64,000 nucleotides of DNA from Escherichia phage QL01, in the sequence record NC_028847.1. The stretch is one strand, 5' to 3'. The position numbers were made by a program, and so were the translations under genes. How positions within the stretch are numbered: the first letter of the stretch is position 1; every line of letters begins with the position of its first letter. The notes beneath the pieces were generated by a model. That model saw nothing but the letters and a program-made list of their open reading frames with translations, had not been told where the DNA came from and ran no database searches. Shown here in pieces: positions 1 through 64,000 of the stretch.

Positions 1-1
1 T

Positions 2-1858
2 CAGATTACTAATGAAGTTGAACTGGTCGACTTATTTGGAGGTCCTAATAACGAAGTTGCTGATTACTTCATGTCGGGTATGAACTTCCTCCAGTATGGT
101 AACGACCTTCGTACTGTTCGTGTTGTTAACCGTGAATTCGCTAAAAACGCGTCTCCGGTAGCGGGTAACGTCCAAACCACTATTACTACTGCAGGTTCTA
201 ACTATGCGGTAGGCGATAAAATTAATATCAAATATAACCAGACTGTTGTTGAATCTGAAGGTCGTGTGACTTCTGTAGATACGGATGGTAAAATTCTTTC
301 CGTGTTTATCCCATCAGCAAAAATTATTGCTTATGCACGTTCTTTAAACCAGTATCCGAACCTCGGCCCGGCATGGACTGCTGAAGTAACTTCTGCCTCT
401 TCAGGTGTTTCTGGTACTATTACCGTTGGTAAAATCGTAACCGATTCCGGTATTCTTTTGACCGAAGCAGAGAACAGTGAAGAAGCTATTACTTCCCTAG
501 AATTCCAAGCGTCTCTTAAACAGTTTGGTATGCCTGGCGTGGTCGCTCTTTATCCTGGTGAAATTGGCAGCACCTTAGAAGTAGAAATTGTTTCTAAAGC
601 AGCTTATGATGTCGGTTCTTCTAAAATGCTGGATATTTATCCTGGCGGTGGTACCCGTGCTTCTATTGCCAAGGCAGTATTTAACTACGGCCCACAAACA
701 GATGACCAATACGCAATTATTGTTCGTCGTGATGGCGCTATCGTAGAATCTGTCGTACTTTCTACCAAAGAAGGTGAAAAAGACGTTTACGGTAATAACA
801 TTTATCTTGACGACTATTTCGCTAAAGGTACTTCTAACTATATTTTTGCTACCTCTTTGAATTGGCCTAAAGGCTTCAGTGGTATCATCAATCTTATGGG
901 TGGTGTATCTGCTAACGATCAGGTTACTGCGAGTGATTTGATGCAGGGTTGGGATTTGTTTGCCGACCGTGAAGCACTCCATATTAACCTTTTGATTGCT
1001 GGTGCTGTTGCCGGTGAAGGTGATGAAGTTGCTTCTACCGTCCAGAAACACGTTGTTAGTATTGCTGATGAACGTCAGGATTGCTTGGCATTTATTTCTC
1101 CTCCTAAAGGACTGTTGGTTAACGTTCCATTGACTCGTGCAGTAGATAATCTTATCGACTGGCGTACCGGTGCAGGTACTTTCGATACCAACAACATGAA
1201 CATTAGCACCACTTATGCTGCTATTGATGGTAACTATAAATATCAGTATGACAAATATAATGACGTAAACCGTTGGGTGCCTCTGGCCGCTGATATGGCT
1301 GGTTTGTGTGCACGTACTGATGATGTTTCTCAGCCTTGGATGTCTCCGGCAGGTTATAACCGTGGCCAGATTCTTAACGTTCTGAAATTGGCAATTGAAC
1401 CGCGCCAAGCTCAACGTGACCGCATGTACCAAGAAGCTATTAACCCAGTTGTTGGTTTTGCTGGTGGCGATGGTTTCGTATTGTTTGGTGATAAGACTGC
1501 AACCAAAGTTCCATCTCCGATGGACCACATTAACGTTCGCCGTCTGTTCAACATGCTTAAGAAAAATATCGGTGATGCCTCTAAATATAAACTGTTTGAA
1601 TTGAACGACAACTTCACTCGTTCAAGCTTCCGTATGGAAGTTTCTCAGTACTTAGATGGTATTAAGGCACTTGGTGGGATTTATGAAGGACGCGTGGTTT
1701 GTGATACTACAGTGAACACCCCTGCGGTTATTGACCGTAACGAGTTTATTGCTAATATATACATCAAACCGGCGAGATCGATAAATTATATCACTCTTAA
1801 TTTCGTGGCTACTTCTACCGGTGCAGATTTTGACGAGTTGATTGGACCACTAGTTTAA
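2..1858 (+). CDS. 18: tail sheath protein gp18 (5' partial; frame open to window start)
   Basis: ORF has no stop upstream of 71 back to position 2; long ORF immediately upstream of gp19 tail tube gene; T4 gene order. Confidence 0.85.
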   Translation, partial: QITNEVELVDLFGGPNNEVADYFMSGMNFLQYGNDLRTVRVVNREFAKNASPVAGNVQTTITTAGSNYAVGDKINIKYNQTVVESEGRVTSVDTDGKILSVFIPSAKIIAYARSLNQYPNLGPAWTAEVTSASSGVSGTITVGKIVTDSGILLTEAENSEEAITSLEFQASLKQFGMPGVVALYPGEIGSTLEVEIVSKAAYDVGSSKMLDIYPGGGTRASIAKAVFNYGPQTDDQYAIIVRRDGAIVESVVLSTKEGEKDVYGNNIYLDDYFAKGTSNYIFATSLNWPKGFSGIINLMGGVSANDQVTASDLMQGWDLFADREALHINLLIAGAVAGEGDEVASTVQKHVVSIADERQDCLAFISPPKGLLVNVPLTRAVDNLIDWRTGAGTFDTNNMNISTTYAAIDGNYKYQYDKYNDVNRWVPLAADMAGLCARTDDVSQPWMSPAGYNRGQILNVLKLAIEPRQAQRDRMYQEAINPVVGFAGGDGFVLFGDKTATKVPSPMDHINVRRLFNMLKKNIGDASKYKLFELNDNFTRSSFRMEVSQYLDGIKALGGIYEGRVVCDTTVNTPAVIDRNEFIANIYIKPARSINYITLNFVATSTGADFDELIGPLV

Positions 1859-1888
1859 GTTTACTTGCTCTAAGCTTTATGGTATAAT
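1859..1888 (+). promoter_or_regulatory. sigma70-type early promoter (GTTTAC-N18-TATAAT) whose -10 overlaps ATG of HNH ORF
   Basis: Motif read directly after gene 18 stop; coordinates approximate. Confidence 0.5.
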
Positions 1889-2543
1889 GCGCGTATACAC
1901 AATACGCGCAAGGATTTCTAAAGTGATTATTACTAAATTTGTTGATGTAAAAATAAATACTAACAATTACAGTTATTTCTTAGACTTAGGGTATGAGTTG
2001 GAACCTCTAGGAGCACCGAAGCATGGGCATAAGTGCCAAACTATTCGAGCAAAAGTTTCTGATTTAAAGGATGGTTCTAATAAAGAAGTTCAATGTATCT
2101 GCGATAAATGTGGCACAGAATTCAAACAAAGGATTGCTAGAAATACCGATGTATGTTATCCTTGTAGGCGTCATGAAGCTCTTATAGGTAACACCAACGG
2201 TAAAGCTAATAAAGGTAAAACTCTACCTCATATGCAAGGTGAAAACCATCCAAGATGGAACCCTAATAAATCTGAATACTTTGCTTATGCATCAAAGGTT
2301 AGAGCTGTTACTTATGCTTGTAAAGACGAGTGGATGGCTTGGGAAAATGCAGATAAAATAGGGTTATGTGGAGTTGAAGGTGCTTACCAATTAGACCATA
2401 AGGTTTCAGTAGCTTATGGATTCTATAACCATATCCCAGCAGAGATAATTGGACAATTATCAAATTTAGAAATAATCACTTGGGAATCCAATAGAGCTAA
2501 AAGTAAGTCTAGTTCAATAGACTTATGGGACTTACTATCCTAA
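1887..2543 (+). CDS. HNH homing endonuclease-like protein (CxxC...CxxC zinc finger plus HNH-type motif LDHK...N...)
   Basis: Translation contains C-x2-C ... C-x2-C and a His/Asn-rich C-terminal motif typical of phage HNH endonucleases; inserted between genes 18 and 19; true start uncertain (ATG 1887 or in-frame GTG ~1923). Confidence 0.65.
   Translation: MRVYTIRARISKVIITKFVDVKINTNNYSYFLDLGYELEPLGAPKHGHKCQTIRAKVSDLKDGSNKEVQCICDKCGTEFKQRIARNTDVCYPCRRHEALIGNTNGKANKGKTLPHMQGENHPRWNPNKSEYFAYASKVRAVTYACKDEWMAWENADKIGLCGVEGAYQLDHKVSVAYGFYNHIPAEIIGQLSNLEIITWESNRAKSKSSSIDLWDLLS
1889..1909 (+). promoter_or_regulatory. GC-rich perfect hairpin (GCGCGTAT-ACACA-ATACGCGC) inside first codons of HNH ORF
   Basis: 8-bp inverted repeat seen in sequence; could sequester translation start. 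Confidence 0.45.
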
Positions 2544-2687
2544 ATAAATTATATCTCCTTAATCTATTATCCCAGGCTGTAATATAAAGAACCTAAAACC
2601 ATTATACCATGAGTTTGGTTACAGCGTACATCACGCAGAATTGCGCCTGGGGTTGATTATTCTTTAGGAATATGATTTATCAACTGT

Positions 2688-2695
2688 TATAAATA
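2688..2695 (+). promoter_or_regulatory. late promoter TATAAATA (gene 19)
   Basis: Exact T4 late promoter consensus about 55 bp upstream of gene 19 ATG. Confidence 0.6.
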
Positions 2696-2708
2696 AATTA
2701 ATCAGAAC

Positions 2709-2729
2709 GTTCCTGGTGTGTCCAGGAAC
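2709..2729 (+). promoter_or_regulatory. hairpin (GTTCCTGG-TGTGT-CCAGGAAC) in gene 19 leader
   Basis: 8-bp perfect inverted repeat between late promoter and SD. Confidence 0.45.
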
Positions 2730-2747
2730 TGACTTAAGAGGCATCCC

Positions 2748-3239
2748 ATGGAGTTGACAGATATCACTCGTGCATTTGAGTCAGGTGACTTTGCACGCCC
2801 TAACCTTTTCGAAGTGGAAATTCCATTTCTTGGTAAAAACTTTAGCTTTAAATGTAAAGCAGCACCAATGCCTGCTGGCATTGTAGAAAAAGTACCGGTT
2901 GGCTACATGAACCGTAAAATTAACGTAGCTGGTGACCGTACGTTTGATGATTGGACAATTACCATTTATAACGATGATGCACATGACACCCGTCAAGCAA
3001 TTGTCGATTGGCAGAATCTCTGTCACGGTATGACCAATGAAATTACCGGTGCAGCACCTGCAGAATATAAGAAACAAGCAGTAGTTCGCCAGTTCCATCG
3101 TGACGGCAAGACTGTGACCAAAGAAGTTACAATTTACGGCTTATGGCCTACTAACGTTGGTGAAGTCCAGATGGACTGGGACTCGAATAACGAGGTAGAA
3201 ACATTTGAAAGCACATTTGCTATTGACTGGTGGGAATAA
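2748..3239 (+). CDS. 19: tail tube protein gp19
   Basis: 163 aa, near-identical blocks to T4 gp19 (TRAFESGDFARPNLF..., LWPTNVGE...DWDSNNE). Confidence 0.96.
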   Translation: MELTDITRAFESGDFARPNLFEVEIPFLGKNFSFKCKAAPMPAGIVEKVPVGYMNRKINVAGDRTFDDWTITIYNDDAHDTRQAIVDWQNLCHGMTNEITGAAPAEYKKQAVVRQFHRDGKTVTKEVTIYGLWPTNVGEVQMDWDSNNEVETFESTFAIDWWE

Positions 3240-3268
3240 GTTTTTACTTTTATAGCAAATTATGATAG

Positions 3269-3276
3269 TATAAATA
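3269..3276 (+). promoter_or_regulatory. late promoter TATAAATA (GIY-YIG endonuclease gene)
   Basis: Consensus motif about 30 bp upstream of ATG 3307. Confidence 0.55.
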
Positions 3277-3306
3277 CATTCAAACAATGAAGTCAAGGAG
3301 TTTAGA

Positions 3307-3888
3307 ATGTATTGTACTTACTTAACCATATACACGGGGTCTAAACTACCCCGTCGTTATATTGGCTCAACATACGTTGAAAGGATTCTCAAAGAAGGAT
3401 ATAATGGTTCTGTATTATCCCAAGCATATAAAAAGATTTGGAATCTAGAACGTAAAGAAAATCCGCACCTTTTCAAAACCAGAATTTTATCTTTATTTGA
3501 AACCGATAAAGAAGCTCGTATAGCTGAGAAAGAGCTTCAAATAAAGTATAATGTAGTTAAATCTAAAAACTATATAAATATGTCATTAGCTCAGCCTGAC
3601 GGGTTCTTTGGAATGTCTCGTAAAGGGATTCCAATGAGTGAACATGCCAAACAGCTACAAAGAGATTGTAGGTTAGGTAAAAAGAGGCCTGAACATTCTA
3701 AAGCTCTAAAAGGACGTAAGCGACCAGACCAAGCCAAAGCTATGTCTGGTGAAGGTAATCCGATGTTTGGTAAAGAACATCCGGCTAAAGGCAAAAAGAT
3801 TAATCAGCCAAGGATGATTTGCCCTATCTGTGGTGTTGAATCAACTCGTTCGGCTATAACACGTTATCACAAACATGAAAATGAATGA
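3307..3888 (+). CDS. GIY-YIG (Seg-like) homing endonuclease
   Basis: N-terminal YLTIY...RRYIGST matches GIY-x10-YIG motif; basic C-terminal DNA-binding region; preceded by TATAAATA and AAGGAG SD. Confidence 0.7.
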   Translation: MYCTYLTIYTGSKLPRRYIGSTYVERILKEGYNGSVLSQAYKKIWNLERKENPHLFKTRILSLFETDKEARIAEKELQIKYNVVKSKNYINMSLAQPDGFFGMSRKGIPMSEHAKQLQRDCRLGKKRPEHSKALKGRKRPDQAKAMSGEGNPMFGKEHPAKGKKINQPRMICPICGVESTRSAITRYHKHENE

Positions 3889-3889
3889 G

Positions 3890-3897
3890 TATAAATA
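3890..3897 (+). promoter_or_regulatory. late promoter TATAAATA (gene 20)
   Basis: Consensus motif immediately after endonuclease stop. Confidence 0.55.
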
Positions 3898-3905
3898 GAA
3901 TTATC

Positions 3906-3923
3906 AAGGAGCTTCGGCTCCTT
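3906..3923 (+). terminator. UUCG-tetraloop hairpin (AAGGAGC-UUCG-GCUCCUU) between endonuclease gene and gene 20
   Basis: Perfect 7-bp stem with UUCG loop seen in sequence. Confidence 0.5.
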
Positions 3924-3945
3924 ATCCCATTCATCGGAGACTCTA

Positions 3946-5520
3946 ATGGCAAACTTTAATACAATATTAAGTTTTCTTAAGCCATGGGCTAATGAAGACG
4001 AAAAAGAATATAAACAACAAATTAATAACAATTTAGAGTCTGTCACCGCACCTAAGCTTGATGATGGCGCTCGCGAAATTGAGACACAAGAGCAAAATAT
4101 TCCTTATAATGCTCTTATGCAACAGATGTTTGGTAGTAATGAGCCTGAAGTTAAAAATACCAGGGAACTTATTGATACCTACCGTAATTTAATGAACAAC
4201 TATGAAGTCGACAACGCCGTACAGGAAATTGTGTCTGACGCTATTGTCTATGAGGATGATAAAGAAGTAGTTGCATTGAATTTAGACGGGACAGAATTTA
4301 GTCAAGCAATTAAAGATAAAATCTTGGCCGAATTCAGTGAAGTTTTAAACCTTTTAAATTTCCAACGTAAAGGTACTGACCATTTCCAACGCTGGTATGT
4401 AGACTCAAGAATTTTCTTTCATAAAATTATAAACCCTAAAAAAATGAAAGATGGCGTACAAGAGCTTCGTCGCTTAGACCCACGCCAAGTCCAATATATT
4501 CGTGAAATCGTTACACGTATGGAAGATGGCGTTAAAGTTGTAGACGGATATCGCGAGTTTTTCGTTTATGATACAGGCCATGAAAGTTATTGCGCTGATG
4601 GACGCATTTATTCAGCCGGGACTAAAGTTAAAATTCCTCGTGCTGCAGTGGTTTATGCTCATTCTGGATTATTAGATTGTTGTGGTAAAAACATCATTGG
4701 CTATTTGCAACGTGCTATTAAGCCTGCAAACCAGCTTAAATTGATGGAAGACGCAATGGTCATCTACCGTATTACACGTGCTCCTGACCGTCGTGTGTTT
4801 TATATCGATACAGGTAATATGCCTTCACGTAAGGCTGCAGCACAAATGCAACATATCATGAACACGATGAAAAACCGTGTGGTGTATGATGCTTCGACAG
4901 GTAAAATTAAAAACCAACAACACAATATGTCCATGACTGAAGACTATTGGTTGCAACGTCGTGATGGTAAAGCGGTAACAGAAGTTGATACAATGCCAGG
5001 TGCTACTGGTATGAGTGATATGGATGACGTTCTTTATTTCCGCACAGCACTTTACCGTGCGTTGCGTGTTCCTGAATCACGTATCCCTAGCGAGTCTAAT
5101 TCTGGTGTTATGTTTGATGCCGGTACAGCAATCACTCGTGACGAATTAAAATTCTCTAAATGGATTCGTCAACTACAAAACAAATTTGAAGAAATTTTCC
5201 TAGACCCGTTAAAAACAAACCTCATTCTTAAAAAGATTATTACAGAAGATGAGTGGGAAAAGGAAATAAATAATATTAAAGTTACGTTTAACCGTGATAG
5301 CTATTTCAGTGAAATGAAAGATGCTGAAATCATGGAACGCAGAATCAATATGCTAACGATGGCTGAACCATTTATTGGTAAGTATATTTCACATCAAACG
5401 GCTATGAAAGATTTCCTCCAAATGACCGACGAAGAAATTAATCAAGAAGCTAAGCAAATTGAAGAAGAGTCTAAAGAGGCTCGTTTCCAAAACCCAGATG
5501 AAGAAGAAGAGGATTTCTAA
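3946..5520 (+). CDS. 20: portal vertex protein gp20
   Basis: 524 aa, same length as T4 gp20 as recalled; position after gene 19. Confidence 0.93.
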
Positions 5521-5765
5521 TGGAAGATTTAATCGAAGCTATTAAATCAAACGACCTCGTAGCAGTTCGTAAAGCAGCAGCCCCGCTTATCGAATCTCGA
5601 GTAACCGCTTTGATTGAAGCCCGTAAAGCAGAAATTGCTCGCTCCGTTATGATTGAAGGCGAAGAAGCTGACGAAGATGACGAAGACGACGAAAAATCCG
5701 ATAAAGCAGATAAGAAAGACAAAAAAGAATCTGACGATGCGGATGATGACGAGGACGACGAATAA
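5520..5765 (+). CDS. 67: prohead core protein gp67
   Basis: 81 aa with highly acidic C-terminus (DEDDEDDE...), ATG overlaps gp20 stop; T4 order 20-67-68-21. Confidence 0.88.
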
Positions 5766-6193
5766 TGTTCCTTATCCCTGATGATTACGAATTAACTCTA
5801 GAAAGCGTAGAGGCCAAAATTCCAGAAGCACAGGGACGTTTTGCTGCTCTTTCTGAAGCGCTCGAGAAAAGCGATATAAATAATCTTGTAGAGAACATGA
5901 TTGCTGAAGGCGATATCGAATGTGCTATCGCTCTTGGTTCTTTAAATGAATCAATGGCTCTTAACGAATTTATCGTTAAACACGTTTCCTCTAAAGGTGA
6001 GCTTACTCGTACTAAAGATATTAAAACCCGTCAACGTAATGCGTTCCAAACGACAGGTTTATCTAAAGCAAAACGCCGTCAGATTGCTCGTAAAGCATCT
6101 AAAACCAAACGTGCTAATCCGTCTACTCAAGTACGTGCCGAACGTAAGCGTAAGAAAGCCCGTTCTAAACGTAAAGCTTTTGGACTTAACTAA
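5765..6193 (+). CDS. 68: prohead core protein gp68
   Basis: 142 aa, basic C-terminus, position between 67 and 21. Confidence 0.85.
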
Positions 6194-6828
6194 TGAAACC
6201 TGAATTGCTCATCGAACATTGGGGACAACCAGGTGAAATTATCGATGGGGTTCCTATGTTGGAATCTCATGATGGAAAAAATTCTGGGCTTGCTCCCGGC
6301 CTTTATATAGAAGGCATTTTCATGCAAGCAGAGGTAGTTAACCGTAATAAACGCCTTTACCCAAAACCTATTTTGGAAAAAGCCGTTGCCGATTATATGG
6401 CAGAACAGGTTGCTACTAAACAAGCTTTAGGAGAATTAAACCACCCACCTCGTGCTAACGTTGACCCTATGCAAGCTGCTATCATTATTGAAGATATGTG
6501 GTGGAAAGGTAATGATGTTTATGGACGTGCACGTATCATCGAAGGTGACCATGGCCCTGGTGATAAACTAGCTGCAAATATCCGAGCTGGCTGGGTTCCT
6601 GGTGTTAGTTCTCGCGGTCTTGGTTCTTTAACTGAAACCAATAAAGGATATAAGCGTGTAAACGAAGGTTATAAATTAACCGTCGGTGTTGATGCAGTAT
6701 GGGGACCATCTGCTCCTGATGCTTATGTAACTCCGAAGCAAATTACAGAATCACAAACGGTAGAAACCGATACCAGTGCCGATGACGCCTTTATGGCTCT
6801 CGCAGAGGCCATGAAAAAAGCGTTATAA
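6193..6828 (+). CDS. 21: prohead core scaffold protein and protease gp21
   Basis: 211 aa, position and size match T4 gp21. Confidence 0.9.
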   Translation: MKPELLIEHWGQPGEIIDGVPMLESHDGKNSGLAPGLYIEGIFMQAEVVNRNKRLYPKPILEKAVADYMAEQVATKQALGELNHPPRANVDPMQAAIIIEDMWWKGNDVYGRARIIEGDHGPGDKLAANIRAGWVPGVSSRGLGSLTETNKGYKRVNEGYKLTVGVDAVWGPSAPDAYVTPKQITESQTVETDTSADDAFMALAEAMKKAL

Positions 6829-6831
6829 ATA
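6824..6831 (+). promoter_or_regulatory. late promoter TATAAATA (gene 22)
   Basis: Motif overlapping gp21 stop codon. Confidence 0.55.
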
Positions 6832-6858
6832 TTATTATCTAAACAACAGGACTACAAA

Positions 6859-7674
6859 ATGCTTAAAGAACAACTGATCGCCGAAGCACAGAATATTGAT
6901 GCTTCCGTTGCTCTTGACAGTATTTTCGAATCAGTTAATATTTCTCCGGAAGCAAAAGAAACTTTCGGCACTGTATTCGAAGCTACCGTCAAGCAACACG
7001 CCGTGAAACTGGCTGAATCTCACATCGCTAAAATCGCTGAAAAAGCGGAAGAAGAAGTCGAGAAAAATAAAGAAGAAGCTGAAGAAAAAGCCGATAAGAA
7101 AATCCAAGAAGCTGCCGGTCGTTTCCTTGACCACGTTGCTAAAGAATGGATGGCTGAAAACCAGCTGGCTGTTGATAAAGGTATTAAAGCCGAACTGTTC
7201 GAATCCATGTTGATGGGTATGAAAGAACTGTTTGTTGAACACAATGTGGTTGTTCCAGAAGAAGCAGTAGATGTTGTTGCTGAAATGGAAGAAGAACTCC
7301 AAGAGCAGAAAGATGAAACCGCTCGTCTGTTCGAAGAAGTTGGTAAGCGCGACGCGTATATTAATTACGTACAGCGTGAAGTTGCTGTTACGGAAGCAAC
7401 TAAAGACCTGACTGAATCCCAAAAAGAAAAAGTTAGTTCTCTGGTAGAAGGCATGGATTATTCCGATGCATTCGGTAGAAAAATTGGCGCTATTGTTGAA
7501 ATGGTTAAAGGTCAGTCTGACGTTGAAAACCCAATCACCGAAGCCGCTATAAATAAAAATGTAGACGATGCTGCGGCACTGAATTACATTTCAGAAGCAG
7601 TTGAAGAAAAAGGCGCTAAGCCTACCCTGTCCTTCGCGGACCTGTCTGCAATCGCAGCATCACGAATTTCTTAA
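6859..7674 (+). CDS. 22: prohead core scaffold protein gp22
   Basis: 271 aa, acidic coiled-coil-like protein preceding major capsid gene. Confidence 0.9.
   Translation: MLKEQLIAEAQNIDASVALDSIFESVNISPEAKETFGTVFEATVKQHAVKLAESHIAKIAEKAEEEVEKNKEEAEEKADKKIQEAAGRFLDHVAKEWMAENQLAVDKGIKAELFESMLMGMKELFVEHNVVVPEEAVDVVAEMEEELQEQKDETARLFEEVGKRDAYINYVQREVAVTEATKDLTESQKEKVSSLVEGMDYSDAFGRKIGAIVEMVKGQSDVENPITEAAINKNVDDAAALNYISEAVEEKGAKPTLSFADLSAIAASRIS
7548..7555 (+). promoter_or_regulatory. late promoter TATAAATA inside 3' end of gene 22 (gene 23 promoter)
   Basis: Motif within gene 22 coding sequence about 140 bp upstream of gene 23, as in T4. Confidence 0.5.
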
Positions 7675-7695
7675 TTTAATAAGGTTATACAACAC

Positions 7696-9255
7696 ATGAA
7701 AAAGAATGCATTAGTTCAAAAATGGTCCGCTCTGCTGGAAAACGAAGCCCTTCCTGAAATCGTGGGTGCTTCTAAACAAGCTATCATCGCTAAAATTTTC
7801 GAAAACCAGGAACAAGACATCCTGACTGCTCCGGAATACCGTGATGAAAAAATCTCTGAAGCATTTGGTTCTTTCCTGACCGAAGCTGAAATTGGTGGTG
7901 ACCACGGTTATGATGCTACCAATATCGCAGCTGGCCAGACTTCTGGTGCTGTAACTCAGATTGGGCCGGCAGTAATGGGTATGGTTCGTCGTGCTATTCC
8001 TCATCTGATTGCTTTTGATATTTGTGGTGTTCAGCCTCTGAATAACCCTACCGGCCAGGTATTTGCCCTTCGTGCAGTTTATGGTAAAGACCCTATCGCT
8101 TCTGGCGCTAAAGAAGCTTTCCATCCGATGTATTCTCCAGACGCTATGTTCTCTGGTCAGGGTGCTGCTGAAACTTTCGAAGCACTGGCTGCAAGCAAAG
8201 TTCTGGAAGTTGGTAAAATTTATTCTCACTTCTTCGAAGCTACCGGTGCTGCACACTTCCAGGCTGTCGAAGCCGTAACCGTTGATGCTGCTGCTACTGA
8301 TGCCGCTAAACTGGATGCTGCTGTTACCGCTTTGATTGAAGCTGGTAAGTTGGCTGAATTGGCTGAAGGTATGGCTACTTCTATCGCTGAACTTCAGGAA
8401 GGCTTTAACGGTTCTACCGATAACCCGTGGAACGAAATGGGCTTCCGCATCGACAAACAAGTTATCGAAGCTAAATCCCGTCAGCTGAAAGCAAGCTACT
8501 CTATCGAACTGGCACAGGACCTTCGTGCAGTACACGGTATGGATGCAGATGCTGAACTGTCCGGTATCCTTGCTACCGAAATTATGCTCGAAATCAACCG
8601 TGAAGTTATCGATTGGATTAACTACTCTGCACAGGTTGGTAAATCTGGTATGACCAACACCGTTGGCGCTAAAGCTGGTGTGTTTGACTTCCAGGACCCG
8701 ATTGATATCCGTGGTGCTCGTTGGGCCGGTGAGAGCTTTAAAGCCCTTCTGTTCCAGATTGATAAAGAAGCAGCCGAAATCGCTCGTCAGACCGGTCGTG
8801 GTGCTGGTAACTTCATCATCGCTTCCCGTAACGTAGTTAACGTACTGGCTGCAGTTGATACTTCTGTAAGTTATGCAGCTCAAGGTCTGGGTCAAGGTTT
8901 CAACGTTGACACAACCAAAGCAGTATTTGCCGGTGTTCTTGGTGGTAAATATCGCGTTTACATCGACCAGTATGCACGTTCCGATTACTTCACCATCGGT
9001 TATAAAGGCGCTAACGAAATGGACGCAGGTATCTACTATGCTCCGTACGTTGCACTGACCCCGCTGCGTGGTTCCGATCCGAAGAACTTCCAACCGGTAA
9101 TGGGCTTCAAAACTCGTTACGGTATCGGTATCAACCCGTTCGCTGACCCTGCTGCTCAGGCTCCTACCAAACGTATCCAGAATGGTATGCCTGACATCGT
9201 TAACAGCCTTGGTCTGAATGGTTACTTCCGTCGCGTATATGTTAAAGGTATCTAA
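7696..9255 (+). CDS. 23: major capsid protein gp23
   Basis: 519 aa; long stretches identical to T4 gp23 (SKQAIIAKIFENQE, AEIGGDHGY, TSGAVTQIGPAVMGMVRRAIP, YYAPYVALTPLRGSDPKNFQPVMGFKTRYGIGINPFA). Confidence 0.98.
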   Translation: MKKNALVQKWSALLENEALPEIVGASKQAIIAKIFENQEQDILTAPEYRDEKISEAFGSFLTEAEIGGDHGYDATNIAAGQTSGAVTQIGPAVMGMVRRAIPHLIAFDICGVQPLNNPTGQVFALRAVYGKDPIASGAKEAFHPMYSPDAMFSGQGAAETFEALAASKVLEVGKIYSHFFEATGAAHFQAVEAVTVDAAATDAAKLDAAVTALIEAGKLAELAEGMATSIAELQEGFNGSTDNPWNEMGFRIDKQVIEAKSRQLKASYSIELAQDLRAVHGMDADAELSGILATEIMLEINREVIDWINYSAQVGKSGMTNTVGAKAGVFDFQDPIDIRGARWAGESFKALLFQIDKEAAEIARQTGRGAGNFIIASRNVVNVLAAVDTSVSYAAQGLGQGFNVDTTKAVFAGVLGGKYRVYIDQYARSDYFTIGYKGANEMDAGIYYAPYVALTPLRGSDPKNFQPVMGFKTRYGIGINPFADPAAQAPTKRIQNGMPDIVNSLGLNGYFRRVYVKGI

Positions 9256-9270
9256 GATATAACCTTATTA

Positions 9271-9290
9271 TGGGAGACTTCGGTCTCCCA
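9271..9290. terminator. bidirectional UUCG-tetraloop hairpin terminator after gene 23 (UGGGAGAC-UUCG-GUCUCCCA)
   Basis: Perfect palindrome followed by T-rich tract; lies between convergent gene 23 and the minus-strand small ORF. Confidence 0.65.
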
Positions 9291-9304
9291 TTCTTGTTTC
9301 TGTA

Positions 9305-9571
9305 TTATGCAATCTTAACTCGGCGGTTGATGATATCACGGAAGTCAATACGATTTTCTTGGATTTTCAGCCAGTTACCAGATTTGTCTTTGGTATGGGT
9401 AGAGTATTCACCGTTCCACCAGAAGTCGGTAGCATAAGCCATGGCTTCGTATTTCTTAACTAAGGCATTCACTGCATTACCATTAGGATTGTTACCGAAT
9501 TTTTCTACCAGAGCTTTGATGTCTTTATCAAGAGCGGAAAGAGTAGTACGAATAAAGTTTAACTTGTTCAT
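9305..9571 (-). CDS. hypothetical protein (early-promoter small ORF antisense to capsid genes)
   Basis: ORF with GAGGAG SD before internal ATG (MNKLNFIRTT...); preceded on minus strand by GTTTAC-N18-TACTAT promoter; no recognisable family. Confidence 0.55.
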   Translation of the reverse strand: MNKLNFIRTTLSALDKDIKALVEKFGNNPNGNAVNALVKKYEAMAYATDFWWNGEYSTHTKDKSGNWLKIQENRIDFRDIINRRVKIA

Positions 9572-9600
9572 TTTTAATCTCCTCATGTTTTGATAGGTCT

Positions 9601-9630
9601 ATAGTAACATGTGAGAATCTTGCTGTAAAC
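9601..9630 (-). promoter_or_regulatory. early promoter GTTTAC-N18-TACTAT (drives 9305..9571 ORF)
   Basis: Motif on minus strand; same extended TACTATAGACCTATCAA pattern as other early promoters in window. Confidence 0.55.
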
Positions 9631-9636
9631 AACTTT

Positions 9637-9644
9637 TATAAATA
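9637..9644 (+). promoter_or_regulatory. late promoter TATAAATA (gene 24)
   Basis: Consensus about 30 bp upstream of gene 24 ATG. Confidence 0.6.
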
Positions 9645-9672
9645 AACATATACCCTCAATAAGGAAAGCGCA

Positions 9673-10956
9673 ATGGCAAAGATTAACGAATTACTGCGCG
9701 AGTCAACAACTACTTCCAGCAACTCATTGGGTCGCCCTAATCTTGTTGCTTTGACCCGTGCTACAACCAAATTGATTTACCGTGATATTATCGCCGAACA
9801 ACGTACTAGCCAGCCTATTGCTGCACTGTATGGTGTCAAATATCTTACCCCTGATAATGAATTTAGTTTCCAGACAGGTGCCTCTTATGGTGGTGAAGTT
9901 GGTTCTAAAGACCGTGAAACTATCCCAGAACTCACAGATAAGGCCCAGGCGATTGCTCAGGGTGAATATTTCAAGTACCAGAATGTGGTTTATAAGGCTC
10001 TTAAAGCAAGCCCACTCGCGTCCACTAGCGCCACAGAATTGGCTGAGGCTCTTCAAGAAGGTTTAGTGTCATTAACATGTCGTCTGGTTCCTGATGCTGC
10101 CCATACCACTAAATTTGAAGCGAGTGATGTAGAAATCTCTGATGCTGTATTCCAGGTTAATAAATGGAATGCTCCGGTTAAGACCCGTAAATTGAAGACG
10201 GCTTTGACTGTAGAATTAGCGCAGGATATGGAATCAAATGGCTTTGACGCGCCGGCGTTCTTAGAAGACCTCTTGGCTACAGTAATGGCAGATGAAATTA
10301 ATAAAGACGTTCTGCAATCTCTAATAACCGTATCCAAACGTTATAAAGTTACTGGTGTATCTGATAACGGCATCATCGATTTGTCTTATGACAGTGCTCC
10401 TGAATCTGCACGTAAACTTTATGAACTCGTTTGTGAGATGAATTCTGAAATCCAGAAAACTACTTCTTATTCTGGCACGTTTGTTGTGGCTTCAAGTCGT
10501 GTGGCTGCAATGCTTGCAGGTTCTGGCTGGTTAAAACATAAACCCGAAGATAATAATTGGCTTCCGGAAACTGCATACGGATATTTGTTGAATGGGCTGC
10601 CTCTGTTTTGTGACGTTAACAGTCCATTAGATTATGTTACCGTTGGTGTTAAAGAGAATTACGGCGGTAATGAAGTTGTCGGTTCTATTTTCTACGCTCC
10701 CTATACCGAAGGCTTAGATTTAGATGACCAAGAACACGTCGGTGCTTATAAGGTTATTGTTGACCCGGATTCATTACAACCTTCTATTTCTCTGATGGTT
10801 CGTTATGCACTATCAGCTAACCCGTACACCGTGGCTAAAGACGATAAAGAAGCTCGTGTTATCGATGCAACCAATATGGATTTAATGGCTGGGCAGAGCA
10901 ATATGTCTTATCTGGTTGGCGTTAAACTTCCGGCAATTATTTACGAGGCTGATTAA
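9673..10956 (+). CDS. 24: capsid vertex protein gp24
   Basis: 427 aa; N-terminus MAKINELLRESTTT...GRPNLVALTRATTKLIY matches T4 gp24. Confidence 0.96.
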   Translation: MAKINELLRESTTTSSNSLGRPNLVALTRATTKLIYRDIIAEQRTSQPIAALYGVKYLTPDNEFSFQTGASYGGEVGSKDRETIPELTDKAQAIAQGEYFKYQNVVYKALKASPLASTSATELAEALQEGLVSLTCRLVPDAAHTTKFEASDVEISDAVFQVNKWNAPVKTRKLKTALTVELAQDMESNGFDAPAFLEDLLATVMADEINKDVLQSLITVSKRYKVTGVSDNGIIDLSYDSAPESARKLYELVCEMNSEIQKTTSYSGTFVVASSRVAAMLAGSGWLKHKPEDNNWLPETAYGYLLNGLPLFCDVNSPLDYVTVGVKENYGGNEVVGSIFYAPYTEGLDLDDQEHVGAYKVIVDPDSLQPSISLMVRYALSANPYTVAKDDKEARVIDATNMDLMAGQSNMSYLVGVKLPAIIYEAD

Positions 10957-12236
10957 TGTCTAAGATTGTAGACCTAATTAAAGAATCCACATTGACGGCT
11001 GCCAGCTCGGTTGGCCGTCCTGCTCTTCTTTCATACACCCAAGCAACTAATAAACGAATCTTTAAAGCCCTAGTTGCTGAACAAAAAACAAATCAACCGG
11101 TTGCTGCTCTGTATGGGGTACGTGTACTGAATCCTGACGACAAAATGACTTATCTTGGTGGAGCAACATTTGCGGGCCAGATTGGTATGACGGAACGTGA
11201 AAATATTCCAGAATTTACTGATTCATCTACAGCTTATGCGGTCGGTGATATGTTCCAGTTTGAAAGCGTAGTGTTTAAAGTTCTAGAAGCATCTCCTTTC
11301 GCCGGAACCACAGAAACCAACCTCAGCGAAGTTATTTCTGAAGCAGTGGCAGCCGGCCATATCCGTATGGTGTCGGATGCTGCTATTACTTCTAAATTTG
11401 AACAGGGCCATCCTGAAATTGCTGAAACCGGATTCCGTATCGACAAATGGCAATCTGAAGTTAAATCACGTAAACTGAAAACTTCATTGACAGTCGAATT
11501 AGCCCAAGACCTAGAATCTAACGGGTTTAATGCTCCTAATTTCGTTGAAAATCTGCTAGGCATTCAAATGGCAGAAGAAATTAATAAGGATGTATTACAG
11601 TCATTAATTACCGTGAGCTCTCGTTTTAAAGTCCAGGGTGTTTCTGAAAAGGGTGTATTAGACCTTACCAACCCTCGCTACGATAATGCCCAGGACCGTG
11701 CTCGCACATTATATTATTATATGTGTGAGATGAACTCTGCCGTCCAACGACAGACTTCTTTTGCCGGGACTTATGCAGTAGCTAGTTCTCGTTGTGCTGC
11801 TATTCTCGCCGCCTCTGGTTGGGTTGAGAAAAAGGAAGACCAGGACGAATTGGCTTATGGTATATTAAAGAATGGCCTACCACTTTATGCTGATATGAAT
11901 AGTCCATGTGATTATGTTATTGTTGGTGTAAATGCCCAGATGGGTGAAGGACAGACGGTCGCATCTTTATATTATGCGCCTTATACGGAAGGTTTGAATG
12001 TGGTTGACGAAGAAGGTGATACTTCAGTTGGTGAATTTAAGGTTATTGTTGACCCGGAAAGCTTACAACCTACAGTAGCATTGCTTGCTCGTTATGCATT
12101 GACTGCAAACCCTTATACCGTCGCTAAGGACGATAAAGAAGCCCGCATTATTGATGGTTCTGATATGGACAAAATGGCTAATCAAAGTCAATTGAGTTCT
12201 TATCTCGGCGTAAAATTACCGCCTTTAGAAAAATAA
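10956..12236 (+). CDS. capsid vertex protein gp24 paralog (divergent tandem copy)
   Basis: 426 aa, collinear similarity to the upstream gp24 (KSRKLKT.LTVELAQD.ESNGF.AP.F.E.LL, VLQSLITVS.R.KV.GVS, YYAPYTEGL, YAL.ANPYTVAKDDKEAR.ID) but clearly diverged; ATG overlaps gp24 stop. Confidence 0.9.
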   Translation: MSKIVDLIKESTLTAASSVGRPALLSYTQATNKRIFKALVAEQKTNQPVAALYGVRVLNPDDKMTYLGGATFAGQIGMTERENIPEFTDSSTAYAVGDMFQFESVVFKVLEASPFAGTTETNLSEVISEAVAAGHIRMVSDAAITSKFEQGHPEIAETGFRIDKWQSEVKSRKLKTSLTVELAQDLESNGFNAPNFVENLLGIQMAEEINKDVLQSLITVSSRFKVQGVSEKGVLDLTNPRYDNAQDRARTLYYYMCEMNSAVQRQTSFAGTYAVASSRCAAILAASGWVEKKEDQDELAYGILKNGLPLYADMNSPCDYVIVGVNAQMGEGQTVASLYYAPYTEGLNVVDEEGDTSVGEFKVIVDPESLQPTVALLARYALTANPYTVAKDDKEARIIDGSDMDKMANQSQLSSYLGVKLPPLEK

Positions 12237-12257
12237 AAGGGACCGTAAGGTCCCTTT
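12236..12257. terminator. GNRA-tetraloop hairpin (AAAGGGACC-GUAA-GGUCCCUUU) between convergent gp24 paralog and rnlB
   Basis: Perfect 9-bp stem, T-rich downstream on plus strand. Confidence 0.65.
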
Positions 12258-12262
12258 ATCGT

Positions 12263-13270
12263 TTATTTGGATACTAGTTCAATCCATACATGTCTTAATG
12301 TTTCTTTTACGCACTCAACGAGCTGCTTTTTAACTTCAACGGGATTTTCCGCATCAGTTAATTCCAATTCTTCACGGGCGGCTTCTTCAAGGATATCCTG
12401 GACTGTCAAGCCCATCACCTTTCCGAAATCCTTCGGCGATACTTCGCCAATCTTACTGATGACATTGTTAATGCGGTTAACAGTCACATAATCGGTGAAT
12501 TGCCACATCAAATCCATATCGTCTTGGGACAATACCACTGCAACTTTAATAGGCTTATCAGACTTTTTCTTCTCGCTGAATTTAGAGTTCTTACATTTAA
12601 TCGCCACACGATTTCCGTTTGGAAGCCAGAGCGGATAACAAGGTTTTAATACGTACCCTTCAGCGGTAAATACTTCACCTTTTACTTCAGCATTCCACAC
12701 ATAGGCATTAGCTTCAATTAGCCCGACGTTATCTACCATAAAATTATAATCAGGAAGGACGGAATCTAAATCATTTGGCAATTTAATAAGGTCTTCAAAT
12801 TTACCACGTCCTAAAAGTGGAGCCAGTTTAAATCCAAAGGTCTTACAAAATGATTCCATCATATAATCATCGACATAGGTCACATCACCACTTTCGGTGG
12901 TAACAATAATGTCAAATACATAAAAATCTTTAGCACCGTAATCAACATTCTTCTGAATGCCTGTTCCAGCGAATTCACCGAAAACTTGATAAGATACAGC
13001 TGCCGAAGTTTCCATAATATCTTGTACGGCTTTAATAGAATCGGCATAGTTCTTAAGTACAATTTCATAGCCATAGAAATCTTCAGCAGGGAGGATAGGG
13101 CCAGTGCGCTTGGCGCATGTGACTGCGTCACGTTCTATGATTAAACTAAAGTTGGTTCCATGAATCTTCTCACGTGCTACCCATTCACCACCAGTCAAAC
13201 CATTAGTACGGAGTTTTTCGATAAACTTACTGTTGTAGTGGTTTTCGAGACTGCTATATTTCTTGAACAT
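12263..13270 (-). CDS. rnlB: RNA ligase 2 (RnlB)
   Basis: 335 aa; KIHGTN nucleotidyltransferase motif I; position after gene 24 as in T4 (gene 24.1). Confidence 0.9.
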
Positions 13271-13356
13271 AAATCACCATAATAAATATAATTAAATAGA
13301 AGAGCTAGTAGTCTTCTGTCACCAAGCCAAATGGTTTAACGGAAGGACCTAGACCC

Positions 13357-13382
13357 ATTATATCACACCTAAATTTAAAGCA
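13357..13382 (-). promoter_or_regulatory. candidate MotA-dependent middle promoter (TGCTTTA box, 13 bp, TATAAT) upstream of rnlB
   Basis: Motifs read on minus strand; spacing consistent with T4 middle promoters. Confidence 0.35.
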
Positions 13383-13384
13383 TA

Positions 13385-13594
13385 TTACTTTGAACTAGAA
13401 CGCGCTTTGCGCCGAACCTTGTTGTTCAATCTTTTACGATAAACAACCTTTTCTTTCGCTTTAAATTTGGCCTTGGCTTGTTCTACATCAACCCATGCTT
13501 TGGCCATGTCCTTAGCGGTCCCGCCCATTTTTTTAGCAATTTCTATAAAATTCAACCCAGATTCGTGTAAAAAATGTACTTTAACCTTATCCAT
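13385..13594 (-). CDS. hypothetical small basic protein, possible HTH (T4 24.2/24.3 position)
   Basis: Internal ATG (MDKVKVHF...) with GAGAGA SD; lysine/arginine-rich C-terminus. Confidence 0.5.
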   Translation of the reverse strand: MDKVKVHFLHESGLNFIEIAKKMGGTAKDMAKAWVDVEQAKAKFKAKEKVVYRKRLNNKVRRKARSSSK

Positions 13595-13666
13595 AACAAT
13601 TCTCTCGTTGAGTTGGTAAACCCATCTTAACATAGAATTTTTAACTTGTAAACAGGAATTTTGTAC

Positions 13667-13686
13667 TTTAATGCAAAATGGGCCTT
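13667..13686 (-). terminator. hairpin terminator after hoc (AAUGGGCC-GCAA-GGCCCAUU on minus strand)
   Basis: 8-bp stem seen in sequence, U-rich tract follows on minus strand. Confidence 0.55.
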
Positions 13687-13697
13687 GCGGCCCATTA

Positions 13698-14546
13698 TTA
13701 ATAAATGTAATCGTATATAATACCAGCTTCTAAAGCGGTGCGATGAATAATTCGACCATTACGAGATTCTTGTACATCAACCTCTGAATAGTCGGTAATC
13801 ATTTTTTGAAGTGTATATCGGTGCAAATAATACGGGCTATCCGGGTCATCTGTTTTCCAGTCTTTGCCTTCAAGAGTCATTTTCTGGATTTCATCCATAA
13901 CCCACCAACCAACCCAAATATATGCTGAATTACGAACAGGGAGTGGATGAACGTAAGGTAATTCGCCATCCAGAACCGGTGCGACTTTAGCCGTGACTGT
14001 TACATTACCGGTTTTTGTGACAGTCGCCGGGTTATAATCAGTCGCCGAAACCACAACAGAAACTTCAATAACCTGTGAACCTTCAGTGCTTGTATCGATT
14101 GCTAGAGTATCCGTGGTGCCAACTACAGGAGAACCGTCTTTCTTCCAAGAATAGGCAAAAGTAGCACCAGCAGGAGCGCCGACCACATCCGCTTTAAAAG
14201 AAGCTGGAGTGCCTTCCGGAACATTAATCGAAGCTGGGGTTAATGTCACAGAAACACCAGTCATAGTTTTATTCTGGATAGTTAAAGTCGTCTCAGCTTC
14301 AGCAGTTTCCGGTTCGCCGTCCGCTGGTGTAGTTGTTGCAACAACTTTAATAGTCTTGCTGCCTGCTGGACCAACAGCAACATAATCCATTGCAGCAGTC
14401 ACAGAAGATTGAGGAACGCCATCAACAGTCCAGACAAATGATTCAGTACCTTCAGCTGCAGCACCGGAACCGGTCGCAGTGAAATTGGTTGTTGCTCCAA
14501 TAACGGCCGTAGCCGCCGAAGGAGAAATATCTACGGTATAAGCCAT
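13698..14546 (-). CDS. hoc: Hoc outer capsid decoration protein (short form, two Ig-like domains plus capsid-binding domain)
   Basis: 282 aa; Ala/Thr/Val-rich Ig-like repeats then conserved C-terminal block (HPLPVRNSAYIWVGWWVMDEI...) ; position before inh. Confidence 0.85.
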   Translation of the reverse strand: MAYTVDISPSAATAVIGATTNFTATGSGAAAEGTESFVWTVDGVPQSSVTAAMDYVAVGPAGSKTIKVVATTTPADGEPETAEAETTLTIQNKTMTGVSVTLTPASINVPEGTPASFKADVVGAPAGATFAYSWKKDGSPVVGTTDTLAIDTSTEGSQVIEVSVVVSATDYNPATVTKTGNVTVTAKVAPVLDGELPYVHPLPVRNSAYIWVGWWVMDEIQKMTLEGKDWKTDDPDSPYYLHRYTLQKMITDYSEVDVQESRNGRIIHRTALEAGIIYDYIY

Positions 14547-14555
14547 AATAAACCC

Positions 14556-15227
14556 TTATTTTAAAGTGACAAAAGATGAGTTACGAGTTTCTCGTACTAG
14601 AACAGACCCATTACGATTGATGTAATAAATCAAGCTGAATAGTGTTTGGTGTGCGGTAGGATGTTGGAAACTGGTTGGACGTTCTTTCCAATCCGGAGTC
14701 TCAGAAATCCATTGGTAAATCCACCAAGGAACGGTGCAATAACCTGGGTTCTTACCGATAAGCAAAAGATTAGGACTGAAGTTTTCAGGTAAAGAGAATA
14801 CAGGTTTTTCAGATTCAACAACCTTGGCTATAGCCCCTTTGAATTTCTCTTCGTCAAATGGAACATCCTCTTCGATAATCTCTACCTTAGGAAGTTCGGC
14901 TACCTCAACGACTTCTACTGCAGCCTCAGGGGCATCGAACAACAGGGTGGCTTCTTCTTTAGCTGGTTCAGCACCATCAACAAATTCGTTAGCACCTGTA
15001 AGTTCGTCGGCAGCATCAATCAAATCAGAAATGGACAACCCTTCGGTTTCTGGGAGTGGTTCGTCAGCCAAGGCTTTAAGGCCTTCAGAGATATCGATAA
15101 TCAAATTATCAAACGAACGGGTTTTCTTAAGTTTTAAACCGAACTGTTCGCCGTATTCGATTAACTTAGCTTTAGCTTCTTTTTTATCTTCGAGTGCACG
15201 AAGCTCTTCAATATATTGAGTATCCAT
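14556..15227 (-). CDS. inh: Inh, inhibitor of prohead protease gp21
   Basis: 223 aa; size and position between hoc and uvsW match T4 inh. Confidence 0.8.
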   Translation of the reverse strand: MDTQYIEELRALEDKKEAKAKLIEYGEQFGLKLKKTRSFDNLIIDISEGLKALADEPLPETEGLSISDLIDAADELTGANEFVDGAEPAKEEATLLFDAPEAAVEVVEVAELPKVEIIEEDVPFDEEKFKGAIAKVVESEKPVFSLPENFSPNLLLIGKNPGYCTVPWWIYQWISETPDWKERPTSFQHPTAHQTLFSLIYYINRNGSVLVRETRNSSFVTLK

Positions 15228-15246
15228 AATTAGTCTCTTGTTGGTG

Positions 15247-15254
15247 TATAAATA
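15247..15254 (+). promoter_or_regulatory. late promoter TATAAATA (uvsW)
   Basis: Consensus about 28 bp upstream of uvsW ATG. Confidence 0.55.
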
Positions 15255-15260
15255 TAACTA

Positions 15261-15268
15261 TATTTATA
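15261..15268 (-). promoter_or_regulatory. late promoter TATAAATA on minus strand (inh/hoc)
   Basis: Reverse-complement consensus in the same divergent intergenic region. Confidence 0.5.
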
Positions 15269-15282
15269 ACTGAGAATTACTT

Positions 15283-16779
15283 ATGCAAATTCAAGTACAT
15301 TTTGATAATTTTAGTCATGTCCGTATTGAATGCGATGAATCTACATTCTACGAACTCAGAGACTATTTTAGCTTTGAAGCTGATGGATATAAATTCAACC
15401 CTAAATTTCGTTATGGTCAATGGGACGGACGTATTCGCCTTCTGGATTACAACCGTAAACTTCCTTATGGATTGGTCCCTCAAATTAAAAAGTTCGCTGA
15501 ACAATTTGAATACTCTCTGTGGATTGACCCACGTATTCTTGAACAGGAAGATATTTCTCGTGAAGATTTTGATTCATGGGTGGCTTCTCAAGAAATTTAT
15601 TCAGGGTCTACCAAGATTGAGCCTCATTGGTATCAGAATGAAGCCGTATACAACGGCCTGACAAAACGTCGCGCAATTCTGAATTTACCTACATCTGCAG
15701 GTAAATCATTAATCCAGGCACTCCTGAGTCGATATTACGTTGAGAACTATGAAGGTAAAATCCTCATCTTAGTTCCTACTACTGCACTTGTCGACCAGAT
15801 GATTAACGACTTCATCGATTATCGTCTGTTCCCTAAAGCCGCAATGCTTGGTATTCGTTCAGGTACTGCTCGTGATTCCGATGCAATGATTTATGTTTCA
15901 ACTTATCAAACCGCTATCAAGCAACCTAAAGAATGGTTTGCTCAGTTCGGTATGTTTATGAACGACGAATGCCATTTGGCTACAGGTAAATCTATTTCTA
16001 CTATCATCGAAGGCCTAACCAACTGTATGTTTAAATTCGGTTTGTCTGGTTCTTTAAAAGATGGTAAAGCTAATTTAATGCAATATATGGGTTTGTTTGG
16101 TGATGTGTTTAAGCCAGTATCCACCTCCCAGTTAATGGAAGAAGGACAGGTTACTGACCTTAAAATCAACAGTATTTTCCTTCGATACCCAGACGAATTC
16201 ACGGTTAAAATGAAAGGTAAAGATTACCAATCAGAAATCAAGGTCATTACTAAGGCTACTCGTCGTAATAAATGGGTTGCTAATTTAGCTGTTAAACTCG
16301 CTAAGAAAGAAGAGAACGTATTCCTGATGTTTAAAAACATCGAACACGGTAAAACTCTTTTTGAAATGGTTAAAGAGCAACATAAAGAAGTTTATTACGT
16401 ATCAGGTGAAGTTAATACCGAAACGCGTAATGCTCTGAAAGTAATGGCGGAAAATGGTAAGGGTATTATTGTTGTGGCAAGTTATGGTGTGTTCTCTACT
16501 GGTATTTCCGTTAAGAACCTTCACCACGTTGTATTTGCCCATCCAGTAAAATCTAAAATCATTGTACTCCAGACAATTGGTCGTGTACTCCGTAAACATG
16601 CCTCTAAATCAACAGCACAGGTGTGGGATATCATCGACGACATGGGTGTTAAGCCTAAATCAGCTACGGCTAAAAAGAAATATGTTCATTTGAACTATGC
16701 CCTCAAACACGCTTTAGAACGTATTCAACGTTATGCTGATGAGAAATTTAATTACGTAATGAAACAGGTGGATTTATGA
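15283..16779 (+). CDS. uvsW: UvsW DNA/RNA helicase
   Basis: 498 aa; N-terminus (VHFDNFSHVRIECDESTFYELRD.FSFEADGYKFNP) and Walker A region (LNLPTSAGKSLIQALL) match T4 UvsW. Confidence 0.96.
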   Translation: MQIQVHFDNFSHVRIECDESTFYELRDYFSFEADGYKFNPKFRYGQWDGRIRLLDYNRKLPYGLVPQIKKFAEQFEYSLWIDPRILEQEDISREDFDSWVASQEIYSGSTKIEPHWYQNEAVYNGLTKRRAILNLPTSAGKSLIQALLSRYYVENYEGKILILVPTTALVDQMINDFIDYRLFPKAAMLGIRSGTARDSDAMIYVSTYQTAIKQPKEWFAQFGMFMNDECHLATGKSISTIIEGLTNCMFKFGLSGSLKDGKANLMQYMGLFGDVFKPVSTSQLMEEGQVTDLKINSIFLRYPDEFTVKMKGKDYQSEIKVITKATRRNKWVANLAVKLAKKEENVFLMFKNIEHGKTLFEMVKEQHKEVYYVSGEVNTETRNALKVMAENGKGIIVVASYGVFSTGISVKNLHHVVFAHPVKSKIIVLQTIGRVLRKHASKSTAQVWDIIDDMGVKPKSATAKKKYVHLNYALKHALERIQRYADEKFNYVMKQVDL

Positions 16780-17003
16780 AAACCTTTAAAGAAGTTATTC
16801 AAGAAGCATCTATTGAAAGCTTCATGGCTAAAATTGGTTCTTGTCAGACTATGGATGGTCTGAAGGAATTGGAAAAGTATTACAAAACTCGTAGTAAGGA
16901 AGCCGAACTTCGTGATTCGGATGATATTAGCGTGCGTGATGCATTGGCTGGTAAGAGAGCTGAATTGGAGTCGATGGACGACGAGGAAGAGGAAGATTTC
17001 TAA
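16776..17003 (+). CDS. uvsW.1: UvsW.1 small acidic protein
   Basis: 75 aa, ATG overlaps uvsW stop (ATGA), acidic C-terminus; T4 positional homolog. Confidence 0.8.
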   Translation: MKTFKEVIQEASIESFMAKIGSCQTMDGLKELEKYYKTRSKEAELRDSDDISVRDALAGKRAELESMDDEEEEDF

Positions 17004-17011
17004 ACAAAAAA

Positions 17012-17033
17012 GGCCCAACCTTTCGGAAGGGCC
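17012..17033. terminator. hairpin between convergent uvsW.1 and uvsY.-2 (GGCCC...UUUC...GGGCC)
   Basis: Stem with internal mismatch; A-run on plus side gives U-run on minus strand. Confidence 0.5.
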
Positions 17034-17062
17034 AATAACCATAAATGGCTATACACACTAGA

Positions 17063-17230
17063 CTAAAGTAGTAATTGGGTTTCGTTCAGCTGTTCTTCAG
17101 TGTTTTCCGTAACCGGCAAGCTTTGAACGTAATTATAGCATGAGCCCGGATGAACCGGACCTTTTTCTGTTTCAACAACCAATGCAGCATCGATTGGAGT
17201 TTTACAGACAACGCAAATCTTATCTGACAT
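17063..17230 (-). CDS. hypothetical small protein (uvsY.-2 position)
   Basis: 55-codon ORF read manually (MSDKICVVCKTPIDAALVVETEKGPVHPGSCYNY...), AAGGAGA SD 7 nt upstream; below ORF-track length cutoff. Confidence 0.55.
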   Translation of the reverse strand: MSDKICVVCKTPIDAALVVETEKGPVHPGSCYNYVQSLPVTENTEEQLNETQLLL

Positions 17231-17258
17231 GATTGTCTCCTTAGTTTAACTTACATAC

Positions 17259-17357
17259 CTATTTATTACTTGCTAAAGCAGCATTAATGAATTCTTGGAG
17301 AAGTTTCATCTTATCGGCATCTACTTTAATGGGTTTGGTATTTTTAGTACGTCTCAT
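17259..17357 (-). CDS. hypothetical small protein (uvsY.-1 position)
   Basis: 32-codon ORF (MRRTKNTKPIKVDADKMKLLQEFINAALASNK) whose ATG overlaps uvsY stop; manual read. Confidence 0.4.
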   Translation of the reverse strand: MRRTKNTKPIKVDADKMKLLQEFINAALASNK

Positions 17358-17791
17358 TATTTACCCGCCTCAAATTGTCTCATCTCATGCATGGTCTTAA
17401 GGTTAAAACCACGCGCCTTAATAGCATCAAGTGCTGAACTACAAAAGTCTTGTAATAAAGCCCAATACTGAATTGATGTGTCGATTTTAATTACACTAGA
17501 ATCCGCAGCCATAACGGTCTTTAATTCAGATTTCTCATATTGGTCCATACAAACCTCATCACCAGGCTCTCCACGTCCCGTGTAGAAATCTAATCGCTTC
17601 TTAAGTGAGGTCTTTTTCTGGATTTCTAATCTCATTATTTCTTTCTTACAATTCGTATACAGCCTTAGCCATTTGCTGTGCAGCAAAACGTTGTTCTGTA
17701 CTTCATATTGTAAACGAGTTCCATCAATCTTTAAATCCTCGTCTAATGCGTCCTGGAATGATTCTAACTTATATTCAATCTCTTTACTCAT
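17357..17791 (-). CDS. uvsY: UvsY recombination mediator
   Basis: Strong similarity to T4 UvsY (TRLQYEVQNNVLLHSKWL, KSELKTVMAADSSVIKIDTSIQYWALLQDFCSSALDAIKARGF); start moved to internal ATG (MSKEIEY...). Confidence 0.93.
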   Translation of the reverse strand: MSKEIEYKLESFQDALDEDLKIDGTRLQYEVQNNVLLHSKWLRLYTNCKKEIMRLEIQKKTSLKKRLDFYTGRGEPGDEVCMDQYEKSELKTVMAADSSVIKIDTSIQYWALLQDFCSSALDAIKARGFNLKTMHEMRQFEAGK

Positions 17792-17849
17792 CGCATGTTT
17801 CCTGTGTAATAACCATAGGACCATTATACACTATTCATTTGAACAGCAA

Positions 17850-18239
17850 TTAACCACTCTGTGAGAGCTGGATTCTAATTTGCTCTAATGTATCTGGGTC
17901 ATCAACGATACTAAACTGAACGGTCACGATAATCGAGTTATCATCGTACACAGGTGTCACACCTACAGCTAGAGCAGAAATTCTGGGTTCGAAGTTCCGC
18001 ACTGCGGAAACTATATTACGCTTAATGGTATCCGTGATTAATGGAGTAATATTCTCAAACAATTGGTTGCTGATGTCACAACCGAATTCAGGCATAAAAG
18101 GGCGCGAACCCTTGCGAGTAGTAATAATGCCTAACAAACTATTTTTTACTGCGCGAGCACCTGTAGCTTTAGCGACGTCTCTATTCCAAGACGTCCTCAT
18201 TTCAGGGTCTAAATCTGAATACATTTTATTGATATTCAT
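17850..18239 (-). CDS. 25: baseplate wedge subunit gp25
   Basis: 129 aa; NSLLGIITTRKGSRPF.PEFGCD.S.QLFEN.TPL matches T4 gp25. Confidence 0.95.
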   Translation of the reverse strand: MNINKMYSDLDPEMRTSWNRDVAKATGARAVKNSLLGIITTRKGSRPFMPEFGCDISNQLFENITPLITDTIKRNIVSAVRNFEPRISALAVGVTPVYDDNSIIVTVQFSIVDDPDTLEQIRIQLSQSG

Positions 18240-18862
18240 TACATCACCTTAAAGAACTCTTTAAGTCCCTCAATAACGTGGACGGTGTGTTCACCACATT
18301 CACAAGAAATAGGTATAGCCAAAATAGGCTTAGGGGCGACTAGTGCATCATAAACTTCTTTTATATCTTTTTCTGTTATCACAGAATAAAGGTCATCAAG
18401 TTCCGCATCGCTTAAATCGGAAAGAAAAAGCTTTTCACCTGCAGAAGTTAAAATATAATCGATACACCCGGCGACCATCATAGCTCTATTTTTATCTTCA
18501 AAGAGTTTAGGATATCTGAAAACAATTTTAAAGTTGCCAAAGTCTTTAATAACATCCGGCTCTTTACCCAATGTTGCTCGAGTTAGTGTCATAGGGACAA
18601 CCTGTGAGCGACCACAACTACAACTCCACTCACGTTCTATATTCACTTCAGCTAATGAATGGGCCCACAGGTTTATCACCAGGAGCTCAGATTCTTGCTT
18701 GTTTAAATCACGGGCATCTGTGCAATTCGAAATGAGTTCATTGATAAAGGACTCTATTCTGCCTTCTAATTTAGCTTGGAGCAAGTCCTTATATTCTCTG
18801 AGGGTAAATGCTCTGCATTTTATGGTTTTGTTTTTAATTTTTACGTCAAAAGTATAATTCAT
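18239..18862 (-). CDS. 26: baseplate hub subunit gp26
   Basis: 207 aa; position between 25 and 51, divergent from 51 as in T4. Confidence 0.85.
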   Translation of the reverse strand: MNYTFDVKIKNKTIKCRAFTLREYKDLLQAKLEGRIESFINELISNCTDARDLNKQESELLVINLWAHSLAEVNIEREWSCSCGRSQVVPMTLTRATLGKEPDVIKDFGNFKIVFRYPKLFEDKNRAMMVAGCIDYILTSAGEKLFLSDLSDAELDDLYSVITEKDIKEVYDALVAPKPILAIPISCECGEHTVHVIEGLKEFFKVM

Positions 18863-18880
18863 TGTCTTCTCCTTTAAGCT

Positions 18881-18892
18881 TATTTATAAATA
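18881..18892. promoter_or_regulatory. overlapping divergent late promoters (TATTTATAAATA) for gene 26 (minus) and gene 51 (plus)
   Basis: TATAAATA present on both strands in 12-bp palindromic element, as known for T4 genes 26/51. Confidence 0.55.
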
Positions 18893-18912
18893 CATCAATA
18901 AGAGGACACCCT

Positions 18913-19665
18913 ATGGCTAATATAGTACGTTGTGAAATGCCTGATGGAGTCCACCGATTTAAACCTTTTACAGTAGCTGATTATCGTGATTTTATTTTGA
19001 TTCGAAATGACATGAATAATAAATCGCCTGAAGAGCAAAAACAAATTTTAGATGAGTTACTGGAAGAATACTTCGGTGAATATCCTATGTCATGGCGCCC
19101 ATATATGTTCATTGAACTTTATACGTCATCACTCGGCAAGACCAAAATTCCTATCCGATACACTTGTAGTAAGTGTGAAAAGGATAGACAAGTTTTATTC
19201 AATTTGAAACAGACCAAGTTAGATAATCCCACAATTGAAGTGGCCGGCTTGAAGCTAACATTCAAATTTCCGGAAATAGAATATCAAGACAAATCCGAAT
19301 TGATTCTGAACACCCTCCAAACCGTGGAAGATGAAAACGGGAAATATAATTGGACTGACCTTTCTGAAGAAGACCAATTAGCCGTAATAGATGCTATAGA
19401 CTTATCCACTTTAGAGGATATAGTCAAACAAACTAGCCCTATTAATTTTGAACTAAAATATGGATGCTGTAATCGTAGAACAATTACGTATACCGATATT
19501 TTAGAGGTGTTTAAGCTTATAGTCAACCCGGATGAGATATTTTTATTTTACCAAATAAACCATTTATTGGTAAAGAACAATTATTCATTAGAAAGCATTA
19601 TGCAGATGATTCCAATCGAACGCGGTATTGCTTTGTCTTTGGTTGAAAAGGACCTTAAGAAATGA
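18913..19665 (+). CDS. 51: baseplate hub assembly catalyst gp51
   Basis: Track ORF starts at TTG 18862; first ATG ([16 protein letters not shown]...) gives 250 aa similar to T4 gp51 size. Confidence 0.85.
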
Positions 19666-20831
19666 GTTCAAAAACTATGCAACGTGAAGGCTTTCCTAAT
19701 ATTAGTATACGCCTTTACGAAGATTATGACGCCTGGTTAGAGCATCGTTTTGTTGAACTAGGCGCGACATTTACTACTCTAACAATGCGAGATGGGCTTT
19801 ACGGTAGTAATGAAGGGTTGCTTCAGTTTTATGATGCAAAGAACCTTCATACTAAAATGGATGGTGAGCAGATTATTCAAATTTCTGTTAAGAATGCTAA
19901 CTCTGAACGTACCCAATCAAGAATTTATGGAAGTAAACACTTTGCTGTAGGAGTGGATTCGAAGGGCGACAATATCATAACAATACAACTCGCCCCAATC
20001 CACTTTTTAGAGAATCTTAAATTTAGTCGTATGTTCTTCCCGAGTGTTCAAGAAACATTAACTGAAATGATTGGTGTTATTTATCAAGACCGTCCGCTTC
20101 TTGCTCCTCCTTTGAACGGGATAAACGTTTACGTTCCTAATGTTCCTTGGTGTGATTCAATGGACCGTTATATGGAATTTGTACGAGAAGTAGGTATGGC
20201 CGTTGAATCTGATAAATTTGTATTTGTCTGGGAAGATATAGATGGTATTTCTATCATGGACTACGAATTTATGGTTAACCAAGAGCCTATTAATTTTGTA
20301 GTGGGTGAACCGCGATTAATAGGTCAATACGTTCAAGATATGGATACACCTATCGCATTTGATTTTGAATGGTTAACTAAAGCCAACCAACATTCCAGAA
20401 AACCATATGAAAACGCTACTGTATACGCCCACTCTTTCTTAGACAAAAACGCCACACGAATTACTTTTGGTGACGGGCAAAACAGTATATTGGTTTCTCG
20501 CTCCGGTGGATATTCTGATTATACCTACCGAAACGGTTTTGAAGAAGCCGATAGATTAGTTACTATGGCCCAATACGATGGATACGCTCATTGTAAGGTA
20601 TATGGTAACTTTGAACTAACTCCAGGCGATAAGATTAATTTCTATGACCCTAAAAACCAATTCCAGTACGATTTTTATGTAGACGAAGTTATTCATGAAG
20701 TGAGTAACAATACATCAATTACAAACCTTTATATGTTTACTAATGGTAAGCCTATTAAGATTGAAGAACCGCCGAAGGTTAAAAATGAACTTAAAACTGA
20801 TACTCCCGATCAAGAAAATAACGCTGGGTGA
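19662..20831 (+). CDS. 27: baseplate hub subunit gp27
   Basis: 389 aa; extensive identity to T4 gp27 ([52 protein letters not shown]). Confidence 0.96.
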
Positions 20832-21312
20832 CAAAGAGATTTCCATTCCTAAATTGGGTCTTAAACACCAGAAATTGGTTAAAGATGAAAAGGACCCTTA
20901 CAAGGCCCTCTATATGACAATGGAATCTATTTGTAAAGGACTGTCTGCAGCAGAAACAGATTTTGCTGCTTTACACCTTTTAGAATTCAACGGACGATTA
21001 AAAGAAAAAGTAACTAAAGATGGATTCACATATAATTTAAATGACCTTTATATTTGCCAACGACTTGAATTCCAGTTCCAAGGTAAAACGTTTAAATTTA
21101 AATCACATGAACCATTTCAAACATTTGGTCCTGTTGATAGTGTACTACAATCTCTTTATCTTGGTGATGATGTACCAGATTTTCTGGATATGCCTGCCTT
21201 TGTTGCTACATGGGCCGACGATATAACTTCTACTGTAGCTATCCCTGGTCCTAATGGTCCTATCAAAGGATTGCTTAAAATCATGGATATCTTAAATGAA
21301 GAACGAATCTAA
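20785..21312 (+). CDS. 28: baseplate distal hub subunit gp28
   Basis: Internal ATG (MNLKLILP...) with GAAGG SD inside 3' end of gene 27, as T4 gp28 overlaps gp27; 175 aa. Confidence 0.8.
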
Positions 21313-23032
21313 TCAGAATAGTTTTCGTCGCAATAAACTGATTGAAGAAATGGCTCCTCAGCGTCGTGCTGAGGCGCTAGCCCAAACTCAGAACGACGAA
21401 TTAGGAAATATATCAGATGTTTTATCCGATTCCCAGGCGGCGTCTGAATTGCTCTCTGAAGTTGTTGAGACAAAGTCTAACCAGATTATTAATTCTGTAG
21501 ACCGAGTAGACAAAAGCGTCCAAGATGTTGTCGCTGGAACAGAATTAACGGCCGAAGCCATATCAGAACAAACCCAACAGTCTAAAGCTCTTTCGGATGC
21601 ATTAAACGAAAAGATTAATAAGCTTTCTAATATGTTGGAGGCTAAATTTTCTGGTATTTCTATTCCACCGGAAGGGAGCTCATTAAAGGTTATTGAAGAC
21701 TCTATTCCAGAAGAACCTAAGGCCGAAACTCCTAAAGTTCCTGCTGTTGTTGAAGATATTCTTCCACCTGAAGATAATAAACCTGACGCCGAATTTATGC
21801 CTGAGCCTCCTAAAAATTCAGATGAAGGTAAAGAAGGTGATAAGACTTCTCTTTCCGAGAAAATCGAAGCCCTTACTAAAATAACTGAAAAGGGATTTAA
21901 AGCTTCTATAGGCGTCGCTGATAGAATTTCAGGCATGCTTTTTAAGTATACCATTACCGCTGCCGCTGAAGCTGCTAAACTCGCAGCAGGTTTAGTCCTT
22001 TTAATATTTGGTATAGATGCCATTCGCGTATACTTCCAATATTTCATGGACCAATTTGAGTCAGGGTGGAAAGAATTTAACGATAAGTTTAAAGAGTGGG
22101 GACCATTACTTGAAGGGCTAATGACATGGGCCAAGAATGCTGAAGCCATGTTTAGTGAAGGAAACTGGTTAGGTCTGGCTGAAGCTATTATTCGTGGTAT
22201 GGTTAATCTTACCAAAAATATGGCACAACTTTTAATGCTTGGTATTTCTAAGTTGATTTCTGCTATTTTAAGTAAAATACCTGGTATGGGTGATTTAGCT
22301 GAAAACGTAGAGGCTTCTGCTTTAATGTCATATCAGCAAAATACCGGAGCCACTTTGGACGATGAAGACCAAACTAAAGTGGCCAAGTACCATGATAGAC
22401 GTTCAGCCGAGGCTTTAGAAACAGCCGAGAAAATGAATAAGAAGTATAAGGATAAACCTGAGCTTATAAACCAGGCAGAGAAATACGGTAATCTTACTAA
22501 AGAACAAGCCGACCAATTACGCGCAGGTGGAATTGACACAAGCTTCCGTGACCTCCCTGAAGAAGAACGTTTAGAGTATTTCAAGAAACGTGATAAAGCT
22601 CAGGCTGATATTATTCGTTTGACACAAACCGCTGATAATATAATGAAGCCAGATTCTAAAGATATCGAAAATGCTAAAGCATTTAAAGCTGATATCGAGA
22701 AACAATTGGCAGACCCTATTATGGCTAAAGGTGGGGCACCGAAAGACCTTAATATCCAGCAATTACTCGATAAGATGAATAAATCTTTAGAGAAATTTAA
22801 TGAAGCTGAAAAGCCTAAACCTGCTTCTGTAGCGGAATCTCCTGAAAATACCCAGGTTAAAAAGGTTGATGAGCAAATGAGAGCAAAGGAAAATGCTAAA
22901 TATAGTCAGCAAGCTCCAACTCAAATAAATCAGCAAACGAATATCAAGAAAACGAGTAAGACAAGCTATAATATGCCCCCACAGTCCTCTACTCCGGCCC
23001 CTGGTATGCGTCAAGCTACTAAAGTTAATTAG
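21296..23032 (+). CDS. 29: baseplate hub subunit / tail length determinator gp29
   Basis: 578 aa, size and position match T4 gp29. Confidence 0.85.
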   Translation: MKNESNQNSFRRNKLIEEMAPQRRAEALAQTQNDELGNISDVLSDSQAASELLSEVVETKSNQIINSVDRVDKSVQDVVAGTELTAEAISEQTQQSKALSDALNEKINKLSNMLEAKFSGISIPPEGSSLKVIEDSIPEEPKAETPKVPAVVEDILPPEDNKPDAEFMPEPPKNSDEGKEGDKTSLSEKIEALTKITEKGFKASIGVADRISGMLFKYTITAAAEAAKLAAGLVLLIFGIDAIRVYFQYFMDQFESGWKEFNDKFKEWGPLLEGLMTWAKNAEAMFSEGNWLGLAEAIIRGMVNLTKNMAQLLMLGISKLISAILSKIPGMGDLAENVEASALMSYQQNTGATLDDEDQTKVAKYHDRRSAEALETAEKMNKKYKDKPELINQAEKYGNLTKEQADQLRAGGIDTSFRDLPEEERLEYFKKRDKAQADIIRLTQTADNIMKPDSKDIENAKAFKADIEKQLADPIMAKGGAPKDLNIQQLLDKMNKSLEKFNEAEKPKPASVAESPENTQVKKVDEQMRAKENAKYSQQAPTQINQQTNIKKTSKTSYNMPPQSSTPAPGMRQATKVN

Positions 23033-23040
23033 GATTAATA

Positions 23041-24129
23041 ATGAAAGTAAAAGAACTTGACTTTGATGTAGCCTCCTTGTTTAAAGGAGGTTCAAAGACC
23101 TCCGCAGGTCAATCTAAAACACCAGCAATAAAAACCACGGTAACCGCTCAGTATCCAGCTGAGCGTGCTTCAGGTAATGATACCTCAACCGATATGGTAT
23201 TAAACGACCTCTATAAAAACGGATTGCTTTTTACTGCATATAATTTTAGTTCTCGTGTATCTCCGGATTTGCGTAACGACCGTTCGAGTCAAATGACTAA
23301 AAAGTTCTCAAGTGCAGCCAACAAATTAACAGGCAATAGTGGAACATATAGTGCTGTTAAAAACTTATTTGGTGGAAATACTAAGGGCGTTAAATTTGAT
23401 ACCCAAGCCTTAGCTAATATCCTTTTACCTCGTTCTAAATCTGATGTGGATTCCGTATCACACAAATTTAATGATGTTGGTGAGTCCTTAATTACTAAAG
23501 GCGGTGGTACTGCTACAGGTATTTTAAGTAACGTTGCTAGTACCGCGGTATTTGGTGCATTAGAATCTGTGACTAACGGCGTAATGGCTGATTCAGGCGA
23601 ACAGATATACACTACAGCTCGTAGTATGTACGCCGGTCCGGATAACCGTACTAAGGTATTCACTTGGGAAATGACTCCACGAAATGCCCAAGACCTTATC
23701 CAGATTATTAAAATATACGAAATCTTCAACTATTATTCTTACGGCGAAACGGGTAATTCGGCTTTCGCAGGTGAATTAAAAGAGAAGATTGATACTTGGT
23801 ATCGTTCTACATTTAAAAAAGAAGCTATTGACAAGTTTGATGGTAAGCTATTAGGGGAAAGTATTACAAGCTTCCTTTCTAATGTTATTGTGGTAAGTAA
23901 CCCAACCATTTGGTATATCCGAAACTTTGGTGATAGCAGTTCATATGATGGTCGTGAAGATATTTTTGGCCCATGCCAAATCCAGAGTATCCGTTTTGAT
24001 AAAACTCCGGACGGCCATTTTAACGGATTGGCTATTGCTCCTAACTTACCATCTACGTTTAGTTTAGAAGTTACTTTCCGTGAAATTATTACTCTGAACC
24101 GTGGCTCACTTTATACGGAAGGATTCTAA
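23041..24129 (+). CDS. 48: baseplate tail tube cap gp48
   Basis: 362 aa, position and size match T4 gp48. Confidence 0.85.
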   Translation: MKVKELDFDVASLFKGGSKTSAGQSKTPAIKTTVTAQYPAERASGNDTSTDMVLNDLYKNGLLFTAYNFSSRVSPDLRNDRSSQMTKKFSSAANKLTGNSGTYSAVKNLFGGNTKGVKFDTQALANILLPRSKSDVDSVSHKFNDVGESLITKGGGTATGILSNVASTAVFGALESVTNGVMADSGEQIYTTARSMYAGPDNRTKVFTWEMTPRNAQDLIQIIKIYEIFNYYSYGETGNSAFAGELKEKIDTWYRSTFKKEAIDKFDGKLLGESITSFLSNVIVVSNPTIWYIRNFGDSSSYDGREDIFGPCQIQSIRFDKTPDGHFNGLAIAPNLPSTFSLEVTFREIITLNRGSLYTEGF

Positions 24130-25082
24130 TGTATACTTTACAAGAATTTCAGAATCAGGCAATTAATATTGACCTACAAAGGAATAACCTGTTTAGTGTG
24201 GTATTTGCCACAGTTCCTTCTTCTAAATCTCAGACGCTCCTCGACCAGTTCGGTGGAGCTTTATTTAACAATATCCCATTGAATAGCGATTTGTTTGGTA
24301 TTACACAAGGAGAGTTGACCCAAGGTGTTACGACATTAGTGACAGCGGGCACTCAGAAGTTGATTCGTAAGTCAGGCATAAGTAAATATTTGATTGGAGC
24401 TATGTCATCCAGGGTTGTGCAGAGCTTACTAGGAGAGTTTGAAGTAGGTACATATCTGATGGATTTTTTCAATATGGCCTATCCTACGGCAGGTCTTTTA
24501 GTCCACGCCGTTAAAATCCCGGATAATACTTTGAACTATGAAATGGATTTGAACCACAACTCACCTAACATCAAAATTACCGGAAGAGAATATTCTCCAT
24601 TAGTATTAAGCTTCCGTATGGATTCTGAAGCTGCTAACTACCGTGCTTTTAATGATTGGGTTAATAGTGTTCAAGACCCTATTACACAATTAAGAGCATT
24701 ACCCGAGGATGTTGAAGCCGACATTCAAGTCAACCTTCATTCTCGTAATGGATTACCCCATACAGTAGTAATGCTTAATGGTTGTGTTCCTGTTGGTGTT
24801 TCGTCACCGGAATTATCCTACGACGGTGATAACCAAATTGCTTCATTTGATGTTACATTTGCTTATAGAAGTGTACAGACGGGTGCAGTTGGTAAACAAG
24901 CTGCTTATGAGTGGTTGGAAGATAAGATTATTAAAGGCGTCGCTGGGCTAAGTGAGAGCAATTCGCTGAGTTCTTCAGTGGCCAAATTAAGTAGACTTTC
25001 AGGAGCTTCTAGTGGATTAACAGGATTGGTTAATACATTTGGTGGGCGTGCTATTAATAATGGAATATCGAGGCTGTTATAA
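24129..25082 (+). CDS. 54: baseplate tail tube initiator gp54
   Basis: 317 aa, position and size match T4 gp54. Confidence 0.85.
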   Translation: MYTLQEFQNQAINIDLQRNNLFSVVFATVPSSKSQTLLDQFGGALFNNIPLNSDLFGITQGELTQGVTTLVTAGTQKLIRKSGISKYLIGAMSSRVVQSLLGEFEVGTYLMDFFNMAYPTAGLLVHAVKIPDNTLNYEMDLNHNSPNIKITGREYSPLVLSFRMDSEAANYRAFNDWVNSVQDPITQLRALPEDVEADIQVNLHSRNGLPHTVVMLNGCVPVGVSSPELSYDGDNQIASFDVTFAYRSVQTGAVGKQAAYEWLEDKIIKGVAGLSESNSLSSSVAKLSRLSGASSGLTGLVNTFGGRAINNGISRLL

Positions 25083-25086
25083 CAAA

Positions 25087-25110
25087 AAAGGAGAGCATAT
25101 GCTCTCCTTT
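25087..25110. terminator. bidirectional hairpin terminator (AAAGGAGAGC-AUAU-GCUCUCCUUU) between gene 54 and minus-strand small gene
   Basis: Perfect 10-bp stem flanked by A-run and T-run. Confidence 0.7.
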
Positions 25111-25116
25111 AGGGGT

Positions 25117-25407
25117 TTATTTACGGAACGAAATGAAACCTGCTGCAGTCATTAATGGCTGCTTTTTAACAAAGACCGTGATAGAAATAGGAGCTTCAGA
25201 TTCGAGTTGTCCTGTCACTACACCGTTAAAAATGTTTTCGGTTTGTTCTGGATAAGAAAAATTCTCAACAGGTCGGATATCAAACTGTTTGTCTTCACCG
25301 AAAACTCGACGTAATTCATTACCTACGGCACTGTCAAACTCTTCGGAAGCAGGGATAACGTTTTCAACTACCAGTTCTTGACCATTAAAACGGAATGCAG
25401 ATTTCAT
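25117..25407 (-). CDS. hypothetical protein (alt.-x position, early promoter)
   Basis: 96 aa ORF with GAGGAG SD; GTTTAC-N18-TACTAT promoter immediately upstream overlapping alt stop. Confidence 0.6.
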   Translation of the reverse strand: MKSAFRFNGQELVVENVIPASEEFDSAVGNELRRVFGEDKQFDIRPVENFSYPEQTENIFNGVVTGQLESEAPISITVFVKKQPLMTAAGFISFRK

Positions 25408-25435
25408 AATGTTCTCCTCATGTTTGTGTAAGGTA

Positions 25436-25465
25436 ATAGTACCACATCCTTGTGGTGTTGTAAAC
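25436..25465 (-). promoter_or_regulatory. early promoter GTTTAC-N18-TACTAT overlapping alt paralog 1 stop
   Basis: Motif on minus strand upstream of 25117..25407 ORF. Confidence 0.5.
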
Positions 25466-27588
25466 TACATTTTGAATTTATTTGATAAAGAAGAGATATC
25501 CAAAGACGCGGCAAGGATTTCCATAGCTTCGTTGCTTTCAGAAACGGATTCATTAACCAAGAATTGACTAAATCCATCCATCAGGCGAACTTCACCAGTT
25601 TCCATCAAATGGTCACCATCGTAAACAGATTCGCTGAGCTCTGAAGGAGGCGTTACGGTAGCTTCCATAAGGTATTTGTGAGATACTCTATCATTCATGG
25701 CAAAAGCCGCTACTTTATCAACCTTCAACAATAATCCACGCGGAAGGATAATTTCTGCTTCTTCGGCATATTCTGTAAGGTCACCAGGAGCGATAACTTT
25801 AACTGCTTCAGCACCTCGAATAACCATACCAATTTCAGCAATTCTATCTGCAGGACCTTCAGGTGCAATTGGATTACCAAACTCGTCTTCTTCCCATTCT
25901 ACCTCTTCGTCATCGACTTCACCCACATCAGATGAACTACCACTAGCCAATTTAAACAACTCATCAGCGGAGGACAAAGAACCTTCACCACCAACAAAAA
26001 CGGCTTGGTTGTCGAGGGCCATATAATTTTTACCGAATTCACCAAAGATGTTAGGCTTTAATGAGGCTGACACAAAGTTCTTAAAGTAAAATGTTTTGTT
26101 ATCGATATTATGGCGCAGAATTTTGTATGGCAAATCCTGACCACGATACAAAATAGTACCCTTAGGAAGTTTAATACCCTTAGTAAATGCTGAGTCTAAA
26201 TCCTTAATCAATTTAATAGCCGTTGTATTGTTTTCGGATTCAGGTTTACCTAAAAGGAATAAGTTCATAGGAGCATATTCAGCCGCGCAATATTCAATAA
26301 TAGCATTGCTTTCGTCTTTGGTTAGGTCCTTAGGTTTAATGAGCTCGCCTGAATAAGCATATGCATCACTAATAGAATCGTTAACCAGTTTATAAACGGC
26401 TTCCATAGCGAAAGCAATTCTAGATGCTTTCTCTGAAGGGGAACCCTTAAAACGGGTACTCAGGTTATTAACAATTTTCTTAATAATATCCAGACTATTG
26501 GTTGTATTGATTTGCGAAAGGCCACTTAAAAGTCTATCGACTTCTGTATTAAAAAATGCCATATTATTAGAGTAAATTTCAAACCCTTGTTTATCTCTAT
26601 TAGCATAATTTAGTTTAAATTTACTATCAGTCATTAAAGCGTGTGTGAGAGCAATAGTGTATCTAAAGTTGGCAAGGTCCTCGCTCTTAGATTTAAACTG
26701 AGAAGCCTGACGCATTTTAGTAATGGCACCTTTTTTAAAGTTCTGACTAATCTGTTCAATACCTTCGTTCTCAGGGCCTTCAGCCGTGTGAACCGGTACA
26801 GAAGCTTCAAACTCGTTATAAACCTGCAATTCTTTAGGGGACAAAGTTTCAGGCTCAGCAGTAGAATACTGCGCGGCCGCAGCCATACGACGCGAAATCT
26901 TAGTACGAGAGATAACGGCCTTATCAGTACGTTTCTCTTCAACTTGTGCAATAGATGCCGCTACGGCTTCTACTTTACTTACGGCCTGGCCTGTTTTCTT
27001 AGAAACATACACTTCGCCAACTTTAGACTCAACTTTAGTATAAAGATCGGCATTAATTTCAGGCATACCCTTGATATCTTCAATATTAGCACCGCGACGT
27101 ACTAAAAGAACGTAGGTATGTTTTCCGCTGAATTGGAACATGTCGTCAACAACTTTAAACTTACCACCGGTACGAGCCATAGCCAAACGAGCTAATACGC
27201 GCTGAACGGTAGGACCTTTACCTTTCATTTTCTTAGTAGGGAAACGGAATAAAACCGCGTCCATTTTAAGTTTGATTATTTGTTCATATATGGTATCGAA
27301 AATGGTGTTCAGTGTACCGAGTGGATCGGTACCCAAACCACCCTTGAGTTCTGCCGGAGCGCCTTTAGCAGATAAACTCATTAAGATAACATGGACGTAC
27401 TTATCGCCATTTTTAACCATCTTAATAGCGTCGCCTTCGGACGCATAAGATACCATACGTGCTACTAAATTGTCATTACCAGGAGCATGTACCGCAAAAA
27501 TCTGCGGTACGCCTGAGCCAGGTTTAAGATTTGTTACCGGATAGTTTTTAGCGGAATCGCTATCAAAAACTTCGTTTAAATTTTCCAT
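25465..27588 (-). CDS. Alt-like ADP-ribosyltransferase paralog 1 (most divergent copy)
   Basis: 707 aa; first ~200 aa nearly identical to paralog 2 and collinear with T4 Alt; C-terminal ART region with YRGQ, FVSASL (variant of STS) and EAEIILPRG; acidic insertion. Confidence 0.85.
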   Translation of the reverse strand: MENLNEVFDSDSAKNYPVTNLKPGSGVPQIFAVHAPGNDNLVARMVSYASEGDAIKMVKNGDKYVHVILMSLSAKGAPAELKGGLGTDPLGTLNTIFDTIYEQIIKLKMDAVLFRFPTKKMKGKGPTVQRVLARLAMARTGGKFKVVDDMFQFSGKHTYVLLVRRGANIEDIKGMPEINADLYTKVESKVGEVYVSKKTGQAVSKVEAVAASIAQVEEKRTDKAVISRTKISRRMAAAAQYSTAEPETLSPKELQVYNEFEASVPVHTAEGPENEGIEQISQNFKKGAITKMRQASQFKSKSEDLANFRYTIALTHALMTDSKFKLNYANRDKQGFEIYSNNMAFFNTEVDRLLSGLSQINTTNSLDIIKKIVNNLSTRFKGSPSEKASRIAFAMEAVYKLVNDSISDAYAYSGELIKPKDLTKDESNAIIEYCAAEYAPMNLFLLGKPESENNTTAIKLIKDLDSAFTKGIKLPKGTILYRGQDLPYKILRHNIDNKTFYFKNFVSASLKPNIFGEFGKNYMALDNQAVFVGGEGSLSSADELFKLASGSSSDVGEVDDEEVEWEEDEFGNPIAPEGPADRIAEIGMVIRGAEAVKVIAPGDLTEYAEEAEIILPRGLLLKVDKVAAFAMNDRVSHKYLMEATVTPPSELSESVYDGDHLMETGEVRLMDGFSQFLVNESVSESNEAMEILAASLDISSLSNKFKM

Positions 27589-27591
27589 TAT

Positions 27592-29637
27592 TTACCCTTG
27601 GATGAATTTTTCTGGCGTTTCGTCAAAATTAATACATGAAGCTAAAATAGGCATTATATCCACCTTGGTCGATTTGACGAATGAATCAAAAGACACAGGG
27701 TTGTCGGTCTCTGTTTCTACGCCTTGGTAAACAACCAATTCGCCGGTTTCCATCAATGCATCACCATCATAGATAACCGCATTTTCTGCTAGTTGGTCTG
27801 TGGTCTGGATATCAGCTTCCAATAATTTGGTGTTGTAGTTTCCTTTATATGAGGCATCTGTAATTTTAGTAATCTTAACAGTAGTTCCACGTGGAAGAAT
27901 AACCTCTTGTTCTGTTGGAGAACCTGACAATTTACCTGGCACAATTACGTTAATAGAGTCTGCACCGGAAATTTTCCAACCGATGTTCATCATTGTATTT
28001 TCGGAACTCGTCAGCATACTTGGAAGAACAATTTCATTATCGCCTTGGAAAGATGTCCCAGCGCGATAGTCCTGATGAACTGCGGCCATTGCGACGTTTG
28101 ATACCCAGCCGCCAAAGATAATCGGCTTAAGGGACGTTGATACATAGTTCCTGAAATAAAACAATTTTGAGTGTTTGATTTTATCAAAAGTGTTAACATT
28201 TAAATATTGACCACGCCAAAGTGTAATATCAGGTGGCAATTTATGGCCAATTTCAAATGCTGCATCCATATCATTAATTACTTCAATTACACGATAACTA
28301 TCAATAAATTCTGCATCCTCTTCATAATAATTACCCAACAAATAATTATTAACATCGGTATAATATTGGCCACAATAAGAAGAAATAGCCTCACGCTGCT
28401 CATACTCAAATCGATTATCGCTATAACTGGCTGTAAAATGCATAACACTTTCTGACGCTTCATTAGCAAAGTCGGTAACAGCAGCACTTATACGTTGAGC
28501 ATACTCTTGTTCCCAAAGCTCTGCTGCATATTCTGCCGCATCCATATTAGGAGGAGCCTCATTCATTTTTCTTTCAATAAATGCAGCTTTGCGAAGGTTA
28601 AGAACCTCTGCACATGATTCGGCAAAAATCTGCATCTGCTTCATACTGCCGACAGGAGCACGTTTAAGTTCACGATGCATACGGTTAAAAATTGGGTCAG
28701 AGTCTTCGACTCGAATTTCTTCTTTCCAAACACCGTTTGCTCGCATAGCCATATCTGCCGCGCGCATACGCTCCATAGTATTCGTTTCAGAAGGTTGAAT
28801 AAAAATTTCTAGTTCTTCATAATCATCGATAAGTTCCGCTGTTGCTGGGGCACTAAATTTTGATGCCTCTGCATCAATCTCATTCCAACCTTCCGGAACT
28901 TCATCTCGAGGAGAATACTGGGCTGCGGCTACAGCACGCCTAGAAATCTTAGTAGTAGTAATAACGGCCTTATCCGTACGTTTTTCTTCGACTGCCGCTA
29001 TACTAGCAGATAGTGCTTCTATTTTGGTTACCGATTGGCCTGTTTTCTTGGATACATAAACCTCACCAACTTTAGACTCAACCTTAGTGTAAAGGTCTGC
29101 ATCAATTTCAGGCATACCTTTTATGTCCTCAATATTAGCTTGTTTACGGACCAGTAAAACGTATGTATGTTTGCCTGTAAATTGATACATATCATCGACA
29201 ACTTTAAACTTGCCGCCAGTACGAGCCATCGCCAAACGTGCCAATACACGTTGAACAGTAGGACCCTTACCTTTCATTTTCTTGGTAGGGAACCGGAAAA
29301 GAACTGCATCCATTTTAAGTTTGTTTACTTGTTCGTATACAGTATCAAAAATGGTATTCAGCGTACCAAGTGGGTCAGAACCTAACCCACCTTTCAACTC
29401 GGCTGGGCTACCCTTAGCAGACAAACTCATCAAAATAACATGAACATATTTGTCGCCCGGCTTAACCATTTTAATAGCGTCTCCTTGAGACGCATAAGAT
29501 ACCATACGAGCAACCAGATTATCATTACCTGGTGCTTGGATAGAGAAAATCTGTGGAATACCGGAACCCGGTTTAAGATTTGTTACTGGATAGTTTTTAG
29601 CGGAATCACTATCAAAAACCTCATTTAAATTTTCCAT
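27592..29637 (-). CDS. Alt-like ADP-ribosyltransferase paralog 2
   Basis: 681 aa; conserved N-terminal region, WRGQ, YVSTSL, EQEVILPRG motifs, C-terminus ...PEKFIQG as in T4 Alt. Confidence 0.88.
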   Translation of the reverse strand: MENLNEVFDSDSAKNYPVTNLKPGSGIPQIFSIQAPGNDNLVARMVSYASQGDAIKMVKPGDKYVHVILMSLSAKGSPAELKGGLGSDPLGTLNTIFDTVYEQVNKLKMDAVLFRFPTKKMKGKGPTVQRVLARLAMARTGGKFKVVDDMYQFTGKHTYVLLVRKQANIEDIKGMPEIDADLYTKVESKVGEVYVSKKTGQSVTKIEALSASIAAVEEKRTDKAVITTTKISRRAVAAAQYSPRDEVPEGWNEIDAEASKFSAPATAELIDDYEELEIFIQPSETNTMERMRAADMAMRANGVWKEEIRVEDSDPIFNRMHRELKRAPVGSMKQMQIFAESCAEVLNLRKAAFIERKMNEAPPNMDAAEYAAELWEQEYAQRISAAVTDFANEASESVMHFTASYSDNRFEYEQREAISSYCGQYYTDVNNYLLGNYYEEDAEFIDSYRVIEVINDMDAAFEIGHKLPPDITLWRGQYLNVNTFDKIKHSKLFYFRNYVSTSLKPIIFGGWVSNVAMAAVHQDYRAGTSFQGDNEIVLPSMLTSSENTMMNIGWKISGADSINVIVPGKLSGSPTEQEVILPRGTTVKITKITDASYKGNYNTKLLEADIQTTDQLAENAVIYDGDALMETGELVVYQGVETETDNPVSFDSFVKSTKVDIMPILASCINFDETPEKFIQG

Positions 29638-29640
29638 TAT

Positions 29641-31725
29641 TTACCCTTGGATGAATTTTTCTGGGATGTCATAGAGGTCTATGCATGAAGCCAAAAGAGG
29701 CAGTACATCAAACCGTGTAGATTTAACAAATGAATCAAAAGATAAGGGGCTTTCGGAAGTATCGAAGTCATCTTGATATACGACCAACTCGCCGGTTTCC
29801 ATTAGTACATCACCATCATATACCACAGATTCTTGAAGCTCATCTGTTGTCATAACTTCAGCTTGAATGAGTTTTGTATTACTAGATGTTGTTCCATCAT
29901 TATTAGAAGCATCTGTTATTTTATTAACTTTGACCATTAATCCACGCGGTAGAATAACTTCGGCTTCAGTTGCTATTCCGAGATTTCCTGGATATACGAC
30001 ATTAACTTTATGGGCCCCATCAATAGCCCATCCTATTTGAACTTTAACATAATCAGGATTTTCTTTATATGCTCTTATTTCATTAGGATTAATAGTTATT
30101 CCTTCTTCATTTTTATCGACTGTCAATTCATTGCGAACTTCAGGTTCTAAAAGACCGATACCAGCGTGCGTAACACCAAAACGTCCGAAAATTATAGGGG
30201 TCAATGAAGTGGATACAAAATTTCTAAAATAAAACACTTTATTTTTAACTAGTGCTTCGTATATAGGAGCAGTCATACTCTGGGCACGATAAACTGTGAT
30301 GCCCTCTGGTATACGGTCGCCATTTTCAAAAGCAGAATCCAAATTATTAACTGCAGATTCGATATCTTTTTCGCTCATAACCTCATAGTTCTGAGGATTA
30401 TAACGTCCTAAAAGAAGATTATTTATGTCTGTATATCCTGAACCACAATATTCTCTGATACCACGCTTTTGTGATGGAGTATATTTAGAACCCTCACGAG
30501 CAATAGTAATATCGACCATAATACCGCCACCTACACCAGCAAAACTATACACGCGTTTTTTAATGAACTTGGTCTTGGCCGCTTTCCACTTGGCCTCTGT
30601 CAATTCGTTCCAAAGGTCATCAGGTTGGCCTTTACGGGTTCTGTTATGAATAGCCAGCCACTCGCCTTTGTATTCTTCGAAAATGGTATTAATAGTAGAG
30701 GCATATTTTTCTAGGGCTTTAACAGATGTCAAAGGTTCGTTTTTGATGGCCGTAAGGATTTTCTCTTTAATTTTCTCTTGGATTTCGCCAATACCGTGAA
30801 GTGGGAACAATTTGTAATCGTAATGCAATTCTTCAGCAGTGCCTTCAGCCACTATATTAGCAACCTTATTTTTAGCCGCAGGAGAATTGTTATTAGTAAC
30901 CATTTCCTGAGCCTCAGGGATTAATGGAACTGTTGCCGGTTTATTAAAATCTACTGCAGTAGCTTCATATTTCTTAAACAGCTCACTTTCATTACGATAA
31001 GATTCTAACGATTGACTTGCTGCAATGGCACGTCGAGAAATCTTAGTCTTGGTTATAACCATTTTATCAGTGCGACGTTCTTCAACCTTAGCAATACTAC
31101 CGGCAATAGCAGTTTCTTTAGTAACCTGCATGCCTTCTTTTTTGGAAATATAAACTTCGCCGACATCAGAATCTACCTTAGTATACAATTCAGCATTAAT
31201 TCCAGGCATACCTTTGATATCTTCTATATCAGCTTGTTTACGAACTACCAGGATGTAAGTATGTTTACCGGTAAATTGGTACATAGCCGGAACTACTTTA
31301 AAACGTCCACCTGTTTTCTGTGCTACCAAACGTTGGATAATCCGTTGAACGATAGGGCCTTGACCTTTCATTTTCTTAGTAGGGAAACGGAACATCACGG
31401 CATCCATACGAAGCTTTTTAACTTGGTCATAAACCACATCAAAAATAGTATTAATCGCATCTACGGGAGTAGGGCCTAGGCCACCTTTAAGTTCGGCAGG
31501 CGAACCTTTAGCTGAAAGGCTCATAAGGATAACGTGGGCATATTTATCACCCATCTTAACCTGTTTAATAGCATCACCTTCAGAAGCGTAGGATACCATA
31601 CGCGCCACTAATTGGGATTCTGCGTCACCAATCTTCCAAATCTGGGGTACTTTAAGTTTTGGGTTCAAGTTTACTGTAGGCAGTGTGCCTTCGGACTCAA
31701 ACACTTCATTTAATTGTTCGGTCAT
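29641..31725 (-). CDS. alt: Alt ADP-ribosyltransferase (closest to T4 Alt)
   Basis: 694 aa; long blocks matching T4 Alt (KISRRAIA.SQSLES, PSQKRGIREY.GSGY.DINN.LLG, VFYFRNFVSTSL, EVILPRGLMVKVNKITDAS, ...KFIQG). Confidence 0.95.
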   Translation of the reverse strand: MTEQLNEVFESEGTLPTVNLNPKLKVPQIWKIGDAESQLVARMVSYASEGDAIKQVKMGDKYAHVILMSLSAKGSPAELKGGLGPTPVDAINTIFDVVYDQVKKLRMDAVMFRFPTKKMKGQGPIVQRIIQRLVAQKTGGRFKVVPAMYQFTGKHTYILVVRKQADIEDIKGMPGINAELYTKVDSDVGEVYISKKEGMQVTKETAIAGSIAKVEERRTDKMVITKTKISRRAIAASQSLESYRNESELFKKYEATAVDFNKPATVPLIPEAQEMVTNNNSPAAKNKVANIVAEGTAEELHYDYKLFPLHGIGEIQEKIKEKILTAIKNEPLTSVKALEKYASTINTIFEEYKGEWLAIHNRTRKGQPDDLWNELTEAKWKAAKTKFIKKRVYSFAGVGGGIMVDITIAREGSKYTPSQKRGIREYCGSGYTDINNLLLGRYNPQNYEVMSEKDIESAVNNLDSAFENGDRIPEGITVYRAQSMTAPIYEALVKNKVFYFRNFVSTSLTPIIFGRFGVTHAGIGLLEPEVRNELTVDKNEEGITINPNEIRAYKENPDYVKVQIGWAIDGAHKVNVVYPGNLGIATEAEVILPRGLMVKVNKITDASNNDGTTSSNTKLIQAEVMTTDELQESVVYDGDVLMETGELVVYQDDFDTSESPLSFDSFVKSTRFDVLPLLASCIDLYDIPEKFIQG

Positions 31726-31748
31726 AATAATTCCTCTTTAATAACCTT

Positions 31749-31756
31749 ATTTATGC
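31749..31756 (-). promoter_or_regulatory. late-promoter-like CATAAATA upstream of alt array
   Basis: 7/8 match to TATAAATA about 25 bp upstream of alt ATG; first base deviates. Confidence 0.35.
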
Positions 31757-31760
31757 CAGA

Positions 31761-31778
31761 AAAGGCCCGAAGGCCTTT
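31761..31778 (-). terminator. hairpin terminator (AAAGGCC-UUCG-GGCCUUU on minus strand) after 31780..32004 ORF
   Basis: 7-bp stem, UUCG loop, U-rich tail. Confidence 0.6.
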
Positions 31779-31779
31779 A

Positions 31780-32004
31780 TTAAAGTACTAACAGCGTACG
31801 GTACACTTCAAATTTAGGACCCTTTTCATAGCGGTCGAAATTATCTTTAAAATCAGCGAACGCGATTTCATTTTCAAATTCAAGGACAATTTGGGACACT
31901 GCAGTGGAGACATCCCCACCTTCTTTATATCCAATAACCACGGTTTCTAAATAAGCTTTCATATTATAGACCAGTTTGAGACCAATCACCGAATACATCT
32001 TCAA
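31780..32004 (-). CDS. hypothetical protein
   Basis: 74 aa ORF between ligase and alt, followed by hairpin terminator; start may be internal ATG. Confidence 0.45.
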   Translation of the reverse strand: MKMYSVIGLKLVYNMKAYLETVVIGYKEGGDVSTAVSQIVLEFENEIAFADFKDNFDRYEKGPKFEVYRTLLVL

Positions 32005-33487
32005 ATGTATCAGCTTCTGTTTTATCGAAACGCCAACCTTTAATAATTGGAAGGAAAATACCTACAGTATCGGTACGTCCTTTAGAATGAACCCAACCAT
32101 TACATTCACAGTCGGCAATACGGCCAATCAATTTACCTTCACGAGCTTGTTTCATAAGAAGTTCACGGTCTAAATCAGGCCGGTCTTCCAATGGAATCAA
32201 TACCTTTTTACCTGATTTATCTTTCTTATGGGTGGTATCTTTAAAGCCTGAACCACAGTCACTTGTAATTCGACGACAACGTGATACTAATTCAACACCA
32301 CCAAGTTTGTTAGGGTCCTTCGAGTGTTCATAATAACCTACTACTTCTAAAGCAATATCGATTACTTCTTTGAACTTGATAAGATTCTTAGAACGGCGGT
32401 TTTCCCAGTAGGAGTCCATGTTCTTAAGGATAATACCTTCCAGACCTTGGTCGACATATTTCTTATAAACGACTTTAGCTTCTTCAAGATTATTAACCCA
32501 CTGGTTTTCGATAGCTTCAACACGCGTTGTGCCATGCAATACGACATTATGAGCCACCATAAGTTCTAAGGCTGTAAAGCGTACATCATACTTATCACCT
32601 TTAATTTTGCCTTCAGAATACACGACATCCAGTGGGACATAATCCCATGCCTGTAATACCATACCAGCGGCTTCAGATGGGGTGATAGTTCCTTGAAGAG
32701 CCTTATTAGCCAATCCATTTGACGTAGAACGATCGGCGACAGTTTGGAATTCTTTGGCTTTACTTAATTCAGGAAGTTCCTCGTCAAACATACTAAACAA
32801 ATCATTAGATGCTTTAGGTTCAACTTTAGGAGTATGGTAAACTAATTCGCCATCAATCATAACGCCATTAGGATGACGTTGACGAGCTTCTTCGGTCATC
32901 GCCATTAATTCAGCAGCTAAAAGATGAAGCCCTTGGTATTCATTACCACCACGAGTAAGGAATGTCACACCATCGTTACGAACTTCGGCAAAACAACGAG
33001 CACCATCAGCTTTTAATTGAGCAAACGCTGGCCATTTAATATTTTTCTTAATCAAAGCTTCATCATAAGAACTCGCCAACATCTGCTGTTGTTCAGGGAT
33101 TAAACCTTTCCAAACCTTGTTAGCAATAGAAATCGATGCACCACATTCAAGGTCGCGCATCATTACACGACGTAATACCTCGGCATCCGGGGCCTTAGCA
33201 TCAGCAATGATTTGAGCCAGTTCTTCAATAGCCGCATTACCCGTAATCTTACGTGTGGCTAATGTGAATTCAGCGAAATCAAGAAGGTCCTCAAGAGTAA
33301 TCATACCAAAGGATTGAGATGTAAATCCAGGTTCTGGCCACTTTTTAATACCGTAGTTCAGACGACGGGTATAAGCCATACGATAAACACGTTTCAGAAG
33401 CTCATTGTCCTTTTCACGAGCAATAATGGCTTCTTTAGCTTTAGTAGAATCAATAGCAGCAATTTCGTTTAAAATATCTAAAATCAT
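31964..33487 (-). CDS. 30: DNA ligase gp30 (ATP-dependent)
   Basis: Strong identity to T4 DNA ligase (RKITGNAAIEEL, RVMMRDLECGAS.SIANKVW.GLIPEQ, AQLKADGARCFAEVR, EGIILKN, CECNGW); start moved to ATG MILDILNEIA with GAGGTGA SD. Confidence 0.96.
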   Translation of the reverse strand: MILDILNEIAAIDSTKAKEAIIAREKDNELLKRVYRMAYTRRLNYGIKKWPEPGFTSQSFGMITLEDLLDFAEFTLATRKITGNAAIEELAQIIADAKAPDAEVLRRVMMRDLECGASISIANKVWKGLIPEQQQMLASSYDEALIKKNIKWPAFAQLKADGARCFAEVRNDGVTFLTRGGNEYQGLHLLAAELMAMTEEARQRHPNGVMIDGELVYHTPKVEPKASNDLFSMFDEELPELSKAKEFQTVADRSTSNGLANKALQGTITPSEAAGMVLQAWDYVPLDVVYSEGKIKGDKYDVRFTALELMVAHNVVLHGTTRVEAIENQWVNNLEEAKVVYKKYVDQGLEGIILKNMDSYWENRRSKNLIKFKEVIDIALEVVGYYEHSKDPNKLGGVELVSRCRRITSDCGSGFKDTTHKKDKSGKKVLIPLEDRPDLDRELLMKQAREGKLIGRIADCECNGWVHSKGRTDTVGIFLPIIKGWRFDKTEADTFEDVFGDWSQTGL

Positions 33488-33497
33488 AATCACCTCA

Positions 33498-33776
33498 TTA
33501 GTCATGGATTCTATTATAAGCCACATCAGCCAAAAGCAAGTCTAATCGCTTATGATAAGAGAACACAAATCTCATTCGCCCATCAGATTTGAACTTGGAC
33601 ATAAAGTGGACATAAATGAATCCCTGTTCGACGCATTCGCGCCAAACAGGATGGTCTTTAGCCGGATTTACATCAAATGAGTAATCATGATTCACATGAC
33701 GAATAAACTGGTTTACATGACCATAATCCATTGTAGTGGTAGGACCATAGTCTGAAATTGTATGAACTACAAACAT
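33498..33776 (-). CDS. hypothetical protein (30.1 position)
   Basis: ORF with GAGG SD before internal ATG (MFVVHT...). Confidence 0.5.
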   Translation of the reverse strand: MFVVHTISDYGPTTTMDYGHVNQFIRHVNHDYSFDVNPAKDHPVWRECVEQGFIYVHFMSKFKSDGRMRFVFSYHKRLDLLLADVAYNRIHD

Positions 33777-33777
33777 A

Positions 33778-34416
33778 TTAACCTCGAGCAATCCATTCAA
33801 CTGCGGCATTATTACGAAGGGATTCGATTGCTGCGATATCGTCCCATGAATTAACCTTTACGGCCAAATTAGGTTTAAAGTCACGTTCACCACGAGCCAA
33901 CCAATAAACTTGGATATCCATGAGAACATTAGATGCGGCATCACAGTGGTGAGCCAAATCATCAACATAAAACTTAATACGTTTACCGTACGTATTTTTA
34001 GCTCTTATGAAGAGGTCTTCTTTTGATTCTGAATGACCACACATCAGAATCTCCTTGAATGCGCCAGGGAACAAAGCATTCAAATTGAATTGTCTATTCA
34101 GCAGTGCATCAATTGAGTCGCCTAGCGCAGTCACGGCTACAAAATCGAAGTCTTTTTTGAGCTTGTTGATATGTTTTAATGCGTCCATGTAAGGAGACAG
34201 ATAACGAATAAAATCTGACTGATTGTACTTCTCGATTAAACGAGCGCCTAATTCATTATCACAATTAAACAGCTCACCAGGAGATAAGAAACGTTCGTCC
34301 TGAATCATATTCAAAATATGTTCTAAAGGCAAATTATATTTCTGTGCGAAATAAGGCAAGCCGGACTGCCAACTTAAACATACTCCATCGATATCTGTTA
34401 AGATAACTGGTTTCAT
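33778..34416 (-). CDS. HAD-superfamily-like hydrolase (30.2 position)
   Basis: N-terminal ILTDIDGV resembles HAD motif I (DxDG); 212 aa. Confidence 0.55.
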   Translation of the reverse strand: MKPVILTDIDGVCLSWQSGLPYFAQKYNLPLEHILNMIQDERFLSPGELFNCDNELGARLIEKYNQSDFIRYLSPYMDALKHINKLKKDFDFVAVTALGDSIDALLNRQFNLNALFPGAFKEILMCGHSESKEDLFIRAKNTYGKRIKFYVDDLAHHCDAASNVLMDIQVYWLARGERDFKPNLAVKVNSWDDIAAIESLRNNAAVEWIARG

Positions 34417-34871
34417 AATAAATCTCTCAATTTGTTTAGGATGTCGATAAACTCTTTTTCAGTTAGTATTGTATCACATTCTGTAAGGTGGCTCGCCATC
34501 GAATGCTTTAAAACTTTGCCCTTTGTAGCTTGTAATGCGTCGCGGAATCCTTTGTTTTGGAGCGCTGCTTCAAAATATGCATTTGTATACAACTCTTTCC
34601 ATGATGTAGAGTATCTTGAAAAGGGAATTCCAAGCCAGAAAAGCGTCCCACGGTCCGCAGCTCTTGCATAAGCTCTTCCAGTTTGTTGTGCGGCCAGACC
34701 GGACATCCCAAATATACGTTTTTGTTGTTCATGATTTCTCACCTTACACCCTTGGAGGAATCCTTCGAGCCCTCCAAATTGGATACCATCCATAACGAAA
34801 GGCCATTTAGCAAAGTTACTTAATGCACATGATGGCCATGGAAAATTGCTTCTTATTTCTAACTCAGACAT
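34413..34871 (-). CDS. NADAR/YbiA-like domain protein (30.3 position)
   Basis: Motif pattern LSNF...WPF..DG..F...E.FLQ resembles NADAR (YbiA-like) family signature; start placed at internal ATG overlapping upstream stop. Confidence 0.55.
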   Translation of the reverse strand: MSELEIRSNFPWPSCALSNFAKWPFVMDGIQFGGLEGFLQGCKVRNHEQQKRIFGMSGLAAQQTGRAYARAADRGTLFWLGIPFSRYSTSWKELYTNAYFEAALQNKGFRDALQATKGKVLKHSMASHLTECDTILTEKEFIDILNKLRDLL

Positions 34872-35076
34872 CTTTGACACTTATAATTTCGACATCAGCC
34901 CAATGACCATAACCAGGTAGACGGTCTTCAATAGATAATCCGCCATCAGATTTCAGCATTTTAATTGTTTTAGTATATGGTTCATCTTGTGGATGCACAG
35001 GAGATAAATCAGTTACACGATAAGTCACTTCGACCATTTCCGTACCTAATAATTTCTGAATCAATTTCTTAAACAT
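34864..35076 (-). CDS. hypothetical protein
   Basis: 70 aa ORF with GAGGA SD. Confidence 0.5.
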   Translation of the reverse strand: MFKKLIQKLLGTEMVEVTYRVTDLSPVHPQDEPYTKTIKMLKSDGGLSIEDRLPGYGHWADVEIISVKDV

Positions 35077-35077
35077 A

Positions 35078-35272
35078 TTATCCTCGCTTTAAACATTTGA
35101 TTACAGACAGTTCACCGCCCATGCGAACGTCTTCAGTTCCATCGACCCATAAGACGGTGTAGGCTTCTTTAATAGTAACATTACCTAATTTAAAAGCAGG
35201 TAGAACCTTGGAAATCATTCCAGGAATACCTACACCTTTTAACTGAACCGTTTGCGATAAGAATAATTTCAT
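35078..35272 (-). CDS. hypothetical protein
   Basis: 64 aa ORF, tightly packed with neighbours. Confidence 0.45.
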   Translation of the reverse strand: MKLFLSQTVQLKGVGIPGMISKVLPAFKLGNVTIKEAYTVLWVDGTEDVRMGGELSVIKCLKRG

Positions 35273-35273
35273 G

Positions 35274-35570
35274 TTAGCCTCGGTATTTCATTTGGAAGCA
35301 ATGCTGCTCGTCACATTCAATAAAGAACTTGCGGTCTGCAGCAGAAATAATAATTCGTTCATCTTGACGGGCGTCCGTTTTGATAGATTTCATATCATAA
35401 GACACTTTATCATACGGTATATAGATTTTATACACGTCGCCATTCTGGGCGAAATCAACACGGAATAGCTCTAGACCTATTAAATCAGTTACAAGACTGT
35501 TTATAGCATAGAACCCGTCAAGCTGGCTAGTAGGCAAACAGTACCATTTACCTTCAATAAACTCTAACAT
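35274..35570 (-). CDS. hypothetical protein
   Basis: Track start is TTG; internal ATG (MLEFIEGKWY...) has GAGG SD. Confidence 0.5.
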   Translation of the reverse strand: MLEFIEGKWYCLPTSQLDGFYAINSLVTDLIGLELFRVDFAQNGDVYKIYIPYDKVSYDMKSIKTDARQDERIIISAADRKFFIECDEQHCFQMKYRG

Positions 35571-35578
35571 AATTAACC

Positions 35579-35866
35579 TCAATATCTCATCTGAAAGCCG
35601 TGTGATTTAACATTACCACCATAGATGTCAGAGGTATTGACTTCACGGGCGACACTTGGGTCGATATTGATATCATGGTTGAGCTTAGTGATTGCTAGGG
35701 TATCACGACCATTAACAGTACGGAATTCTACCGGGCATACAACATCAGCATAGGCCTTAATAGATTCACGAGTGGGTTGTTTGTCGGCAGGAACGTCTTT
35801 ACCTGCTTTAGAGAAAACAACTTCACAGAAATTTTTACGAGTATCAAAATAAGTGGTCATAAACAT
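35579..35866 (-). CDS. hypothetical protein
   Basis: Internal ATG (MFMTTYF...) preceded by GAGGAAAA SD. Confidence 0.5.
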   Translation of the reverse strand: MFMTTYFDTRKNFCEVVFSKAGKDVPADKQPTRESIKAYADVVCPVEFRTVNGRDTLAITKLNHDINIDPSVAREVNTSDIYGGNVKSHGFQMRY

Positions 35867-35882
35867 AATATTTTCCTCAAAG

Positions 35883-35898
35883 GAGGCCGAAGCCTCCA
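35883..35898 (-). terminator. hairpin (GGAGGC-UUCG-GCCUCC) after 35908..36273 ORF
   Basis: 6-bp stem with UUCG loop seen in sequence. Confidence 0.45.
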
Positions 35899-35907
35899 TT
35901 TTTAAGA

Positions 35908-36273
35908 TTAGATGTCGAATTCATTCAGAACTACATCAAAGATTGCTTCCAGGTGTTCAGGTTTAGCTCGGTTGCTCAGGATGTGACGAATCCAAGTTTT
36001 AACCAGAAGCTTACGATTAACACCGTTCCAGCAAGGATGGGTACCTAAATCACGTTGACGGAAATCATCATCTAAAGCGATTTTAAAAGTAGAACCTTCC
36101 ATTGTGATTGAAACCGTAATACCATTTTCAAAGCGCATATAAACGTAGTTAGGAGTCATGCACTGTTCGATTTCGCACACCGCGCCGTTGTTGTGTTTCC
36201 ACAGGCAAATAACTTCAGAAGAACCAGCGATACCGTTAGAAACATATTTACGTTCGAAGTTGATGTAGTTCAT
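35908..36273 (-). CDS. hypothetical protein (early gene)
   Basis: 121 aa ORF with GGAGAATAAA-ATG leader shared with 36347..36679 gene; early promoter upstream. Confidence 0.6.
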   Translation of the reverse strand: MNYINFERKYVSNGIAGSSEVICLWKHNNGAVCEIEQCMTPNYVYMRFENGITVSITMEGSTFKIALDDDFRQRDLGTHPCWNGVNRKLLVKTWIRHILSNRAKPEHLEAIFDVVLNEFDI

Positions 36274-36318
36274 TTTATTCTCCAGTTTGTTTTCGTATTA
36301 TTTGGTACAGGTCTATAA
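36274..36318 (-). repeat. ~45-bp leader repeat copy 1 (TATAGAC.TGTACCAAATAATAC.AAAACAAACTGGAGAATAAA-ATG)
   Basis: Near-identical to 36680..36724; duplicated 5' leader/SD region of two adjacent early genes. Confidence 0.7.
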
Positions 36319-36344
36319 TAACACAACCTGTACCAAAGTAAAAC
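36315..36344 (-). promoter_or_regulatory. early promoter (TTTTAC-N17-TATTAT)
   Basis: Motif upstream of 35908..36273 ORF; embedded in inverted repeat GGTACAGGT/ACCTGTACC. Confidence 0.45.
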
Positions 36345-36346
36345 AT

Positions 36347-36679
36347 TTATTTCACAACATTCCAATTTTTCATATCAAGTTTACCAACTTTTTTCATCTG
36401 AGCAATCAGACGTTCAGCACGTGTACGGGCATTAACATAATAGAATTCACCATTTTTGTTTTCTTCAATACGACCAGTAATTACAGTTTTCAGTTCATAA
36501 ATCCAACCTGTAAAGAAGTTGTGAAGCTCGATGGTGAATGTAAAATCAGTACCCATACCTTCAGTTGTTTCAACTTCGATGATATCACCTTCAACTGCAG
36601 TCAGGACCCACATGGTTTCTTGATATTCACCGTTGAAACATTTAGCTTTAACAGATGCATTCAGATTTACAGTTTTCAT
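36347..36679 (-). CDS. hypothetical protein (early gene)
   Basis: 110 aa ORF with identical leader/SD to 35908..36273; early promoter upstream. Confidence 0.6.
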   Translation of the reverse strand: MKTVNLNASVKAKCFNGEYQETMWVLTAVEGDIIEVETTEGMGTDFTFTIELHNFFTGWIYELKTVITGRIEENKNGEFYYVNARTRAERLIAQMKKVGKLDMKNWNVVK

Positions 36680-36724
36680 TTTATTCTCCAGTTTGTTTTA
36701 GTATTATTTGGTACATGTCTATAG
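36680..36724 (-). repeat. ~45-bp leader repeat copy 2
   Basis: Differs from copy 1 at two positions. Confidence 0.7.
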
Positions 36725-36749
36725 TATCATGCCTACCGGAGATGTACAC
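36721..36749 (-). promoter_or_regulatory. early promoter (GTGTAC-N17-TACTAT)
   Basis: Motif upstream of 36347..36679 ORF. Confidence 0.45.
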
Positions 36750-36775
36750 CCTTTTTTAAAGATTTAGAAACAAAA

Positions 36776-36797
36776 ATGGGACTCCGAAGAGTCCCAT
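36776..36797 (-). terminator. hairpin terminator (GGGACUC-UUCG-GAGUCCC on minus strand) after 53-aa ORF
   Basis: 7-9 bp stem, UUCG loop, U-rich tail on minus strand. Confidence 0.6.
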
Positions 36798-36800
36798 AAC

Positions 36801-36962
36801 TTATGCCTGAGGCTTACCAAAGCAAGCAGCATCTGCACGCAATACTGCACGAGCACGAGCTTGAAGCTTATCAACTACCTGATTGATACGCTTGTTGGAC
36901 GCACGCTTGTAACCAGCGCGTTTAGAGGTACCGTCAACTACTTTAACTTCTTTCTTAGCCAT
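36801..36962 (-). CDS. hypothetical small basic protein (53 aa)
   Basis: Manual read: MAKKEVKVVDGTSKRAGYKRASNKRINQVVDKLQARARAVLRADAACFGKPQA; followed by UUCG-hairpin terminator; below track cutoff. Confidence 0.45.
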   Translation of the reverse strand: MAKKEVKVVDGTSKRAGYKRASNKRINQVVDKLQARARAVLRADAACFGKPQA

Positions 36963-37224
36963 TTTAAATCTCTTAAATTAGGATGCAGGACTTATTGGCG
37001 TTGCCTGCGCAAGCCCTCAAGGGGAACATAGGTTTCGGATATTTAACGACAGGATAACCATAAACCTCGTCATCATACCAACCACGACTTAGACAGATAA
37101 CCTTTTTCTGACGCGTGATAGTACAAAATACATTCAAGAGGTACACCGTAAAACTGTTGGGGTCTTAAAACTATAATGATTCGCAAATCATTAATCAAAC
37201 AGTTCGACGGCTCCTCGATTTAAC

Positions 37225-37473
37225 TTACTTCAGGGTAATAATAAAATGACGTACTGCTTTACGAGCTGCTGAAGCCAAAGGCTTAGCAAATTTCAGTTCA
37301 TCTTTAGCTTCCAGTTCAGCAGCCAGAGTAGCCTGAGCAGGATTCAGATGTTTGAAATAACGCAGGATTTCCAGTGCTTCGGCCTCAACATCAATAGATG
37401 CGCCGTAGTTTTCGTGACCGTTGTTCCAAGCGTTGCGTTGCAGTTCAAGAGCGTGATTCAATTGTTTGTTCAT
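37225..37473 (-). CDS. rIII: rIII lysis inhibition accessory protein
   Basis: 82 aa, same length as T4 rIII as recalled, located between gene 31 and the 30.x cluster. Confidence 0.8.
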   Translation of the reverse strand: MNKQLNHALELQRNAWNNGHENYGASIDVEAEALEILRYFKHLNPAQATLAAELEAKDELKFAKPLASAARKAVRHFIITLK

Positions 37474-37619
37474 TTTAGTTTCTCAATTCGAGATAAAGAT
37501 TGGTGGACACGTTCTTCTGAATTTCACTTCCTTTCGGCAAGTCTCTCAGTTGTAGTCCACCGCTTAGGATTCTCCGGTTAACTAACTAGTCCGGCAGCCA
37601 ATCCATATTATTATTTATA

Positions 37620-37943
37620 TCACTTATAAAGGCAAGGAATAGCTTTATAGTGACAGGTAACGAATTTTTGTTTAATTTCTTTAGGTTGTTTAATACCCAA
37701 TGCAACCAACGGATGAGGCACGTTAGCAATCTTACCAACAGGAAGTGGAGTCAAATCGCCTACTTCACAAAAATCTTCAGGGACATCAGGTCCTACAGAA
37801 TAAATTTCACAAAGTTCAGGGATTTCACCTTGATGAAGTTTGCCAATAACGATACCAGATGCAGTAGTTTCTTCATCACCGGCTTGTTTTGGTTCGGAAA
37901 CGAGAATAACATATTCTCCGACCGCTTTAATAGGAAGTTCCAT
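37620..37943 (-). CDS. 31: gp31 head assembly co-chaperonin (GroES-like)
   Basis: 107 aa; [20 protein letters not shown]...[43 protein letters not shown] match T4 gp31. Confidence 0.96.
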
Positions 37944-38001
37944 ATTTAATCCATATTGTTTTGTTGATAGATTAATAATAACACGCTATTCTTAAAGCAT
38001 A

Positions 38002-38301
38002 TTACAGGACAAGCAGAGTTTCAGTCTGAAGGCCGTTAATAGAAATCAGCTTATCGAAACGGAATGAGCGCCAATCATTAACCTTGGTATCAAATACTCT
38101 GATATAATTAACAGGTTCTTTATTGGCTTCTGGCCCAGGGGCCTGGACTTCTTTATACGGCAGCAGGTCTAAGTCGCGAGTACAAGTCATACGACGGGCA
38201 CTACCATCAGCTTTTTCAAACAGGACTTCGTGAAAACCAACAGACAAAATAGTCTTGACTTTTTCACGGAGACGAATAGTTTCTTGTTCGGTTAAAATCA
38301 T
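38002..38301 (-). CDS. hypothetical protein (31.1 position)
   Basis: 99 aa ORF with ATG start, between 31 and cd. Confidence 0.55.
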   Translation of the reverse strand: MILTEQETIRLREKVKTILSVGFHEVLFEKADGSARRMTCTRDLDLLPYKEVQAPGPEANKEPVNYIRVFDTKVNDWRSFRFDKLISINGLQTETLLVL

Positions 38302-38303
38302 AA

Positions 38304-38537
38304 TTATTCCAGAATAGTTTTGATAGTGGTTGCATTACGCTCTTTTAGAGCTCTTAATAGGCTATGGCAATTATCAAGAATAGGCACCGTTTTATATTTC
38401 ATTTCAGCGCGAACCCACTCGGATTTATAGTACGATTTCCAACGAGAGAAAAAGTACTTTTTATATTCTACTGAATAGGCTATCAGGTTTTCACCTTTTG
38501 AGTTCAGACCTGAAAATTTAACTAGACGAAATTTCAT
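38304..38537 (-). CDS. hypothetical protein (31.2 position)
   Basis: 77 aa ORF, ATG overlaps cd stop. Confidence 0.55.
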   Translation of the reverse strand: MKFRLVKFSGLNSKGENLIAYSVEYKKYFFSRWKSYYKSEWVRAEMKYKTVPILDNCHSLLRALKERNATTIKTILE

Positions 38538-39082
38538 TATTCACCACAATAGTTTTGAATTGATTCCCAGTTCAAAGAACGGAGACCTGTACGATTATAC
38601 TGGATAACTTCGATGCCTGATTCACGGAGGATATCGTCCCACCCTTCAGGATTTCGGTCATAGAGCTCAGCATAAACCAATGTTTTAATTCCAGACTGCG
38701 CAATAGACTTAGCACAATCGGCGCACGGAGATAATGTCACGTACATCGTAGCGCCATCAATAGAACTTCCGGTACGAGCTGCAAACAAAATAGCATTCAG
38801 TTCAGCATGGATTTCATTTTTAGATGACCATGCAGCGTGAGCCATGCGGTGTTCTTTAAGAAGAACAGATTTATGCGACATCCGCGCTGGGTCATACACA
38901 ACACGGGTCCAGTCTTGTTCCACAGCATGGTCACAACAGTTAACACCGCCGGACGGTGAACCGTTATAGCCTGTAGAGATAATGCGACCATTCTTTTCGA
39001 TAACCGCACCCACTTTCCATGAACAACATTTTGATTCTTGAGAAATCAGATATGCAATCTGAAGGTATGTGCTTGCTTTCAT
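38537..39082 (-). CDS. cd: dCMP deaminase
   Basis: 181 aa; zinc-binding motifs HAELNAI and SPCADC typical of dCMP/cytidine deaminases; T4 position. Confidence 0.92.
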   Translation of the reverse strand: MKASTYLQIAYLISQESKCCSWKVGAVIEKNGRIISTGYNGSPSGGVNCCDHAVEQDWTRVVYDPARMSHKSVLLKEHRMAHAAWSSKNEIHAELNAILFAARTGSSIDGATMYVTLSPCADCAKSIAQSGIKTLVYAELYDRNPEGWDDILRESGIEVIQYNRTGLRSLNWESIQNYCGE

Positions 39083-39312
39083 TCTATGAACACTCGCTGC
39101 GCTTCGACCAGACCATCAGAACCAAGTTTCAACTGGGTAATCTGGCCGCCATTTTTAGGATTAACGATAACCAATACCGCACGTGGTGATTCCTGAATTA
39201 CTCGCAGAGTTGCGTCAGGAAAACGTACAGAAACCTTATTAATCAGGGCCTGGGCAAATTCTTTAACTTTAACTTGGAACTGCTCTACAGTAATAGGTTG
39301 TTCGCTCAGCAT
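39079..39312 (-). CDS. hypothetical protein (cd.x)
   Basis: 77 aa ORF, compact arrangement. Confidence 0.5.
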   Translation of the reverse strand: MLSEQPITVEQFQVKVKEFAQALINKVSVRFPDATLRVIQESPRAVLVIVNPKNGGQITQLKLGSDGLVEAQRVFIE

Positions 39313-39866
39313 TAGATGGTCTCCAACTTAAGTTGTTTGGTAGTGGTAGCTTGGGTAACGTCGCCTTTAACAATATAACACACTTGTTGGAACGACTTAG
39401 TCAAAAGCTCTTCAGCCTGACGATCGGCTTGTTCCTTTGTGTTATGGCGAGAATGAACTTCAATCTTACCATTTTTAACAATAAGCACTTTCCAATCGGC
39501 CGTAGCTTTTACTGGCTTAGGTTCTGGCTTTACAGCAATACTCGTAGTAGCCAGTGGACGTACTACTTCAATAAAGTATTCGAATTCATGGGCAAAGGCG
39601 CCTACTGAATTAAAAAGAACACTAGTTGCATCATCGGGATTACCTGTGATTTTGCTCAGGTCAACAAACATCAACTCATCGTATACACGAATTCGGCTTA
39701 CACGTGGCTTCCCGTTATGGTAATCAATTTCAACTTCAAACGGGTTCATACCTACATACTTGGCAAAAGCTGTATTGAGGCCGTAAGCGCCGTTATTAGT
39801 GAATTTGTTTTTAGTGTATTCACCAACGAACTTATAAAACTTACGCTCTTCAAAGAACTGGCTCAT
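39312..39866 (-). CDS. hypothetical protein (cd.x)
   Basis: Internal ATG (MSQFFEERKF...) with GAGGAAAT SD. Confidence 0.5.
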   Translation of the reverse strand: MSQFFEERKFYKFVGEYTKNKFTNNGAYGLNTAFAKYVGMNPFEVEIDYHNGKPRVSRIRVYDELMFVDLSKITGNPDDATSVLFNSVGAFAHEFEYFIEVVRPLATTSIAVKPEPKPVKATADWKVLIVKNGKIEVHSRHNTKEQADRQAEELLTKSFQQVCYIVKGDVTQATTTKQLKLETI

Positions 39867-39928
39867 TTCGATTTCCTCATTTGTTTCGGTAGGACTACTA
39901 TACCACAGTCCTACCATAGTGTAAACAC

Positions 39929-40207
39929 TTAAATTGCTTCGACAACTACCGTTTGTTTCTGGAAGTCCATTTTGCATGAAATAGTCAAAATGTGGTTATC
40001 AATTTTAAATGGAACGATTGCAAATGCTGCACCTGGCGTGAGTTGAACAGTGATTGCATCAACTGCATCCGGGAACATGATTTCCAGAATAGCAGACAAA
40101 CGACCGTGCACTTTTAGTTCAGTCGACGTGTCGACGGTTTCGTATAGATAATCAGATACAATCTGACTAAAAACTACTTTAACAATTTCAGAATAAGTAG
40201 GGAACAT
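39929..40207 (-). CDS. hypothetical protein (cd.x)
   Basis: 92 aa ORF with GAGG SD. Confidence 0.5.
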   Translation of the reverse strand: MFPTYSEIVKVVFSQIVSDYLYETVDTSTELKVHGRLSAILEIMFPDAVDAITVQLTPGAAFAIVPFKIDNHILTISCKMDFQKQTVVVEAI

Positions 40208-40214
40208 AATTACC

Positions 40215-40430
40215 TCAGTGTACTGTATGGACCTTCACGTTAACAATAAACCGGTCAACGACTTCAGTCAGAGGAACAAACTCAACATAGTACTCGCCTT
40301 TGTAACGTTCATTGAGGTCATTACGAAGGGCCGCTAGTGAGTTAATGAGGGTAGGAGACATATTCTGACCTACCAGTTTCTGAAGCTCTTTATAAGCTTC
40401 TTCTTCAACTTCATGGTGTTTGTTATACAT
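40215..40430 (-). CDS. hypothetical protein (cd.x)
   Basis: Start moved to internal ATG (MYNKHHEVEEE...) to avoid overlap with upstream ORF. Confidence 0.45.
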   Translation of the reverse strand: MYNKHHEVEEEAYKELQKLVGQNMSPTLINSLAALRNDLNERYKGEYYVEFVPLTEVVDRFIVNVKVHTVH

Positions 40431-40620
40431 AATGTTCTTCCAAGAAGGCAAGGAGTTCAGGAGCGGATTTAAAAATACCACCATCGACCTTGTCTTCATC
40501 TTTATAGTCCATAACATCCAGGCCAATACGTCCATCAGTTAAAGGCCATACGCCAAAGAAAAAGCATTTACGTTTTTCAATTTCTTCGATTGTACGAAAA
40601 ATCTTTTCAATGTTATTCAT
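40423..40620 (-). CDS. hypothetical protein (cd.x)
   Basis: 65 aa ORF. Confidence 0.45.
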   Translation of the reverse strand: MNNIEKIFRTIEEIEKRKCFFFGVWPLTDGRIGLDVMDYKDEDKVDGGIFKSAPELLAFLEEHYV

Positions 40621-40809
40621 AGGTTTTCCATGGTAATGGGATTTTAGTTTGCTTTACTGTTAATTCAATACCTGGGTTCTTGGCTTTTAATTTAAGGCAT
40701 TCTTCCCAGGCTTTAGATTGACTAGTGAATACACAGAACTGCCCATTGTTAGTTCCGACTAAACCGCCGTCCACATGAACAACGGCCCAGGTTTCATGGT
40801 GCCAGGCCA

Positions 40810-40810
<1 letters not shown>
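40613..40810 (-). CDS. hypothetical protein (cd.x)
   Basis: Internal ATG (MAWHHETWAV...) overlapping pseT stop. Confidence 0.45.
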
Positions 40811-42010
<1,200 letters not shown>

Positions 42011-42014
<4 letters not shown>

Positions 42015-42493
42015 ACACCAAGTTCCTTATAAAGTTCTTCACGGCAAGTTTTAAGGGTTTTACCTGATTCGTAAGCAACACTTTCAGGAACATCACCGAG
42101 GGTTACTGCGGATTGCATTTGTCCATGGCGTTTAGCCGCATATTCAAAACTTTTTACTAGCTCGCGAATACGTTCTTTTTCATTGTACTCTTCAATGAAT
42201 TCAGGGTATTCCCAAACCGGGCGCATCATACGATACCACTGTTGGATGGTGATATAATTACTTCCATTCAAATTAATAATCTGCGAAGGCTCAATAGACC
42301 CTGGAGCATAAAAAGTTACCTGTCTTACTACATCAATACCGTCCACAATAGCCCAAGCAAAATTGAAAGTTGCCTTCTTTTCAAGCGGTGTACTTGCACA
42401 GGACCCTAATTTTAAGAGCTTTTGTAATACAGGAGATTTAACGCCTGAAATGTATTCAGGCTTAGCCACAAAACTGTTATCACGTAAAGTCAT
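42011..42493 (-). CDS. hypothetical protein (early gene)
   Basis: Internal ATG (MTLRDNSFVAKPEY...) with GAGGAAAT SD, downstream of GTTTAC-N18-TATAAT promoter. Confidence 0.55.
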
Positions 42494-42527
42494 AATAATT
42501 TCCTCAAATTTTATAATCCGTAGGAGC

Positions 42528-42557
42528 ATTATACTCTGCTCCCAAGAGTTTGTAAAC
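42528..42557 (-). promoter_or_regulatory. early promoter GTTTAC-N18-TATAAT
   Basis: Consensus motif upstream of 42011..42493 ORF, overlapping end of 35-aa ORF. Confidence 0.55.
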
Positions 42558-42664
42558 TACTTTCCGAAAAGACCGCCAATACATATACTAATCAGAATTC
42601 CAAAACAAAAGCAGACAAAACCAAATCTAACAATATCCCATCCATCAGTACACGCTTCAATCAT
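42557..42664 (-). CDS. hypothetical small hydrophobic peptide (35 aa, predicted single transmembrane segment)
   Basis: Manual read: MIEACTDGWDIVRFGFVCFCFGILISICIGGLFGK; ATG overlaps o-spanin TGA (ATGA) with GAGGAG 8 nt upstream. Confidence 0.45.
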   Translation of the reverse strand: MIEACTDGWDIVRFGFVCFCFGILISICIGGLFGK

Positions 42665-42951
42665 TTGCACTTCTCCTCTTTTAGACCGGAACGATAATAA
42701 CATAACATGGATTTCTGGTCTTGTACATATCTTTTTACGTCATTCAACCAAATACGATGTTCTTGGGAATCTTCAAATGGCATTCCAACCCAAGCTTTAC
42801 CATCGATTACCTTAACCTGCCATTTAACATTATGTTTGGCAATAGGTTGTGGCCATGAAGGATGTAGTTGTTGCTTAGGCACTACAGGGATGTCCTGGGC
42901 ACATCCAACTAACAAGCCAATAGATAATACTACCACAGATAATTTAATCAT
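42661..42951 (-). CDS. o-spanin (outer-membrane lipoprotein, pseT.2-like)
   Basis: Signal peptide with lipobox LLVGC, 96 aa, overlaps i-spanin end; T4 pseT.2/pseT.3 spanin pair as recalled. Confidence 0.8.
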   Translation of the reverse strand: MIKLSVVVLSIGLLVGCAQDIPVVPKQQLHPSWPQPIAKHNVKWQVKVIDGKAWVGMPFEDSQEHRIWLNDVKRYVQDQKSMLCYYRSGLKEEKCK

Positions 42952-43301
42952 TCTGTAATGCTCCTGAAGTCTTCTGTAAAGGAATCGAAGGACTTGTTGA
43001 TTTGTTTTTCGACCAATCCTGGCTTACTTGCCACCACGTGCGCCTTCTTCGAATCTTTACGGAGCTTTTCATTTTCTACCTTAATTTTATCCATTCGGGC
43101 ATTCATTTCAGTAGTACGGAATTCAATATCAGAGTATTGGCCACGTAGGTCATCTACGGCTTCGGCATTCTGTTTAGCCGTTTGCTGGGTTGTTTTCAGT
43201 TCTTCAGTAAGGGTATCAATACGACTTGATTGATACGAAATAAAACCATAAGCACCTACTGCAATGGCTCCAGCTAAAAGGTAAATACTTAATTTAGACA
43301 T
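42948..43301 (-). CDS. i-spanin (inner-membrane, pseT.3-like)
   Basis: N-terminal TM helix (LSIYLLAGAIAVGAYGFISY) followed by coiled-coil periplasmic domain; 117 aa. Confidence 0.8.
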   Translation of the reverse strand: MSKLSIYLLAGAIAVGAYGFISYQSSRIDTLTEELKTTQQTAKQNAEAVDDLRGQYSDIEFRTTEMNARMDKIKVENEKLRKDSKKAHVVASKPGLVEKQINKSFDSFTEDFRSITE

Positions 43302-43789
43302 TTGGTAATAATCTCGATGATGTCATCACGTGACAGGGAATTAATAAGAACCGTTTTAGGATTTTCACACTGAATTTTATACGTTTCAAACATAAAACAT
43401 AATTCTTCAGCAGTATGGTAAGGACTTGAAATGCCAAGGCGATTAAACTTGTCGCTTAATGGGTCGCAAATCAAATAGAACGTGATGCCTGAGATTTTAA
43501 CATTAGGTTGGCTAATATTAATAAACACCTCGGCATCGTATTTGGAAAGGTTGTTTTGGAGAAACTCGACCATAGAGTTAACAGCTTGAGGCATTGCTTC
43601 ACGCTTTTCTTCAGCATAACGGGTAGAGTATTCTTTTTGCTTGATTTTCTTTTTAGCATTTTTAGCTAAAGTAACACGAAGATCGGTCAGGTAACCTACT
43701 GCACGAGAACCTTTAAAAACTTGGATGCCGTCAGTAGAGTCACCAAAAGCCTTAACAACCATTTCGTTAGTAATCATTTGCATATTCAT
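43289..43789 (-). CDS. hypothetical protein at alc position (possible Alc-like)
   Basis: 166 aa, position between rnlA and spanins where T4 has alc (167 aa as recalled); sequence identity not verified. Confidence 0.45.
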   Translation of the reverse strand: MNMQMITNEMVVKAFGDSTDGIQVFKGSRAVGYLTDLRVTLAKNAKKKIKQKEYSTRYAEEKREAMPQAVNSMVEFLQNNLSKYDAEVFINISQPNVKISGITFYLICDPLSDKFNRLGISSPYHTAEELCFMFETYKIQCENPKTVLINSLSRDDIIEIITKCLN

Positions 43790-43819
43790 TTTGTTTTCTC
43801 CTCATTAGTTGGTAAGTCT

Positions 43820-43848
43820 ATACTAACACGTCATGAGGAGATGTAAAC
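43820..43848 (-). promoter_or_regulatory. early promoter GTTTAC-N17-TAGTAT
   Basis: Motif between rnlA stop and 43289..43789 ORF. Confidence 0.5.
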
Positions 43849-44996
43849 TACTCTACCACAATTTCTTTCAAATATTTTTCAGGGATTTGGGCCTTATGAT
43901 TTTTCAAGAACACAGAGTTAATCTGGTCCATGACCGTATCATAATTAATACCGCCTACGTACGCCTGCATAAGAATAGAGAACAACCCTGGGAAGTCCTT
44001 AAGGATTAGCTGTCCAGTAACGGCATAGTCTTTACGGTCGCGACCTTTGAGTTGAGAGTAAGCTGCTTCTAACAAGGCTAATGATTGTTCTAGGTAATCT
44101 AAATGGATGCGTTCAAAGGCATCGATTTTCTCGATAGCAAAGGAATCTGTACTGAACAGACCACGAAGGTCATCAGTTCCACCAGCCACTACAACTTCAA
44201 ACAAACGTTCGTTGTTGTTAATGGAATCTTTGGTATGATGCAGTGCACTGTACCAGGCGGTTTTGAGTTTAAAGAACGTACCATCTTTCAGTACAAAGAT
44301 GAAACCTTCAATACCTTCTTGTTTACGGATGTTTTCTACGAAATCACCTTCAGCGAGGTCATAGCTTTCAACCAAATGCTTACGCAGGGCCCCATCTTTA
44401 AACAATTCAGCATACGGAATATATTCACCTGTTTCATTATTACGAACGTTTAACAGGATGAGGTTTGTTTCTTGGTAAGCCAGCACGATACGGTTGGTAG
44501 GTGCTACATATTCAAGGTTGCAGGTATACCCAGCTTTGGTGATTTCTTCTAGACGTGCGGCAAAAGCCTCGTTCTCAGGGAGACGAAGGAACCGTAAAGA
44601 ATCATGCACCATTGATGAATGGATAGAGCCTTTAGATTTAACAGAAAGATACTGTCGGTCCATGAATGTAGAAATCAGAGAACCATCTTCCTTAGCCATT
44701 ACGAGGTCGATATTTTCTGGCGACAAATCCAGACCGATAGTCATAGGGTTTTCGTCGAGGTTAAAGAACTTTTGCATAGGACGAGCGGCAATACGTACAG
44801 GACCTTTCTCGTCCATTTCAAACATAATGCCTCGGCACTCTAGTGCGCCGTCTTCCAACCAATCACTGTATGATGCGTAGTTATAACTAAAGATGCGATA
44901 GTTGACTCCTAGAGCACTCTGAAAGTCTTTAAAGAAGAACTTAGATTTAGTCGAGTTTTTAACCAGGGCCATCAAGTTATCATATAATTCAATCAT
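43848..44996 (-). CDS. rnlA: RNA ligase 1 (RnlA, gene 63)
   Basis: RIFSYNYASYSDWL, ALECRGIMFEMD, KEDGSL adenylation lysine motif, FVAPTNRIVLAYQE, ILLNVR.NETGEYI match T4 Rnl1. Confidence 0.96.
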   Translation of the reverse strand: MIELYDNLMALVKNSTKSKFFFKDFQSALGVNYRIFSYNYASYSDWLEDGALECRGIMFEMDEKGPVRIAARPMQKFFNLDENPMTIGLDLSPENIDLVMAKEDGSLISTFMDRQYLSVKSKGSIHSSMVHDSLRFLRLPENEAFAARLEEITKAGYTCNLEYVAPTNRIVLAYQETNLILLNVRNNETGEYIPYAELFKDGALRKHLVESYDLAEGDFVENIRKQEGIEGFIFVLKDGTFFKLKTAWYSALHHTKDSINNNERLFEVVVAGGTDDLRGLFSTDSFAIEKIDAFERIHLDYLEQSLALLEAAYSQLKGRDRKDYAVTGQLILKDFPGLFSILMQAYVGGINYDTVMDQINSVFLKNHKAQIPEKYLKEIVVE

Positions 44997-45406
44997 TGCT
45001 TTATCCTATGTTGGGTATTCCAAGGTGGATTAAATTTCTTTATGAACATTGGCTCTTCAAGAGACATGGTCTCAACTGACATAGTTCCAAGTTCGTTAGT
45101 CATCGACAGATTAAAGCACTGCCGTGCATAGAACTCCACCTTTTTACCTGCCATTAATGCTTCATGAATCAGAATGGACTTAGTCGAATCCGACGTTTGG
45201 TCCTTACGATTAATAGCGGTTCGGTAGTAGTTGATGCGCTTACGAAGATTTTTAGTCTTCCCGACGTAGACTAGTATATCATCAACCGCTATAGCATATA
45301 TGACATTTTGTTTATTTGGTACTGTGAGTGGAGCTATGGTGGCGTCATCTTGGAGTTCTAGGGTGACGTACTTGATAAAGCTAAATTCGTCTGCGATTTC
45401 TTTCAT
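44993..45406 (-). CDS. denA: endonuclease II (DenA), GIY-YIG family
   Basis: YAIAVDDILVYVGKTKNLRKRINYYRTAINRKD...ARQCFNLSMTNELGTM matches T4 EndoII; start at MKEIADE. Confidence 0.95.
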   Translation of the reverse strand: MKEIADEFSFIKYVTLELQDDATIAPLTVPNKQNVIYAIAVDDILVYVGKTKNLRKRINYYRTAINRKDQTSDSTKSILIHEALMAGKKVEFYARQCFNLSMTNELGTMSVETMSLEEPMFIKKFNPPWNTQHRIKQ

Positions 45407-45414
45407 AGCAATAA

Positions 45415-45428
45415 GGGGCCGAAGCCCC
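45415..45428 (-). terminator. hairpin (GGGGC-UUCG-GCCCC) between nrdB and denA
   Basis: 5-bp GC stem with UUCG loop. Confidence 0.45.
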
Positions 45429-45433
45429 ATTCC

Positions 45434-46612
45434 TTAAAAATATTTCTTGTACGATGCCATTACTTTTTCATCGACATCGTTATCAATTTGTGCTACAAGG
45501 TAAGAACTGATTTCCACTTCCTGAGGAGCAGCCTGTACAGCATCAGAGTTCAGGTATTCGCGAATCCAAGGATAAGGATGGCGGGCAGGAGCATCAGTAA
45601 TAGGACACGGTAAGCCACATTGCTTCATACGAGAAACTGTCAGGTAATCGACAAAAGCACCCATGTTCTGAGTATTTAATCCAGGGCAAGTACCATCTTT
45701 GAACAGGTGAGCAGCCCATTCTTTTTCTTGACGGTTAACTTCCATGAAAATATCAACTGCTTCTTGTTCACACTCTTGAGCAATTTTAACCCATTCGTCA
45801 CCGTCAGTACCAAGTTGGAGTTGACGAATAATGTACTGAGTACCTTTAAGGTGAAGCTGTTCATCACGTGCAATGAACTTCATAATCTTAGCATTACCTT
45901 CCATGATTTCCATGTTTTTATGGAAGTTAAAGGTGCATGCGAAAGATACATAAAAACGAATAGCTTCCAATGCGTTGATTACATGAAGGCAAAGGTAAAG
46001 GGATTTCATTAGCTCACGCTTCCAATACATCTCATGCTCAATAGCATCTTCAATATCGTCTTCGTCTGCATTAATTTCTTTTTGGTATTCGATATCAGCT
46101 TTAGCATTCTGCCAATAGCGAGTTTTCTCAATAACGTCGTCGTAATAACGACCAATAGATTCAGCACGTTTCATAATAGCGTCATCTAACAGAATTTCAT
46201 CAAATACCTTTGACGGGTCTGTATAGAGGTTACGCATGATATGGGTATATGAACGAGAGTGAATAGTCTCACTAAAGGTCCATGTAGCCACCCATGTATC
46301 AAGGCTAGGGTCTGAAATCAAGGCTTGAAGTGCAGCAGAAGGAGCACGTCCTTGGATACTATCCAGAAGTGATTGATACTTCAGGTTATTGGTAAAAATA
46401 TTTTGTTGGAATTGTGGAAGCTTATTAAATTGAGCAGCATCCATCATCAAGTTGACTTCTTCTGGACGCCAGAAAAAACTCAACTGCTTTTCACAAAGCT
46501 CTTCGAATACTTTATGACGTTGGATATCATAACGGGCAATACCCAATCCTGAACCAAAGAACATCGGCTCGACTAAAACATCAACTGGGGTGGTATTAAA
46601 AACTGTAGACAT
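45434..46612 (-). CDS. nrdB: ribonucleotide reductase small subunit NrdB (no intron)
   Basis: Continuous ORF with near-identity to T4 NrdB (ISFFWRPEEVNLMMDAAQFNKLPQ.QQNIFTNNLKYQSLLDSIQGRAPS); start at MSTVFNT. Confidence 0.96.
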   Translation of the reverse strand: MSTVFNTTPVDVLVEPMFFGSGLGIARYDIQRHKVFEELCEKQLSFFWRPEEVNLMMDAAQFNKLPQFQQNIFTNNLKYQSLLDSIQGRAPSAALQALISDPSLDTWVATWTFSETIHSRSYTHIMRNLYTDPSKVFDEILLDDAIMKRAESIGRYYDDVIEKTRYWQNAKADIEYQKEINADEDDIEDAIEHEMYWKRELMKSLYLCLHVINALEAIRFYVSFACTFNFHKNMEIMEGNAKIMKFIARDEQLHLKGTQYIIRQLQLGTDGDEWVKIAQECEQEAVDIFMEVNRQEKEWAAHLFKDGTCPGLNTQNMGAFVDYLTVSRMKQCGLPCPITDAPARHPYPWIREYLNSDAVQAAPQEVEISSYLVAQIDNDVDEKVMASYKKYF

Positions 46613-46665
46613 ATTATTCTCATTTGTTAGTGACTCATCCATGAGTCAATTATAATCAGATTTTA

Positions 46666-48921
46666 TTAAAGCTTACATGCTGCACAATCGTCGGCTTTAG
46701 GAGTTTCGATTTCGTAGTCATCAGTACCAGAGCCATCACGGGTGTTATGATAGTAAAGGTTCTTACCGCCGTAGTACCAGAAATACAGCAGGTCATCAAG
46801 CATTACCGACATCGGAACTTTTCCTTTTGGAAAAATCTGTGGGTCATAATATGTATTAGCTGATGCCGATTGACACACCCATTTCAACGCTATTGCCACT
46901 TGGGTAAGATAAGGTTTATTACCTTTCTTAGCGAGGCTCCAAGCGTAATCGTAGAGTCCTTGGTTATGTTCTACATTAGGAACTACCTGACGGAAGTTAC
47001 CTTCTTTAGATTCTTTAATACTTACCGGACCACGTGGAGGTTCGATACCGTTTGTAGAGTTGGAAACCTGGCTGCTTGATTCACACGGCATAAGTGCTGA
47101 TAATGTGCTATTACGGATGCCATGTTTAGCCAAGTCTTCCCGCAACGACGTCCAGTCACAAACATAGTTAGGGGCTGCGATTTGGTCAATCTTTTTATTG
47201 TACCAGTCGATAGGTAATTCGCCTCGAGACCATTTAGTGTCTGAATAATACTCGCAATGTCCTTTTTCTTCGGCCAGCTTGATGGATGCTCGGATAAGTC
47301 CATATTGTAATCTCTCAAACAATTCATGAGTTAAATCGTTAGCGTCTTCATAAGAAGCAAAGTTGCTTGCTAACCAAGCGGCGTAGTTCGTAACACCAAC
47401 ACCCAGGTTACGACGTTTCTTAGCCTTCAGAGCTTCAGGAACAGGATAATCTTGATAGTCCAACAGGTTATCAAGTGCACGTACTTGTACTTCAGCCAGC
47501 TCGTTGATTTTGTCTTGGTCCTGCCAATCGAAGTTATCCAATACGAATGCAGACAACGTACACAAACCAATTTCAGCGTCAGGACTATTCACGTCAGTAG
47601 TCGGGATAGCAATTTCACAACACAAGTTGCTCTGACGAATAGGAGCTTTTTCACGAATAAATGGTGTGAAGTTGTTAGTGTTATCAACGAACTGAGGATA
47701 AATTCGTGCAGTGCCTGAACGTTCAGTCATGAACAATTCGAAAAGGTCGCGTGCCTTAATACGTTTCTTACGAATACTAGGGTCTTTTTCTGCGGCTTCA
47801 TACAATTCACGGAAACGGTCTTGGTCTTCGAAATAAGAATAGTAAAGCTCACCACCCATTTCATGAGGACTAAACAACGTGATGTAATCATTTTTACCGA
47901 AACGTTCCATCATAAGGTCGTTCATCTGGATTCCGTAGTCCATATGGCGAATACGGTTCTCATCGACACCTTTGTTGTTTTTCAGAACGAGCAGATTTTC
48001 AACTTCCAAATGCCAAATAGGATAATAAGCAGTAGCAGCGCCGCCACGGATTCCACCTTGTGAACATGATTTAACAGCAGTCTGGAAATGTTTCCAGAAT
48101 GGAATAACACCGGTATGCTTGACTTCGCCCATGCCAATACGAGAACCTTCAGCACGAATCATACCAACGTTGATACCAATACCGGCACGTTTAGAAATGT
48201 ATTCAATTATTGAGTTAGCAGTTTTGTTAATAGATTTCAGTGAGTCGCCTGCTTCAATAACCACACAAGAACTAAATTGACGGGTTGGTGTACGTGCTCC
48301 AGCCATAATAGGAGTTGGTAATGAAACCTGACGGGTACTTACAGCATCATAAAAACGAATAATATGTGCTAAACGATTACCTGGCTCGTCTTGGTGTAAG
48401 GCCATACCAATACACATGATAGCGAACTGAGGGGTTTCGTAGATTTTACCGGTTGTTTTATCTTTAACCAGATATTTCTCTTTAAGCTGCATCGCACCAG
48501 CATAAGTCAATTCGAAATCGCGTTCATGCTTTATATGAGATTCTAAGAAAGTAATTTCTTCTGCAGAATATCGAGACAACAATTCAGGGTCATATTTACC
48601 TTCGTTAACACAATAGGAAATATGGTCGATAAAGCTACGTGGTTCGAACTGCCCATAAACTTCTTTACGCAGTGCAAACATCAATTCTTTTGCAGCAACA
48701 TATTGGTAATCAGGCTCTTCAACCGAGATAAGGTTGGCTGCTACCTTAACAGTCAGATTTTGGATATCTTTGGTAGTCATACCGTCACGAAGATGGGATT
48801 TGATTTCTTCGTATAATTCATAGGGGTCGATTTGGGTTCCTTCACAGCCCCAAGTCAGAACTTTAATAATTTTTTGTGCGTCAAAATCTTGGGATACACC
48901 ACTACTTTTTTGTACTTGCAT
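46666..48921 (-). CDS. nrdA: ribonucleotide reductase large subunit NrdA
   Basis: 751 aa; extensive identity to T4 NrdA including C-terminal ...ADDCAACKL. Confidence 0.97.
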   Translation of the reverse strand: MQVQKSSGVSQDFDAQKIIKVLTWGCEGTQIDPYELYEEIKSHLRDGMTTKDIQNLTVKVAANLISVEEPDYQYVAAKELMFALRKEVYGQFEPRSFIDHISYCVNEGKYDPELLSRYSAEEITFLESHIKHERDFELTYAGAMQLKEKYLVKDKTTGKIYETPQFAIMCIGMALHQDEPGNRLAHIIRFYDAVSTRQVSLPTPIMAGARTPTRQFSSCVVIEAGDSLKSINKTANSIIEYISKRAGIGINVGMIRAEGSRIGMGEVKHTGVIPFWKHFQTAVKSCSQGGIRGGAATAYYPIWHLEVENLLVLKNNKGVDENRIRHMDYGIQMNDLMMERFGKNDYITLFSPHEMGGELYYSYFEDQDRFRELYEAAEKDPSIRKKRIKARDLFELFMTERSGTARIYPQFVDNTNNFTPFIREKAPIRQSNLCCEIAIPTTDVNSPDAEIGLCTLSAFVLDNFDWQDQDKINELAEVQVRALDNLLDYQDYPVPEALKAKKRRNLGVGVTNYAAWLASNFASYEDANDLTHELFERLQYGLIRASIKLAEEKGHCEYYSDTKWSRGELPIDWYNKKIDQIAAPNYVCDWTSLREDLAKHGIRNSTLSALMPCESSSQVSNSTNGIEPPRGPVSIKESKEGNFRQVVPNVEHNQGLYDYAWSLAKKGNKPYLTQVAIALKWVCQSASANTYYDPQIFPKGKVPMSVMLDDLLYFWYYGGKNLYYHNTRDGSGTDDYEIETPKADDCAACKL

Positions 48922-49342
48922 AATTTCCTCAATATGTTAGGTTCTATAATTATTCTATCATAGAACCTGTTAAGCATGGACTGATATTTATAGGTCTTCT
49001 AATGAGAACGTGTCTTTGAAAAGTTTGTTAACAACCAGGGCTATCACATCCCCATGACAGTCCTTAGGTTTACAGGTACACGCTATACGCATACCTCTAA
49101 GGGTTTCAAGATGTTCTCTTTTAATTTCGCCCGATTTTATTTTAGCAATAAAGTATTCTTTAAAGTTCTTGATATTTTCCTCGCGGGTTCCATCTTTAAA
49201 TGGATTACCCCACATAGTTCCACGTTGGATATTGACATCAAAGTCTTCTTTATACTTGTTAACAACTCTGCAAACTCTCATTATAGCACCAAATTCAGCC
49301 CAACCATAATAACCAAAAACAGAGTACAGATTATTTGAATTT

Positions 49343-51028
<1,686 letters not shown>

Positions 51029-51053
51029 TTTATTCTCCTTAGTTGATAAGGCT

Positions 51054-51083
51054 ATAGTATCACTACCATAGCCTGGTGTAAAC
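51054..51083 (-). promoter_or_regulatory. early promoter GTTTAC-N18-TACTAT
   Basis: Motif upstream of 50789..51028 ORF. Confidence 0.55.
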
Positions 51084-51311
51084 TTATTTTTGAATTAAGC
51101 CCATATAAAATTTAGCGTCTTCCGGGTGCATACCGTCACAATACTCGTCAGCCATAAAGCGGGTAAGGTCTTCAAGAGGACCTTGGACTTCAATTTGCAT
51201 ACTACAGAATTGGGTATCTTTAATATGGGTCATAACTAAAGAAGGATAACGATTACGGATAACTTCGTAAGTGTATTCAAAATCAACGATATCAATATTA
51301 ACCTTAGCCAT
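51084..51311 (-). CDS. hypothetical protein (frd.x, early)
   Basis: Start at internal ATG (MAKVNIDIV...) with GAGGAAAA SD; early promoter upstream. Confidence 0.55.
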
Positions 51312-51343
51312 TTTATTTTCCTCACTCATTAGTTGATAGGTCT

Positions 51344-51372
51344 ATAGTATCATGTTTAAAGGCATTGTAAAC
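51344..51372 (-). promoter_or_regulatory. early promoter GTTTAC-N17-TACTAT
   Basis: Motif upstream of 51084..51311 ORF; cassette nearly identical to 52057..52085. Confidence 0.55.
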
Positions 51373-51374
51373 AC

Positions 51375-51635
51375 TTATTTTTGAATTTTATCAAGCCATT
51401 TACCAAGCTTAATCATTTCTTTGGTAGCTTTTTCCATACTTCTAAATTTAACCAGTAAAGGTTGGGCATCAACACCCATAACTAAGGTGGTTACAAGACT
51501 ATGTTCACCTACAAGCCATAATGAATAAGTTTGGATATCGAGCCCGTAATTTCGGTCTTTATGAACTCGTACACCCATCACTTCAAATTTCTCACTGGCT
51601 TTTTCTACTGCATCCAGGAAATCATCTTTAGTCAT
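51375..51635 (-). CDS. hypothetical protein (frd.x)
   Basis: Start at internal ATG (MTKDDFLDAV...) abutting upstream stop. Confidence 0.45.
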   Translation of the reverse strand: MTKDDFLDAVEKASEKFEVMGVRVHKDRNYGLDIQTYSLWLVGEHSLVTTLVMGVDAQPLLVKFRSMEKATKEMIKLGKWLDKIQK

Positions 51636-51636
51636 A

Positions 51637-52026
51637 TTAGGCCTTAAAAGTTTTTTGCAAAAGTTCAATGATTTGGTCAACGTTCTGTTCGGTGACAATG
51701 CAATGGATTTGAGTCACACCGGCCTTAGCAATAGGCTCATCGATTTCTTTATCTTCCACAACATATTCACGGAAGCAATAGAACTCGTCTTCATGCAACT
51801 CAAAATAATTTGGCACCAACCCAACTTCATTATAAATCTCGCCGTTAGCGCATTCGATTTCAGTCACAAATTTGTCGCCATCCATAGTCACCATATCCTT
51901 TACTTCAAACCAACCGCCGTTGTCTTGGATAAGGCCGACCATGCTTTTATTATTTTCATATTCGTCCATTTCAATAAAGTCTTTAATGCATTCAGGACGA
52001 AGTTCATAAGTTTTACCGATTTCCAT
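51637..52026 (-). CDS. hypothetical protein (frd.x, early)
   Basis: 129 aa; GAGGAAAT SD; early promoter upstream. Confidence 0.55.
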   Translation of the reverse strand: MEIGKTYELRPECIKDFIEMDEYENNKSMVGLIQDNGGWFEVKDMVTMDGDKFVTEIECANGEIYNEVGLVPNYFELHEDEFYCFREYVVEDKEIDEPIAKAGVTQIHCIVTEQNVDQIIELLQKTFKA

Positions 52027-52056
52027 TTTTATTTCCTCATGTAGTTGATAGGGCCT

Positions 52057-52085
52057 ATAGTATCATGTTTAAAGGCGTTGTAAAC
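52057..52085 (-). promoter_or_regulatory. early promoter GTTTAC-N17-TACTAT
   Basis: Motif upstream of 51637..52026 ORF. Confidence 0.55.
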
Positions 52086-52101
52086 CATTAAATGCCAAAA
52101 A

Positions 52102-52121
52102 GGGAAGACCGAAGTCTTCCC
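52102..52121 (-). terminator. hairpin terminator after gene 32 (GGGAAGAC-UUCG-GUCUUCCC)
   Basis: 8-bp perfect stem, UUCG loop, U-run on minus strand. Confidence 0.7.
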
Positions 52122-52137
52122 ATTATAAATCAATAAC

Positions 52138-53043
52138 TTATAGACCAGCTAACAGGTCGTCCAGACCATCGTCATCAGAAGGACTTACTGACGGCTCAGG
52201 AGTAGTGGAACGAGTCGGTGTAGATGGTTTAGAATCATATGCATCAAGGTCTGCACTGAATGCGTCCAGGTCATCACCAATCTTATCAGCGGCTGCAGAA
52301 GCTTTAGCGGCAGCACCACCAAGAGCAGCTGTACCAACAACTTTCTTAAACTTGGCTTCGTTAGTTTCGAATGATTTGAAATCGAGCAGTTTAGAAAGGT
52401 CGTGCATTTCTTCCATCAATTTAGCTTGGTAAGCTTCATCATTGATGTTAGGAATTTCAGACTGACCCATGAATTTGGAATCGTCATAGTTCTTGAAGTC
52501 GCCAACTTTCTTAGATTTCAGTACGAAGTTCGCACCATCAAACGGACATGTTACGTCAACCGGCACTTCACCAATATCGGTATCAACTTCAACCATCTGG
52601 TTGATTTTATCCATAATTTTCTGACCGAAACGGAATTTAAACACTTTACCTTCGTTAGCAGGCACTGCACTATCCTTAATAACAAGGATGTTAGCCCAGA
52701 AGGAAGTTTTACGTTTCATCAGTTTGTATTCGGCATTATTAGTATTAAAGGTATCATTCTGGTTCATGTATTTACATACAGGACATGAATCGAAATCACC
52801 GTGTGTAGACGTACAGTTTTCAATGTACCATTGACCATTTTTCTTAAAGCCGTGGTTAACGAGCTTAATGAATGGAGATGGATTTTCTTCGTTTTTCGAA
52901 GGTAGGAAACGAATTACCGCAGTACCAACGCCATTGTCATCTTTCAATTTCCATTCAGCTTTATCATCGGAAGAGAAAGAAGAACCACCTTTCATTGCAG
53001 ACAGTTGAGCAGCCAGTTGGGAAGGGTCTTTACGTTTAAACAT
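52138..53043 (-). CDS. 32: single-stranded DNA-binding protein gp32
   Basis: 301 aa; MFKRK...[33 protein letters not shown], acidic C-terminal tail; matches T4 gp32. Confidence 0.96.
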
Positions 53044-53132
53044 ATTATTTACCTTAGCAGATTTAGCAGTTATATTTTATTAACAGTTTTTAACAGATTG
53101 AGTTAGTATATTAACACAGTTGGTTTGAAGCA
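53044..53132 (-). promoter_or_regulatory. gene 32 5' leader, candidate autoregulatory translational operator region
   Basis: AT-rich unstructured leader upstream of gp32 start; T4 gp32 is known to autoregulate via its leader; elements not individually resolved. Confidence 0.35.
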
Positions 53133-53786
53133 TTAAAACTTACAAGATTTGATAGTTTCAATGAACAATTTACGAGCTTCTAAATTATCGATTATAAGAA
53201 TTTTCTTATAAGCATTTAATTTAGTCGAATACTTAGACCATACTAAATCGTTGGTCTGTTCATCATGTTTATTTATTATATCCATAAATGAATCAAGCAA
53301 AATAAACGTTTCGAATGAAATCACATTCGATTGAAGGAGCTTAAAAATATAGCTCGAGTTAACTTTTTTATTATAATCAAAAATTTCAGAAAGCGCTTGA
53401 ACTTCCACTTTCTTACTAAAATAATAAATGTTTTTGATATCATCCTCAAAAACTTGTTTTATTCTTTTAAGTCTACCGATATATTCTCGGTAAAAGACTA
53501 AGGCGTCAGCATCACTGATGTCGCCAATCCATGCGTCTTGGTTAGCCACCAAGTTACTCATGAAGATAAGAGCAAGCTCTTTCAAAGTGTATTTATCACT
53601 CAATTTCTCAAAGAAATATTTGTCACGACGTTTTTGATAAGCCGTATCAGAGATTCGCATGACCCAGTTATATTTTATAACGTCGTATTTGGCATTGAAG
53701 TGATGTTTGAGCATTAAGTATAGTGAATATACGCTCTTACCATTCACCATACGGTTATTGTTTGGTGGCATGCGAATCTTAATCAT
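53133..53786 (-). CDS. 59: helicase loader gp59
   Basis: 217 aa; near-identity to T4 gp59 (RRDKYFF.KLS.KY.LKELALIF.SNLVANQDAWIGDISDADALVFYREYIGRLK). Confidence 0.96.
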   Translation of the reverse strand: MIKIRMPPNNNRMVNGKSVYSLYLMLKHHFNAKYDVIKYNWVMRISDTAYQKRRDKYFFEKLSDKYTLKELALIFMSNLVANQDAWIGDISDADALVFYREYIGRLKRIKQVFEDDIKNIYYFSKKVEVQALSEIFDYNKKVNSSYIFKLLQSNVISFETFILLDSFMDIINKHDEQTNDLVWSKYSTKLNAYKKILIIDNLEARKLFIETIKSCKF

Positions 53787-54085
53787 AACAAGAAATCCAG
53801 AGTATTAGTTTTTTGCGTTCGAGCCATTGAAGGTCGAAGCAAGTTATCATCAATGGCTTCGTTCATAATTTTATCAATAATTCCTGCAGGCAAATAACGA
53901 GCAAAGTTACCTTCAGGGATGCTATTCTCTTCCAACCATGCGGTAGCCGCTTCGAGGTAACTACAACCTTCAGCTTCAACAAAGGCCTCAATATCAAGAC
54001 CGTTCTGTTGTTTGTTTACGAGCACATGGACAGGTTCGGAAGCGGTATTAACCGCTCCATCAAAATCATTCAAAGATTGTGTCAT
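53783..54085 (-). CDS. 33: late transcription co-activator gp33
   Basis: 100 aa; SYLEA.TA.LEENSIPE...LLRPS...TLDFLL matches T4 gp33 C-terminus. Confidence 0.9.
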   Translation of the reverse strand: MTQSLNDFDGAVNTASEPVHVLVNKQQNGLDIEAFVEAEGCSYLEAATAWLEENSIPEGNFARYLPAGIIDKIMNEAIDDNLLRPSMARTQKTNTLDFLL

Positions 54086-54335
54086 ACAGTTCTACCACTT
54101 CAGTTTTTTCGTCTTCGAAACGTTCACGAGTGCCTTTATGGTACAGAGAGAACAGTTGGTTAAACATTTTACCGTCTACACCAAGTTCAGTCTTAGCACG
54201 GTCTTTGATATCTTTAATTTCGTCACCGTAAGCTTCCATTTTTAATTTAGTATCGGAAGCAGACTTAATCAGTTGTGCCAATGTGTTGCCATGTTCTTCT
54301 TGATTGAATTCAACTTTCACTTTTTCTTTAGCCAT
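54066..54335 (-). CDS. dsbA: DsbA dsDNA-binding protein
   Basis: Track start is GTG; ATG (MAKEKVKVEF...) with AAGGTGA SD gives 89 aa, T4 DsbA length as recalled. Confidence 0.8.
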   Translation of the reverse strand: MAKEKVKVEFNQEEHGNTLAQLIKSASDTKLKMEAYGDEIKDIKDRAKTELGVDGKMFNQLFSLYHKGTRERFEDEKTEVVELYDTIFE

Positions 54336-54345
54336 TATATTCACC

Positions 54346-55293
54346 TTAATAAAAATCAGCTACTGTAGCGGTTAGTTTAGACAAACCCGATTTAACGAAA
54401 TAAGGATAAACTTTAGATTTCGAAGGTTTGTTATACGTATTATATCTTTCAGTAATTAAAGCAACAATATCATCCGGAATAAAGTCCATATCAATTAAGA
54501 TTTGGTTTTCACAGAAACGTTCATATTGTTCTTCAGTAAGAAGTGTTTTAATTATATCATGGTCATAATAATTAAGAGCAATTGCTTCAAGTTCCTTGGC
54601 ACGAGTGCTAGGAGTACGCTCGCCTTCAACCATGGTCAACCAATAATCACCACGAACTTTAATACTCGCGACGTTATCTTTACGGTCACCTTTAACAACC
54701 TTAGTCACGCAATCAAGCAATGCATCACCAGATTTTGTTTTGACGAATTTTTTCTGCATTGGGGACCATTGTTTTACACCAGGGAATTTATGAAGTTGGG
54801 TAAAGTCACCATCAGAAGAACCAATCATAACAGGGTGGCCTAAAGCCGTAAGGATTCGGGTTAAAACAGCAATATGGTCGTCAGCTTCGATTGTATCGAT
54901 ATTCATAACAATATAAGGCATGTTTTGTTCCAGTTCATCAACAATAATATGCATTGCTGTGAATAAACCTTCCCAATCAAATGGTGATTCGTCACGAGCC
55001 TTAGCACGGTTTTTCTTATAATAAGAAGAATAACGACGACGCCAATAACCTGATTTGGAGTTATCAACACAAATAATTAATTGGTTGTAACCTTGTTTAC
55101 GGAAGTCTTTAATGTTTTTCTTAATTGAATTCAACACGAGGTGTCGAAGCATTGCGGTAGTTACTTTAGGAAATCCAGCATTCTCACCAAACTCTTGGAA
55201 AGCCGCAGCCATAATGATTTGGCTGAAATCTAGGAGTAAAAATCCATCTTTTTGTTGGTCTTCTTCAGGAAGTAAAAAATCTAAATCGTTCAT
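54346..55293 (-). CDS. rnh: RNase H (5'-3' exonuclease/flap endonuclease)
   Basis: 315 aa; IDFSQI, CID.NAKSGYWRR, IEADDHIAVL, SSDGDFTQLHK.P.VKQWSPM.KK, NVASVKVR.D.W.T.VEGERTPS match T4 RNase H. Confidence 0.96.
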   Translation of the reverse strand: MNDLDFLLPEEDQQKDGFLLLDFSQIIMAAAFQEFGENAGFPKVTTAMLRHLVLNSIKKNIKDFRKQGYNQLIICVDNSKSGYWRRRYSSYYKKNRAKARDESPFDWEGLFTAMHIIVDELEQNMPYIVMNIDTIEADDHIAVLTRILTALGHPVMIGSSDGDFTQLHKFPGVKQWSPMQKKFVKTKSGDALLDCVTKVVKGDRKDNVASIKVRGDYWLTMVEGERTPSTRAKELEAIALNYYDHDIIKTLLTEEQYERFCENQILIDMDFIPDDIVALITERYNTYNKPSKSKVYPYFVKSGLSKLTATVADFY

Positions 55294-55324
55294 ATGAACC
55301 TCTGTTCAAGTAGTTGAGAGGTCC

Positions 55325-55353
55325 ATTATATCATGGGTTTTAAGGAAGTAAAC
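55325..55353 (-). promoter_or_regulatory. early promoter GTTTAC-N17-TATAAT (rnh)
   Basis: Consensus motif upstream of rnh ATG. Confidence 0.55.
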
Positions 55354-55360
55354 ATCTTGC

Positions 55361-55368
55361 TATAAATA
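55361..55368 (+). promoter_or_regulatory. late promoter TATAAATA (gene 34)
   Basis: Consensus about 33 bp upstream of gene 34 ATG. Confidence 0.6.
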
Positions 55369-55400
55369 GTTCTATACCCTGAAAACGAAAAGGAAATAAA

Positions 55401-58400
55401 ATGGCCGATATTTTAAAACCTGCCTTCCGTGCTACATCCGGACTCGATGCTGCAGGCGAGAAAGTTATCAATGTTGCCAAAGCCGATTACAATGTATTAG
55501 ACGACGGCGTCAACGTTGAATTCTTTATAGATGAGAACACCATCCAGGCGTACGACGAGACGCGCGGATATAAGAAAGGGTTTGCCGTAATCCATGACCA
55601 ACGTATCTGGGTTGCTCAACGTGATATCAATGCTCCAGCAGGAACCTTTGTACCTGGTTATTGGACTGCTACCCGTACTGACCCTAAATGGATTACCGTA
55701 GCATCTCCTACACGCCAGCTGGCTTCCGGTGAATATATTGCTGTGGATTCTGCTGCTAGCTTTACTACATTTACCCTGCCTCCGAACCCTACTGATGGTG
55801 ATACCATCGTAATCAAGGATATTGGTGGCCGTGTAGGTTATAATGAAATTAAGCTCCAGTCTAGTTCTGCTCCAGGTGGTGGTAATCAGAAAATTGTCCG
55901 TTTCGGTAACCAGTTCACTGAGACCTTAATTACGAAGCCTTTTTCCTATAATATGATTATCTTTGCCAACCGTTTATGGCATTTCTGGGAAGCAGCTAAT
56001 GAAGAACGTGGTATTCGTGTAGAACCGAACACCGCCCAGTTCCAATCACAAGCGGGTGATAACGTTTTACGTCGTTATACTTCAGGTGCAGTAATTAAGT
56101 TTACTCTTCCTAAGTATGCGAACCAAGGTGATATTATTAAAACCGTTGATATCGATGGTTTAGGAAGTAAATTCCACTTAATCGTTGAAACATTTGATGC
56201 GTCATCTTCATTAGGTAAGCCTGGCCAGCATAGCATGGAATTCCGTACTTCAGGTGATGGATTCTTTGTTTATAACTCTACCGAAAAATTATGGTATGTT
56301 TGGGACGGCGACCGACAAACTCGTTTACGTGTAATTCGTGACGATGTTGAACTCTTGGCTAACGAAAGTGTTATTGTTTTTGGTCCTAATAACACGACAC
56401 CCCAGACAATTAATATCACATTACCTACCGGTGTGGCCCAGGGTGATGTCGTTAAGATTGCTCTGAACTATCTCCGTAAAGCTCAGACAGTAAATATTAA
56501 GGCTGCCGTAGGAGATAAGATTGCTTCATCCGTCCAGTTGCTTCAATTCCCTAAACGTTCAGAATATCCACCAGAAACCGAATGGGTATTGAATGACGTA
56601 CTGACCTTTAATGGCAATATAAGTTATACTCCGGTTATTGAACTGAGTTATATCGAAGACACCACTACAGGTGGCAAATATTGGGTTGTTGCCCAGAACG
56701 TTCCTACTATAGAACGTGTGGATTCTAAAGATGATTTAACTCGTGCTCGTTTAGGTGTTATTGCCCTTGCGTCCCAGACTCAAGCAAACGTTGACCATGA
56801 AAATAATCCTGAAAAAGAACTTGCAATTACTCCACAGACTTTAGCTAATCGTGTAGCGACTGAATCTCGTCGTGGTATTGCTCGTATTGCTACTACTGCT
56901 CAGGTGAACCAGGACACAACCTTCGCATTCCAGGACGATTTGATTATTTCTCCTAAGAAATTAAACGAACGTACTGCAACCGAAACCCGCCGTGGTGTTG
57001 CTGAAATTGCTACGCAAGTTGAAACTGATGCTGGTATAGATGATACTACAATCATCACTCCTAAGAAGCTACAAGCGCGCCAGGGTTCGGAAAGTCTTTC
57101 AGGTATTGTAACATATACCTCTACTGTAGGAACCACTCCTGCGACTGCTAGGGACACCGTAGGTACTAACGTTTATAATAATAACGTAGGCAATTTGGTT
57201 ATTTCTCCTAAAGCTCTTGACCAGTATAAAGCTACCCAAGTTCAACAGGGTACGGTATATCTTTCTAACCAATCTGAAGTTAACGCAGGCCAATCGGCAA
57301 GTGGATTTGCCAACAGTGCTGTTTCTCCGGAAACATTACATGCTCGTGTGGCTCTTGATACTCGTACAGGGTTAATTGAAATTGCTACGCAACAGGAAAC
57401 TGATACTGGAACAGATTATACTCGTGCGGTAACGCCTAAGACGTTAAATGATAGGAAAGCTACGGAAGGATTGACTGGTATTGCTAGAATTGCAACACAG
57501 GTAGAATTTGATGCAGGTACGTTAGATAATGTTATTTCAACTCCGTTGAAAATTAAAACAAGATTTAATGATACTGCTAGAACTTCTGTCTCAGCAGCCA
57601 GTGGTTTGGTTGAATCAGGAACCTTATGGAACCATTATACACTAGATATTAGAGAAGCAAATGAGACACAACGTGGTACTGCTCGCCTGGCAACCCAGAC
57701 CGAAGTCAACGTTGGTACTGATGACAAAACCATCATCACTCCTTTGAAATTACACTCTAAAAAATCTACTGAAAGTTCTGAAGGTATTATTCGTGTTGCA
57801 ACCAATACCGAAACAACCGCAGGAACTTCTAAAGTTTTGGCTGTAAGCCCTTCTGGTTTAAAATATGTAGTACAGACCGAAACTACTTGGGAAGCTACTG
57901 CACTTCGTCGTGGATTTGTTAAATTAACCGAAGGTGCTTTAACCCATTCAGGAAATAAAGTTACTGGTTCTGGTGTTAAATTCAACTCAGGTACAGGCCT
58001 TTATGAGAACGATGATACTGTTCTGAACGCAGCGAACTATCCTAAAACGGGTTATGCGGTTTCATCTTACGAGATGAATAAAACTTTACAGAACTTTTTA
58101 CCTATAAATGCTACGGCTGTGAACTCCGAGAAATTGGATGGCCTAGATTCACTCCAGTTCATTCGTAGAGACGTCGATCAAACGGTTAATGGTTCTTTAA
58201 CCCTGACCAAACAATTGAACCTGGCAGCTCCTCTAGTGTCTTCTAGTACTGCTAATATTACCGGCAATACTATTTTAGGTTCTCTGGAAGTAACCGGAAA
58301 TTCTACTTTTAAAAATGATGTATCTGTTAGCTCAGGTAAATCTATTAAATTTGTAGGACCCCAGTCTGGCGCAGGTTCTTGGGATTCTCAGGCAACTAAT

Positions 58401-59453
58401 TTTGCACCTATTTTCTCTGAGATAAATTCTACTGTTGATGCTAGTTATCACCCTATTGTTAAGCAACGATTAGGGCAGGGTACTTTCTCTTTAGGTACTT
58501 TAAATGACGGTTCCGGCGATTTTAAAATCCATCATATTAGCAGTGCTTCTGGTGCTTTAAAATCTTCCTACTGGACCTTTAATACGACCGGTGATTTTGC
58601 TGTTAATAGTGGTTCTATTAGTATTTCTAAGAATGCTAATATCACAGGTATAACCACTTCTAACGGTGTTTCTACAACCACACTAAATGCTTCTGCTCTG
58701 TCTTCGTTGCAAAACGTAACTACTTCAGGTACTATCGTTTCCACCGGACAGGTATCGGCAAATAATGGTTTGGTTGCTCAAAAATACGTCCGTTCTGTTG
58801 GTGTTAAACCTACATTAGCATCCCAGGCCCCTACTGCAGAAACAGTTGGCTTCTGGTCTGTTGATATCAATGATTCGGCCACATTTAACCTGTTCCCTGG
58901 TTATTGGACGATGAAAACGAAACGCCAGGTTAATATCGATACGGTCCAAACTAAACCTGCCGGTGTTTCTGATGAGATATGGAATGCTTCTGGTTGGTTG
59001 ACAGAAACAGGTGCATTTAGTTCTCCGGCTATTCGTTATCGTAACGAAGACGGTAGTTTTGGTGACGAAGTTCTCGGTACGTCAGGTCAGAAATTACGTG
59101 GTACTTGGTTTGATTATTCTGTTCGTGATAAGGAAGTTAAATATCCTGGTACGTTAACCCAGTTTGGTAATACATTGGATTCATGTTATCAGGATTGGGT
59201 GTGCTATCCTACAGGACTGAATGGTGGTACTATTCGTTATACACGTACCTGGCAGAAAAATAAAAACGCATGGACTACGTTCTCTATGGTCTATACGGCA
59301 GATAACCCTCCTTCTGCGGAAGAGGTTGGTGCATTGCCTGCTGATAACGCCACAATGGGTAACATTACAATCCTTGATTGGTTACGTATTGGTAACGTTC
59401 GTATTATTCCTGACCCGGTCACTAAATCCGTTAAGTTTGAGTGGATTGAATAA
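55401..59453 (+). CDS. 34: long tail fibre proximal subunit gp34
   Basis: 1350 aa; long identity blocks with T4 gp34 (ASSVQLLQFPKRSEYPPE, RARLGVIALA.QTQANVD, ATETRRGIARIATTAQVNQ, GTLTQFGNTLDS.YQDW, PDPV.K.VKFEW.E). Confidence 0.97.
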   Translation: MADILKPAFRATSGLDAAGEKVINVAKADYNVLDDGVNVEFFIDENTIQAYDETRGYKKGFAVIHDQRIWVAQRDINAPAGTFVPGYWTATRTDPKWITVASPTRQLASGEYIAVDSAASFTTFTLPPNPTDGDTIVIKDIGGRVGYNEIKLQSSSAPGGGNQKIVRFGNQFTETLITKPFSYNMIIFANRLWHFWEAANEERGIRVEPNTAQFQSQAGDNVLRRYTSGAVIKFTLPKYANQGDIIKTVDIDGLGSKFHLIVETFDASSSLGKPGQHSMEFRTSGDGFFVYNSTEKLWYVWDGDRQTRLRVIRDDVELLANESVIVFGPNNTTPQTINITLPTGVAQGDVVKIALNYLRKAQTVNIKAAVGDKIASSVQLLQFPKRSEYPPETEWVLNDVLTFNGNISYTPVIELSYIEDTTTGGKYWVVAQNVPTIERVDSKDDLTRARLGVIALASQTQANVDHENNPEKELAITPQTLANRVATESRRGIARIATTAQVNQDTTFAFQDDLIISPKKLNERTATETRRGVAEIATQVETDAGIDDTTIITPKKLQARQGSESLSGIVTYTSTVGTTPATARDTVGTNVYNNNVGNLVISPKALDQYKATQVQQGTVYLSNQSEVNAGQSASGFANSAVSPETLHARVALDTRTGLIEIATQQETDTGTDYTRAVTPKTLNDRKATEGLTGIARIATQVEFDAGTLDNVISTPLKIKTRFNDTARTSVSAASGLVESGTLWNHYTLDIREANETQRGTARLATQTEVNVGTDDKTIITPLKLHSKKSTESSEGIIRVATNTETTAGTSKVLAVSPSGLKYVVQTETTWEATALRRGFVKLTEGALTHSGNKVTGSGVKFNSGTGLYENDDTVLNAANYPKTGYAVSSYEMNKTLQNFLPINATAVNSEKLDGLDSLQFIRRDVDQTVNGSLTLTKQLNLAAPLVSSSTANITGNTILGSLEVTGNSTFKNDVSVSSGKSIKFVGPQSGAGSWDSQATNFAPIFSEINSTVDASYHPIVKQRLGQGTFSLGTLNDGSGDFKIHHISSASGALKSSYWTFNTTGDFAVNSGSISISKNANITGITTSNGVSTTTLNASALSSLQNVTTSGTIVSTGQVSANNGLVAQKYVRSVGVKPTLASQAPTAETVGFWSVDINDSATFNLFPGYWTMKTKRQVNIDTVQTKPAGVSDEIWNASGWLTETGAFSSPAIRYRNEDGSFGDEVLGTSGQKLRGTWFDYSVRDKEVKYPGTLTQFGNTLDSCYQDWVCYPTGLNGGTIRYTRTWQKNKNAWTTFSMVYTADNPPSAEEVGALPADNATMGNITILDWLRIGNVRIIPDPVTKSVKFEWIE
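56810..57890 (+). repeat. in-frame ~40-residue sequence repeats within gp34 shaft (A-TE-RRG-A-IAT ... TD-T-ITPKKL units)
   Basis: Seen in translation: at least six consecutive units of similar motif; coordinates approximate. Confidence 0.6.
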
Positions 59454-59461
59454 GAGGTATT

Positions 59462-60583
59462 ATGGAAAGATTTATGGCAGAATTTGGACAAGGATATGTC
59501 CAGGTTCCTACATTATCTGAAAACAATGCTGTAAGGTATAAACTTAGTATAGCGGGTAGTTGTACTAAGTCTACCACAAAAGCATATGTTAAATTTCAAG
59601 ATGGGAACTTCGGTTCCCAGAATTTTCAAAATGGATTAAACCTTATAGAAATCGATGTTAGTGCTGAACCCAAAATAGTGGCTAACAAAACTTATAGTTT
59701 TACAAAAGATTTTGATGTTATTTCTGAAGCTTTTATAACGTATATAAATTCTATACCAGCCAATAGAATAGTTTGTTTAGTATCTTCTGGTAGATTAAAT
59801 GCTTCACAAAAACTTATCGATTGGTTCCATGCAGCAGGAAGTACCGCATTTCCATCTAAATGGCTAATAGACCGCTTCGAGCCGTCTTATTCAGCATTTT
59901 ATGTTTCAGGAAGGAATGCTATAGTAATGGAACATGTGCTTTATAATGATGGGGTATTGGTCGAAGATGTTTCTACTCCATTGGAAGTGGTATTTGACGA
60001 TATCAGTGATGTTGGCGGTACAGGATATCCTGTCAGAATTGTTGAAGATGAAAACACTTATCTAAGCAATGAGGGAGATGAAATTAAGCGATTTCCTACA
60101 GAATCTCCTACCGCCCCATTAACAGATTATAATATGAAACCAGGTGAATTCTTTTATCTTAAGTTTCAATTAATGTGCGACCAAGCTTTAAAAGATGTCG
60201 GGACTTCTCAGATGTCTGTTAGATTTTTTAACGCCTCAGGTGCTTTAACTGGGACAGTTAATATGGACGTTCCTTCCAACGTTCCTGCCGGTGCATGGAT
60301 GACATTTGAACGGGTAGTAATGGTTCCTGAAGGTACTACAGACTTTACCCTTTATGCCAGAAAAACAGCTTCGGCTGGCCAAGGCGGAGTTCGAAATGTT
60401 ATGTTCGGTGAGATATCTGAATCAGAACCTCAGCCAAAACCTGCTGAATTTGGTGTTAACGGTATTCGTATGAACTTTGGTACGGAAACTAAAAATATGG
60501 GTACTACCATAGCCCAGCTATATGATAAAACAGGCACTAAACCTGGTCAGGTTTGGGTCGCTGAATTTAGAGAAAAATATTAA
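59462..60583 (+). CDS. 35: long tail fibre hinge connector gp35
   Basis: 373 aa, position between 34 and 36; followed by strong hairpin terminator. Confidence 0.85.
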   Translation: MERFMAEFGQGYVQVPTLSENNAVRYKLSIAGSCTKSTTKAYVKFQDGNFGSQNFQNGLNLIEIDVSAEPKIVANKTYSFTKDFDVISEAFITYINSIPANRIVCLVSSGRLNASQKLIDWFHAAGSTAFPSKWLIDRFEPSYSAFYVSGRNAIVMEHVLYNDGVLVEDVSTPLEVVFDDISDVGGTGYPVRIVEDENTYLSNEGDEIKRFPTESPTAPLTDYNMKPGEFFYLKFQLMCDQALKDVGTSQMSVRFFNASGALTGTVNMDVPSNVPAGAWMTFERVVMVPEGTTDFTLYARKTASAGQGGVRNVMFGEISESEPQPKPAEFGVNGIRMNFGTETKNMGTTIAQLYDKTGTKPGQVWVAEFREKY

Positions 60584-60612
60584 GGAACCTTCGGGTTCCT
60601 TTTTCGTTTTCT
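60582..60612 (+). terminator. rho-independent terminator after gene 35 (AAGGAACC-UUCG-GGUUCCUU then U-run)
   Basis: 8-bp stem, UUCG loop, TTTTCGTTTTC tail. Confidence 0.75.
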
Positions 60613-60617
60613 ACGGC

Positions 60618-60625
60618 CATAAATA
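60618..60625 (+). promoter_or_regulatory. late-promoter-like CATAAATA (gene 36)
   Basis: 7/8 match to TATAAATA about 35 bp upstream of gene 36 ATG. Confidence 0.4.
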
Positions 60626-60658
60626 TATAAAAGGCTATAACTCCCAAAGGAAACTCAA

Positions 60659-61306
60659 ATGGCAGATTTAAAATTAGGTTCTACAGCAGGAGGTTCAGTA
60701 TTATGGCACCAAGGTAATTTTCCCTTAACGCCTGTATCAAACGACCTTCTTTACAAAACATATAAAGTTTACACTGAATATAATAAACCACAAGCCGCTG
60801 ATAACGACTTTGTTTCAAAAGCAAATGGTGGTAATTATAAGAATAACGTGTATTTTGAAAAAGGGCTGACCTTTAATGATACCAATGGATATGGTATTAA
60901 ATTAGGAGCAAGAACCGGCGGAGCACCGTTCACGGCTTCTTTCCGTATTAAAGGTGCTTTTGGATATGAAACGGAAGATGGTACTCCGTTCATGATATTC
61001 GACCCAAGTACAGTAGTAGGTGCTAAACGCCTCACAGTAATGGGTGATTCATTATTCCGTCAGGTATACGATGAATCTGGCCGCGTATTCAGCCCAGGCA
61101 ACACCCCTACTAAAGCCCAAGTAGGATTATCGTTAGTAGATAACGCAAAACAAGTCCAAATAAATAATACTAACATGCAAACAATGACCGGAGTACTTGC
61201 TGCTCCTAACTTTATTTCGCTGAATCCGGCCTCTGACGCAGGACACGTTCCTCGTTTTGACCAGATTGTTATTAAAGATTCTATTCAAGATTTTGGTTAT
61301 TATTAA
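60659..61306 (+). CDS. 36: long tail fibre distal subunit connector gp36
   Basis: 215 aa; MADLK.GST.GGSV.WHQGNFPL, YNKPQAADNDFVSKANGG, NPAS...HVPRFDQIVIKDS.QDFGYY match T4 gp36. Confidence 0.95.
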   Translation: MADLKLGSTAGGSVLWHQGNFPLTPVSNDLLYKTYKVYTEYNKPQAADNDFVSKANGGNYKNNVYFEKGLTFNDTNGYGIKLGARTGGAPFTASFRIKGAFGYETEDGTPFMIFDPSTVVGAKRLTVMGDSLFRQVYDESGRVFSPGNTPTKAQVGLSLVDNAKQVQINNTNMQTMTGVLAAPNFISLNPASDAGHVPRFDQIVIKDSIQDFGYY

Positions 61307-61314
61307 GAGGCATT

Positions 61315-64000
61315 ATGGCTACTTTAAAGCAAATCCAATTTAAAAGAAGTAAAGTAGCCGGTGTACGTCCGGCACCGGCCCAGTTGGCTGAAGGCGAACT
61401 GGCTATTAACTTAAAGGACCGTTTACTTTTTACTAAAGACGATACTGGAGCGATTATCGACCTTGGCTTTGCTAAAGGCGGTAATATCGACGGAAACGTT
61501 ATTCATAACGGTAACTACACTCAAACCGGTAATTATAATCTGTCTGGTACTTTTACCCAAACAGGTAGTTATACGACATCCGGAAGTATAACAGCAAATG
61601 GTGATATTACTGCAAAATCTCGCCTAATGACGGATATGGGCGAAGTTTTGGTACGTGGCAATGGTACCGCACATGTTCGATTCCAGGATTTAGCTGATGC
61701 GCGCGAAAGAGCTATAATTTATTCTCAAAACCGTACTGGGGATACCAAGCAAATCTTGAACGTTCGTGTTCAGGATTACACTAATTCGACATCTAATATT
61801 TTTGCATTCAACGGCGACGGTTTATTTTATGCTCCGTCTATTTCCGCCGGAACATCAGTAAAATCTCCGGTAATTTATACTAATACTGTTAATACAGACA
61901 GTAAGAATATTGGCGATTATGATATATCTTCATTAGCAAATAATAATTCTGCCACGGATAAAAACTATTTGCGCGTTGTACGTACCGACCCAGCGTCTGC
62001 AATACTTCATGAAATTTGTGAAAATAACGGTATCAGTTGGTATTCTGGTTCAACCCCTACTGATTATATGTTGTCTTTTGCTTATTCCGGTGGTTTTCAA
62101 GCAGGTCATTCGATTGCAGTAGGTATGGAATCAGGGCCTTTGACATATTCAACCTTAGGTAAAGGTTCTATTGTTCTTGGTGATAATGATACCGGGTTTA
62201 AATGGAAACAAGACGGCCTGTTCTATACAATTAATAATGGAGCTTATACTTTACTTACAACTCCAACTGAAGTTACAAGCCTTAAACAGTTAGTTGCGGG
62301 TTATTCAACCAACGGTTCTGATTTAATTCTTCCTACAACTCAAAACTATCCATTAGTTATTGTTAATACTACTAATGATAAAAACAGCTTCGGCGACGGT
62401 CAAACTCTTTTAGGTTATCACCAGAGCGGCAAATATCACCATTATTTTCGTGGCAAAGGTGTAACAAACGTTAACACCGCCGGCGGGTTGTTGGTTACTC
62501 CTGGTAACGTTGAAGTCCGGGGCGGTTCGGTTAATATTGATGGTCTCAGTAATGCTTCTACAGTGCTTTTTAAAGGAAATACTACAGGATATAGTTCAGT
62601 CGATAATATAGAGCTCAAAGTTTGGGGTGACACTTTTAATACGGTAGGTGGTTCTCGTAAAAACGTAATGGAAACATCTGATGCTACTGGCTGGATGCAT
62701 TATATTCAACGAACTACAGAAGGTAAAGTCGAATCCTATTTAAATGGTACCATGAATGTAATTGAAGGATTGACTGTCAATCAAGATACATCCTTAAAAC
62801 GTAATCTGTATGTTTCCAATGAAATTAAAGTTCGCGCTGCTAGTGGTCTTCGTATTTGGAACGATAAGTATGGTGTTATTTTTCGAAATTCGGAAGACCA
62901 ACTGCATATTATTCCGACCAATGCCAATGCCGGCGAAAGTGGTGGATTGGGCCCATTACGACCGTTAAGTATTACATTAGACACCGGCATAGTTAAAATT
63001 CCTAACTTAGCAGCCAACCAGGTTTCTTTTAGTAGCACAGGTGTATTGGAATTCATCGCCGGTAACGGTTCATCTTATGCTAACCAGAACACAACTAAAG
63101 CTCCATTGTATCAAACGCTTGGTTCTGCGACTCAAGCATTCTATCCTATTACTAAGCAGAAAAATACAGTTTCTAACGTAACTGTTACTCAAGGTATGGA
63201 CCGAGCTACGAGCGAATACCGAATTGTTGCTCAAGGTGATTTGCTTGGTGATGGTGATGCTACAGGATTGCAATACTGGCGATTTACCAAAGAAGGTAAC
63301 TTTATAACTCGGAACCGCTTATATGCCGGTACAGCTTTCATGAATACCGATGGTAATATTGCAGGTTCTATTTGGAACAAGTATAGCGGTGCTACTAACC
63401 TTGATGCTGCAGTGAATACTCGTGTTGGTAAAGGCGGCGATACAATGACTGGCAAATTAATCGTTAAAAGAGGCTCTGACGCTATTAACATTGCTGCCGA
63501 TGAAAATGATTCTGCTTATTTACTTGGAACATCGGGTGGAGCGAATTCGTGGTACATCGGTAAAGGCGGAGCAGATGACACTGCTTCATTTTATAATTTC
63601 AAAACTACCGCAGGAATTACTCTTAATAGTGTAGGCGATATTGATTTTAATGTTAAAAAACAATCTACTGCAGCTTCATTAAATTTTTATCGTTTATATT
63701 TAAACGGAAGACAGTGGACAGCTACTCAAGGCCACGGATATAATAATCAATGGCAAACAGAAGCCCCATTCTTCGTTGACTTTGGTGAATCTGTTCCGAA
63801 AGATAGTTATATGCCAATTATCAAAGGAAAAAGCCAAATCATTAACGAAGGATATGCCACAAAGGCAGATTTTGGTATTATTAGATTGGGCGGAGATGCT
63901 ACTTGGGGAAATGCAGTAATTCGTGTTGGTTCTGCGGAAAGTGGAGATAGCAGTCATCCTAATGCAATATTTGTGTTTCAGGCTAATGGCGATTTTAAAG
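61315..64000 (+). CDS. 37: long tail fibre distal subunit gp37 (3' partial, runs off window)
   Basis: Frame open from ATG 61315 to window end (read manually; not in ORF track because no stop); N-terminal ~50 aa (MATLKQIQFKRSK.AG.RPA...LAEGELAINLKDR..FTKDD.G.IIDLGFAKGG) match T4 gp37, rest divergent. Confidence 0.88.
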   Translation, partial: MATLKQIQFKRSKVAGVRPAPAQLAEGELAINLKDRLLFTKDDTGAIIDLGFAKGGNIDGNVIHNGNYTQTGNYNLSGTFTQTGSYTTSGSITANGDITAKSRLMTDMGEVLVRGNGTAHVRFQDLADARERAIIYSQNRTGDTKQILNVRVQDYTNSTSNIFAFNGDGLFYAPSISAGTSVKSPVIYTNTVNTDSKNIGDYDISSLANNNSATDKNYLRVVRTDPASAILHEICENNGISWYSGSTPTDYMLSFAYSGGFQAGHSIAVGMESGPLTYSTLGKGSIVLGDNDTGFKWKQDGLFYTINNGAYTLLTTPTEVTSLKQLVAGYSTNGSDLILPTTQNYPLVIVNTTNDKNSFGDGQTLLGYHQSGKYHHYFRGKGVTNVNTAGGLLVTPGNVEVRGGSVNIDGLSNASTVLFKGNTTGYSSVDNIELKVWGDTFNTVGGSRKNVMETSDATGWMHYIQRTTEGKVESYLNGTMNVIEGLTVNQDTSLKRNLYVSNEIKVRAASGLRIWNDKYGVIFRNSEDQLHIIPTNANAGESGGLGPLRPLSITLDTGIVKIPNLAANQVSFSSTGVLEFIAGNGSSYANQNTTKAPLYQTLGSATQAFYPITKQKNTVSNVTVTQGMDRATSEYRIVAQGDLLGDGDATGLQYWRFTKEGNFITRNRLYAGTAFMNTDGNIAGSIWNKYSGATNLDAAVNTRVGKGGDTMTGKLIVKRGSDAINIAADENDSAYLLGTSGGANSWYIGKGGADDTASFYNFKTTAGITLNSVGDIDFNVKKQSTAASLNFYRLYLNGRQWTATQGHGYNNQWQTEAPFFVDFGESVPKDSYMPIIKGKSQIINEGYATKADFGIIRLGGDATWGNAVIRVGSAESGDSSHPNAIFVFQANGDFK

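Follow-up and report, generated by a model that had tools for sequence, protein, structure and literature searches.

The gene pair and its expression signals

The window analysed here, a 64 000-nucleotide stretch of DNA from Escherichia phage QL01, carries two adjacent genes of the gene 24 type on the plus strand: copy 1 (24a, capsid vertex protein I) at 9673..10956, which encodes a T4-gp24-type paralog of 427 amino acids, and copy 2 (24b, capsid vertex protein II) at 10956..12236, which encodes a second vertex paralog of 426 amino acids. The gene order is 20, 67/68-like, 21, 22, 23, a small ORF, 24a and 24b, and rnlB lies convergent with the pair on the minus strand (12263..13270). The TAA stop codon of copy 1 (10954–10956) and the ATG of copy 2 (10956–10958) have one base in common (TAATG). 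The initial annotation had described two adjacent same-strand gp24-like reading frames of these lengths, the second with an ATG overlapping the stop codon of the first, and had set them against a single gene 24 in T4. All of this is borne out: the frames lie at exactly these coordinates and each is a full-length PF07068 protein, the overlap is the one base at 10956 and T4 has a single gene at the syntenic place.

A T4-type late promoter, TATAAATA, is found on the plus strand at 9637..9644, 29 nt 5' of the ATG of copy 1. The motif occurs 16 times in the window, where 6.6 occurrences would be expected. A motif scan found no second late promoter within 9645–12236, so that the promoter at 9637–9644 is the only one preceding the pair, and it is kept upstream of copy 1 in seven two-copy genomes. 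Each gene has a Shine–Dalgarno sequence of its own, both on the plus strand. That of copy 1, read from the sequence as AAGGA (9661..9665), lies 7 nt 5' of the ATG and takes the form AAGGAAAG or GAGGAAAG in relatives; that of copy 2, GAGG (10945..10948), is embedded in the 3' end of copy 1 and likewise stands 7 nt 5' of the copy 2 ATG. The junction has GAGG or TGAGG in six of the seven two-copy genomes examined, with a weaker GTGAG in the seventh, Klebsiella phage R3_1. No RNA structure masking the ribosome-binding site of copy 2 was found (z = -0.09; no consensus pairs). A GC-rich hairpin followed by a T run (GGGACC-GTAA-GGTCCC; 12236..12259, read from the sequence and assigned to neither strand) is likely to be a bidirectional terminator common to the pair and the convergent rnlB, and an equivalent hairpin stands 3' of copy 2 in all seven genomes compared. 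The single TATAAATA promoter, the separate Shine–Dalgarno sites, the abutting stop and start codons and the one terminator together show the layout of one late transcription unit for copy 1 and copy 2. Scans of the 64-kb window for tRNAs and Rfam families gave no matches.

In a BLASTP alignment the two proteins are 55% identical (77% positives, E = 1e-177) and colinear over their full length, with three small indels; this supports the earlier view that they are tandem paralogs of gene 24, while 'strongly diverged', as copy 2 had been called, is overstated for a paralog at this level of identity. Both match PF07068 over the full length (E = 2.5e-98 for copy 1 and 2.5e-96 for copy 2). Identity to T4 gp24 is 70% for copy 1 and 56% for copy 2, compared with 25–27% to the adjoining gp23 for either copy, and a gp23-rooted tree places both copies inside the gp24 clade. 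On this evidence, both are T4 gp24-type capsid vertex proteins (PF07068 Gp23 family), closer to gp24 than to gp23. Copy 1 groups with T4 gp24 in one paralog lineage, as its earlier description as the clear T4 gp24 ortholog had it, but at 70% identity the two are not near-identical. The motifs quoted there as conserved in both copies are likewise present, but KSRKLKT and YYAPYTEGL are the spellings of copy 2; copy 1 has KTRKLKT and FYAPYTEGL.

Copy 2 aligns with the solved T4 gp24 (1YUE and 7VS5) across residues 1–423 (E = 1e-150), and its 56% identity to this protein suggests that it has an HK97 fold with an I-domain. Confidence in an AlphaFold2 model of copy 2, for which 30 aligned sequences were used, was too low (mean pLDDT 48) for the model to be of use. 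Gene conversion between the copies was not detectable (60% nucleotide identity; 44% identical codons at identical residues), synonymous sites between them are saturated, and GC and GC3 are alike in both.

Distribution and age of the duplication

Copy 2 is present in 112 of 1376 gp24-bearing phage records (∼8%), in at least five genera of the Tevenvirinae (Dhakavirus, Gaprivervirus, Gelderlandvirus, Kanagawavirus and Marfavirus). Erwinia FBB1-like and metagenomic lineages have it at 66–70% identity, and the order is always gp23, copy 1, copy 2. In none of the 112 records, nor in four further lineages that include metagenomic contigs, was copy 2 found without copy 1. The whole cassette, in which a T4-type copy and then one of the second type lie between gene 23 and rnlB, the stop codon of the first abutting or overlapping the start codon of the next, occurs in the window and in 13 other genomes or contigs.

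The window DNA is 99.7–99.8% identical to that of the Dhakavirus phages Bp7, WG01 and E33, and the copy 2 protein is 100% identical to its Bp7 counterpart. The 24a/24b pairs of JS98, JS10, IME08, Bp7 and WG01 (Dhakavirus) and of VR7 and VR26 (Gaprivervirus) have the same locus, order, junction, promoter and terminator; there is no difference of substance from the Dhakavirus pair, and the window represents another isolate of that group. Orthologous cassettes, again with copy 1 and then copy 2, are found in Gelderlandvirus (Melville, STML-198 and CGG4-1), Kanagawavirus (Q7622 and Kosakonia 305), Marfavirus (F48, Marfa and R3_1) and the Erwinia FBB1-like phages, with copy 2 proteins that are 66–84% identical to that of the window. 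The FBB1-like phages differ in having extra genes that separate copy 2 from rnlB.

The gene pair is already known and has been publicly annotated since the JS98 genome. In GenBank the genes are named 24a/24b in JS98, JS10 and IME08, capsid vertex protein I/II in VR5 and VR26, 24(2) in VR7 and head vertex protein I/II in CGG4-1. As a finding the pair is thus ordinary, being present in more than 100 sequenced phages and long annotated. The initial annotation had allowed that the duplication might prove to be a common and already characterised feature of this phage group; it is indeed common and annotated there, but the full-text literature searched yielded no functional characterisation of the second gene 24 and no virion proteomics of a two-copy phage. 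A virion proteomics table in PMC13119998 covers a single-copy Jiaodavirus.

In the protein tree each paralog forms one clade (bootstrap for the copy 2 clade of 98 with seven genomes and 68 with 14), and the two window copies each nest among their Dhakavirus counterparts. The sequences show that the paralogs have co-diverged as a linked pair in at least six phage lineages: their pairwise distances are correlated with r = 0.95 and the identity between the copies within a genome is steady at 54–58%. They likewise show that copy 1 and copy 2 diverged before copy 1 and T4 gp24 did. Informative sites that unite copy 1 with the T4 group number 5/8/15, and those that unite it with copy 2 number 1/2/5; at polarised sites, copy 1 and the T4 group have derived states in common for which copy 2 retains the outgroup state. 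Under a custom likelihood model (rate matrix from BLOSUM62, fixed NJ backbone) the best placement of copy 2 was as sister to copy 1 plus the T4 group (RELL 0.53), and its placement as sister to copy 1 was worse (delta lnL -33, z -2.75, RELL 0.002), with an equal gap at alpha 0.5. The FBB1-like copy 1 fell outside the main copy 1 plus the T4 group (RELL 0.85). As copy 2 lies outside the clade of copy 1 and T4-type gp24, the lineage of T4, Mosigvirus, Moonvirus and Karamvirus probably lost copy 2.

These site patterns and the likelihood difference of -33 reject a recent in-situ duplication. A recent tandem duplication in the Dhakavirus lineage, with rapid divergence of copy 2 thereafter, would fit the tandem same-strand arrangement, the nearly equal lengths and the long stem branch of copy 2 (14–36 unique substitutions versus 3–16 for copy 1). 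It is almost certainly not the origin of the pair, given that it requires the two copies to be sisters, the topology rejected at RELL 0.002, that polarised sites leave copy 2 with outgroup states, that the pair is found at steady identity in at least six divergent lineages, and that the copies have saturated synonymous sites and no gene conversion. The lineage-specific or recent event implied by the initial annotation therefore finds no support, either in the likelihoods or in the spread of the 112 records over at least five genera and the divergent lineages beyond them.

Another possible origin is that copy 2 is a xenolog that recombined in from a divergent T4-like phage beside the resident gene 24, the cassette then spreading via its conserved flanks. 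Placements near the gp24 of Jiaodavirus and Tegunavirus are just ∼3–4 lnL below the best, copy 2 is 62–63% identical to Jiaodavirus gp24 versus 55–56% to copy 1, and trees of the flanking gp23 and RnlB do not recover the two-copy genera as monophyletic, which indicates mosaicism around the locus. We nevertheless consider a foreign origin unlikely: no sampled phage or metagenomic contig has a lone copy-2-type gene that could mark a donor, the GC and GC3 values of the copies match, and the best likelihood placement is the one expected of a duplication before copy 1 and the T4 group split.

Constraint and divergence of the two proteins

Compared with JS10, copy 1 of the window has a dN/dS ratio of 0.047 and copy 2 one of 0.050. 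The ranges are 0.047–0.075 and 0.050–0.065, respectively, and further pairs with dS < 1.3 give values of 0.04–0.08. The reading frame of copy 2 is intact in every genome compared. These ratios show equally strong purifying selection on the two genes, and both appear to be functional.

The (L/I)xE|S motif of T4 gp24 is the cut site of the gp21 prohead protease, at which a 10-residue propeptide is cut off after Glu10. The corresponding motif is LLRE|ST in copy 1 and LIKE|ST in copy 2; L(L/I)xE|ST is present in 20 of 20 sequences, with LI(K/Q/H/R/Y)E|ST in the relatives of copy 2. The mature T4 gp24 chains in the PDB (5VF3_a and 8GMO_A) begin at aligned residue 11. Cut at this position, copy 1 would start with the peptide STTTSSNSLGR and copy 2 with STLTAASSVGR, and the predicted mature products, of 45.4 and 45.3 kDa with pI values of 4.66 and 4.71, respectively, are too alike for gels to tell apart. 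T4 gp24 (PDB entries 1YUE, 5VF3 and 7VS5) also has the PF07068 family, the probable fold, the position between gene 23 and rnlB and the type of late promoter in common with the pair, the difference being one gene there and two here.

Differences that are universally fixed between the paralogs number 18, and eight of these are in residues 25–57. The N-arm LVALTRATTKLIY is invariant in copy 1 and in all single-copy gp24s, where copy 2 has LLS(Y/F)TxATNKRIF. The C-tail of copy 2 is distinct and 89% conserved, the DLDDPEH loop is gone, the loop at residues 348–359 is remodelled, with a length difference of three residues between the paralogs, and I-linker 1 is altered; the N-arm motif, this loop and the C-tail also set copy 2 apart from T4 gp24 and the other single-copy gp24s. 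The surface I-domain and the linkers are the most divergent parts between the copies. Copy 2 retains the lattice-facing core of P-domain and spine helix, and residues 166–225 and 360–400 are 70–80% identical between the two copies.

The missing DLDDPEH loop and the different N-arm and C-tail could be taken to mean that copy 2 has left the shell for a decoration, cement, scaffold or non-structural role, or that the gene is decaying. A dN/dS of ∼0.05 with the frame intact in all genomes, a full-length gp24 match that includes the P-domain and spine helix, and a retained propeptide cleavage motif, which has meaning only inside a prohead, make this very improbable. The decoration or cement role that had been proposed is accordingly unlikely for what has the features of a full-length HK97-type shell protein, with the cleavage motif, the P-domain and the spine-helix core. 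Judged by these features, both proteins are with high probability genuine vertex subunits of the shell.

Possible roles at the capsid vertices

The reading that we slightly favour is that of an old and conserved cassette whose two genes encode paralogous capsid vertex proteins, copy 2 being the specialised one. The most plausible role for copy 2, judging from its sequence, is at a subset of the vertices, one of the possibilities raised in the initial annotation. Both proteins would be made late, would join the prohead shell at five-fold positions and would be trimmed after Glu10. Copy 2 would fit the gp23 lattice via its retained P-domain and spine-helix surfaces and would build pentamers of its own, or take part in a defined partner arrangement, at a subset of the 11 non-portal vertices, with copy 1 filling the rest.

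That copy 1 and copy 2 form separate pentamers at different vertices is a plausible if tentative form of this model. Within each gp24 pentamer of the T4 capsid, residues 26–29 of one subunit pair with the I-linker of its neighbour, and residues 11–20 and the AP loop contact gp23 hexamers (PMC9546572). The N-arm (residues 25–36) and I-linker 1, which clasp pentamer neighbours in T4, are changed in copy 2 together with the C-tail and the loop 348–359, and these changes point to pentamers of copy 2 alone. Against this, T4 fills its 11 vertices with 55 gp24 subunits that all have similar conformations (PMC9546572), so that the geometry of the head gives no demonstrated reason to have a second vertex protein. 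No gp23 alignment columns with residues specific to two-copy phages were found, and gp23 shows no co-variation with the presence of one or two vertex genes.

The tight translational linkage suggests similar synthesis of the two proteins, and this is no less compatible with mixed pentamers than with a 1:10 or 5:5:1 split of the vertices. Were copy 2 an obligate partner of copy 1 in each of the 11 vertices, its absence without copy 1 from the 112 records and the four further lineages would be expected, the co-transcription and the abutting stop and start codons would favour similar dosage, and the close co-divergence (r = 0.95) and the conserved core segments 166–225 and 360–400 would also fit. 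Each genome, moreover, encodes one long and one short AP-loop-like segment, the AP loop having been placed only approximately, on gp24 residues 283–302, through a gp23–gp24 alignment; in the FBB1-like phages the long and short segments are exchanged between the paralogs. Regular alternation of two subunit types is, however, impossible in a five-membered ring, and T4-type gp24 builds pentamers alone. In copy 2, moreover, the two elements that pair with the neighbour in T4 (PMC9546572), the N-arm clasp and I-linker 1, have both changed, for which pairing of copy 2 with copy 2 would be the simpler explanation. We therefore regard mixed pentamers as improbable, if worth bearing in mind.

The paralogs might also be redundant or alternative, either one being able to fill all of the vertices, with a benefit in robustness (stability to heat or pH) or in escape from host defences or antibodies. 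gp24 is a main determinant of the stability of the T4 head to heat and low pH (PMC10580926), mutations in gp23 can bypass gp24 (PMC3012670, PMC9958956), so that vertex occupancy is plastic, and the surface I-domain and linkers are the parts that have diverged the most. Redundancy nonetheless fails to predict equally strong purifying selection on both copies in at least six lineages, or the absence of sampled genomes with copy 2 alone, and the one promoter for both genes gives no sign of differential regulation; we hold it to be decidedly unlikely.

Returning to the specialised cassette, a bolder extension would make a head shell of three proteins, gp23 and two vertex proteins, ancestral to much of the Tevenvirinae, with different pentamers at non-equivalent vertices, for example the apical vertex versus the ten shoulder vertices, and with T4 secondarily simplified. 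This is speculative and we consider it doubtful. The gene pair itself takes one step further the process that gave rise to gp24 from gp23, in which a shell-protein gene was duplicated, specialised and kept adjacent in the late head cluster (PMC9958956, PMC3012670). The parallel is limited in that gp23 and gp24 are ∼20–27% identical and have proven hexamer and pentamer positions, whereas the gp24 paralogs are 55% identical and their positions are putative.

The pair has a mild relevance to capsid biology. T4 serves as the model for the assembly of prolate heads and is taken to represent a group with one vertex protein, yet ∼8% of its sequenced gp24-bearing relatives keep a second, equally constrained vertex paralog, which the phylogeny suggests that T4 lost. 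Should the two proteins be located at different vertices, the two-copy phages could be used to study how an elongated icosahedron has its non-equivalent five-fold positions recognised in nature; under the bolder extension, the vertex non-equivalence of prolate capsids would be genetically encoded and directly testable. JS98, JS10, Bp7, WG01, the S16-like phages and the Klebsiella Marfavirus phages are candidates for therapy or biocontrol, for which the stability of the head is of practical relevance.

The vertex gene pair and its distribution

Two adjacent open reading frames on the plus strand, copy 1 (24a; 9673–10956, 427 aa) and copy 2 (24b; 10956–12236, 426 aa), follow gp23 (7696–9255), which lies just upstream. 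Base 10956 is common to the TAA of copy 1 and the ATG of copy 2 (TAATG). The two products align over their full length with 55% identity, 77% similarity (E = 1e-177) and three small indels; each belongs to Pfam PF07068 and PHROG 138 over its whole length, and copy 2 matches the solved structure of T4 gp24 (PDB entries 1YUE, 7VRT and 7VS5) over residues 1–423 (E = 1e-150). These results confirm the tandem pair of gp24-like genes proposed in the initial annotation, and the T4 site syntenic with it, from segD to rnlB, does hold one gene 24. At 55% identity, 'strongly diverged' overstates the case for the second copy. The description of copy 1 as the T4 gp24 ortholog stands in that it belongs to the same paralog lineage, although the two proteins are 70% identical rather than nearly identical. 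The gp23 of the window shows only 25–27% identity to either copy. Both copies are assigned to the gp24 family by their homology, their closer relation to gp24 than to gp23, their place in the genome, the promoter, the order of the cassette and positional orthology. The quality of an AlphaFold model was too low for it to be used.

A megablast search with 9300–12300 gave 99.7–99.8% identity to Escherichia phages vB_EcoM-E33, LQ5, FB, WG01, PSD2002 and Bp7, 93% to JS10 and 86% to JS98, all of which are Dhakavirus; the copy 2 protein matches that of Bp7 at 100% identity. The two-gene vertex locus is already known as a feature: the genes are deposited as '24a' and '24b gp24 head vertex protein' in JS98 (EF469154), JS10 (EU863409) and IME08, as 'capsid vertex protein I/II' in VR5 and VR26, as '24(2)' in VR7 and as 'head vertex protein I/II' in Salmonella phage CGG4-1. 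The window carries the 24a/24b pair known from Dhakavirus and its relatives.

A tblastn search with copy 2 found 1493 places in 1376 phage records at E ≤ 1e-60, and a copy-2-type gene in 112 phage records at E ≤ 1e-190, a cut-off that leaves out single-copy gp24s. The carriers are Dhakavirus, Gaprivervirus, Gelderlandvirus, Kanagawavirus and Marfavirus, and the order in every case examined is gene 23, sometimes a small ORF, the copy-1-type gene, the copy-2-type gene and then rnlB on the opposite strand. A single gene 24 is found in T4, Mosigvirus, Moonvirus, Karamvirus, Jiaodavirus, Tegunavirus and Winklervirus, and in the Acinetobacter, Providencia, Aeromonas and Krischvirus outgroups. More divergent copy-2-type proteins (66–70% identity), one of them from Erwinia phage FBB1, came from a search of 5.8 billion proteins; their contigs run from gp23 to a copy-1-type gene (428–429 aa) to the copy-2-type gene, and the stop of the copy-1-type gene abuts or overlaps the start of the copy-2-type gene. 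No genome with copy 2 alone was found among the 112 records and these divergent lineages.

The surroundings of the pair vary. The 93-aa ORF between gene 23 and copy 1 (9305–9586, minus strand; phrog_6003, E = 8e-50, no Pfam match) lies in the slot of the segD homing endonuclease in T4, and small homologues share this slot in JS98, JS10, VR5, VR26 and HX01. FBB1-like and metagenomic lineages have two extra plus-strand genes between copy 2 and rnlB, of ∼332–352 and 165–279 aa (L021 4890–6427, L022 5345–6900, L024 2676–4506 and L025 5326–6841 in our comparison loci), one with a faint collagen-repeat match; L023 is without them. Jiaoda-, Gelderland- and Winklervirus carry a small gene, DprA-like or unknown (L008 4312–4860, L020 4802–5278, L007 4303–4866 and L010 2782–3333), after the last vertex gene and before rnlB; this gene is missing in the window and in T4.

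Expression, constraint and predicted processing

A T4 late promoter, TATAAATA (9637–9644), and a Shine–Dalgarno sequence, AAGGA, precede copy 1; no second late promoter was found after TATAAATA up to 12236. Copy 2 has its own Shine–Dalgarno site, GAGG, 7 nt 5' of its ATG, and is followed by a GC-rich hairpin with a T run (12236–12259) that faces the convergent rnlB. The promoter and terminator hairpin are kept in all seven two-copy genomes compared, and six of them have GAGG or TGAGG as the junction Shine–Dalgarno site, the seventh, Klebsiella phage R3_1, having a weaker GTGAG. No RNA structure sequestering the junction was found. Over pairs with unsaturated dS, dN/dS (Nei–Gojobori) is 0.047–0.075 for copy 1 and 0.050–0.065 for copy 2, near-equal low values that point to equally strong purifying selection. 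The pair encodes two full-length shell proteins of the vertex type, both under constraint, co-transcribed and inherited together.

The motif L(L/I)xE|ST at residues 7–12 is kept in 10/10 copy-1 and 10/10 copy-2 sequences, and mature gp24 chains in the PDB begin at aligned residue 11, in agreement with T4, where the gp21 protease trims off 10 residues (PMC9958956). Both proteins would enter the prohead and undergo maturation. The mature products (45.4 kDa, pI 4.66 for copy 1; 45.3 kDa, pI 4.71 for copy 2) are so close in mass and pI that they could be separated only by mass spectrometry or high-resolution cryo-EM.

Age and origin of the pair

Copy 2 is about equidistant from copy 1 (55–56% identity), T4 gp24 (56–57%) and other single-copy gp24s (55–63%). 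In a neighbour-joining tree copy 1 joins the gp24s of T4, Mosig-, Moon- and Karamvirus (the T4 group; bootstrap 77) and copy 2 sits on a separate long stem (bootstrap 98). Informative site patterns group copy 1 with the T4 group rather than with copy 2 by 5:1, 8:2 or 15:5, depending on stringency, and copy 2 retains the outgroup state at most polarised sites. The copy 2 clade was also tried on every relevant branch of a fixed backbone by likelihood (a reversible model derived from BLOSUM62, four gamma categories; code and rate matrix are home-made approximations). The best placement is sister to copy 1 plus the T4 group (lnL −9063.4, RELL 0.53); placing the clade beside Jiaoda and Teguna, or a node deeper, costs 3–4 lnL units. 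A lineage-specific duplication, with copy 2 sister to copy 1, was rejected (33 lnL units worse, z −2.75, RELL 0.002), and the gap is unchanged at alpha 0.5. When the FBB1-like lineages are added, one clade holds all copy 2 sequences, and the FBB1-like copy 1 falls outside the main copy 1 plus the T4 group (neighbour-joining bootstrap 64–68, likelihood RELL 0.85); a single clade of all copy 1 sequences (−8.9 lnL, RELL 0.14) is not rejected.

Across 14 genomes the within-genome identity of the copies is constant (54–58%) and the pairwise distances of the two paralogs correlate (r = 0.95). There is no sign of gene conversion, and GC and GC3 match between the copies. The simplest reading of these sequences is one ancient duplication, older than the ancestor shared by the two-copy lineages and the T4 group, after which copy 2 was probably lost in the lineage of T4, Mosig, Moon and Karam. 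Alternatively, copy 2 may have been acquired from an unsampled basal lineage. An ancient pair whose second gene T4 probably lost goes beyond the database annotations seen, a modest addition that depends on home-made phylogenetics.

In trees of the flanking gp23 and RnlB the two-copy genera are not monophyletic, so the head-gene region is recombinationally mosaic across Tevenvirinae genera. Over comparison loci L002–L020, RnlB has one group of Dhaka, Gapriver, T4 and Mosig (bootstrap 99) and another of Gelderland, Jiaoda and Winkler (83); gp23 pairs Gelderland with Moon (96.5) and Dhaka with Kanagawa (87.5). The two trees contradict one another, and neither agrees with the vertex-gene trees.

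Paralog differences and proposed roles

In T4 numbering, and with the structural description of PMC9546572, identity between the copies is highest at residues 166–192 (∼80%), the spine helix (∼70%) and 360–400 (∼75%), and lowest (37–41%) in I-linker 1, the I-domain, the AP-loop-like segment 283–302 and loop 348–359. Because the I-domain and A-domain vary throughout the gp24s, their divergence does not set copy 2 apart. Copy 1 and every single-copy gp24, the distant Winklervirus included, share the invariant N-arm LVALTRATTKLIY; all copy 2 sequences have an equally invariant LLS(Y/F)TxATNKRIF instead. Residues 25–57 hold eight of the 18 universally fixed differences between the copies, and within a T4 pentamer residues 26–29 of one subunit form a beta interaction with its neighbour's I-domain linker (PMC9546572). 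In loop 348–359, DLDDPEH (86% conserved among single-copy proteins) is replaced in copy 2 by a longer, variable, acidic loop. The C-terminal tail SSYLGVKLPPLEK shows 89% conservation among copy 2 sequences and is unlike that of copy 1 and T4. This private, invariant N-arm and C-tail signature is likewise a modest step beyond the annotations seen and depends on the same home-made phylogenetics.

In every two-copy genome the AP-loop-like segment is long in one paralog and short in the other. The main lineages have the long form in copy 1 (20 aa, against 16 aa in copy 2), and the FBB1-like L021, L023, L024 and L025 have it in copy 2 (20–21 aa, against 17 aa in copy 1). Residues 11–20 and the AP loop of T4 gp24 contact neighbouring gp23 hexamers (PMC9546572), and the pairing may provide complementary contacts with gp23. 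No gp23 residue tracking the one-gene or two-gene state was found.

Copy 2 would keep the lattice-docking core and carry a private subunit–subunit clasp and tail. For this reason we tentatively favour, from sequence comparison, paralog-specific pentamers of copy 1 and of copy 2 at different subsets of the 11 non-portal vertices. Against separate pentamers, the 55 gp24 subunits of T4 are conformationally alike (PMC9546572) and gp23 shows no co-variation; the tight gene linkage, which suggests similar dosage of both proteins, also speaks against them. Pentamers that mix the two proteins seem less likely, and interchangeable or condition-dependent vertex proteins slightly less likely again. A non-shell role is highly improbable.

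Two further loci in the window were noted. A Hoc-like head decoration gene (13698–14546, minus strand, 282 aa), set beside T4 hoc (1131 nt, 376 aa), suggests fewer Ig-like domains in Hoc in this phage group than in T4. T4 has one alt gene; the window has a second tandem paralog family, three Alt-like RNA polymerase ADP-ribosyltransferases (25465–31725, minus strand; 707, 681 and 694 aa; phrog_802, E from 1e-248 to 1e-262) with 40–51% identity overall, the N-terminal ∼240 residues being nearly invariant and the C-terminal catalytic parts divergent.

Follow-up and report, generated by a model that had tools for sequence, protein, structure and literature searches.

What does a T4-like phage gain from three Alt-like genes in a row? 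The locus lies in Escherichia phage QL01 (NC_028847.1), in the 64,000-nucleotide stretch analysed here as a whole (the window), which belongs to a Dhakavirus, a JS98-like relative of T4, and has 99% identity to phage LHE83. T4 Alt is an internal head protein and an arginine-specific mono-ADP-ribosyltransferase (ART). With moderate confidence, the QL01 locus can be considered to contain three functional paralogues of this protein in tandem, working by the mechanism proposed below. ORF analysis of the window gives three intact minus-strand ORFs with 3-bp spacers and without internal stops. This agrees with the first-pass annotation, which had described three back-to-back genes of these lengths. 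The array is flanked by gp54/alt.-3 and by alt.1/gp30 DNA ligase, a position exactly matching that in T4, JS98 and RB14. Its layout in the window is as follows:

25110-25087, minus strand: terminator, alt.-3's own
25117..25407, minus strand: alt.-3 homologue, 96 aa, DUF5498; conserved downstream neighbour, context outside the ART array
25464-25436, minus strand: sigma-70-like promoter, alt.-3's own
25465..27588, minus strand: copy 1, ORF of 707 aa
27589..27611, minus strand: copy 2 to copy 1 junction, identical to the copy 3 to copy 2 junction
27592..29637, minus strand: copy 2, ORF of 681 aa
29638..29660, minus strand: copy 3 to copy 2 junction, ...AAATTCATCCAAGGGTAA-ATA-ATG
29641..31725, minus strand: copy 3, ORF of 694 aa
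31731..31739, minus strand: Shine-Dalgarno-like AAAGAGGAA, preceding the start codon of copy 3
31748..31755, minus strand: CATAAATA, at the site equivalent to the canonical T4 late promoter TATAAATA upstream of alt
31761..31778, minus strand: G+C-rich hairpin AAAGGCCTTCGGGCCTTT, directly after the alt.1 stop codon; position kept in T4 and JS98
31780..32004, minus strand: alt.1 homologue, Pfam Phage_blade PF24647; conserved upstream neighbour, context

The hairpin followed by CATAAATA corresponds to the hairpin and TATAAATA in T4, and CATAAATA is the probable late promoter for the entire array. It departs from the T4 consensus at the first base, which counts against the functional-paralogue explanation. 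A motif search found no exact TATAAATA within the array, and scans for sigma-70 promoters and terminators inside it gave background level. The two junctions are identical across 31 nt, in a neighbourhood of homology extending from about -180 to +720, and their type, CAAGG(G/A)TAAAT(A/C/G)ATGGAA, is common to QL01, T4 and JS98. AAGGG is the putative ribosome-binding site, overlapping the end of the upstream gene. The three genes would thus be co-transcribed late from a single promoter lying upstream of copy 3, with translation of each from its own AAGGG site over the preceding stop codon.

All three copies match Pfam PF03496 (63.2, 74.9 and 124.8 bits; cut-off 23.4) and, end to end, the 'Alt-like' PHROG 802 (E 6e-249, 5e-255 and 2e-262; profile positions 1/2-674 of 674). 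The NCBIfam search assigned no family to any of them, and the PDB sequence search returned only weak matches, to a binary-toxin NAD-binding region (E ~1e-3). The array proteins have the ART fold and belong to the R-S-E clade (C3/VIP2/iota-like), with PF03496 scores above the gathering score and the catalytic Arg, Ser and Glu-x-Glu of the arginine-specific type. Two AlphaFold2 models, compared via secondary-structure collinearity and a common BFVD target rather than by direct superposition, both match that target. Each protein can be divided into the following parts:

Copy 1, aa 7-240: N-domain
Copy 1, aa 241-428: centre, similarity to the other two centres undetectable
Copy 1, aa 429-653: ART domain, with Arg motif YRGQ 481-484, STS-type motif FVSASL 505-510 and ExE motif EAEIILPRG 610-618
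Copy 1, aa 517-580: disordered acidic insert of ~60 residues within the ART domain
Copy 1, aa 654-707: C-propeptide
Copy 2, aa 7-240: N-domain, Dhakavirus-type, ~92% identity with copy 1
Copy 2, aa 241-416: centre
Copy 2, aa 417-618: ART domain, with Arg motif WRGQ 474-477, STS-type motif YVSTSL 498-503 and ExE motif EQEVILPRG 576-584
Copy 2, aa 619-681: C-propeptide
Copy 3, aa 1-7: N-propeptide
Copy 3, aa 8-238: N-domain
Copy 3, aa 239-421: helical centre
Copy 3, aa 422-632: ART domain, with Arg motif YRAQ 479-482, STS-type motif FVSTSL 503-508 and ExE motif EAEVILPRG 587-595
Copy 3, aa 633-694: C-propeptide

The (Y/W)R.Q, S-T-S-type and E.E(V/I)ILPRG elements reported at first reading are therefore found in every copy. 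S507, E610, E612 and LPRG do not vary across 82 homologues, 81 of which have R482. Copy 1 carries S-A-S where S-T-S is usual, a point against the functional-paralogue explanation. Overall, the sequences support the assignment of all three proteins to the Alt family as arginine-type ARTs with intact catalytic residues and predicted activity.

About 40 copies of T4 Alt are present per head and are injected along with the DNA, after which Arg265 of the RNA polymerase alpha subunit and other host proteins are ADP-ribosylated. The gp21 cleavage sites of T4 Alt have been mapped experimentally to ITE-6 and LTE-619, giving a product of 68.2 kDa (PMC5694885). The T4 rule recovers this mass for T4 and was used to look for the cleavage signal in each QL01 copy: a site between LNE and VF (LNE-6/7) and a C-terminal one between L-x-E and S or N (LSE, LAE or LQE) are retained in all three. 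The N-site is of the form L/I-x-E, with L/I in 79 and E in 82 of the 82 homologues; at the C-site, L/I/V is found in 80/82 and E in 81/82. An Alt-like ART has been detected by proteomics in Mosigvirus virions (PMC6563131). A literature search for functional work on Alt paralogues and for Dhakavirus virion proteomes found none. Comparison with the phage C6 orthologues gives dN/dS values of 0.04-0.17 per copy, indicating that purifying selection acts on all three. Since catalytic residues, gp21 motifs and purifying selection are all kept, packaged and diversified effectors, as the first-pass annotation had proposed, are the most reasonable reading.

By homology to T4 Alt, the precursors (76-78 kDa) would enter the prohead core via a conserved frame: an alpha/beta N-domain (~230 residues) preceded by a short N-propeptide, with an acidic propeptide of 54-63 residues at the C-terminus. 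Trimming of both ends by gp21 at L-x-E, as in T4, would leave ~71, 68 and 70 kDa. The predicted mature proteins are of 71.1 kDa and pI 6.0 (copy 1), 68.3 kDa and pI 5.3 (copy 2) and 69.5 kDa and pI 8.8 (copy 3). Copies 1 and 2 are thus acidic, in contrast to copy 3 and T4 Alt (pI 8.4), so their behaviour within the DNA-filled head could differ, a further point against the functional-paralogue explanation. The mature enzymes would be injected with the DNA and would ADP-ribosylate host proteins on arginine.

The copies differ in an effector cassette, made of an all-helical centre and an ART domain with a variable loop. Copies 1 and 2 share 77-100% identity per window over alignment columns 1-240, confirming the near-identity over ~200 aa noticed earlier, and then fall abruptly to 3-27%. 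The divergent stretch comprises ~176-188 residues (aa ~241-428). The earlier description of ~250-residue unrelated middles is thus too long, and it holds for copy 1 only: the copy-2 and copy-3 centres are homologous according to their profiles (hhalign probability 99.4%, E 1e-21, 163 columns), a link seen solely via profile comparison and shared intermediates, as BLASTP of the three centres against each other gave no match. For the copy-1 centre, hhalign probabilities against the other centres are <2%, equal to reversed-sequence controls; its predicted helix pattern is collinear with that of copy 2.

An exhaustive search of the copy-1 centre against 1.8 billion representative proteins returned six matches only. 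They were rejected as homologues, all aligning in many short stretches, and the two inspected are tandem-repeat junk ORFs in which one short motif is matched repeatedly. Among these representatives, clustered at 50%, no homologue outside Alt proteins was found. Because of this clustering, genuine copy-1-type relatives are probably masked by representatives whose centres differ.

The divergence exceeds a middle domain, because the ART domains differ as well (~40-55% identity among copies, the stretch from the STS to the ExE motif containing a hypervariable insert). Copy 3, the closest of the three to the T4 Alt system, is a T2/RB14-type alt orthologue (~66% identity). In the ART domain it matches RB14 alt at 92-97% identity (pN 0.014-0.045 in in-frame windows), whereas the N-domains share only 25-58%; the centre of the T4 alt allele reaches no more than 21-32% identity with copy 3 per window. 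Copy 2, the 'extra' copy, combines the Dhakavirus-type N-domain with a cassette of Gaprivervirus (VR7/SP18 altb) type: its centre is 73-100% identical to that of VR7 alt, the N-domains only 26-52%. Conversely, RB14 alt and T4 alt share 97-100% in the N-domain and only 12-31% in the centre. Copy 1 is the equivalent of JS98 altb (96%) and belongs to the RB14 alt.-2 type, with which its centre shares 45-48% identity; the first ~200 nt of JS98 altb are copy-2-like, the remainder copy-1-like. N-domain type tracks genus, and 26 proteins from 11 genomes contain at least eight centre types and five ART types. Cassettes cross genera, copy 3 resembling RB14 alt and copy 2 Gaprivervirus alt. Judged from these alignments, the differing unit is the whole effector cassette in a genus-specific frame; the 'swapped middle domains' of the first-pass annotation captured the exchange and drew its unit too narrowly.

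The array is real and already known, being annotated in many sequenced relatives. The first-pass annotation had named such relatives as grounds for refutation, and they largely exist: the same three genes are present in C6, MX01, AnYang, KIT01 and LHE83, mostly annotated as Alt-like (in C6 as RNA polymerase ADP-ribosylases), and the C6 and LHE83 arrays have 96-99% DNA identity to that of QL01. WG01 and LQ5 also have three-copy arrays; in these two phages, and likewise in E33 and ABTNLS3, a different third gene (631 aa) lies upstream, whereas the extra copy of QL01 is in the middle. SP18 (alta/altb), JS98 (alta/altb) and RB14 (alt/alt.-2) have comparable two-copy arrays, and two full-length copies are found in ~400 T-even phages such as RB14. 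Copy 2 is missing from JS98, whose alta differs in the centre. T4 Alt shares gene position, architecture, the R, S-T-S and E-x-E motifs and both gp21 motifs with the QL01 proteins; QL01 has three full-length genes, against one and a remnant in T4, and the mature forms of its copies 1 and 2 are acidic. The remnant, alt.-1/alt.-2, derives from a second copy by a 1.69-kb internal deletion, and the T4 annotation describes it as an old duplication. A single alt is thus correct for T4 and fails as a generality, relatives carrying two or three. The implied novelty fails too, since close T4 relatives commonly hold two or three annotated copies and the alt duplication has been noted in the literature (PMC4177764).

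As the effector cassettes differ, different substrate ranges are probable for the three copies. The array would evolve by homologous recombination via conserved frame segments, with cassettes gained, lost and swapped between slots and T-even genera; the mosaic pattern itself is seen in the alignments. A broader proposal, made tentatively, is that the T-even alt locus is a cassette-exchange platform. The N-domain and the two protease-removed propeptides may form a frame flanking horizontally exchanged cassettes, each phage would inject its own set of one to three ARTs, and the acidic copies 1 and 2 of QL01 possibly target host defence proteins instead of RNA polymerase. The nearly identical N-domains of copies 1 and 2 show saturated synonymous divergence, which might reflect selection against recombinational loss of tandem copies.

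The locus resembles polymorphic toxins (Rhs, CDI, MuF-fused phage ARTs), where interchangeable enzymatic cassettes follow a conserved delivery module and recombine through conserved parts. It differs in that the alt locus lacks immunity genes as well as Rhs, PAAR and MuF domains, the phage head serves for delivery and the variable part is always a single-family ART. ModA and ModB are small early proteins without N-domain, centre or propeptides. These T4 proteins are in the same R-S-E clade as Alt, are not head-injected (PMC5512222) and are absent from the QL01 array locus. The T4 internal proteins IPI-III, which have a capsid-targeting sequence, likewise join a conserved packaging/cleavage signal to variable injected cargo; their signal is a 10-20-residue peptide, as opposed to the ~230-residue N-domain and C-terminal propeptide of Alt, and the sequences are unrelated. 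Such a joining of signal and cargo has been suggested in a review to let T4-like phages take varied proteins into the head (PMC9026906).

Differing cassettes need not imply differing targets, which counts against the functional-paralogue explanation. All copies could modify essentially the host proteins of T4 Alt (among them RNA polymerase, at Arg265 of the alpha subunit), so that several copies would raise the dosage or help to cope with variation among hosts without bringing new targets. The copies have the catalytic core in common, as well as the overall architecture, T4 thrives with one copy after deleting the second, and for T4 Alt itself, modification of RNA polymerase and probably of further proteins is described (PMC5512222). 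This is nevertheless rather unlikely: identity among the cassettes is only 5-45%, purifying selection on each is nonetheless strong, and each represents a distinct lineage kept across genera, unexpected for redundant copies. The mature proteins also carry markedly different charges.

It is similarly improbable that the extra copies 1 and 2 form an arsenal against host defences, acting on entry mainly to disable anti-phage systems or toxins of the host instead of reprogramming transcription, as sequences and models indicate no particular defence target. Injected proteins do work ahead of any phage gene expression, and cassette turnover with copy-number polymorphism is typical of conflict genes. 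T4 Alt reportedly modifies the toxin MazF. In T4, mutation of the neighbouring gene alt.-3 can result in a block of CmdTAC, a defence system (PMC11618068).

That one or two copies are not packaged effectors, being catalytically impaired, cytoplasmic or decaying toward the T4 state, is very unlikely. In its favour, the T4 deletion shows that the second slot can disappear, JS98-type relatives miss the middle copy and copy 1 has both S-A-S and the acidic insert. Against it, the alt ORFs are intact in each relative examined, dN/dS is low, the catalytic and cleavage motifs are retained and conservation of the copy-1 type extends over 444 phage records.

Read as three functional paralogues, the array does not amount to a new kind of system. 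Alt is the textbook case of an enzyme injected along with phage DNA, and knowledge of it rests almost wholly on T4, a phage that deleted its second copy. Many T4 relatives would, from their sequences, inject two or three different Alt enzymes.

The locus is a real, intact array of three Alt paralogues, maintained by selection. The first-pass annotation's description of three adjacent minus-strand Alt-like genes of 707, 681 and 694 aa is borne out by the ORF listing of the window, in which 3 bp lie between one copy and the next. Each protein has a Pfam hit to PF03496, the ADP-ribosyltransferase exoenzyme family, and an end-to-end match to PHROG 802, "Alt-like RNA polymerase ADP-ribosyltransferase". 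Each copy shows a dN/dS of 0.04-0.17 against its orthologue in phage C6.

Features of the array and its surroundings (window coordinates)
25110-25087, minus strand: terminator of the alt.-3 homologue
25117-25407, minus strand: alt.-3 homologue, 96 aa, DUF5498, directly downstream of the array
25464-25436, minus strand: sigma-70-like promoter of the alt.-3 homologue, with a TG-extended -10
25465-27588, minus strand: copy 1, uninterrupted ORF of 707 aa
27592-29637, minus strand: copy 2, uninterrupted ORF of 681 aa
29641-31725, minus strand: copy 3, uninterrupted ORF of 694 aa
31780-32004, minus strand: alt.1 homologue, Pfam PF24647 "Phage blade protein"

On one side of the array lie gp48/gp54 and the alt.-3 homologue; the opposite flank holds alt.1 and the gp30 DNA ligase. 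In T4, Alt.-3 mutants with a C-terminal extension escape the CmdTAC defence system (PMC11618068). The mechanical ORF of alt.1 has 74 aa and a TTG start; in relatives the gene is annotated as shorter, at 56-69 aa.

By megablast, the window belongs to the genus Dhakavirus, the JS98-like relatives of T4, with 99% identity to LHE83 and ~96% to C6, fDHCT2 and MX01. The novelty implied at first does not hold. The same three genes are annotated as Alt-like or RNA-polymerase ADP-ribosylases in C6, MX01, AnYang, KIT01, UGJNEcP3/4 and fDHCT2, and are labelled hypothetical proteins in LHE83; JS98, JS10 and IME08 carry two copies, alta and altb. The duplication has also been noted in print: a 2014 paper described it in Ac42, JS98 and Bp7, together with three Alt-like genes in ZZ1 (PMC4177764), and for Dhakavirus LQ5 three ADP-ribosylase genes were listed, but not discussed, in a 2026 paper (PMC12895675).

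Searched by tblastn, the Alt N-domain was found at 1819 places in 1200 phage records. The centre of copy 1, the helical stretch between N-domain and ART domain, was matched in 444 records. Identity was at least 95% in 42 of these, those looked at being Dhakavirus, and 45-48% in the other 402, the sampled ones being T-even phages such as RB14. The RB14 counterpart of copy 1 is a full-length alt.-2 of 685 aa, located 3 bp past alt. In the T4 database record, alt.-1/alt.-2 is explained as the beginning of alt, duplicated long ago. This T4 segment (locus L003, 5034-5454) aligns with 351 nt at the start and ~80 nt at the end of RB14 alt.-2 (locus L005, 3236-5360) and is 95-97% identical at both ends, from which it follows that laboratory phage T4 lost its second alt by a clean internal deletion of ~1.69 kb. 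T4 does have just one alt, as first stated, but in this it is the exception among T-even phages, which commonly have several copies.

An alignment of copies 1-3, T4 Alt and both JS98 proteins, combined with AlphaFold2 models of copy 1 (pLDDT 77) and copy 2 (pLDDT 82), divides each protein in five parts: an N-propeptide of 6-7 residues ending in L-N-E, an alpha/beta N-domain reaching residue ~240, an all-helical centre of ~180 residues, the ART domain, and, beyond an L-x-E motif, an acidic tail of 54-63 residues at the C-terminus. Each copy retains intact catalytic motifs; copy 1 reads S-A-S instead of S-T-S. Across 82 homologues, the first serine, both glutamates and LPRG are invariant, and the arginine is found in 81. 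In precomputed annotations, every Alt homologue returned carries a second Pfam family, PF26846; a local Pfam search gave no match of this family to the Alt proteins of the window. Copy 1 has a disordered, strongly acidic insert (…GEVDDEEVEWEEDEFGNPIAPEG…) between its STS and ExE motifs (aa 517-580, window 25849-26040), situated in a local rise in G+C (0.43) with a GC skew of -0.24 at 25500-25999. In two Acinetobacter phages, ZZ1 and Henu6, an alt copy is divided between two genes, one coding for the N-domain (~229 aa) and one for the rest (~463 aa), which supports the N-domain as an independent module.

The signal for the prohead protease gp21, for which a search had been proposed in the first-pass annotation, is present as L-x-E motifs at both ends of all three copies. 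Mass spectrometry has shown that gp21 cuts T4 Alt after ITE-6 and LTE-619, leaving a mature protein of 68.2 kDa (PMC5694885). The positional rule derived from T4, which gives back this mass for T4 itself, places the N-terminal site of the window copies at LNE|VF and the C-terminal sites at LSE|S, LAE|N and LQE|S. Among 82 family members, the N-site reads L/I (79/82)-x-E (82/82) and the C-site L/I/V (80/82)-x-E (81/82). The copies would accordingly be packaged and cleaved to predicted mature proteins of 71.1 kDa (pI 6.0, copy 1), 68.3 kDa (pI 5.3, copy 2) and 69.5 kDa (pI 8.8, copy 3); T4 Alt shares the basic character of copy 3.

Upstream of copy 3, a hairpin is followed by CATAAATA. At the matching position, T4 has an equivalent hairpin and then the late promoter TATAAATA. 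No exact late-promoter motif occurs within the array. The start codons of copies 2 and 1 lie 3 nt past the preceding stop codon, each with an AAGGG motif ahead. This arrangement suggests that the three copies are co-transcribed late in infection, each with a separate translation start. In the whole window, the exact motif TATAAATA occurs 16 times against 6.6 expected; 11 of these occurrences lie on the plus strand of 1-19000, where the genes are presumably late structural genes.

The centres had been called unrelated to each other, and pairwise BLASTP between them indeed gives no match. For copies 2 and 3 this description fails: their centres have many intermediate relatives in common, and the profile match (hhalign probability 99.4%, E 1e-21, 163 columns) identifies them as diverged homologues. 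For the centre of copy 1, profile comparison with the other centres gave nothing stronger than the reversed-sequence controls, and in an exhaustive search its relatives were confined to Alt proteins. In the AlphaFold2 models, its predicted helices are collinear with those of copy 2 in number and length, and both models match the full-length model of SP18 alta (TM 0.64-0.77, at least 654 columns). These structural likenesses make extreme divergence a more likely origin of the copy-1 centre than domain replacement.

Sliding-window comparisons, together with a typing of the modules in 26 Alt proteins of 11 genomes, indicate that what varies is the centre together with the ART domain, set in a packaging frame that is conserved. 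The N-domain type tracks the phage genus. Eight types of centre and five of ART domain were distinguished, and neither tracks it. Copy 3 and RB14 alt are 92-97% identical in the ART domain but just 25-58% in the N-domain; likewise, copy 2 and the single alt of Gaprivervirus VR7 are 73-100% identical in the centre and just 26-52% in the N-domain. The reverse is seen between RB14 alt and T4 alt, whose N-domains are 97-100% identical and whose tails agree too (87-97%), with centres just 12-31% identical. Copy 3 and JS98 alta form a similar pair, with similar N-domains and differing centres. The proposal of swapped middle domains needs widening, since the ART domain belongs to the variable unit as well. 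At least four array configurations exist in Dhakavirus.

Array configurations in Dhakavirus (one bracket per gene, centre type-ART type)
This window, C6: [A-A][B-B][C-C]
KIT01: [D-A][B-B][C-C]
WG01, E33, ABTNLS3: [E-D][A-A][C-C]
JS98: [D-A][C-C]

The alt loci of WG01 (L007, 3442-9554), ABTNLS3 (L008) and E33 (L009) represent a second three-copy type. The upstream gene codes for an Alt of 631 aa whose centre and tail are different; after an 8-nt spacer come a copy-3-type and then a copy-1-type gene, and there is no copy-2-type cassette.

Both inter-gene junctions of the array have the same 31-nt sequence, and homology around them extends from ~180 nt upstream to ~720 nt downstream, so that a repeat made up of tail and N-domain lies on either side of copy 2. 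The T4 alt/alt.-1 boundary is of the same junction type. At informative sites, JS98 altb is copy-2-like over the first ~200 nt and copy-1-like beyond, a mosaic that would be expected from crossover or gene conversion between copy-1 and copy-2 N-domains. These two N-domains (window 26869-27570 and 28918-29619) are ~92% identical in protein. Their synonymous sites, in contrast, are saturated (pS 0.60-0.74, with pN 0.05-0.12), so the likeness reflects strong constraint and not a recent duplication. This combination may result from selection that disfavours recombination between the tandem repeats, or just as well from strong constraint by a common head partner. The ART domains of copy 3 and RB14 show a pS of 0.27-0.54, and the substantial synonymous differences in cassettes common to several genera mean that the exchanges between genera are not recent.

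The functional idea put forward at first, diversified host targets or a counter-defence arsenal, is a reasonable hypothesis. The modest residual interest of the locus lies in part in the pattern of cassettes within a conserved frame.

Follow-up and report, generated by a model that had tools for sequence, protein, structure and literature searches.

An Alt-like ADP-ribosyltransferase with a very long acidic loop by its active site, encoded in the tandem alt genes of Escherichia phage QL01

As a protein delivered to the host by the virion, the ADP-ribosyltransferase (ART) Alt of bacteriophage T4 is present in about 40 copies per head and is injected with the DNA; it ADP-ribosylates the alpha subunit of RNA polymerase (Arg265) and other host proteins, it is reported to act on MazF, and its gene, alt, is non-essential. 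T4-type phages carry two to three Alt paralogs (sometimes more types), with a common N-terminal module and processing sites and with divergent middle and ART regions. The window analysed here, a 64,000-nucleotide stretch of Escherichia phage QL01 (NC_028847.1), contains three such genes in tandem, and one of them, copy 1, raises the question of whether its catalytic region has been altered. According to the original prediction, copy 1 has changed catalytic-region motifs together with an acidic insertion and a C-terminus unique to it, which might point to a change in substrate specificity, to lower activity or to a role without catalysis. We find that copy 1 is an ordinary member of the family, unusual only in the very long acidic loop by the active site. 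Judging from its sequence and from analogy with T4 Alt, we hypothesize, with a probability of roughly 0.7 for this reading as a whole, that it represents a paralog lineage of Alt that is old and distinct ("AltB", or the second Alt) and is an active, injected, arginine-specific ART with a diverged target-recognition surface.

The alt region of the window comprises:
25465..27588, minus strand: copy 1, Alt-like ADP-ribosyltransferase of the "AltB" lineage, 707 aa (open reading frame list, Pfam, phrog, DNA identity)
27592..29637, minus strand: copy 2, Alt paralog of 681 aa, found only in some Dhakaviruses
29641..31725, minus strand: copy 3, Alt paralog of 694 aa, the most T4-Alt-like and the first of the operon, adjoining alt.1 and the ligase gene (PF03496, E 3.6e-36)
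31748..31778, minus strand: hairpin with a T-run (31761-31778), then CATAAATA (31748-31755), read from the sequence

In this Dhakavirus (JS98/IME08-like), copy 1 comes last in the tandem array of three alt genes. Along its entire length (aa 1-707) it matches phrog_802, "Alt-like RNA polymerase ADP-ribosyltransferase" (E 5.8e-249, profile positions 2-674 of 674), and alignments with T4 Alt and the paralogs reveal full-length collinear homology to T4 Alt, N-terminal domain included. Its ART fold is accompanied by a significant match to PF03496 (E 2.7e-17), which is split in two stretches and scores below those of copies 2 and 3. The gene order in the window, namely ligase (31964-33526), the three alt genes, an alt.-3 homolog (25117-25407, phrog_1739) and gp54 (24129-25082), is that of T4 and IME08, and places the alt genes between gene 30/alt.1 and alt.-3/gene 54. 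Since only 3 nt lie between them, the alt genes are likely to be co-transcribed. Located some 20 nt ahead of the start of copy 3, CATAAATA is a near match to the T4 late-promoter box and the only such variant seen; exact TATAAATA boxes are absent near the alt genes, and sigma-70 and terminator consensus scans of the alt region gave no enrichment over shuffles.

More than 40 genomes carry the gene under the name "altb", and the Dhakavirus altb genes are 91-98% identical in DNA to that of copy 1; the label "RNA polymerase ADP-ribosylase" that it bears in the records derives from homology alone, and a literature search turned up no proteomic paper on a Dhakavirus altb product. Orthologs of copy 1 were taken from GenBank phage records (IMG/VR gave only 11 related loci) and were seen in each of the Dhakavirus loci fetched, whereas the middle copy is variable: copy 2 is present in KIT01 and AnYang and absent in IME08, UP19 and CLB_P2, and WG01 likewise has three alt genes, of partly different types.

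Three features define the catalytic region of copy 1:
26143..26145, minus strand: R482, catalytic Arg of region 1 (aromatic-Arg, LYRGQ), from alignment and 86/86 conservation
26059..26091, minus strand: region 2 block FYFKNFVSASL, aa 500-510, in which F505-V-S507-A508-S509 corresponds to [YF]-x-S-x-S
25735..25764, minus strand: EEAEIILPRG, with the E610-x-E612 catalytic motif (region 3), after the ARTT loop

By alignment, the catalytic arginine of the R-S-E triad is R482 and not the R/K of FYF[R/K]N: Y481-R482 aligns with the catalytic Arg of C3 (FRGDD/YRGDD), CPILE-a (iota-like) and Certhrax, and R482 is located in strand 480-487 of the AF2 model. Likewise, E610-A-E612 aligns with the Q/E-x-E (QYE/EYE) of C3cer, CPILE-a and Certhrax; a T4 Alt mutant described as "E577A" is inactive (PMC11404850). 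Region 2 is present in the S-x-S form rather than as strict S-T-S, with the first and third serines kept on strand 506-509 of the model. Searched against PDB sequences, a 63-position profile of the segment from the arginine to the PN loop matched no ART (a chance match was the pilin CofB, "FYFSNYVSS"), and the STS mapping thus rests on the published pattern of this beta-strand motif, [YF]-x-S-T-[SQT] (PMC3000352), on the predicted strand and on family conservation. The latter was assessed in 86 Alt-like proteins, an exhaustive representative search and the phage records serving as sources after a plain homologous-protein search had given few matches (4 and 11), mostly fragments. R482, S507, E610 and E612 are invariant in all 86, and the S509 position is S in 84 and T in 2; position 508 is T in 72, C in 9, A in 4 and S in 1, and position 503 is R in 43, K in 21, A in 7, P in 6, S in 4, Q in 2, N in 2 and H in 1.

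The FYFKNFVSASL block, the acidic insertion and the ...SNKFKM end that drew attention to copy 1 are all in its sequence, with small corrections to what they were compared with: the block given as FYFRNFVSTSL reads FYFRNYVSTSL in copy 2, and T4 Alt ends not in ...PEKFIQG but in ...PYKFVQG. The original prediction named an alignment with R-S-E ARTs as its check, to be refuted if the substituted positions fell outside the catalytic core, and that is where the alignment puts both the C-terminus and the R-to-K change, the latter (K503) being four residues ahead of the motif serine at one of the variable positions listed above. The STS-to-SAS change does fall within the S-T-S motif, but at the position there that tolerates most variation, occupied by A or C in 13 of the 86 proteins, and with both serines kept.

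The acidic insertion lies between regions 2 and 3:
25843..26055, minus strand: PN-loop region and lineage-specific acidic insertion, aa 512-582
25870-25929, minus strand: acidic run DVGEVDDEEVEWEEDEFGNP, aa 554-573, ending 36 residues upstream of E-x-E

The insertion is placed after the PN loop and before the strand leading to the ARTT loop. In the alignment, copy 1 is about 30 residues longer than copies 2 and 3 between the S-x-S strand and the next core strand; counted from S509 to G587, its loop has 77 aa and a net charge of -15, the longest and most acidic of the 86 (median 45 aa, -4). A first AF2 model on a 13-sequence alignment (mean pLDDT 60) was replaced by a 53-sequence full-length model (pLDDT 80.9), and in both models pLDDT is below 60 over aa 518-577; because of this low confidence, the position of the insert relative to the NAD cleft rests on topology and not on modelled contact. 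The PDB holds no Alt structure, and a literature search for a solved one, or for features of JS98-type altb, found none. The PN loop, which comes next after the STS motif, makes contact with the target, and it has been suggested that insertions in this loop influence targeting in TccC5, Vis and EFV toxin (PMC3000352). In related toxins the PN and ARTT loops contact substrate.

In 42 Dhakavirus records, JS98, JS10 and IME08 (gene name "altb") among them, aa 490-620 of copy 1 are matched at 98.5% identity or more, and both KFKM and K503 recur in the second Alt of Tequatroviruses such as SHBML-50-1, so that the flagged features are not confined to the window. Among 10 distinct orthologs, the dN/dS of the whole gene is 0.06, that of the ART core 0.027 and that of the insert 0, with not one nonsynonymous change in 50 codons (aa 536-585) at a dS of 0.22; the insert is as constrained as the catalytic core. 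It has no variable site where aa 241-650 would lead one to expect about 2, and is not significantly more conserved than these surroundings. The features of copy 1 are orthologous, lineage-specific differences under selection rather than chance ones, and K503 and the KFKM end are lineage markers common to the second Alt of some Tequatroviruses.

This conservation bears on a first alternative, in which the insertion is the neutral, disordered growth of a variable loop and copy 1 is redundant, with the same targets (RNA polymerase alpha and others). Loop length (up to 69 aa in other Alt lineages) and loop sequence do vary over the family, AF2 confidence is low across the loop, and the Tequatrovirus sister version is 24 aa shorter and lacks the EVEWEEDEFGNP... 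segment. However, neutral growth is hard to reconcile with 50 codons free of amino acid change in spite of a dS of 0.22, with near identity in 42 genomes and with a net charge that is an outlier in the family, and the presence of copy 1 in all Dhakavirus loci fetched while the middle copy varies argues against simple redundancy, so that we consider this alternative unlikely.

A second alternative holds that copy 1 is a weakened or dead enzyme (a pseudoenzyme) and mainly a structural part of the prohead core, its T-to-A change and acidic loop crippling NAD binding or catalysis. Alt has indeed been described as a head core protein besides its enzymatic role (PMC11404850), and the Pfam match of copy 1 is the weakest of the three and split. 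In iota Ia, T339A keeps about 20% activity, versus 5% for S338A (PMC3000352; PMC3202787), and because A508 stands for that threonine, the activity of copy 1 is possibly below that of T4 Alt; a somewhat reduced activity, one of the outcomes first proposed, is conceivable. In vB_EcoM_005, an in-frame 33-aa deletion (99 nt) takes the E-x-E out of the ortholog, so that catalysis would be dispensable for at least this one sequenced isolate. That ortholog is nevertheless the single exception to the identity around the active site: R482, S507, S509, E610 and E612 are kept and identical in 10 distinct full-length orthologs, the lowest dN/dS in the protein is that of the ART core, where a purely structural function would demand no such constraint, and S-A-S and S-C-S are found in other Alt-like proteins with the full triad. 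We therefore regard a pseudoenzyme as improbable, and the suggested non-catalytic role finds no support in the residue mapping. Because the suspect changes sit outside the catalytic triad, it would be wrong to describe the gene as a degenerate or non-catalytic Alt; copy 1 would instead be a functional mono-ADP-ribosyltransferase, for which the E-x-E motif and the example of T4 Alt suggest arginine specificity.

Outside the ART domain, copy 1 contains a shared domain and predicted processing sites:
27571..27588, minus strand: predicted N-terminal propeptide MENLNE, with a gp21-type L-x-E site (LNE-6) that aligns with T4 Alt ITE-6
26869..27570, minus strand: N-terminal alpha/beta domain, aa 7-240, common to all three paralogs
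25630..25638, minus strand: L651-S-E653, predicted gp21 cleavage site and C-terminal end of the mature enzyme, E653 aligning with T4 Alt E619
25468..25629, minus strand: aa 654-707, predicted to be a C-terminal propeptide; contains the YDGDxLMETGE motif (near-invariant) and ends in KFKM

Cleavage of T4 Alt by gp21 has been mapped to ITE-6 and LTE-619 (PMC5694885), and our cleavage mapping gives back the published mature mass of T4 Alt, 68.2 kDa. As sequence motifs, [LI]-x-E sites delimit both propeptides of copy 1: 45 of 53 Alt-like proteins have L or I at position 4 and 48 have E6, and at the LSE-653 position the first residue is L or I in 47 and the last is E in 51. The ...SNKFKM end (nt 25468-25485) fits the family-wide C-terminal consensus, [KR]-F-x(1-3); because the last 54 aa align with the T4 Alt propeptide cut at LTE-619, this odd end is probably gone from the mature enzyme. 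AF2 gives a low-confidence linker (654-683) followed by a confident terminal helix and tail (686-707). Since Ali et al. ask whether Alt propeptides control Alt activity (PMC5694885), and with the last ~20 residues modelled as packed on the body (pLDDT ~86) and a poly-acidic loop in a protein inside a DNA-filled head, one could imagine the loop or the docked C-terminal propeptide as an internal regulator (a pseudo-substrate, or a mimic of nucleic acid) holding the enzyme in a silent or soluble state near packaged DNA until maturation or injection, but this is purely speculative and highly improbable, as other Alt paralogs, presumably packaged likewise, have no such loop.

The N-terminal domain (AF2 pLDDT mostly 84-93) is 89% identical in amino acids to that of copy 2 and 67% to that of copy 3, versus 25-41% for the remaining protein and about 25% for the helical middle region (aa 241-420); its presumed role, by analogy with T4 Alt, is head-core association. 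Recent gene conversion was rejected as the main cause of this 89% identity with copy 2, nucleotide identity between the two domains being only 71-83%.

In the reading that we favour, that of an active, injected ART, copy 1 would be made late and built into the prohead core, as is T4 Alt. Trimming by gp21 at the predicted sites, LNE-6 and LSE-653, would then leave aa 7-653, a mature enzyme of about 71 kDa, which would enter the host with the DNA and act there as an arginine-specific mono-ADP-ribosyltransferase through R482, S507 and E610-x-E612. Copy 1 would be set apart not by its catalytic machinery but by the surfaces that choose targets, namely the helical region aa 241-420 and the 77-residue, strongly acidic and probably flexible loop, with the likely result that it modifies other host proteins, possibly basic ones. 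Changed substrate specificity is the most plausible of the three options first offered, although what suggests it is the acidic loop and the divergent helical region and not the motif changes. It is a more tentative suggestion, and one we hold as possible rather than probable, that these two elements retarget the enzyme to host proteins that T4 Alt leaves unmodified; candidates may be basic nucleic-acid-binding proteins or, by analogy with MazF, a defence or toxin protein. If true, the tandem alt genes would be an effector array, with a common packaging module and interchangeable "warheads", and if the acidic loop sets target choice, three paralogs from a single phage would make a compact system in which to study target picking by injected ADP-ribosyltransferases.

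Among known systems, T4 Alt (gpAlt, NP_049811, 682 aa) is collinear with copy 1 in architecture (N-terminal domain, helical middle, C-terminal PF03496 ART) and occupies the same locus, between ligase/alt.1 and alt.-3/gene 54. Its R478, S503 and E574-x-E576 correspond to R482, S507 and E610-x-E612 of copy 1, and both proteins have [LI]-x-E sites at both ends, the YDGDxLMETGE motif and a K-F tail. The ART domains are only about 35-37% identical, and T4 Alt differs in having R499 and T504 where copy 1 has K and A, about 45 aa rather than 77 in the loop after the PN loop, an ART net charge of -4 rather than -17, a mature pI of 8.4 rather than 6.0, and a C-terminal propeptide of 63 aa ending in KFVQG rather than of 54 aa ending in KFKM.

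The second Alt of some Tequatroviruses (e.g. SHBML-50-1 YP_009288560; RB51, RB68, AR1, wV7), encoded by the last alt gene and hence at the same position as copy 1, is its sister lineage, with 54-59% identity in the ART domain. Both have FYFKNF..., GKP.S, IFGE.GKNYMALD, an LxE-SVYDGDHLMETGEVR junction and a ...KKFKM end; unlike copy 1, the Tequatrovirus protein keeps the canonical S-T-S, and its loop has 54 aa and a net charge of -9, without the EVEWEEDEFGNPIAPEGPADRIAE segment. T4 alt.-1 and alt.-2 are 95-98% identical to the N-terminus of this second Alt; they are decayed remnants of the AltB lineage, and T4 has lost AltB itself. A paralog pair has also been noted in 6phi13 (PMC13600099). At a larger distance, the R-S-E (cholera-toxin-group) mono-ADP-ribosyltransferases C3, VIP2, iota-Ia, Vis and Certhrax are only 13-25% identical to copy 1, which unlike them has its ART fused to about 420 phage-specific N-terminal residues and a C-terminal propeptide, and has a much longer insertion after the PN loop. 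C3/VIP2-type toxins are secreted, whereas the predicted route of copy 1 into its target cell is packaging in the capsid and injection.

The window belongs to a T4-type Dhakavirus, a myovirus of the JS98/IME08 group, and keeps the T4 gene order, with three complete alt genes in tandem on the minus strand, separated by 3-nt gaps. All three products match Pfam PF03496, and a PHROG match (phrog_802) spans the full length of each. The features of the locus are:

31964-33526: DNA ligase gp30
between gp30 ligase and the alt genes: small alt.1-like ORF
29641-31725, minus strand: copy 3 alt, 694 aa
27592-29637, minus strand: copy 2 alt, 681 aa
25465-27588, minus strand: copy 1 alt, 707 aa
25468-25629: predicted C-terminal propeptide of copy 1, aa 654-707, with a near-invariant YDGDxLMETGE at its start
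25117-25407: alt.-3 homolog, past the alt genes
beyond the alt.-3 homolog, opposite strand: gp54, gp48 and gp29

A T4 early-promoter-like site (TTTACA-17 nt-TACTAT with an upstream TG; 25436-25464, minus strand) lies just past the copy 1 stop and precedes the alt.-3 homolog, and a strong hairpin with a T-run (25087-25110) stands 3' of that homolog, facing the gp54 end.

Copy 1 is a well-conserved member of a known, already annotated paralog lineage of T4 Alt. Its interval shares 91-98% DNA identity with genes named RNA polymerase ADP-ribosylase or Alt-like in 41 phage records. The three features singled out in the original prediction are present as described: the FYFKNFVSASL block (aa 500-510), the acidic run DVGEVDDEEVEWEEDEFGNP (aa 554-573), and the ...SNKFKM end. 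Two of the sequences they were compared with need correction, as copy 2 reads FYFRNYVSTSL rather than FYFRNFVSTSL, and T4 Alt ends in ...PYKFVQG rather than ...PEKFIQG. Nor are the features unique: 42 Dhakavirus records match aa 490-620 at 98.5% identity or more, among them JS98, JS10 and IME08, whose copy 1 gene is named altb.

The catalytic residues were located by HMMER alignments of copy 1 and the Alt-family profile against solved R-S-E ADP-ribosyltransferases. The catalytic arginine is R482 in LYRGQ, aligned with FRGDD/YRGDD of the C3 enzymes and YR of CPILE-a and Certhrax; the glutamate pair is E610-A-E612 in EEAEIILPRG, aligned with the QYE/EYE followed by LL in the same enzymes. Region 2, defined as [YF]-x-S-T-[SQT] on a beta strand with the PN loop directly after it (PMC3000352), corresponds to F505-V-S507-A508-S509, a strand in both AF2 models of copy 1. 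K503, the R-to-K site, lies two residues N-terminal to the aromatic residue of this motif and hence is not the arginine of the triad.

Conservation was assessed among 86 Alt-like proteins: T4 Alt, all three copies of the window, and matches from protein searches, one of which scanned 1.8 billion representatives exhaustively with a profile. R482, S507, E610 and E612 are invariant (86/86); at S509, two proteins have T and the other 84 have S. The K503 position is variable (R43, K21, A7, P6, S4, Q2, N2, H1), and lysine there is a conservative substitution; the A508 position holds T in 72, C in nine, A in four and S in one. The T4 Alt counterparts are R478, R499, S503-T504-S505 and E574/E576; the catalytically dead T4 'E577A' mutant (PMC11404850) most likely concerns the second of these glutamates, with numbering shifted by one residue. 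On the residue mapping and this conservation, the whole catalytic apparatus is kept in copy 1, contrary to the proposal of altered catalytic motifs, and the protein is most probably an active enzyme.

Reduced activity, as originally suggested, could apply only in part. In iota toxin Ia, residual activity is ~5% for S338A, ~20% for T339A and ~25% for S340A (PMC3000352), the latter two effects being reviewed as significant, not severe (PMC3202787). Alanine for threonine at 508 is tolerated, and its effect could not go beyond a slower rate. Counter-evidence to an active enzyme comes from Escherichia phage vB_EcoM_005, whose copy 1 ortholog (L003:4813-6837, the same interval as L008:3813-5837) carries a 99-nt in-frame deletion (junction DLTEYA|EATV) flanked by GAAGC microhomology, which takes out EEAEIILPRG...YLM, that is, the E-x-E motif and the next two strands. 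Either the deletion is natural and knocks out catalysis, or it reflects misassembly of the 155-kb record; if it is real, that isolate can do without copy 1-type catalysis. T4 alt is itself non-essential.

The C-terminus offers little to distinguish copy 1. In T4 heads, mass spectrometry showed that the gp21 prohead protease trims Alt by six residues at the N-terminus (ITE-6) and by 63 at the C-terminus (LTE-619), leaving 68.2 kDa (PMC5694885; reviewed in PMC9026906); applying both cuts to the T4 sequence gives the same mass, which validates the residue numbering. As T4 E619 aligns with E653 of copy 1 (L651-S-E653), and both sites keep [LI]-x-E among 53 full-length Alt-like proteins (48 have E6, 51 have E653), the last 54 residues are predicted to be a propeptide, and the injected enzyme would lack both YDGDxLMETGE and the ...KFKM end. 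KFKM itself is an ordinary variant of the family terminus [KR]-F-x(1-3) (KFIQG, KFII, KFK, RFID). Within the propeptide D657 (52/53), G658 (53/53) and G665 (51/53) are conserved, and AF2 confidently places its final helix and [KR]-F tail against the protein body (pLDDT ~86). In copy 1 as in T4 Alt, the propeptide may serve targeting, tethering or inhibition.

What sets copy 1 apart is solely the extreme acidic loop adjoining the active site. The insertion follows the conserved P-x-I-F-G segment (the PN-loop position) behind the S-x-S strand, and precedes strand 583-591, which runs to the ARTT loop and E-x-E. The S509-to-G587 stretch has 77 residues and a net charge of -15, exceeding all others of the 86-protein set in both length and acidity (medians of 45 residues and -4). 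Net charge over the full ART domain is -17 for copy 1, compared with -8/-9 for copies 2 and 3 and -4 for T4 Alt. Low confidence at aa 518-577 in both models fits a flexible loop. Codons 536-585 are free of nonsynonymous differences across 10 distinct Dhakavirus orthologs (dS 0.22), and dN/dS is 0.027 in the ART core and 0.06 in the whole gene. Because ~2 variable sites would be expected from the rest of the C-terminal half, their lack is not statistically exceptional, and we claim only that the loop is as constrained as the core. Among the orthologs dS is 0.52 in the N-terminal 240 codons (26869-27588), 0.56 in the C-terminal tail and 0.16-0.22 in the middle and ART parts (25465-26868 for all that follows the N-terminal codons), an about threefold contrast suggesting mosaic history or recombination at conserved ends common to the paralogs. 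Since the PN and ARTT loops of related toxins contact their targets, and changed targeting has been proposed as an effect of insertions in the PN loop (PMC3000352), we favor different targets as the loop's meaning: together with a divergent helical region, it plausibly changes target choice.

The copy 1 ortholog is the last alt gene in all Dhakavirus loci fetched, and the number and type of those upstream vary among close relatives, giving two alt genes in IME08, UP19, CLB_P2 and vB_EcoM_005, and three in KIT01, AnYang, WG01 and the window. Further Alt cassettes occur at L017:1012-2907 (WG01), L003:2725-4809 and L016:861-2948; one type carries FYFRNYVSTSL and NEKEIILPRG, and the 631-aa WG01 type carries MYLPIFASTSL and TETEVILPRG and entirely lacks the YDGD...KF propeptide. 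The exhaustive search also returned giant proteins of 1,700-4,300 aa (P0026, P0063, P0073, P0077, P0089, P0092) with 7-13 separate Alt-type ART matches each, possibly polyvalent or repeat proteins built from numerous ART-like modules.

Two paralogous Alt-like proteins of a Tequatrovirus were described in 2026 with speculation about functional divergence (PMC13600099); we found no experimental work on them in the literature. The second Alt of many Tequatroviruses occupies the position of copy 1 and has FYFKNF, the junction motif and, as part of its own ...KKFKM, the ...KFKM end in common with it. Sister lineages carry other versions of the loop: that of the second Tequatrovirus Alt has 54 residues (-9) and lacks the EVEWEEDEFGNP... 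segment, and the 69-residue loop (-10) of an Alt-like protein of Citrobacter phage CF1 (P0008) is unrelated in sequence. The T4 annotation traces the ORFs alt.-1 and alt.-2 to an old duplication at the start of alt (PMC1524935; T4 record). In a comparison of L002:5066-5451 (T4) with the second Alt of SHBML-50-1 (L004:4822-6879), however, they match residues 1-56 and 62-116 of the latter at 95% and 98% identity, respectively, and T4 Alt at just 56-62%. They are thus remnants of the AltB lineage rather than duplicates of the present alt gene, and T4 has lost most of this lineage.

Follow-up and report, generated by a model that had tools for sequence, protein, structure and literature searches.

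What is the role of two overlapping genes of Escherichia phage QL01, one with NADAR-like and the other with HAD-like features, that lie in a region also harboring genes for Alt-like ADP-ribosyltransferases? The window that we analyzed is a 64,000-nucleotide stretch of the phage genome (NC_028847.1), and a sequence-only reading of it had raised the possibility that QL01 encodes both writers and potential processors of ADP-ribose marks. To address this question we examined the gene order of the locus, the family and predicted fold of each protein, and published work on their relatives.

Gene order around the two overlapping genes

Both ORFs are present on the minus strand where the sequence-only reading had placed them (Table 1), and they share an ATGA at 34413-34416 in which the stop codon of adfN overlaps the start codon of gene 30.2. 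A megablast comparison of the surrounding DNA revealed 99.4% identity to Escherichia phage vB_EcoM_FB and also 99% identity to IME281; these are T4-like coliphages. Locally, the T4 gene order is reproduced as 30.4, 30.3, 30.2, 30.1, 30 (ligase), alt.1 and alt, all on the minus strand. The order 30.3-30.2-30.1-30-alt is also kept in T4, RB69 and Acinetobacter phage fHyAci03, and synteny of alt, the ligase gene and the 30.x genes is shared by Klebsiella phage Mineola with T4, RB69 and an Acinetobacter phage. The stop of gene 30.4 overlaps the adfN start by 8 nt, a layout that T4 shares. At the other end of the pair, the Pfam and PHROG matches of gene 30.1 begin at residue 12 of a 103-aa ORF, and an internal ATG at 33776 is the likely start of this orthologue. 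The NADAR and HAD genes had been described as lying downstream of DNA ligase; transcription of the minus strand places both of them upstream of the ligase gene.

Table 1 Features of the adfN-30.2 region and the Alt array in the QL01 window
Feature	Description	Coordinates	Strand	Supporting match
Alt-like gene	Alt-like ADP-ribosyltransferase, 707 aa, tandem array	25465..27588	-	PF03496
Alt-like gene	Alt-like ADP-ribosyltransferase, 681 aa, tandem array	27592..29637	-	PF03496
Alt-like gene	Alt-like ADP-ribosyltransferase, 694 aa, tandem array	29641..31725	-	PF03496
Gene 30	ATP-dependent DNA ligase	31964..33526 (exact start codon ambiguous)	-	Pfam PF01068, E 2e-23
Gene 30.1 orthologue	DUF3045, next gene in the direction of transcription	33498..33776	-	PF11243, E 6e-16; PHROG 2054
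Gene 30.2 orthologue	C1-capped DxD-type HAD protein, NT5C-like predicted phosphatase, 212 aa	33778..34416	-	PHROG 420
adfN (T4 gene 30.3 orthologue)	Predicted NADAR fold, 152 aa	34413..34871	-	PF08010; 86% identity to T4 gp30.3
Gene 30.4 orthologue		34864..35076	-	PHROG 2042, E 4e-34

A promoter and terminator scan showed no enrichment of promoter-like sites (17, versus 20.8 expected from shuffled sequence) and did not define a transcription unit. Just past a 30.9-like ORF (36801..36962), a strong hairpin resembling an intrinsic terminator is found on the minus strand at 36776..36797, with ATGGGACTCTTCGGAGTCCCAT followed by TTTTGTTTCT; the transcription unit with genes 30.8 to 30 may begin here. 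Several close relatives with 98-99% identity match the interval 33400..35300 in two pieces that together cover about 220 bp more than the query, pointing to a short extra insertion in the block that is absent from the QL01 window. The gene order differs in two T4-like contigs from IMG/VR (4007-5969), where the NADAR gene and the 5' end of the ligase gene overlap directly, with neither 30.2 nor 30.1 in between.

The NADAR protein encoded by adfN

The product of 34413..34871 begins MSELEIRSNFPWPSCALSNFAKWPFVMDGIQFGG and contains ALSNFAKWPFVMDGIQF, the LSNF...WPF..DG..F pattern that had been likened to the NADAR/YbiA family. An in-frame GTG at 34880 would add three residues to the protein; the ATG is the start in the homologues and in the annotation of T4. 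The product matches the Pfam family Phage_30_3 (PF08010) with a score of 215.1 bits against a cut-off of 36 (E 3.9e-64, profile positions 2-138 of 138), and its 152 residues differ from those of T4 gp30.3 by 21 substitutions (86% identity over the full length). Residues E36, K43 and H123 are invariant in an alignment of the adfN product with its T4 and RB69 counterparts, and the three remain unchanged across 10 homologues, down to 41% identity. The C-terminus runs 15 residues past the RB69 truncation point, as it does in T4.

A structural model of the adfN product, generated with AlphaFold from a 10-sequence family alignment, has a pLDDT of 88.7. Foldseek searches of the PDB with this model revealed just three matches at a probability of at least 0.99, namely YbiA (2b3w), the Phytophthora PnNADAR in complex with ADP-ribose (8bau) and the Geobacter lovleyi NADAR (8bat), with TM scores of 0.57-0.68; all other hits had probabilities of 0.02 or less. 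YbiA was also the sole match when the PDB was searched with the adfN family profile (E 1e-3); in a single-sequence search it was not significant (E 1.2). No useful match for either the adfN product or gp30.2 was obtained from NCBIfam or PADLOC. The model predicts a C-terminal helix at residues 141-154 with a pLDDT of about 90. H123 is located in an LKHS motif, and the last predicted strand consists of residues 123-125 of the 155-aa model, which in numbering from the ATG at 34871 are residues 120-122 and immediately precede His123. The phage NADAR clade is marked by a His in place of the catalytic Glu/Asp (PMC11543638), and the equivalence of H123 to that residue is taken from published work (PMC11125620, PMC11543638). 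Judged from the profiles and the model, the product is a predicted NADAR-superfamily enzyme. The resemblance noticed from the pattern is thus borne out by PF08010, by the fold search and by the YbiA profile hit, and the checks that had been proposed along with it (Pfam assignment, structure prediction and active-site comparison) returned a NADAR family, a NADAR fold and the retention of E36, K43 and H123.

The function of the T4 orthologue has been described. Johannesman et al. [quoted passage not shown] In the same study, the deletion phenotype of adfN in T4 and T2 was specific to DarTG1 hosts, and the DarTG1 sensitivity of RB69 was traced to a frameshift that deletes the last 15 residues, loss of the C-terminal helix lowering activity (PMC11825919). 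Hydrolysis of guanosine-ADPr by the T4 protein in vitro was reported independently (PMC11125620, PMC12945103), while the protein was inactive on thymidine-ADPr (PMC11125620) and cytidine-ADPr (PMC12945103). T4 AdfN is fully active only during T-even infection, and DNA modification was excluded as the reason (PMC11825919), implying an additional phage factor.

We predict that 34413..34871 encodes a functional AdfN, because E36, K43, H123 and the full C-terminal helix are all present and the protein is 86% identical to T4 gp30.3. In the mechanism that was shown for the T4 protein and that this prediction extends to QL01, the DarT1 toxin of a DarTG1 host would attach ADP-ribose to guanines of the phage DNA and so block its replication; AdfN, a minimal NADAR domain, would then cleave the N-glycosidic bond, releasing ADP-ribose and restoring the guanine, so that the phage would escape the defense. 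Like T4 gp30.3, the QL01 protein belongs to PF08010, carries E36, K43, H123 and an intact C-terminal helix, and is encoded between 30.4 and 30.2 with the same overlaps; QL01 differs from T4 in representing a different genus-level lineage and in having three Alt genes.

Comparison with other NADAR proteins places the phage protein more closely. The NADARs of the DarG1 antitoxins from E. coli C7 and Geobacter lovleyi (8bat; Schuller et al. 2023, PMC11543638) have the same fold with equivalent catalytic Glu and Lys residues and would share with the phage protein the guanine-ADPr hydrolase chemistry that was demonstrated for the T4 orthologue. In contrast to DarG1, however, the phage protein is a bare core that lacks the N-terminal extension and carries, in its last strand, a His where DarG1 has the catalytic Asp. 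The phage protein is also an orphan with no adjoining DarT, and its T4 version fails to neutralize DarT1 in uninfected cells. The identification of the gene as darG1 of a DarT1-NADAR operon was rejected, as its neighbors are 30.4 and 30.2, it encodes only the 152-aa core and PADLOC returned no match. By analogy, the adfN product would work like DarG1 but outside that system. Structurally, E. coli YbiA (2b3w) comes closest (Foldseek E 4.6e-5, TM 0.68), and no other PDB entry was hit by the sequence profile, but YbiA shows 19% identity and has a Glu where the phage clade has the His. For YbiA, a housekeeping role or a role as N-glycosidase of riboflavin intermediates has been described, with no protection against DarT1 in vivo (PMC11125620).

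Two further observations concern the integrity and coding content of adfN. T4 annotates a gene 30.3' as 'internal translation in a different reading frame', and QL01 has a counterpart, a 74-aa ORF in another frame within adfN (34508..34732, minus strand). This frame is open for 76 codons in QL01 and T4, and in fHyAci03 and Vibrio phage Va3 it contains open stretches of 75-78 codons, at positions that may or may not correspond; in RB69 and Klebsiella phage TU02 it is interrupted. With the frame broken in RB69 and TU02, we rejected 30.3' as a gene, and it is probably not conserved as one. The adfN gene itself is damaged in several phages: one IMG/VR contig (3980-4441) has it as two separate ORFs, RB69 (3010-3423) has the frameshift, and several phages in GenBank show fragments of 86-109 aa. 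These broken copies suggest recurrent loss of a counter-defense gene.

The HAD protein encoded by gene 30.2

The product of 33778..34416 begins MKPVILTDIDGVCLSW and contains the ILTDIDGV segment. It belongs to PHROG 420 (E 1.5e-70), and its first ~195 residues, which correspond to the HAD core, share 72% identity with T4 gp30.2. The overlap with 30.3 and the position of the gene are common to T4 and QL01. However, gp30.2 of T4 and RB69 (6475-7311 and 3466-4281 of the loci compared) is 278 and 271 aa long, respectively, whereas the 212-aa QL01 protein ends right after the HAD core and lacks the Pro/Trp/Asn-rich C-terminal tail of ~60-70 residues found in the other two, so any function of the tail would be absent in QL01. 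Within the family, many proteins have 200-220 aa and others 270-350 aa, which suggests that the tail is a variable add-on.

Motif I of gp30.2 is D8-I-D10-G-V, and neither aspartate varies among the 34 close or the 92 distant relatives. The remaining HAD motifs were located in the 34 close homologues, in which K132 and D152-D153 are invariant and T96 is nearly so; among the 92 distant relatives, conservation of D153 is at least 90%. The model of gp30.2 has a pLDDT of 93.8 and shows a Rossmann-like HAD core with a cap, a helical insertion of the C1 type (approximately residues 16-86) that separates motifs I and II. Hence gp30.2 is a DxD-type HAD-superfamily protein, and the four motifs together with the capped fold confirm the HAD assignment that had been proposed from ILTDIDGV. 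Two aspartates in HAD motif I indicate phosphatase rather than dehalogenase chemistry. By standard HAD chemistry, gp30.2 would be a Mg2+-dependent phosphomonoesterase that forms an aspartyl-phosphate on D8. A nucleotide or other small phospho-sugar would be its most likely substrate, because its nearest recognizable relatives are 5'(3')-deoxyribonucleotidases.

The relationship to these nucleotidases is a distant one. gp30.2 scores below every Pfam threshold, including that of the generic HAD family, with NT5C (PF06941) the best at 13.4 versus 24.8 bits, and T4 gp30.2 likewise has no Pfam hit. PDB searches with the single sequence and with the profile gave nothing significant, the best match being cdN at E 0.13-0.25. 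A profile search of 1.8 billion representatives recovered 1227 relatives, and 31 of the 92 distant ones are NT5C-positive at E <=1e-3, far above any other family; for one such relative, hhalign gives a full-length alignment to the gp30.2 profile with a probability of 98.9%. gp30.2 is therefore best described as a putative NT5C-like protein and not as a member of NT5C, the relationship being transitive only. With the 5'(3')-deoxyribonucleotidases (NT5C; cdN 2jao and mdN 4mum) gp30.2 shares the C1-capped HAD fold and the DxDGV motif I, and W16, an aromatic residue eight after the nucleophile, aligns with a Phe in cdN. Our literature search found no relevant paper on the function of gp30.2, and we found no evidence that ties the protein to ADP-ribose.

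Relation of adfN to gene 30.2, the ligase gene and the Alt array

From the sequences and models together, we put at about 0.87 the probability that the locus comprises adfN, encoding a predicted DNA-guanine ADP-ribosylglycohydrolase, and gene 30.2, encoding a putative HAD phosphatase, which are the orthologues of T4 30.3 and 30.2, with the Alt genes in the same early block but without a demonstrated functional tie. The NADAR component of this reading had been characterized before in T4, and gp30.2 is an uncharacterized member of a known superfamily. Three other readings assign closer relations to the genes of the block.

The one that survives best holds that gp30.2 is functionally coupled to AdfN, either as the T-even-specific factor implied for T4 AdfN or as a clean-up enzyme for a phosphorylated product or for ADP-ribosylated guanine nucleotides. 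The ATGA overlap, present in both QL01 and T4, points to translational coupling of adfN and 30.2, and 30.2 is directly downstream of adfN in all 13 of the close IMG/VR loci. Among the 19 distant IMG/VR loci the gene is adjacent in three and ~1 kb downstream in one, and a distant relative lies ~0.7 kb upstream in one, but the other 14 have no such neighbor. In Acinetobacter and Morganella phages 30.2 comes right after adfN, whereas this adjacency is absent in Jiaodavirus, Aeromonas 31.2, Atu_ph04 and CcrColossus. The two genes have near-equal distributions (adfN in ~1500 and 30.2 in ~1450 phage records); however, nearly all T4-like phages have both, and the host distribution is the same for the two, so their co-occurrence was rejected as evidence of linkage. 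The gene order of the block is also conserved in general. A phage factor is implied by the T4 work, which excluded DNA modification (PMC11825919), but that role could at least equally well fall to a replisome or DNA-binding partner, and hydrolysis by NADAR proteins does not need a phosphatase step. We consider a partnership of the two proteins unlikely. If it were true, 30.3 and 30.2 would form a two-enzyme counter-defense module, with gp30.2 acting as the AdfN factor or as a house-cleaning nucleotidase for ADP-ribosylated guanine nucleotides.

A comparable arrangement in KVP40-like Vibrio phage Va3 also counts in favor of such a partnership, as a bona fide but different NT5C gene (Pfam E 3e-12) overlaps the 3' end of the NADAR gene there (3007-3958). 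The pair adjoins the gp47/46 nuclease genes and not the ligase gene. We rejected the Va3 neighbor as an orthologue of gp30.2, with which it aligns in motif I alone (BLASTP E 0.003 over 19 residues; hhalign 65%), and a search of the first 50 kb of the Va3 genome found no gp30.2 homologue. The Va3 pair is a second, independent NADAR-nucleotidase pairing.

In another reading, gp30.2 is an end-healing 3'-phosphatase for nucleic acids, comparable to the HAD phosphatase domain in T4 polynucleotide kinase, and acts together with the adjacent ligase. C1-capped HAD enzymes usually take small substrates, whereas polynucleotide phosphatases are not known to carry a cap. The helical insertion at ~16-86 in the gp30.2 model is such a C1 cap. 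Moreover, about 50 other HAD structures, mostly small-molecule phosphatases or dehalogenases, outscore Pnkp, and the sequences related to gp30.2 are NT5C-type nucleotidases, all of which makes the end-healing role highly improbable.

The Alt genes were the basis of the proposal that QL01 encodes writers as well as processors of ADP-ribose marks. The array is indeed present, though its distance had been given as ~3 kb; the nearest Alt gene ends ~2 kb from the HAD gene and the array extends from 2 to 8 kb. The paralogues are 40-47% identical to one another and 32-47% identical to T4 Alt, with the Arg, S-T/A-S and ExE motifs retained in all of them. Whereas QL01 has three full-length copies, T4 has a single alt gene and the duplication remnants alt.-1 and alt.-2. 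The third copy carries an insertion of ~30 residues after its STS motif.

The least probable of the readings, in our estimate, is that the NADAR protein erases the marks of the phage's own Alt-like enzymes and forms a writer/eraser pair with them. One argument for it is that the early-gene block also contains the three Alt paralogues, at a distance of 2-8 kb. We also counted in its favor that Alt presumably falls in the R-S-E clade of ARTs, together with the guanine-modifying toxins pierisin and ScARP. Iyer et al. further noted that the NADAR genes of T4-like phages are expressed early, along with ARTs (PMC9503650). However, the T4 orthologue has been characterized as acting on nucleic-acid guanine-ADPr and is inactive on T-ADPr and C-ADPr, the reported adfN deletion phenotype of T4 and T2 is specific to DarTG1 hosts, and the targets described for Alt are host proteins, among them the alpha subunit of RNA polymerase (PMC9503650). 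Our literature search found no evidence of AdfN acting on the protein marks of Alt. The alt-ligase-30.x order is ordinary conserved synteny, and the NADAR gene is found in the tRNA region in Jiaodavirus and in Aeromonas phage 31.2; in the Jiaodavirus phage Mineola, 30.2 and alt remain in the ligase block and the NADAR gene is far away. The proximity of adfN and alt is conserved T4 gene order and not a dedicated writer/eraser module. Of the original proposal, the processing of ADP-ribose by a NADAR protein stands, as reported for the T4 orthologue (PMC11825919), but the mark whose removal was shown for that orthologue is on DarT1-modified DNA guanine; the further speculation that the protein acts on Alt products finds no support, in view of the characterized guanine-ADPr substrate, the DarTG1-specific phenotype and the conserved synteny that accounts for the Alt neighbors.

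For the preferred reading, in which adfN and gene 30.2 are the orthologues of T4 30.3 and 30.2, the consequences are as follows. Almost all of the GenBank records that we encountered label both genes as hypothetical, and the NADAR gene can now be named adfN. gp30.2 is of interest as a highly conserved protein (~1450 phage records) encoded beside a counter-defense gene that is implied to need a phage cofactor. Finally, the intact adfN allele predicts that QL01 would be resistant to the defense of DarTG1-carrying E. coli, which would be useful when the host range of phages for therapy is considered.
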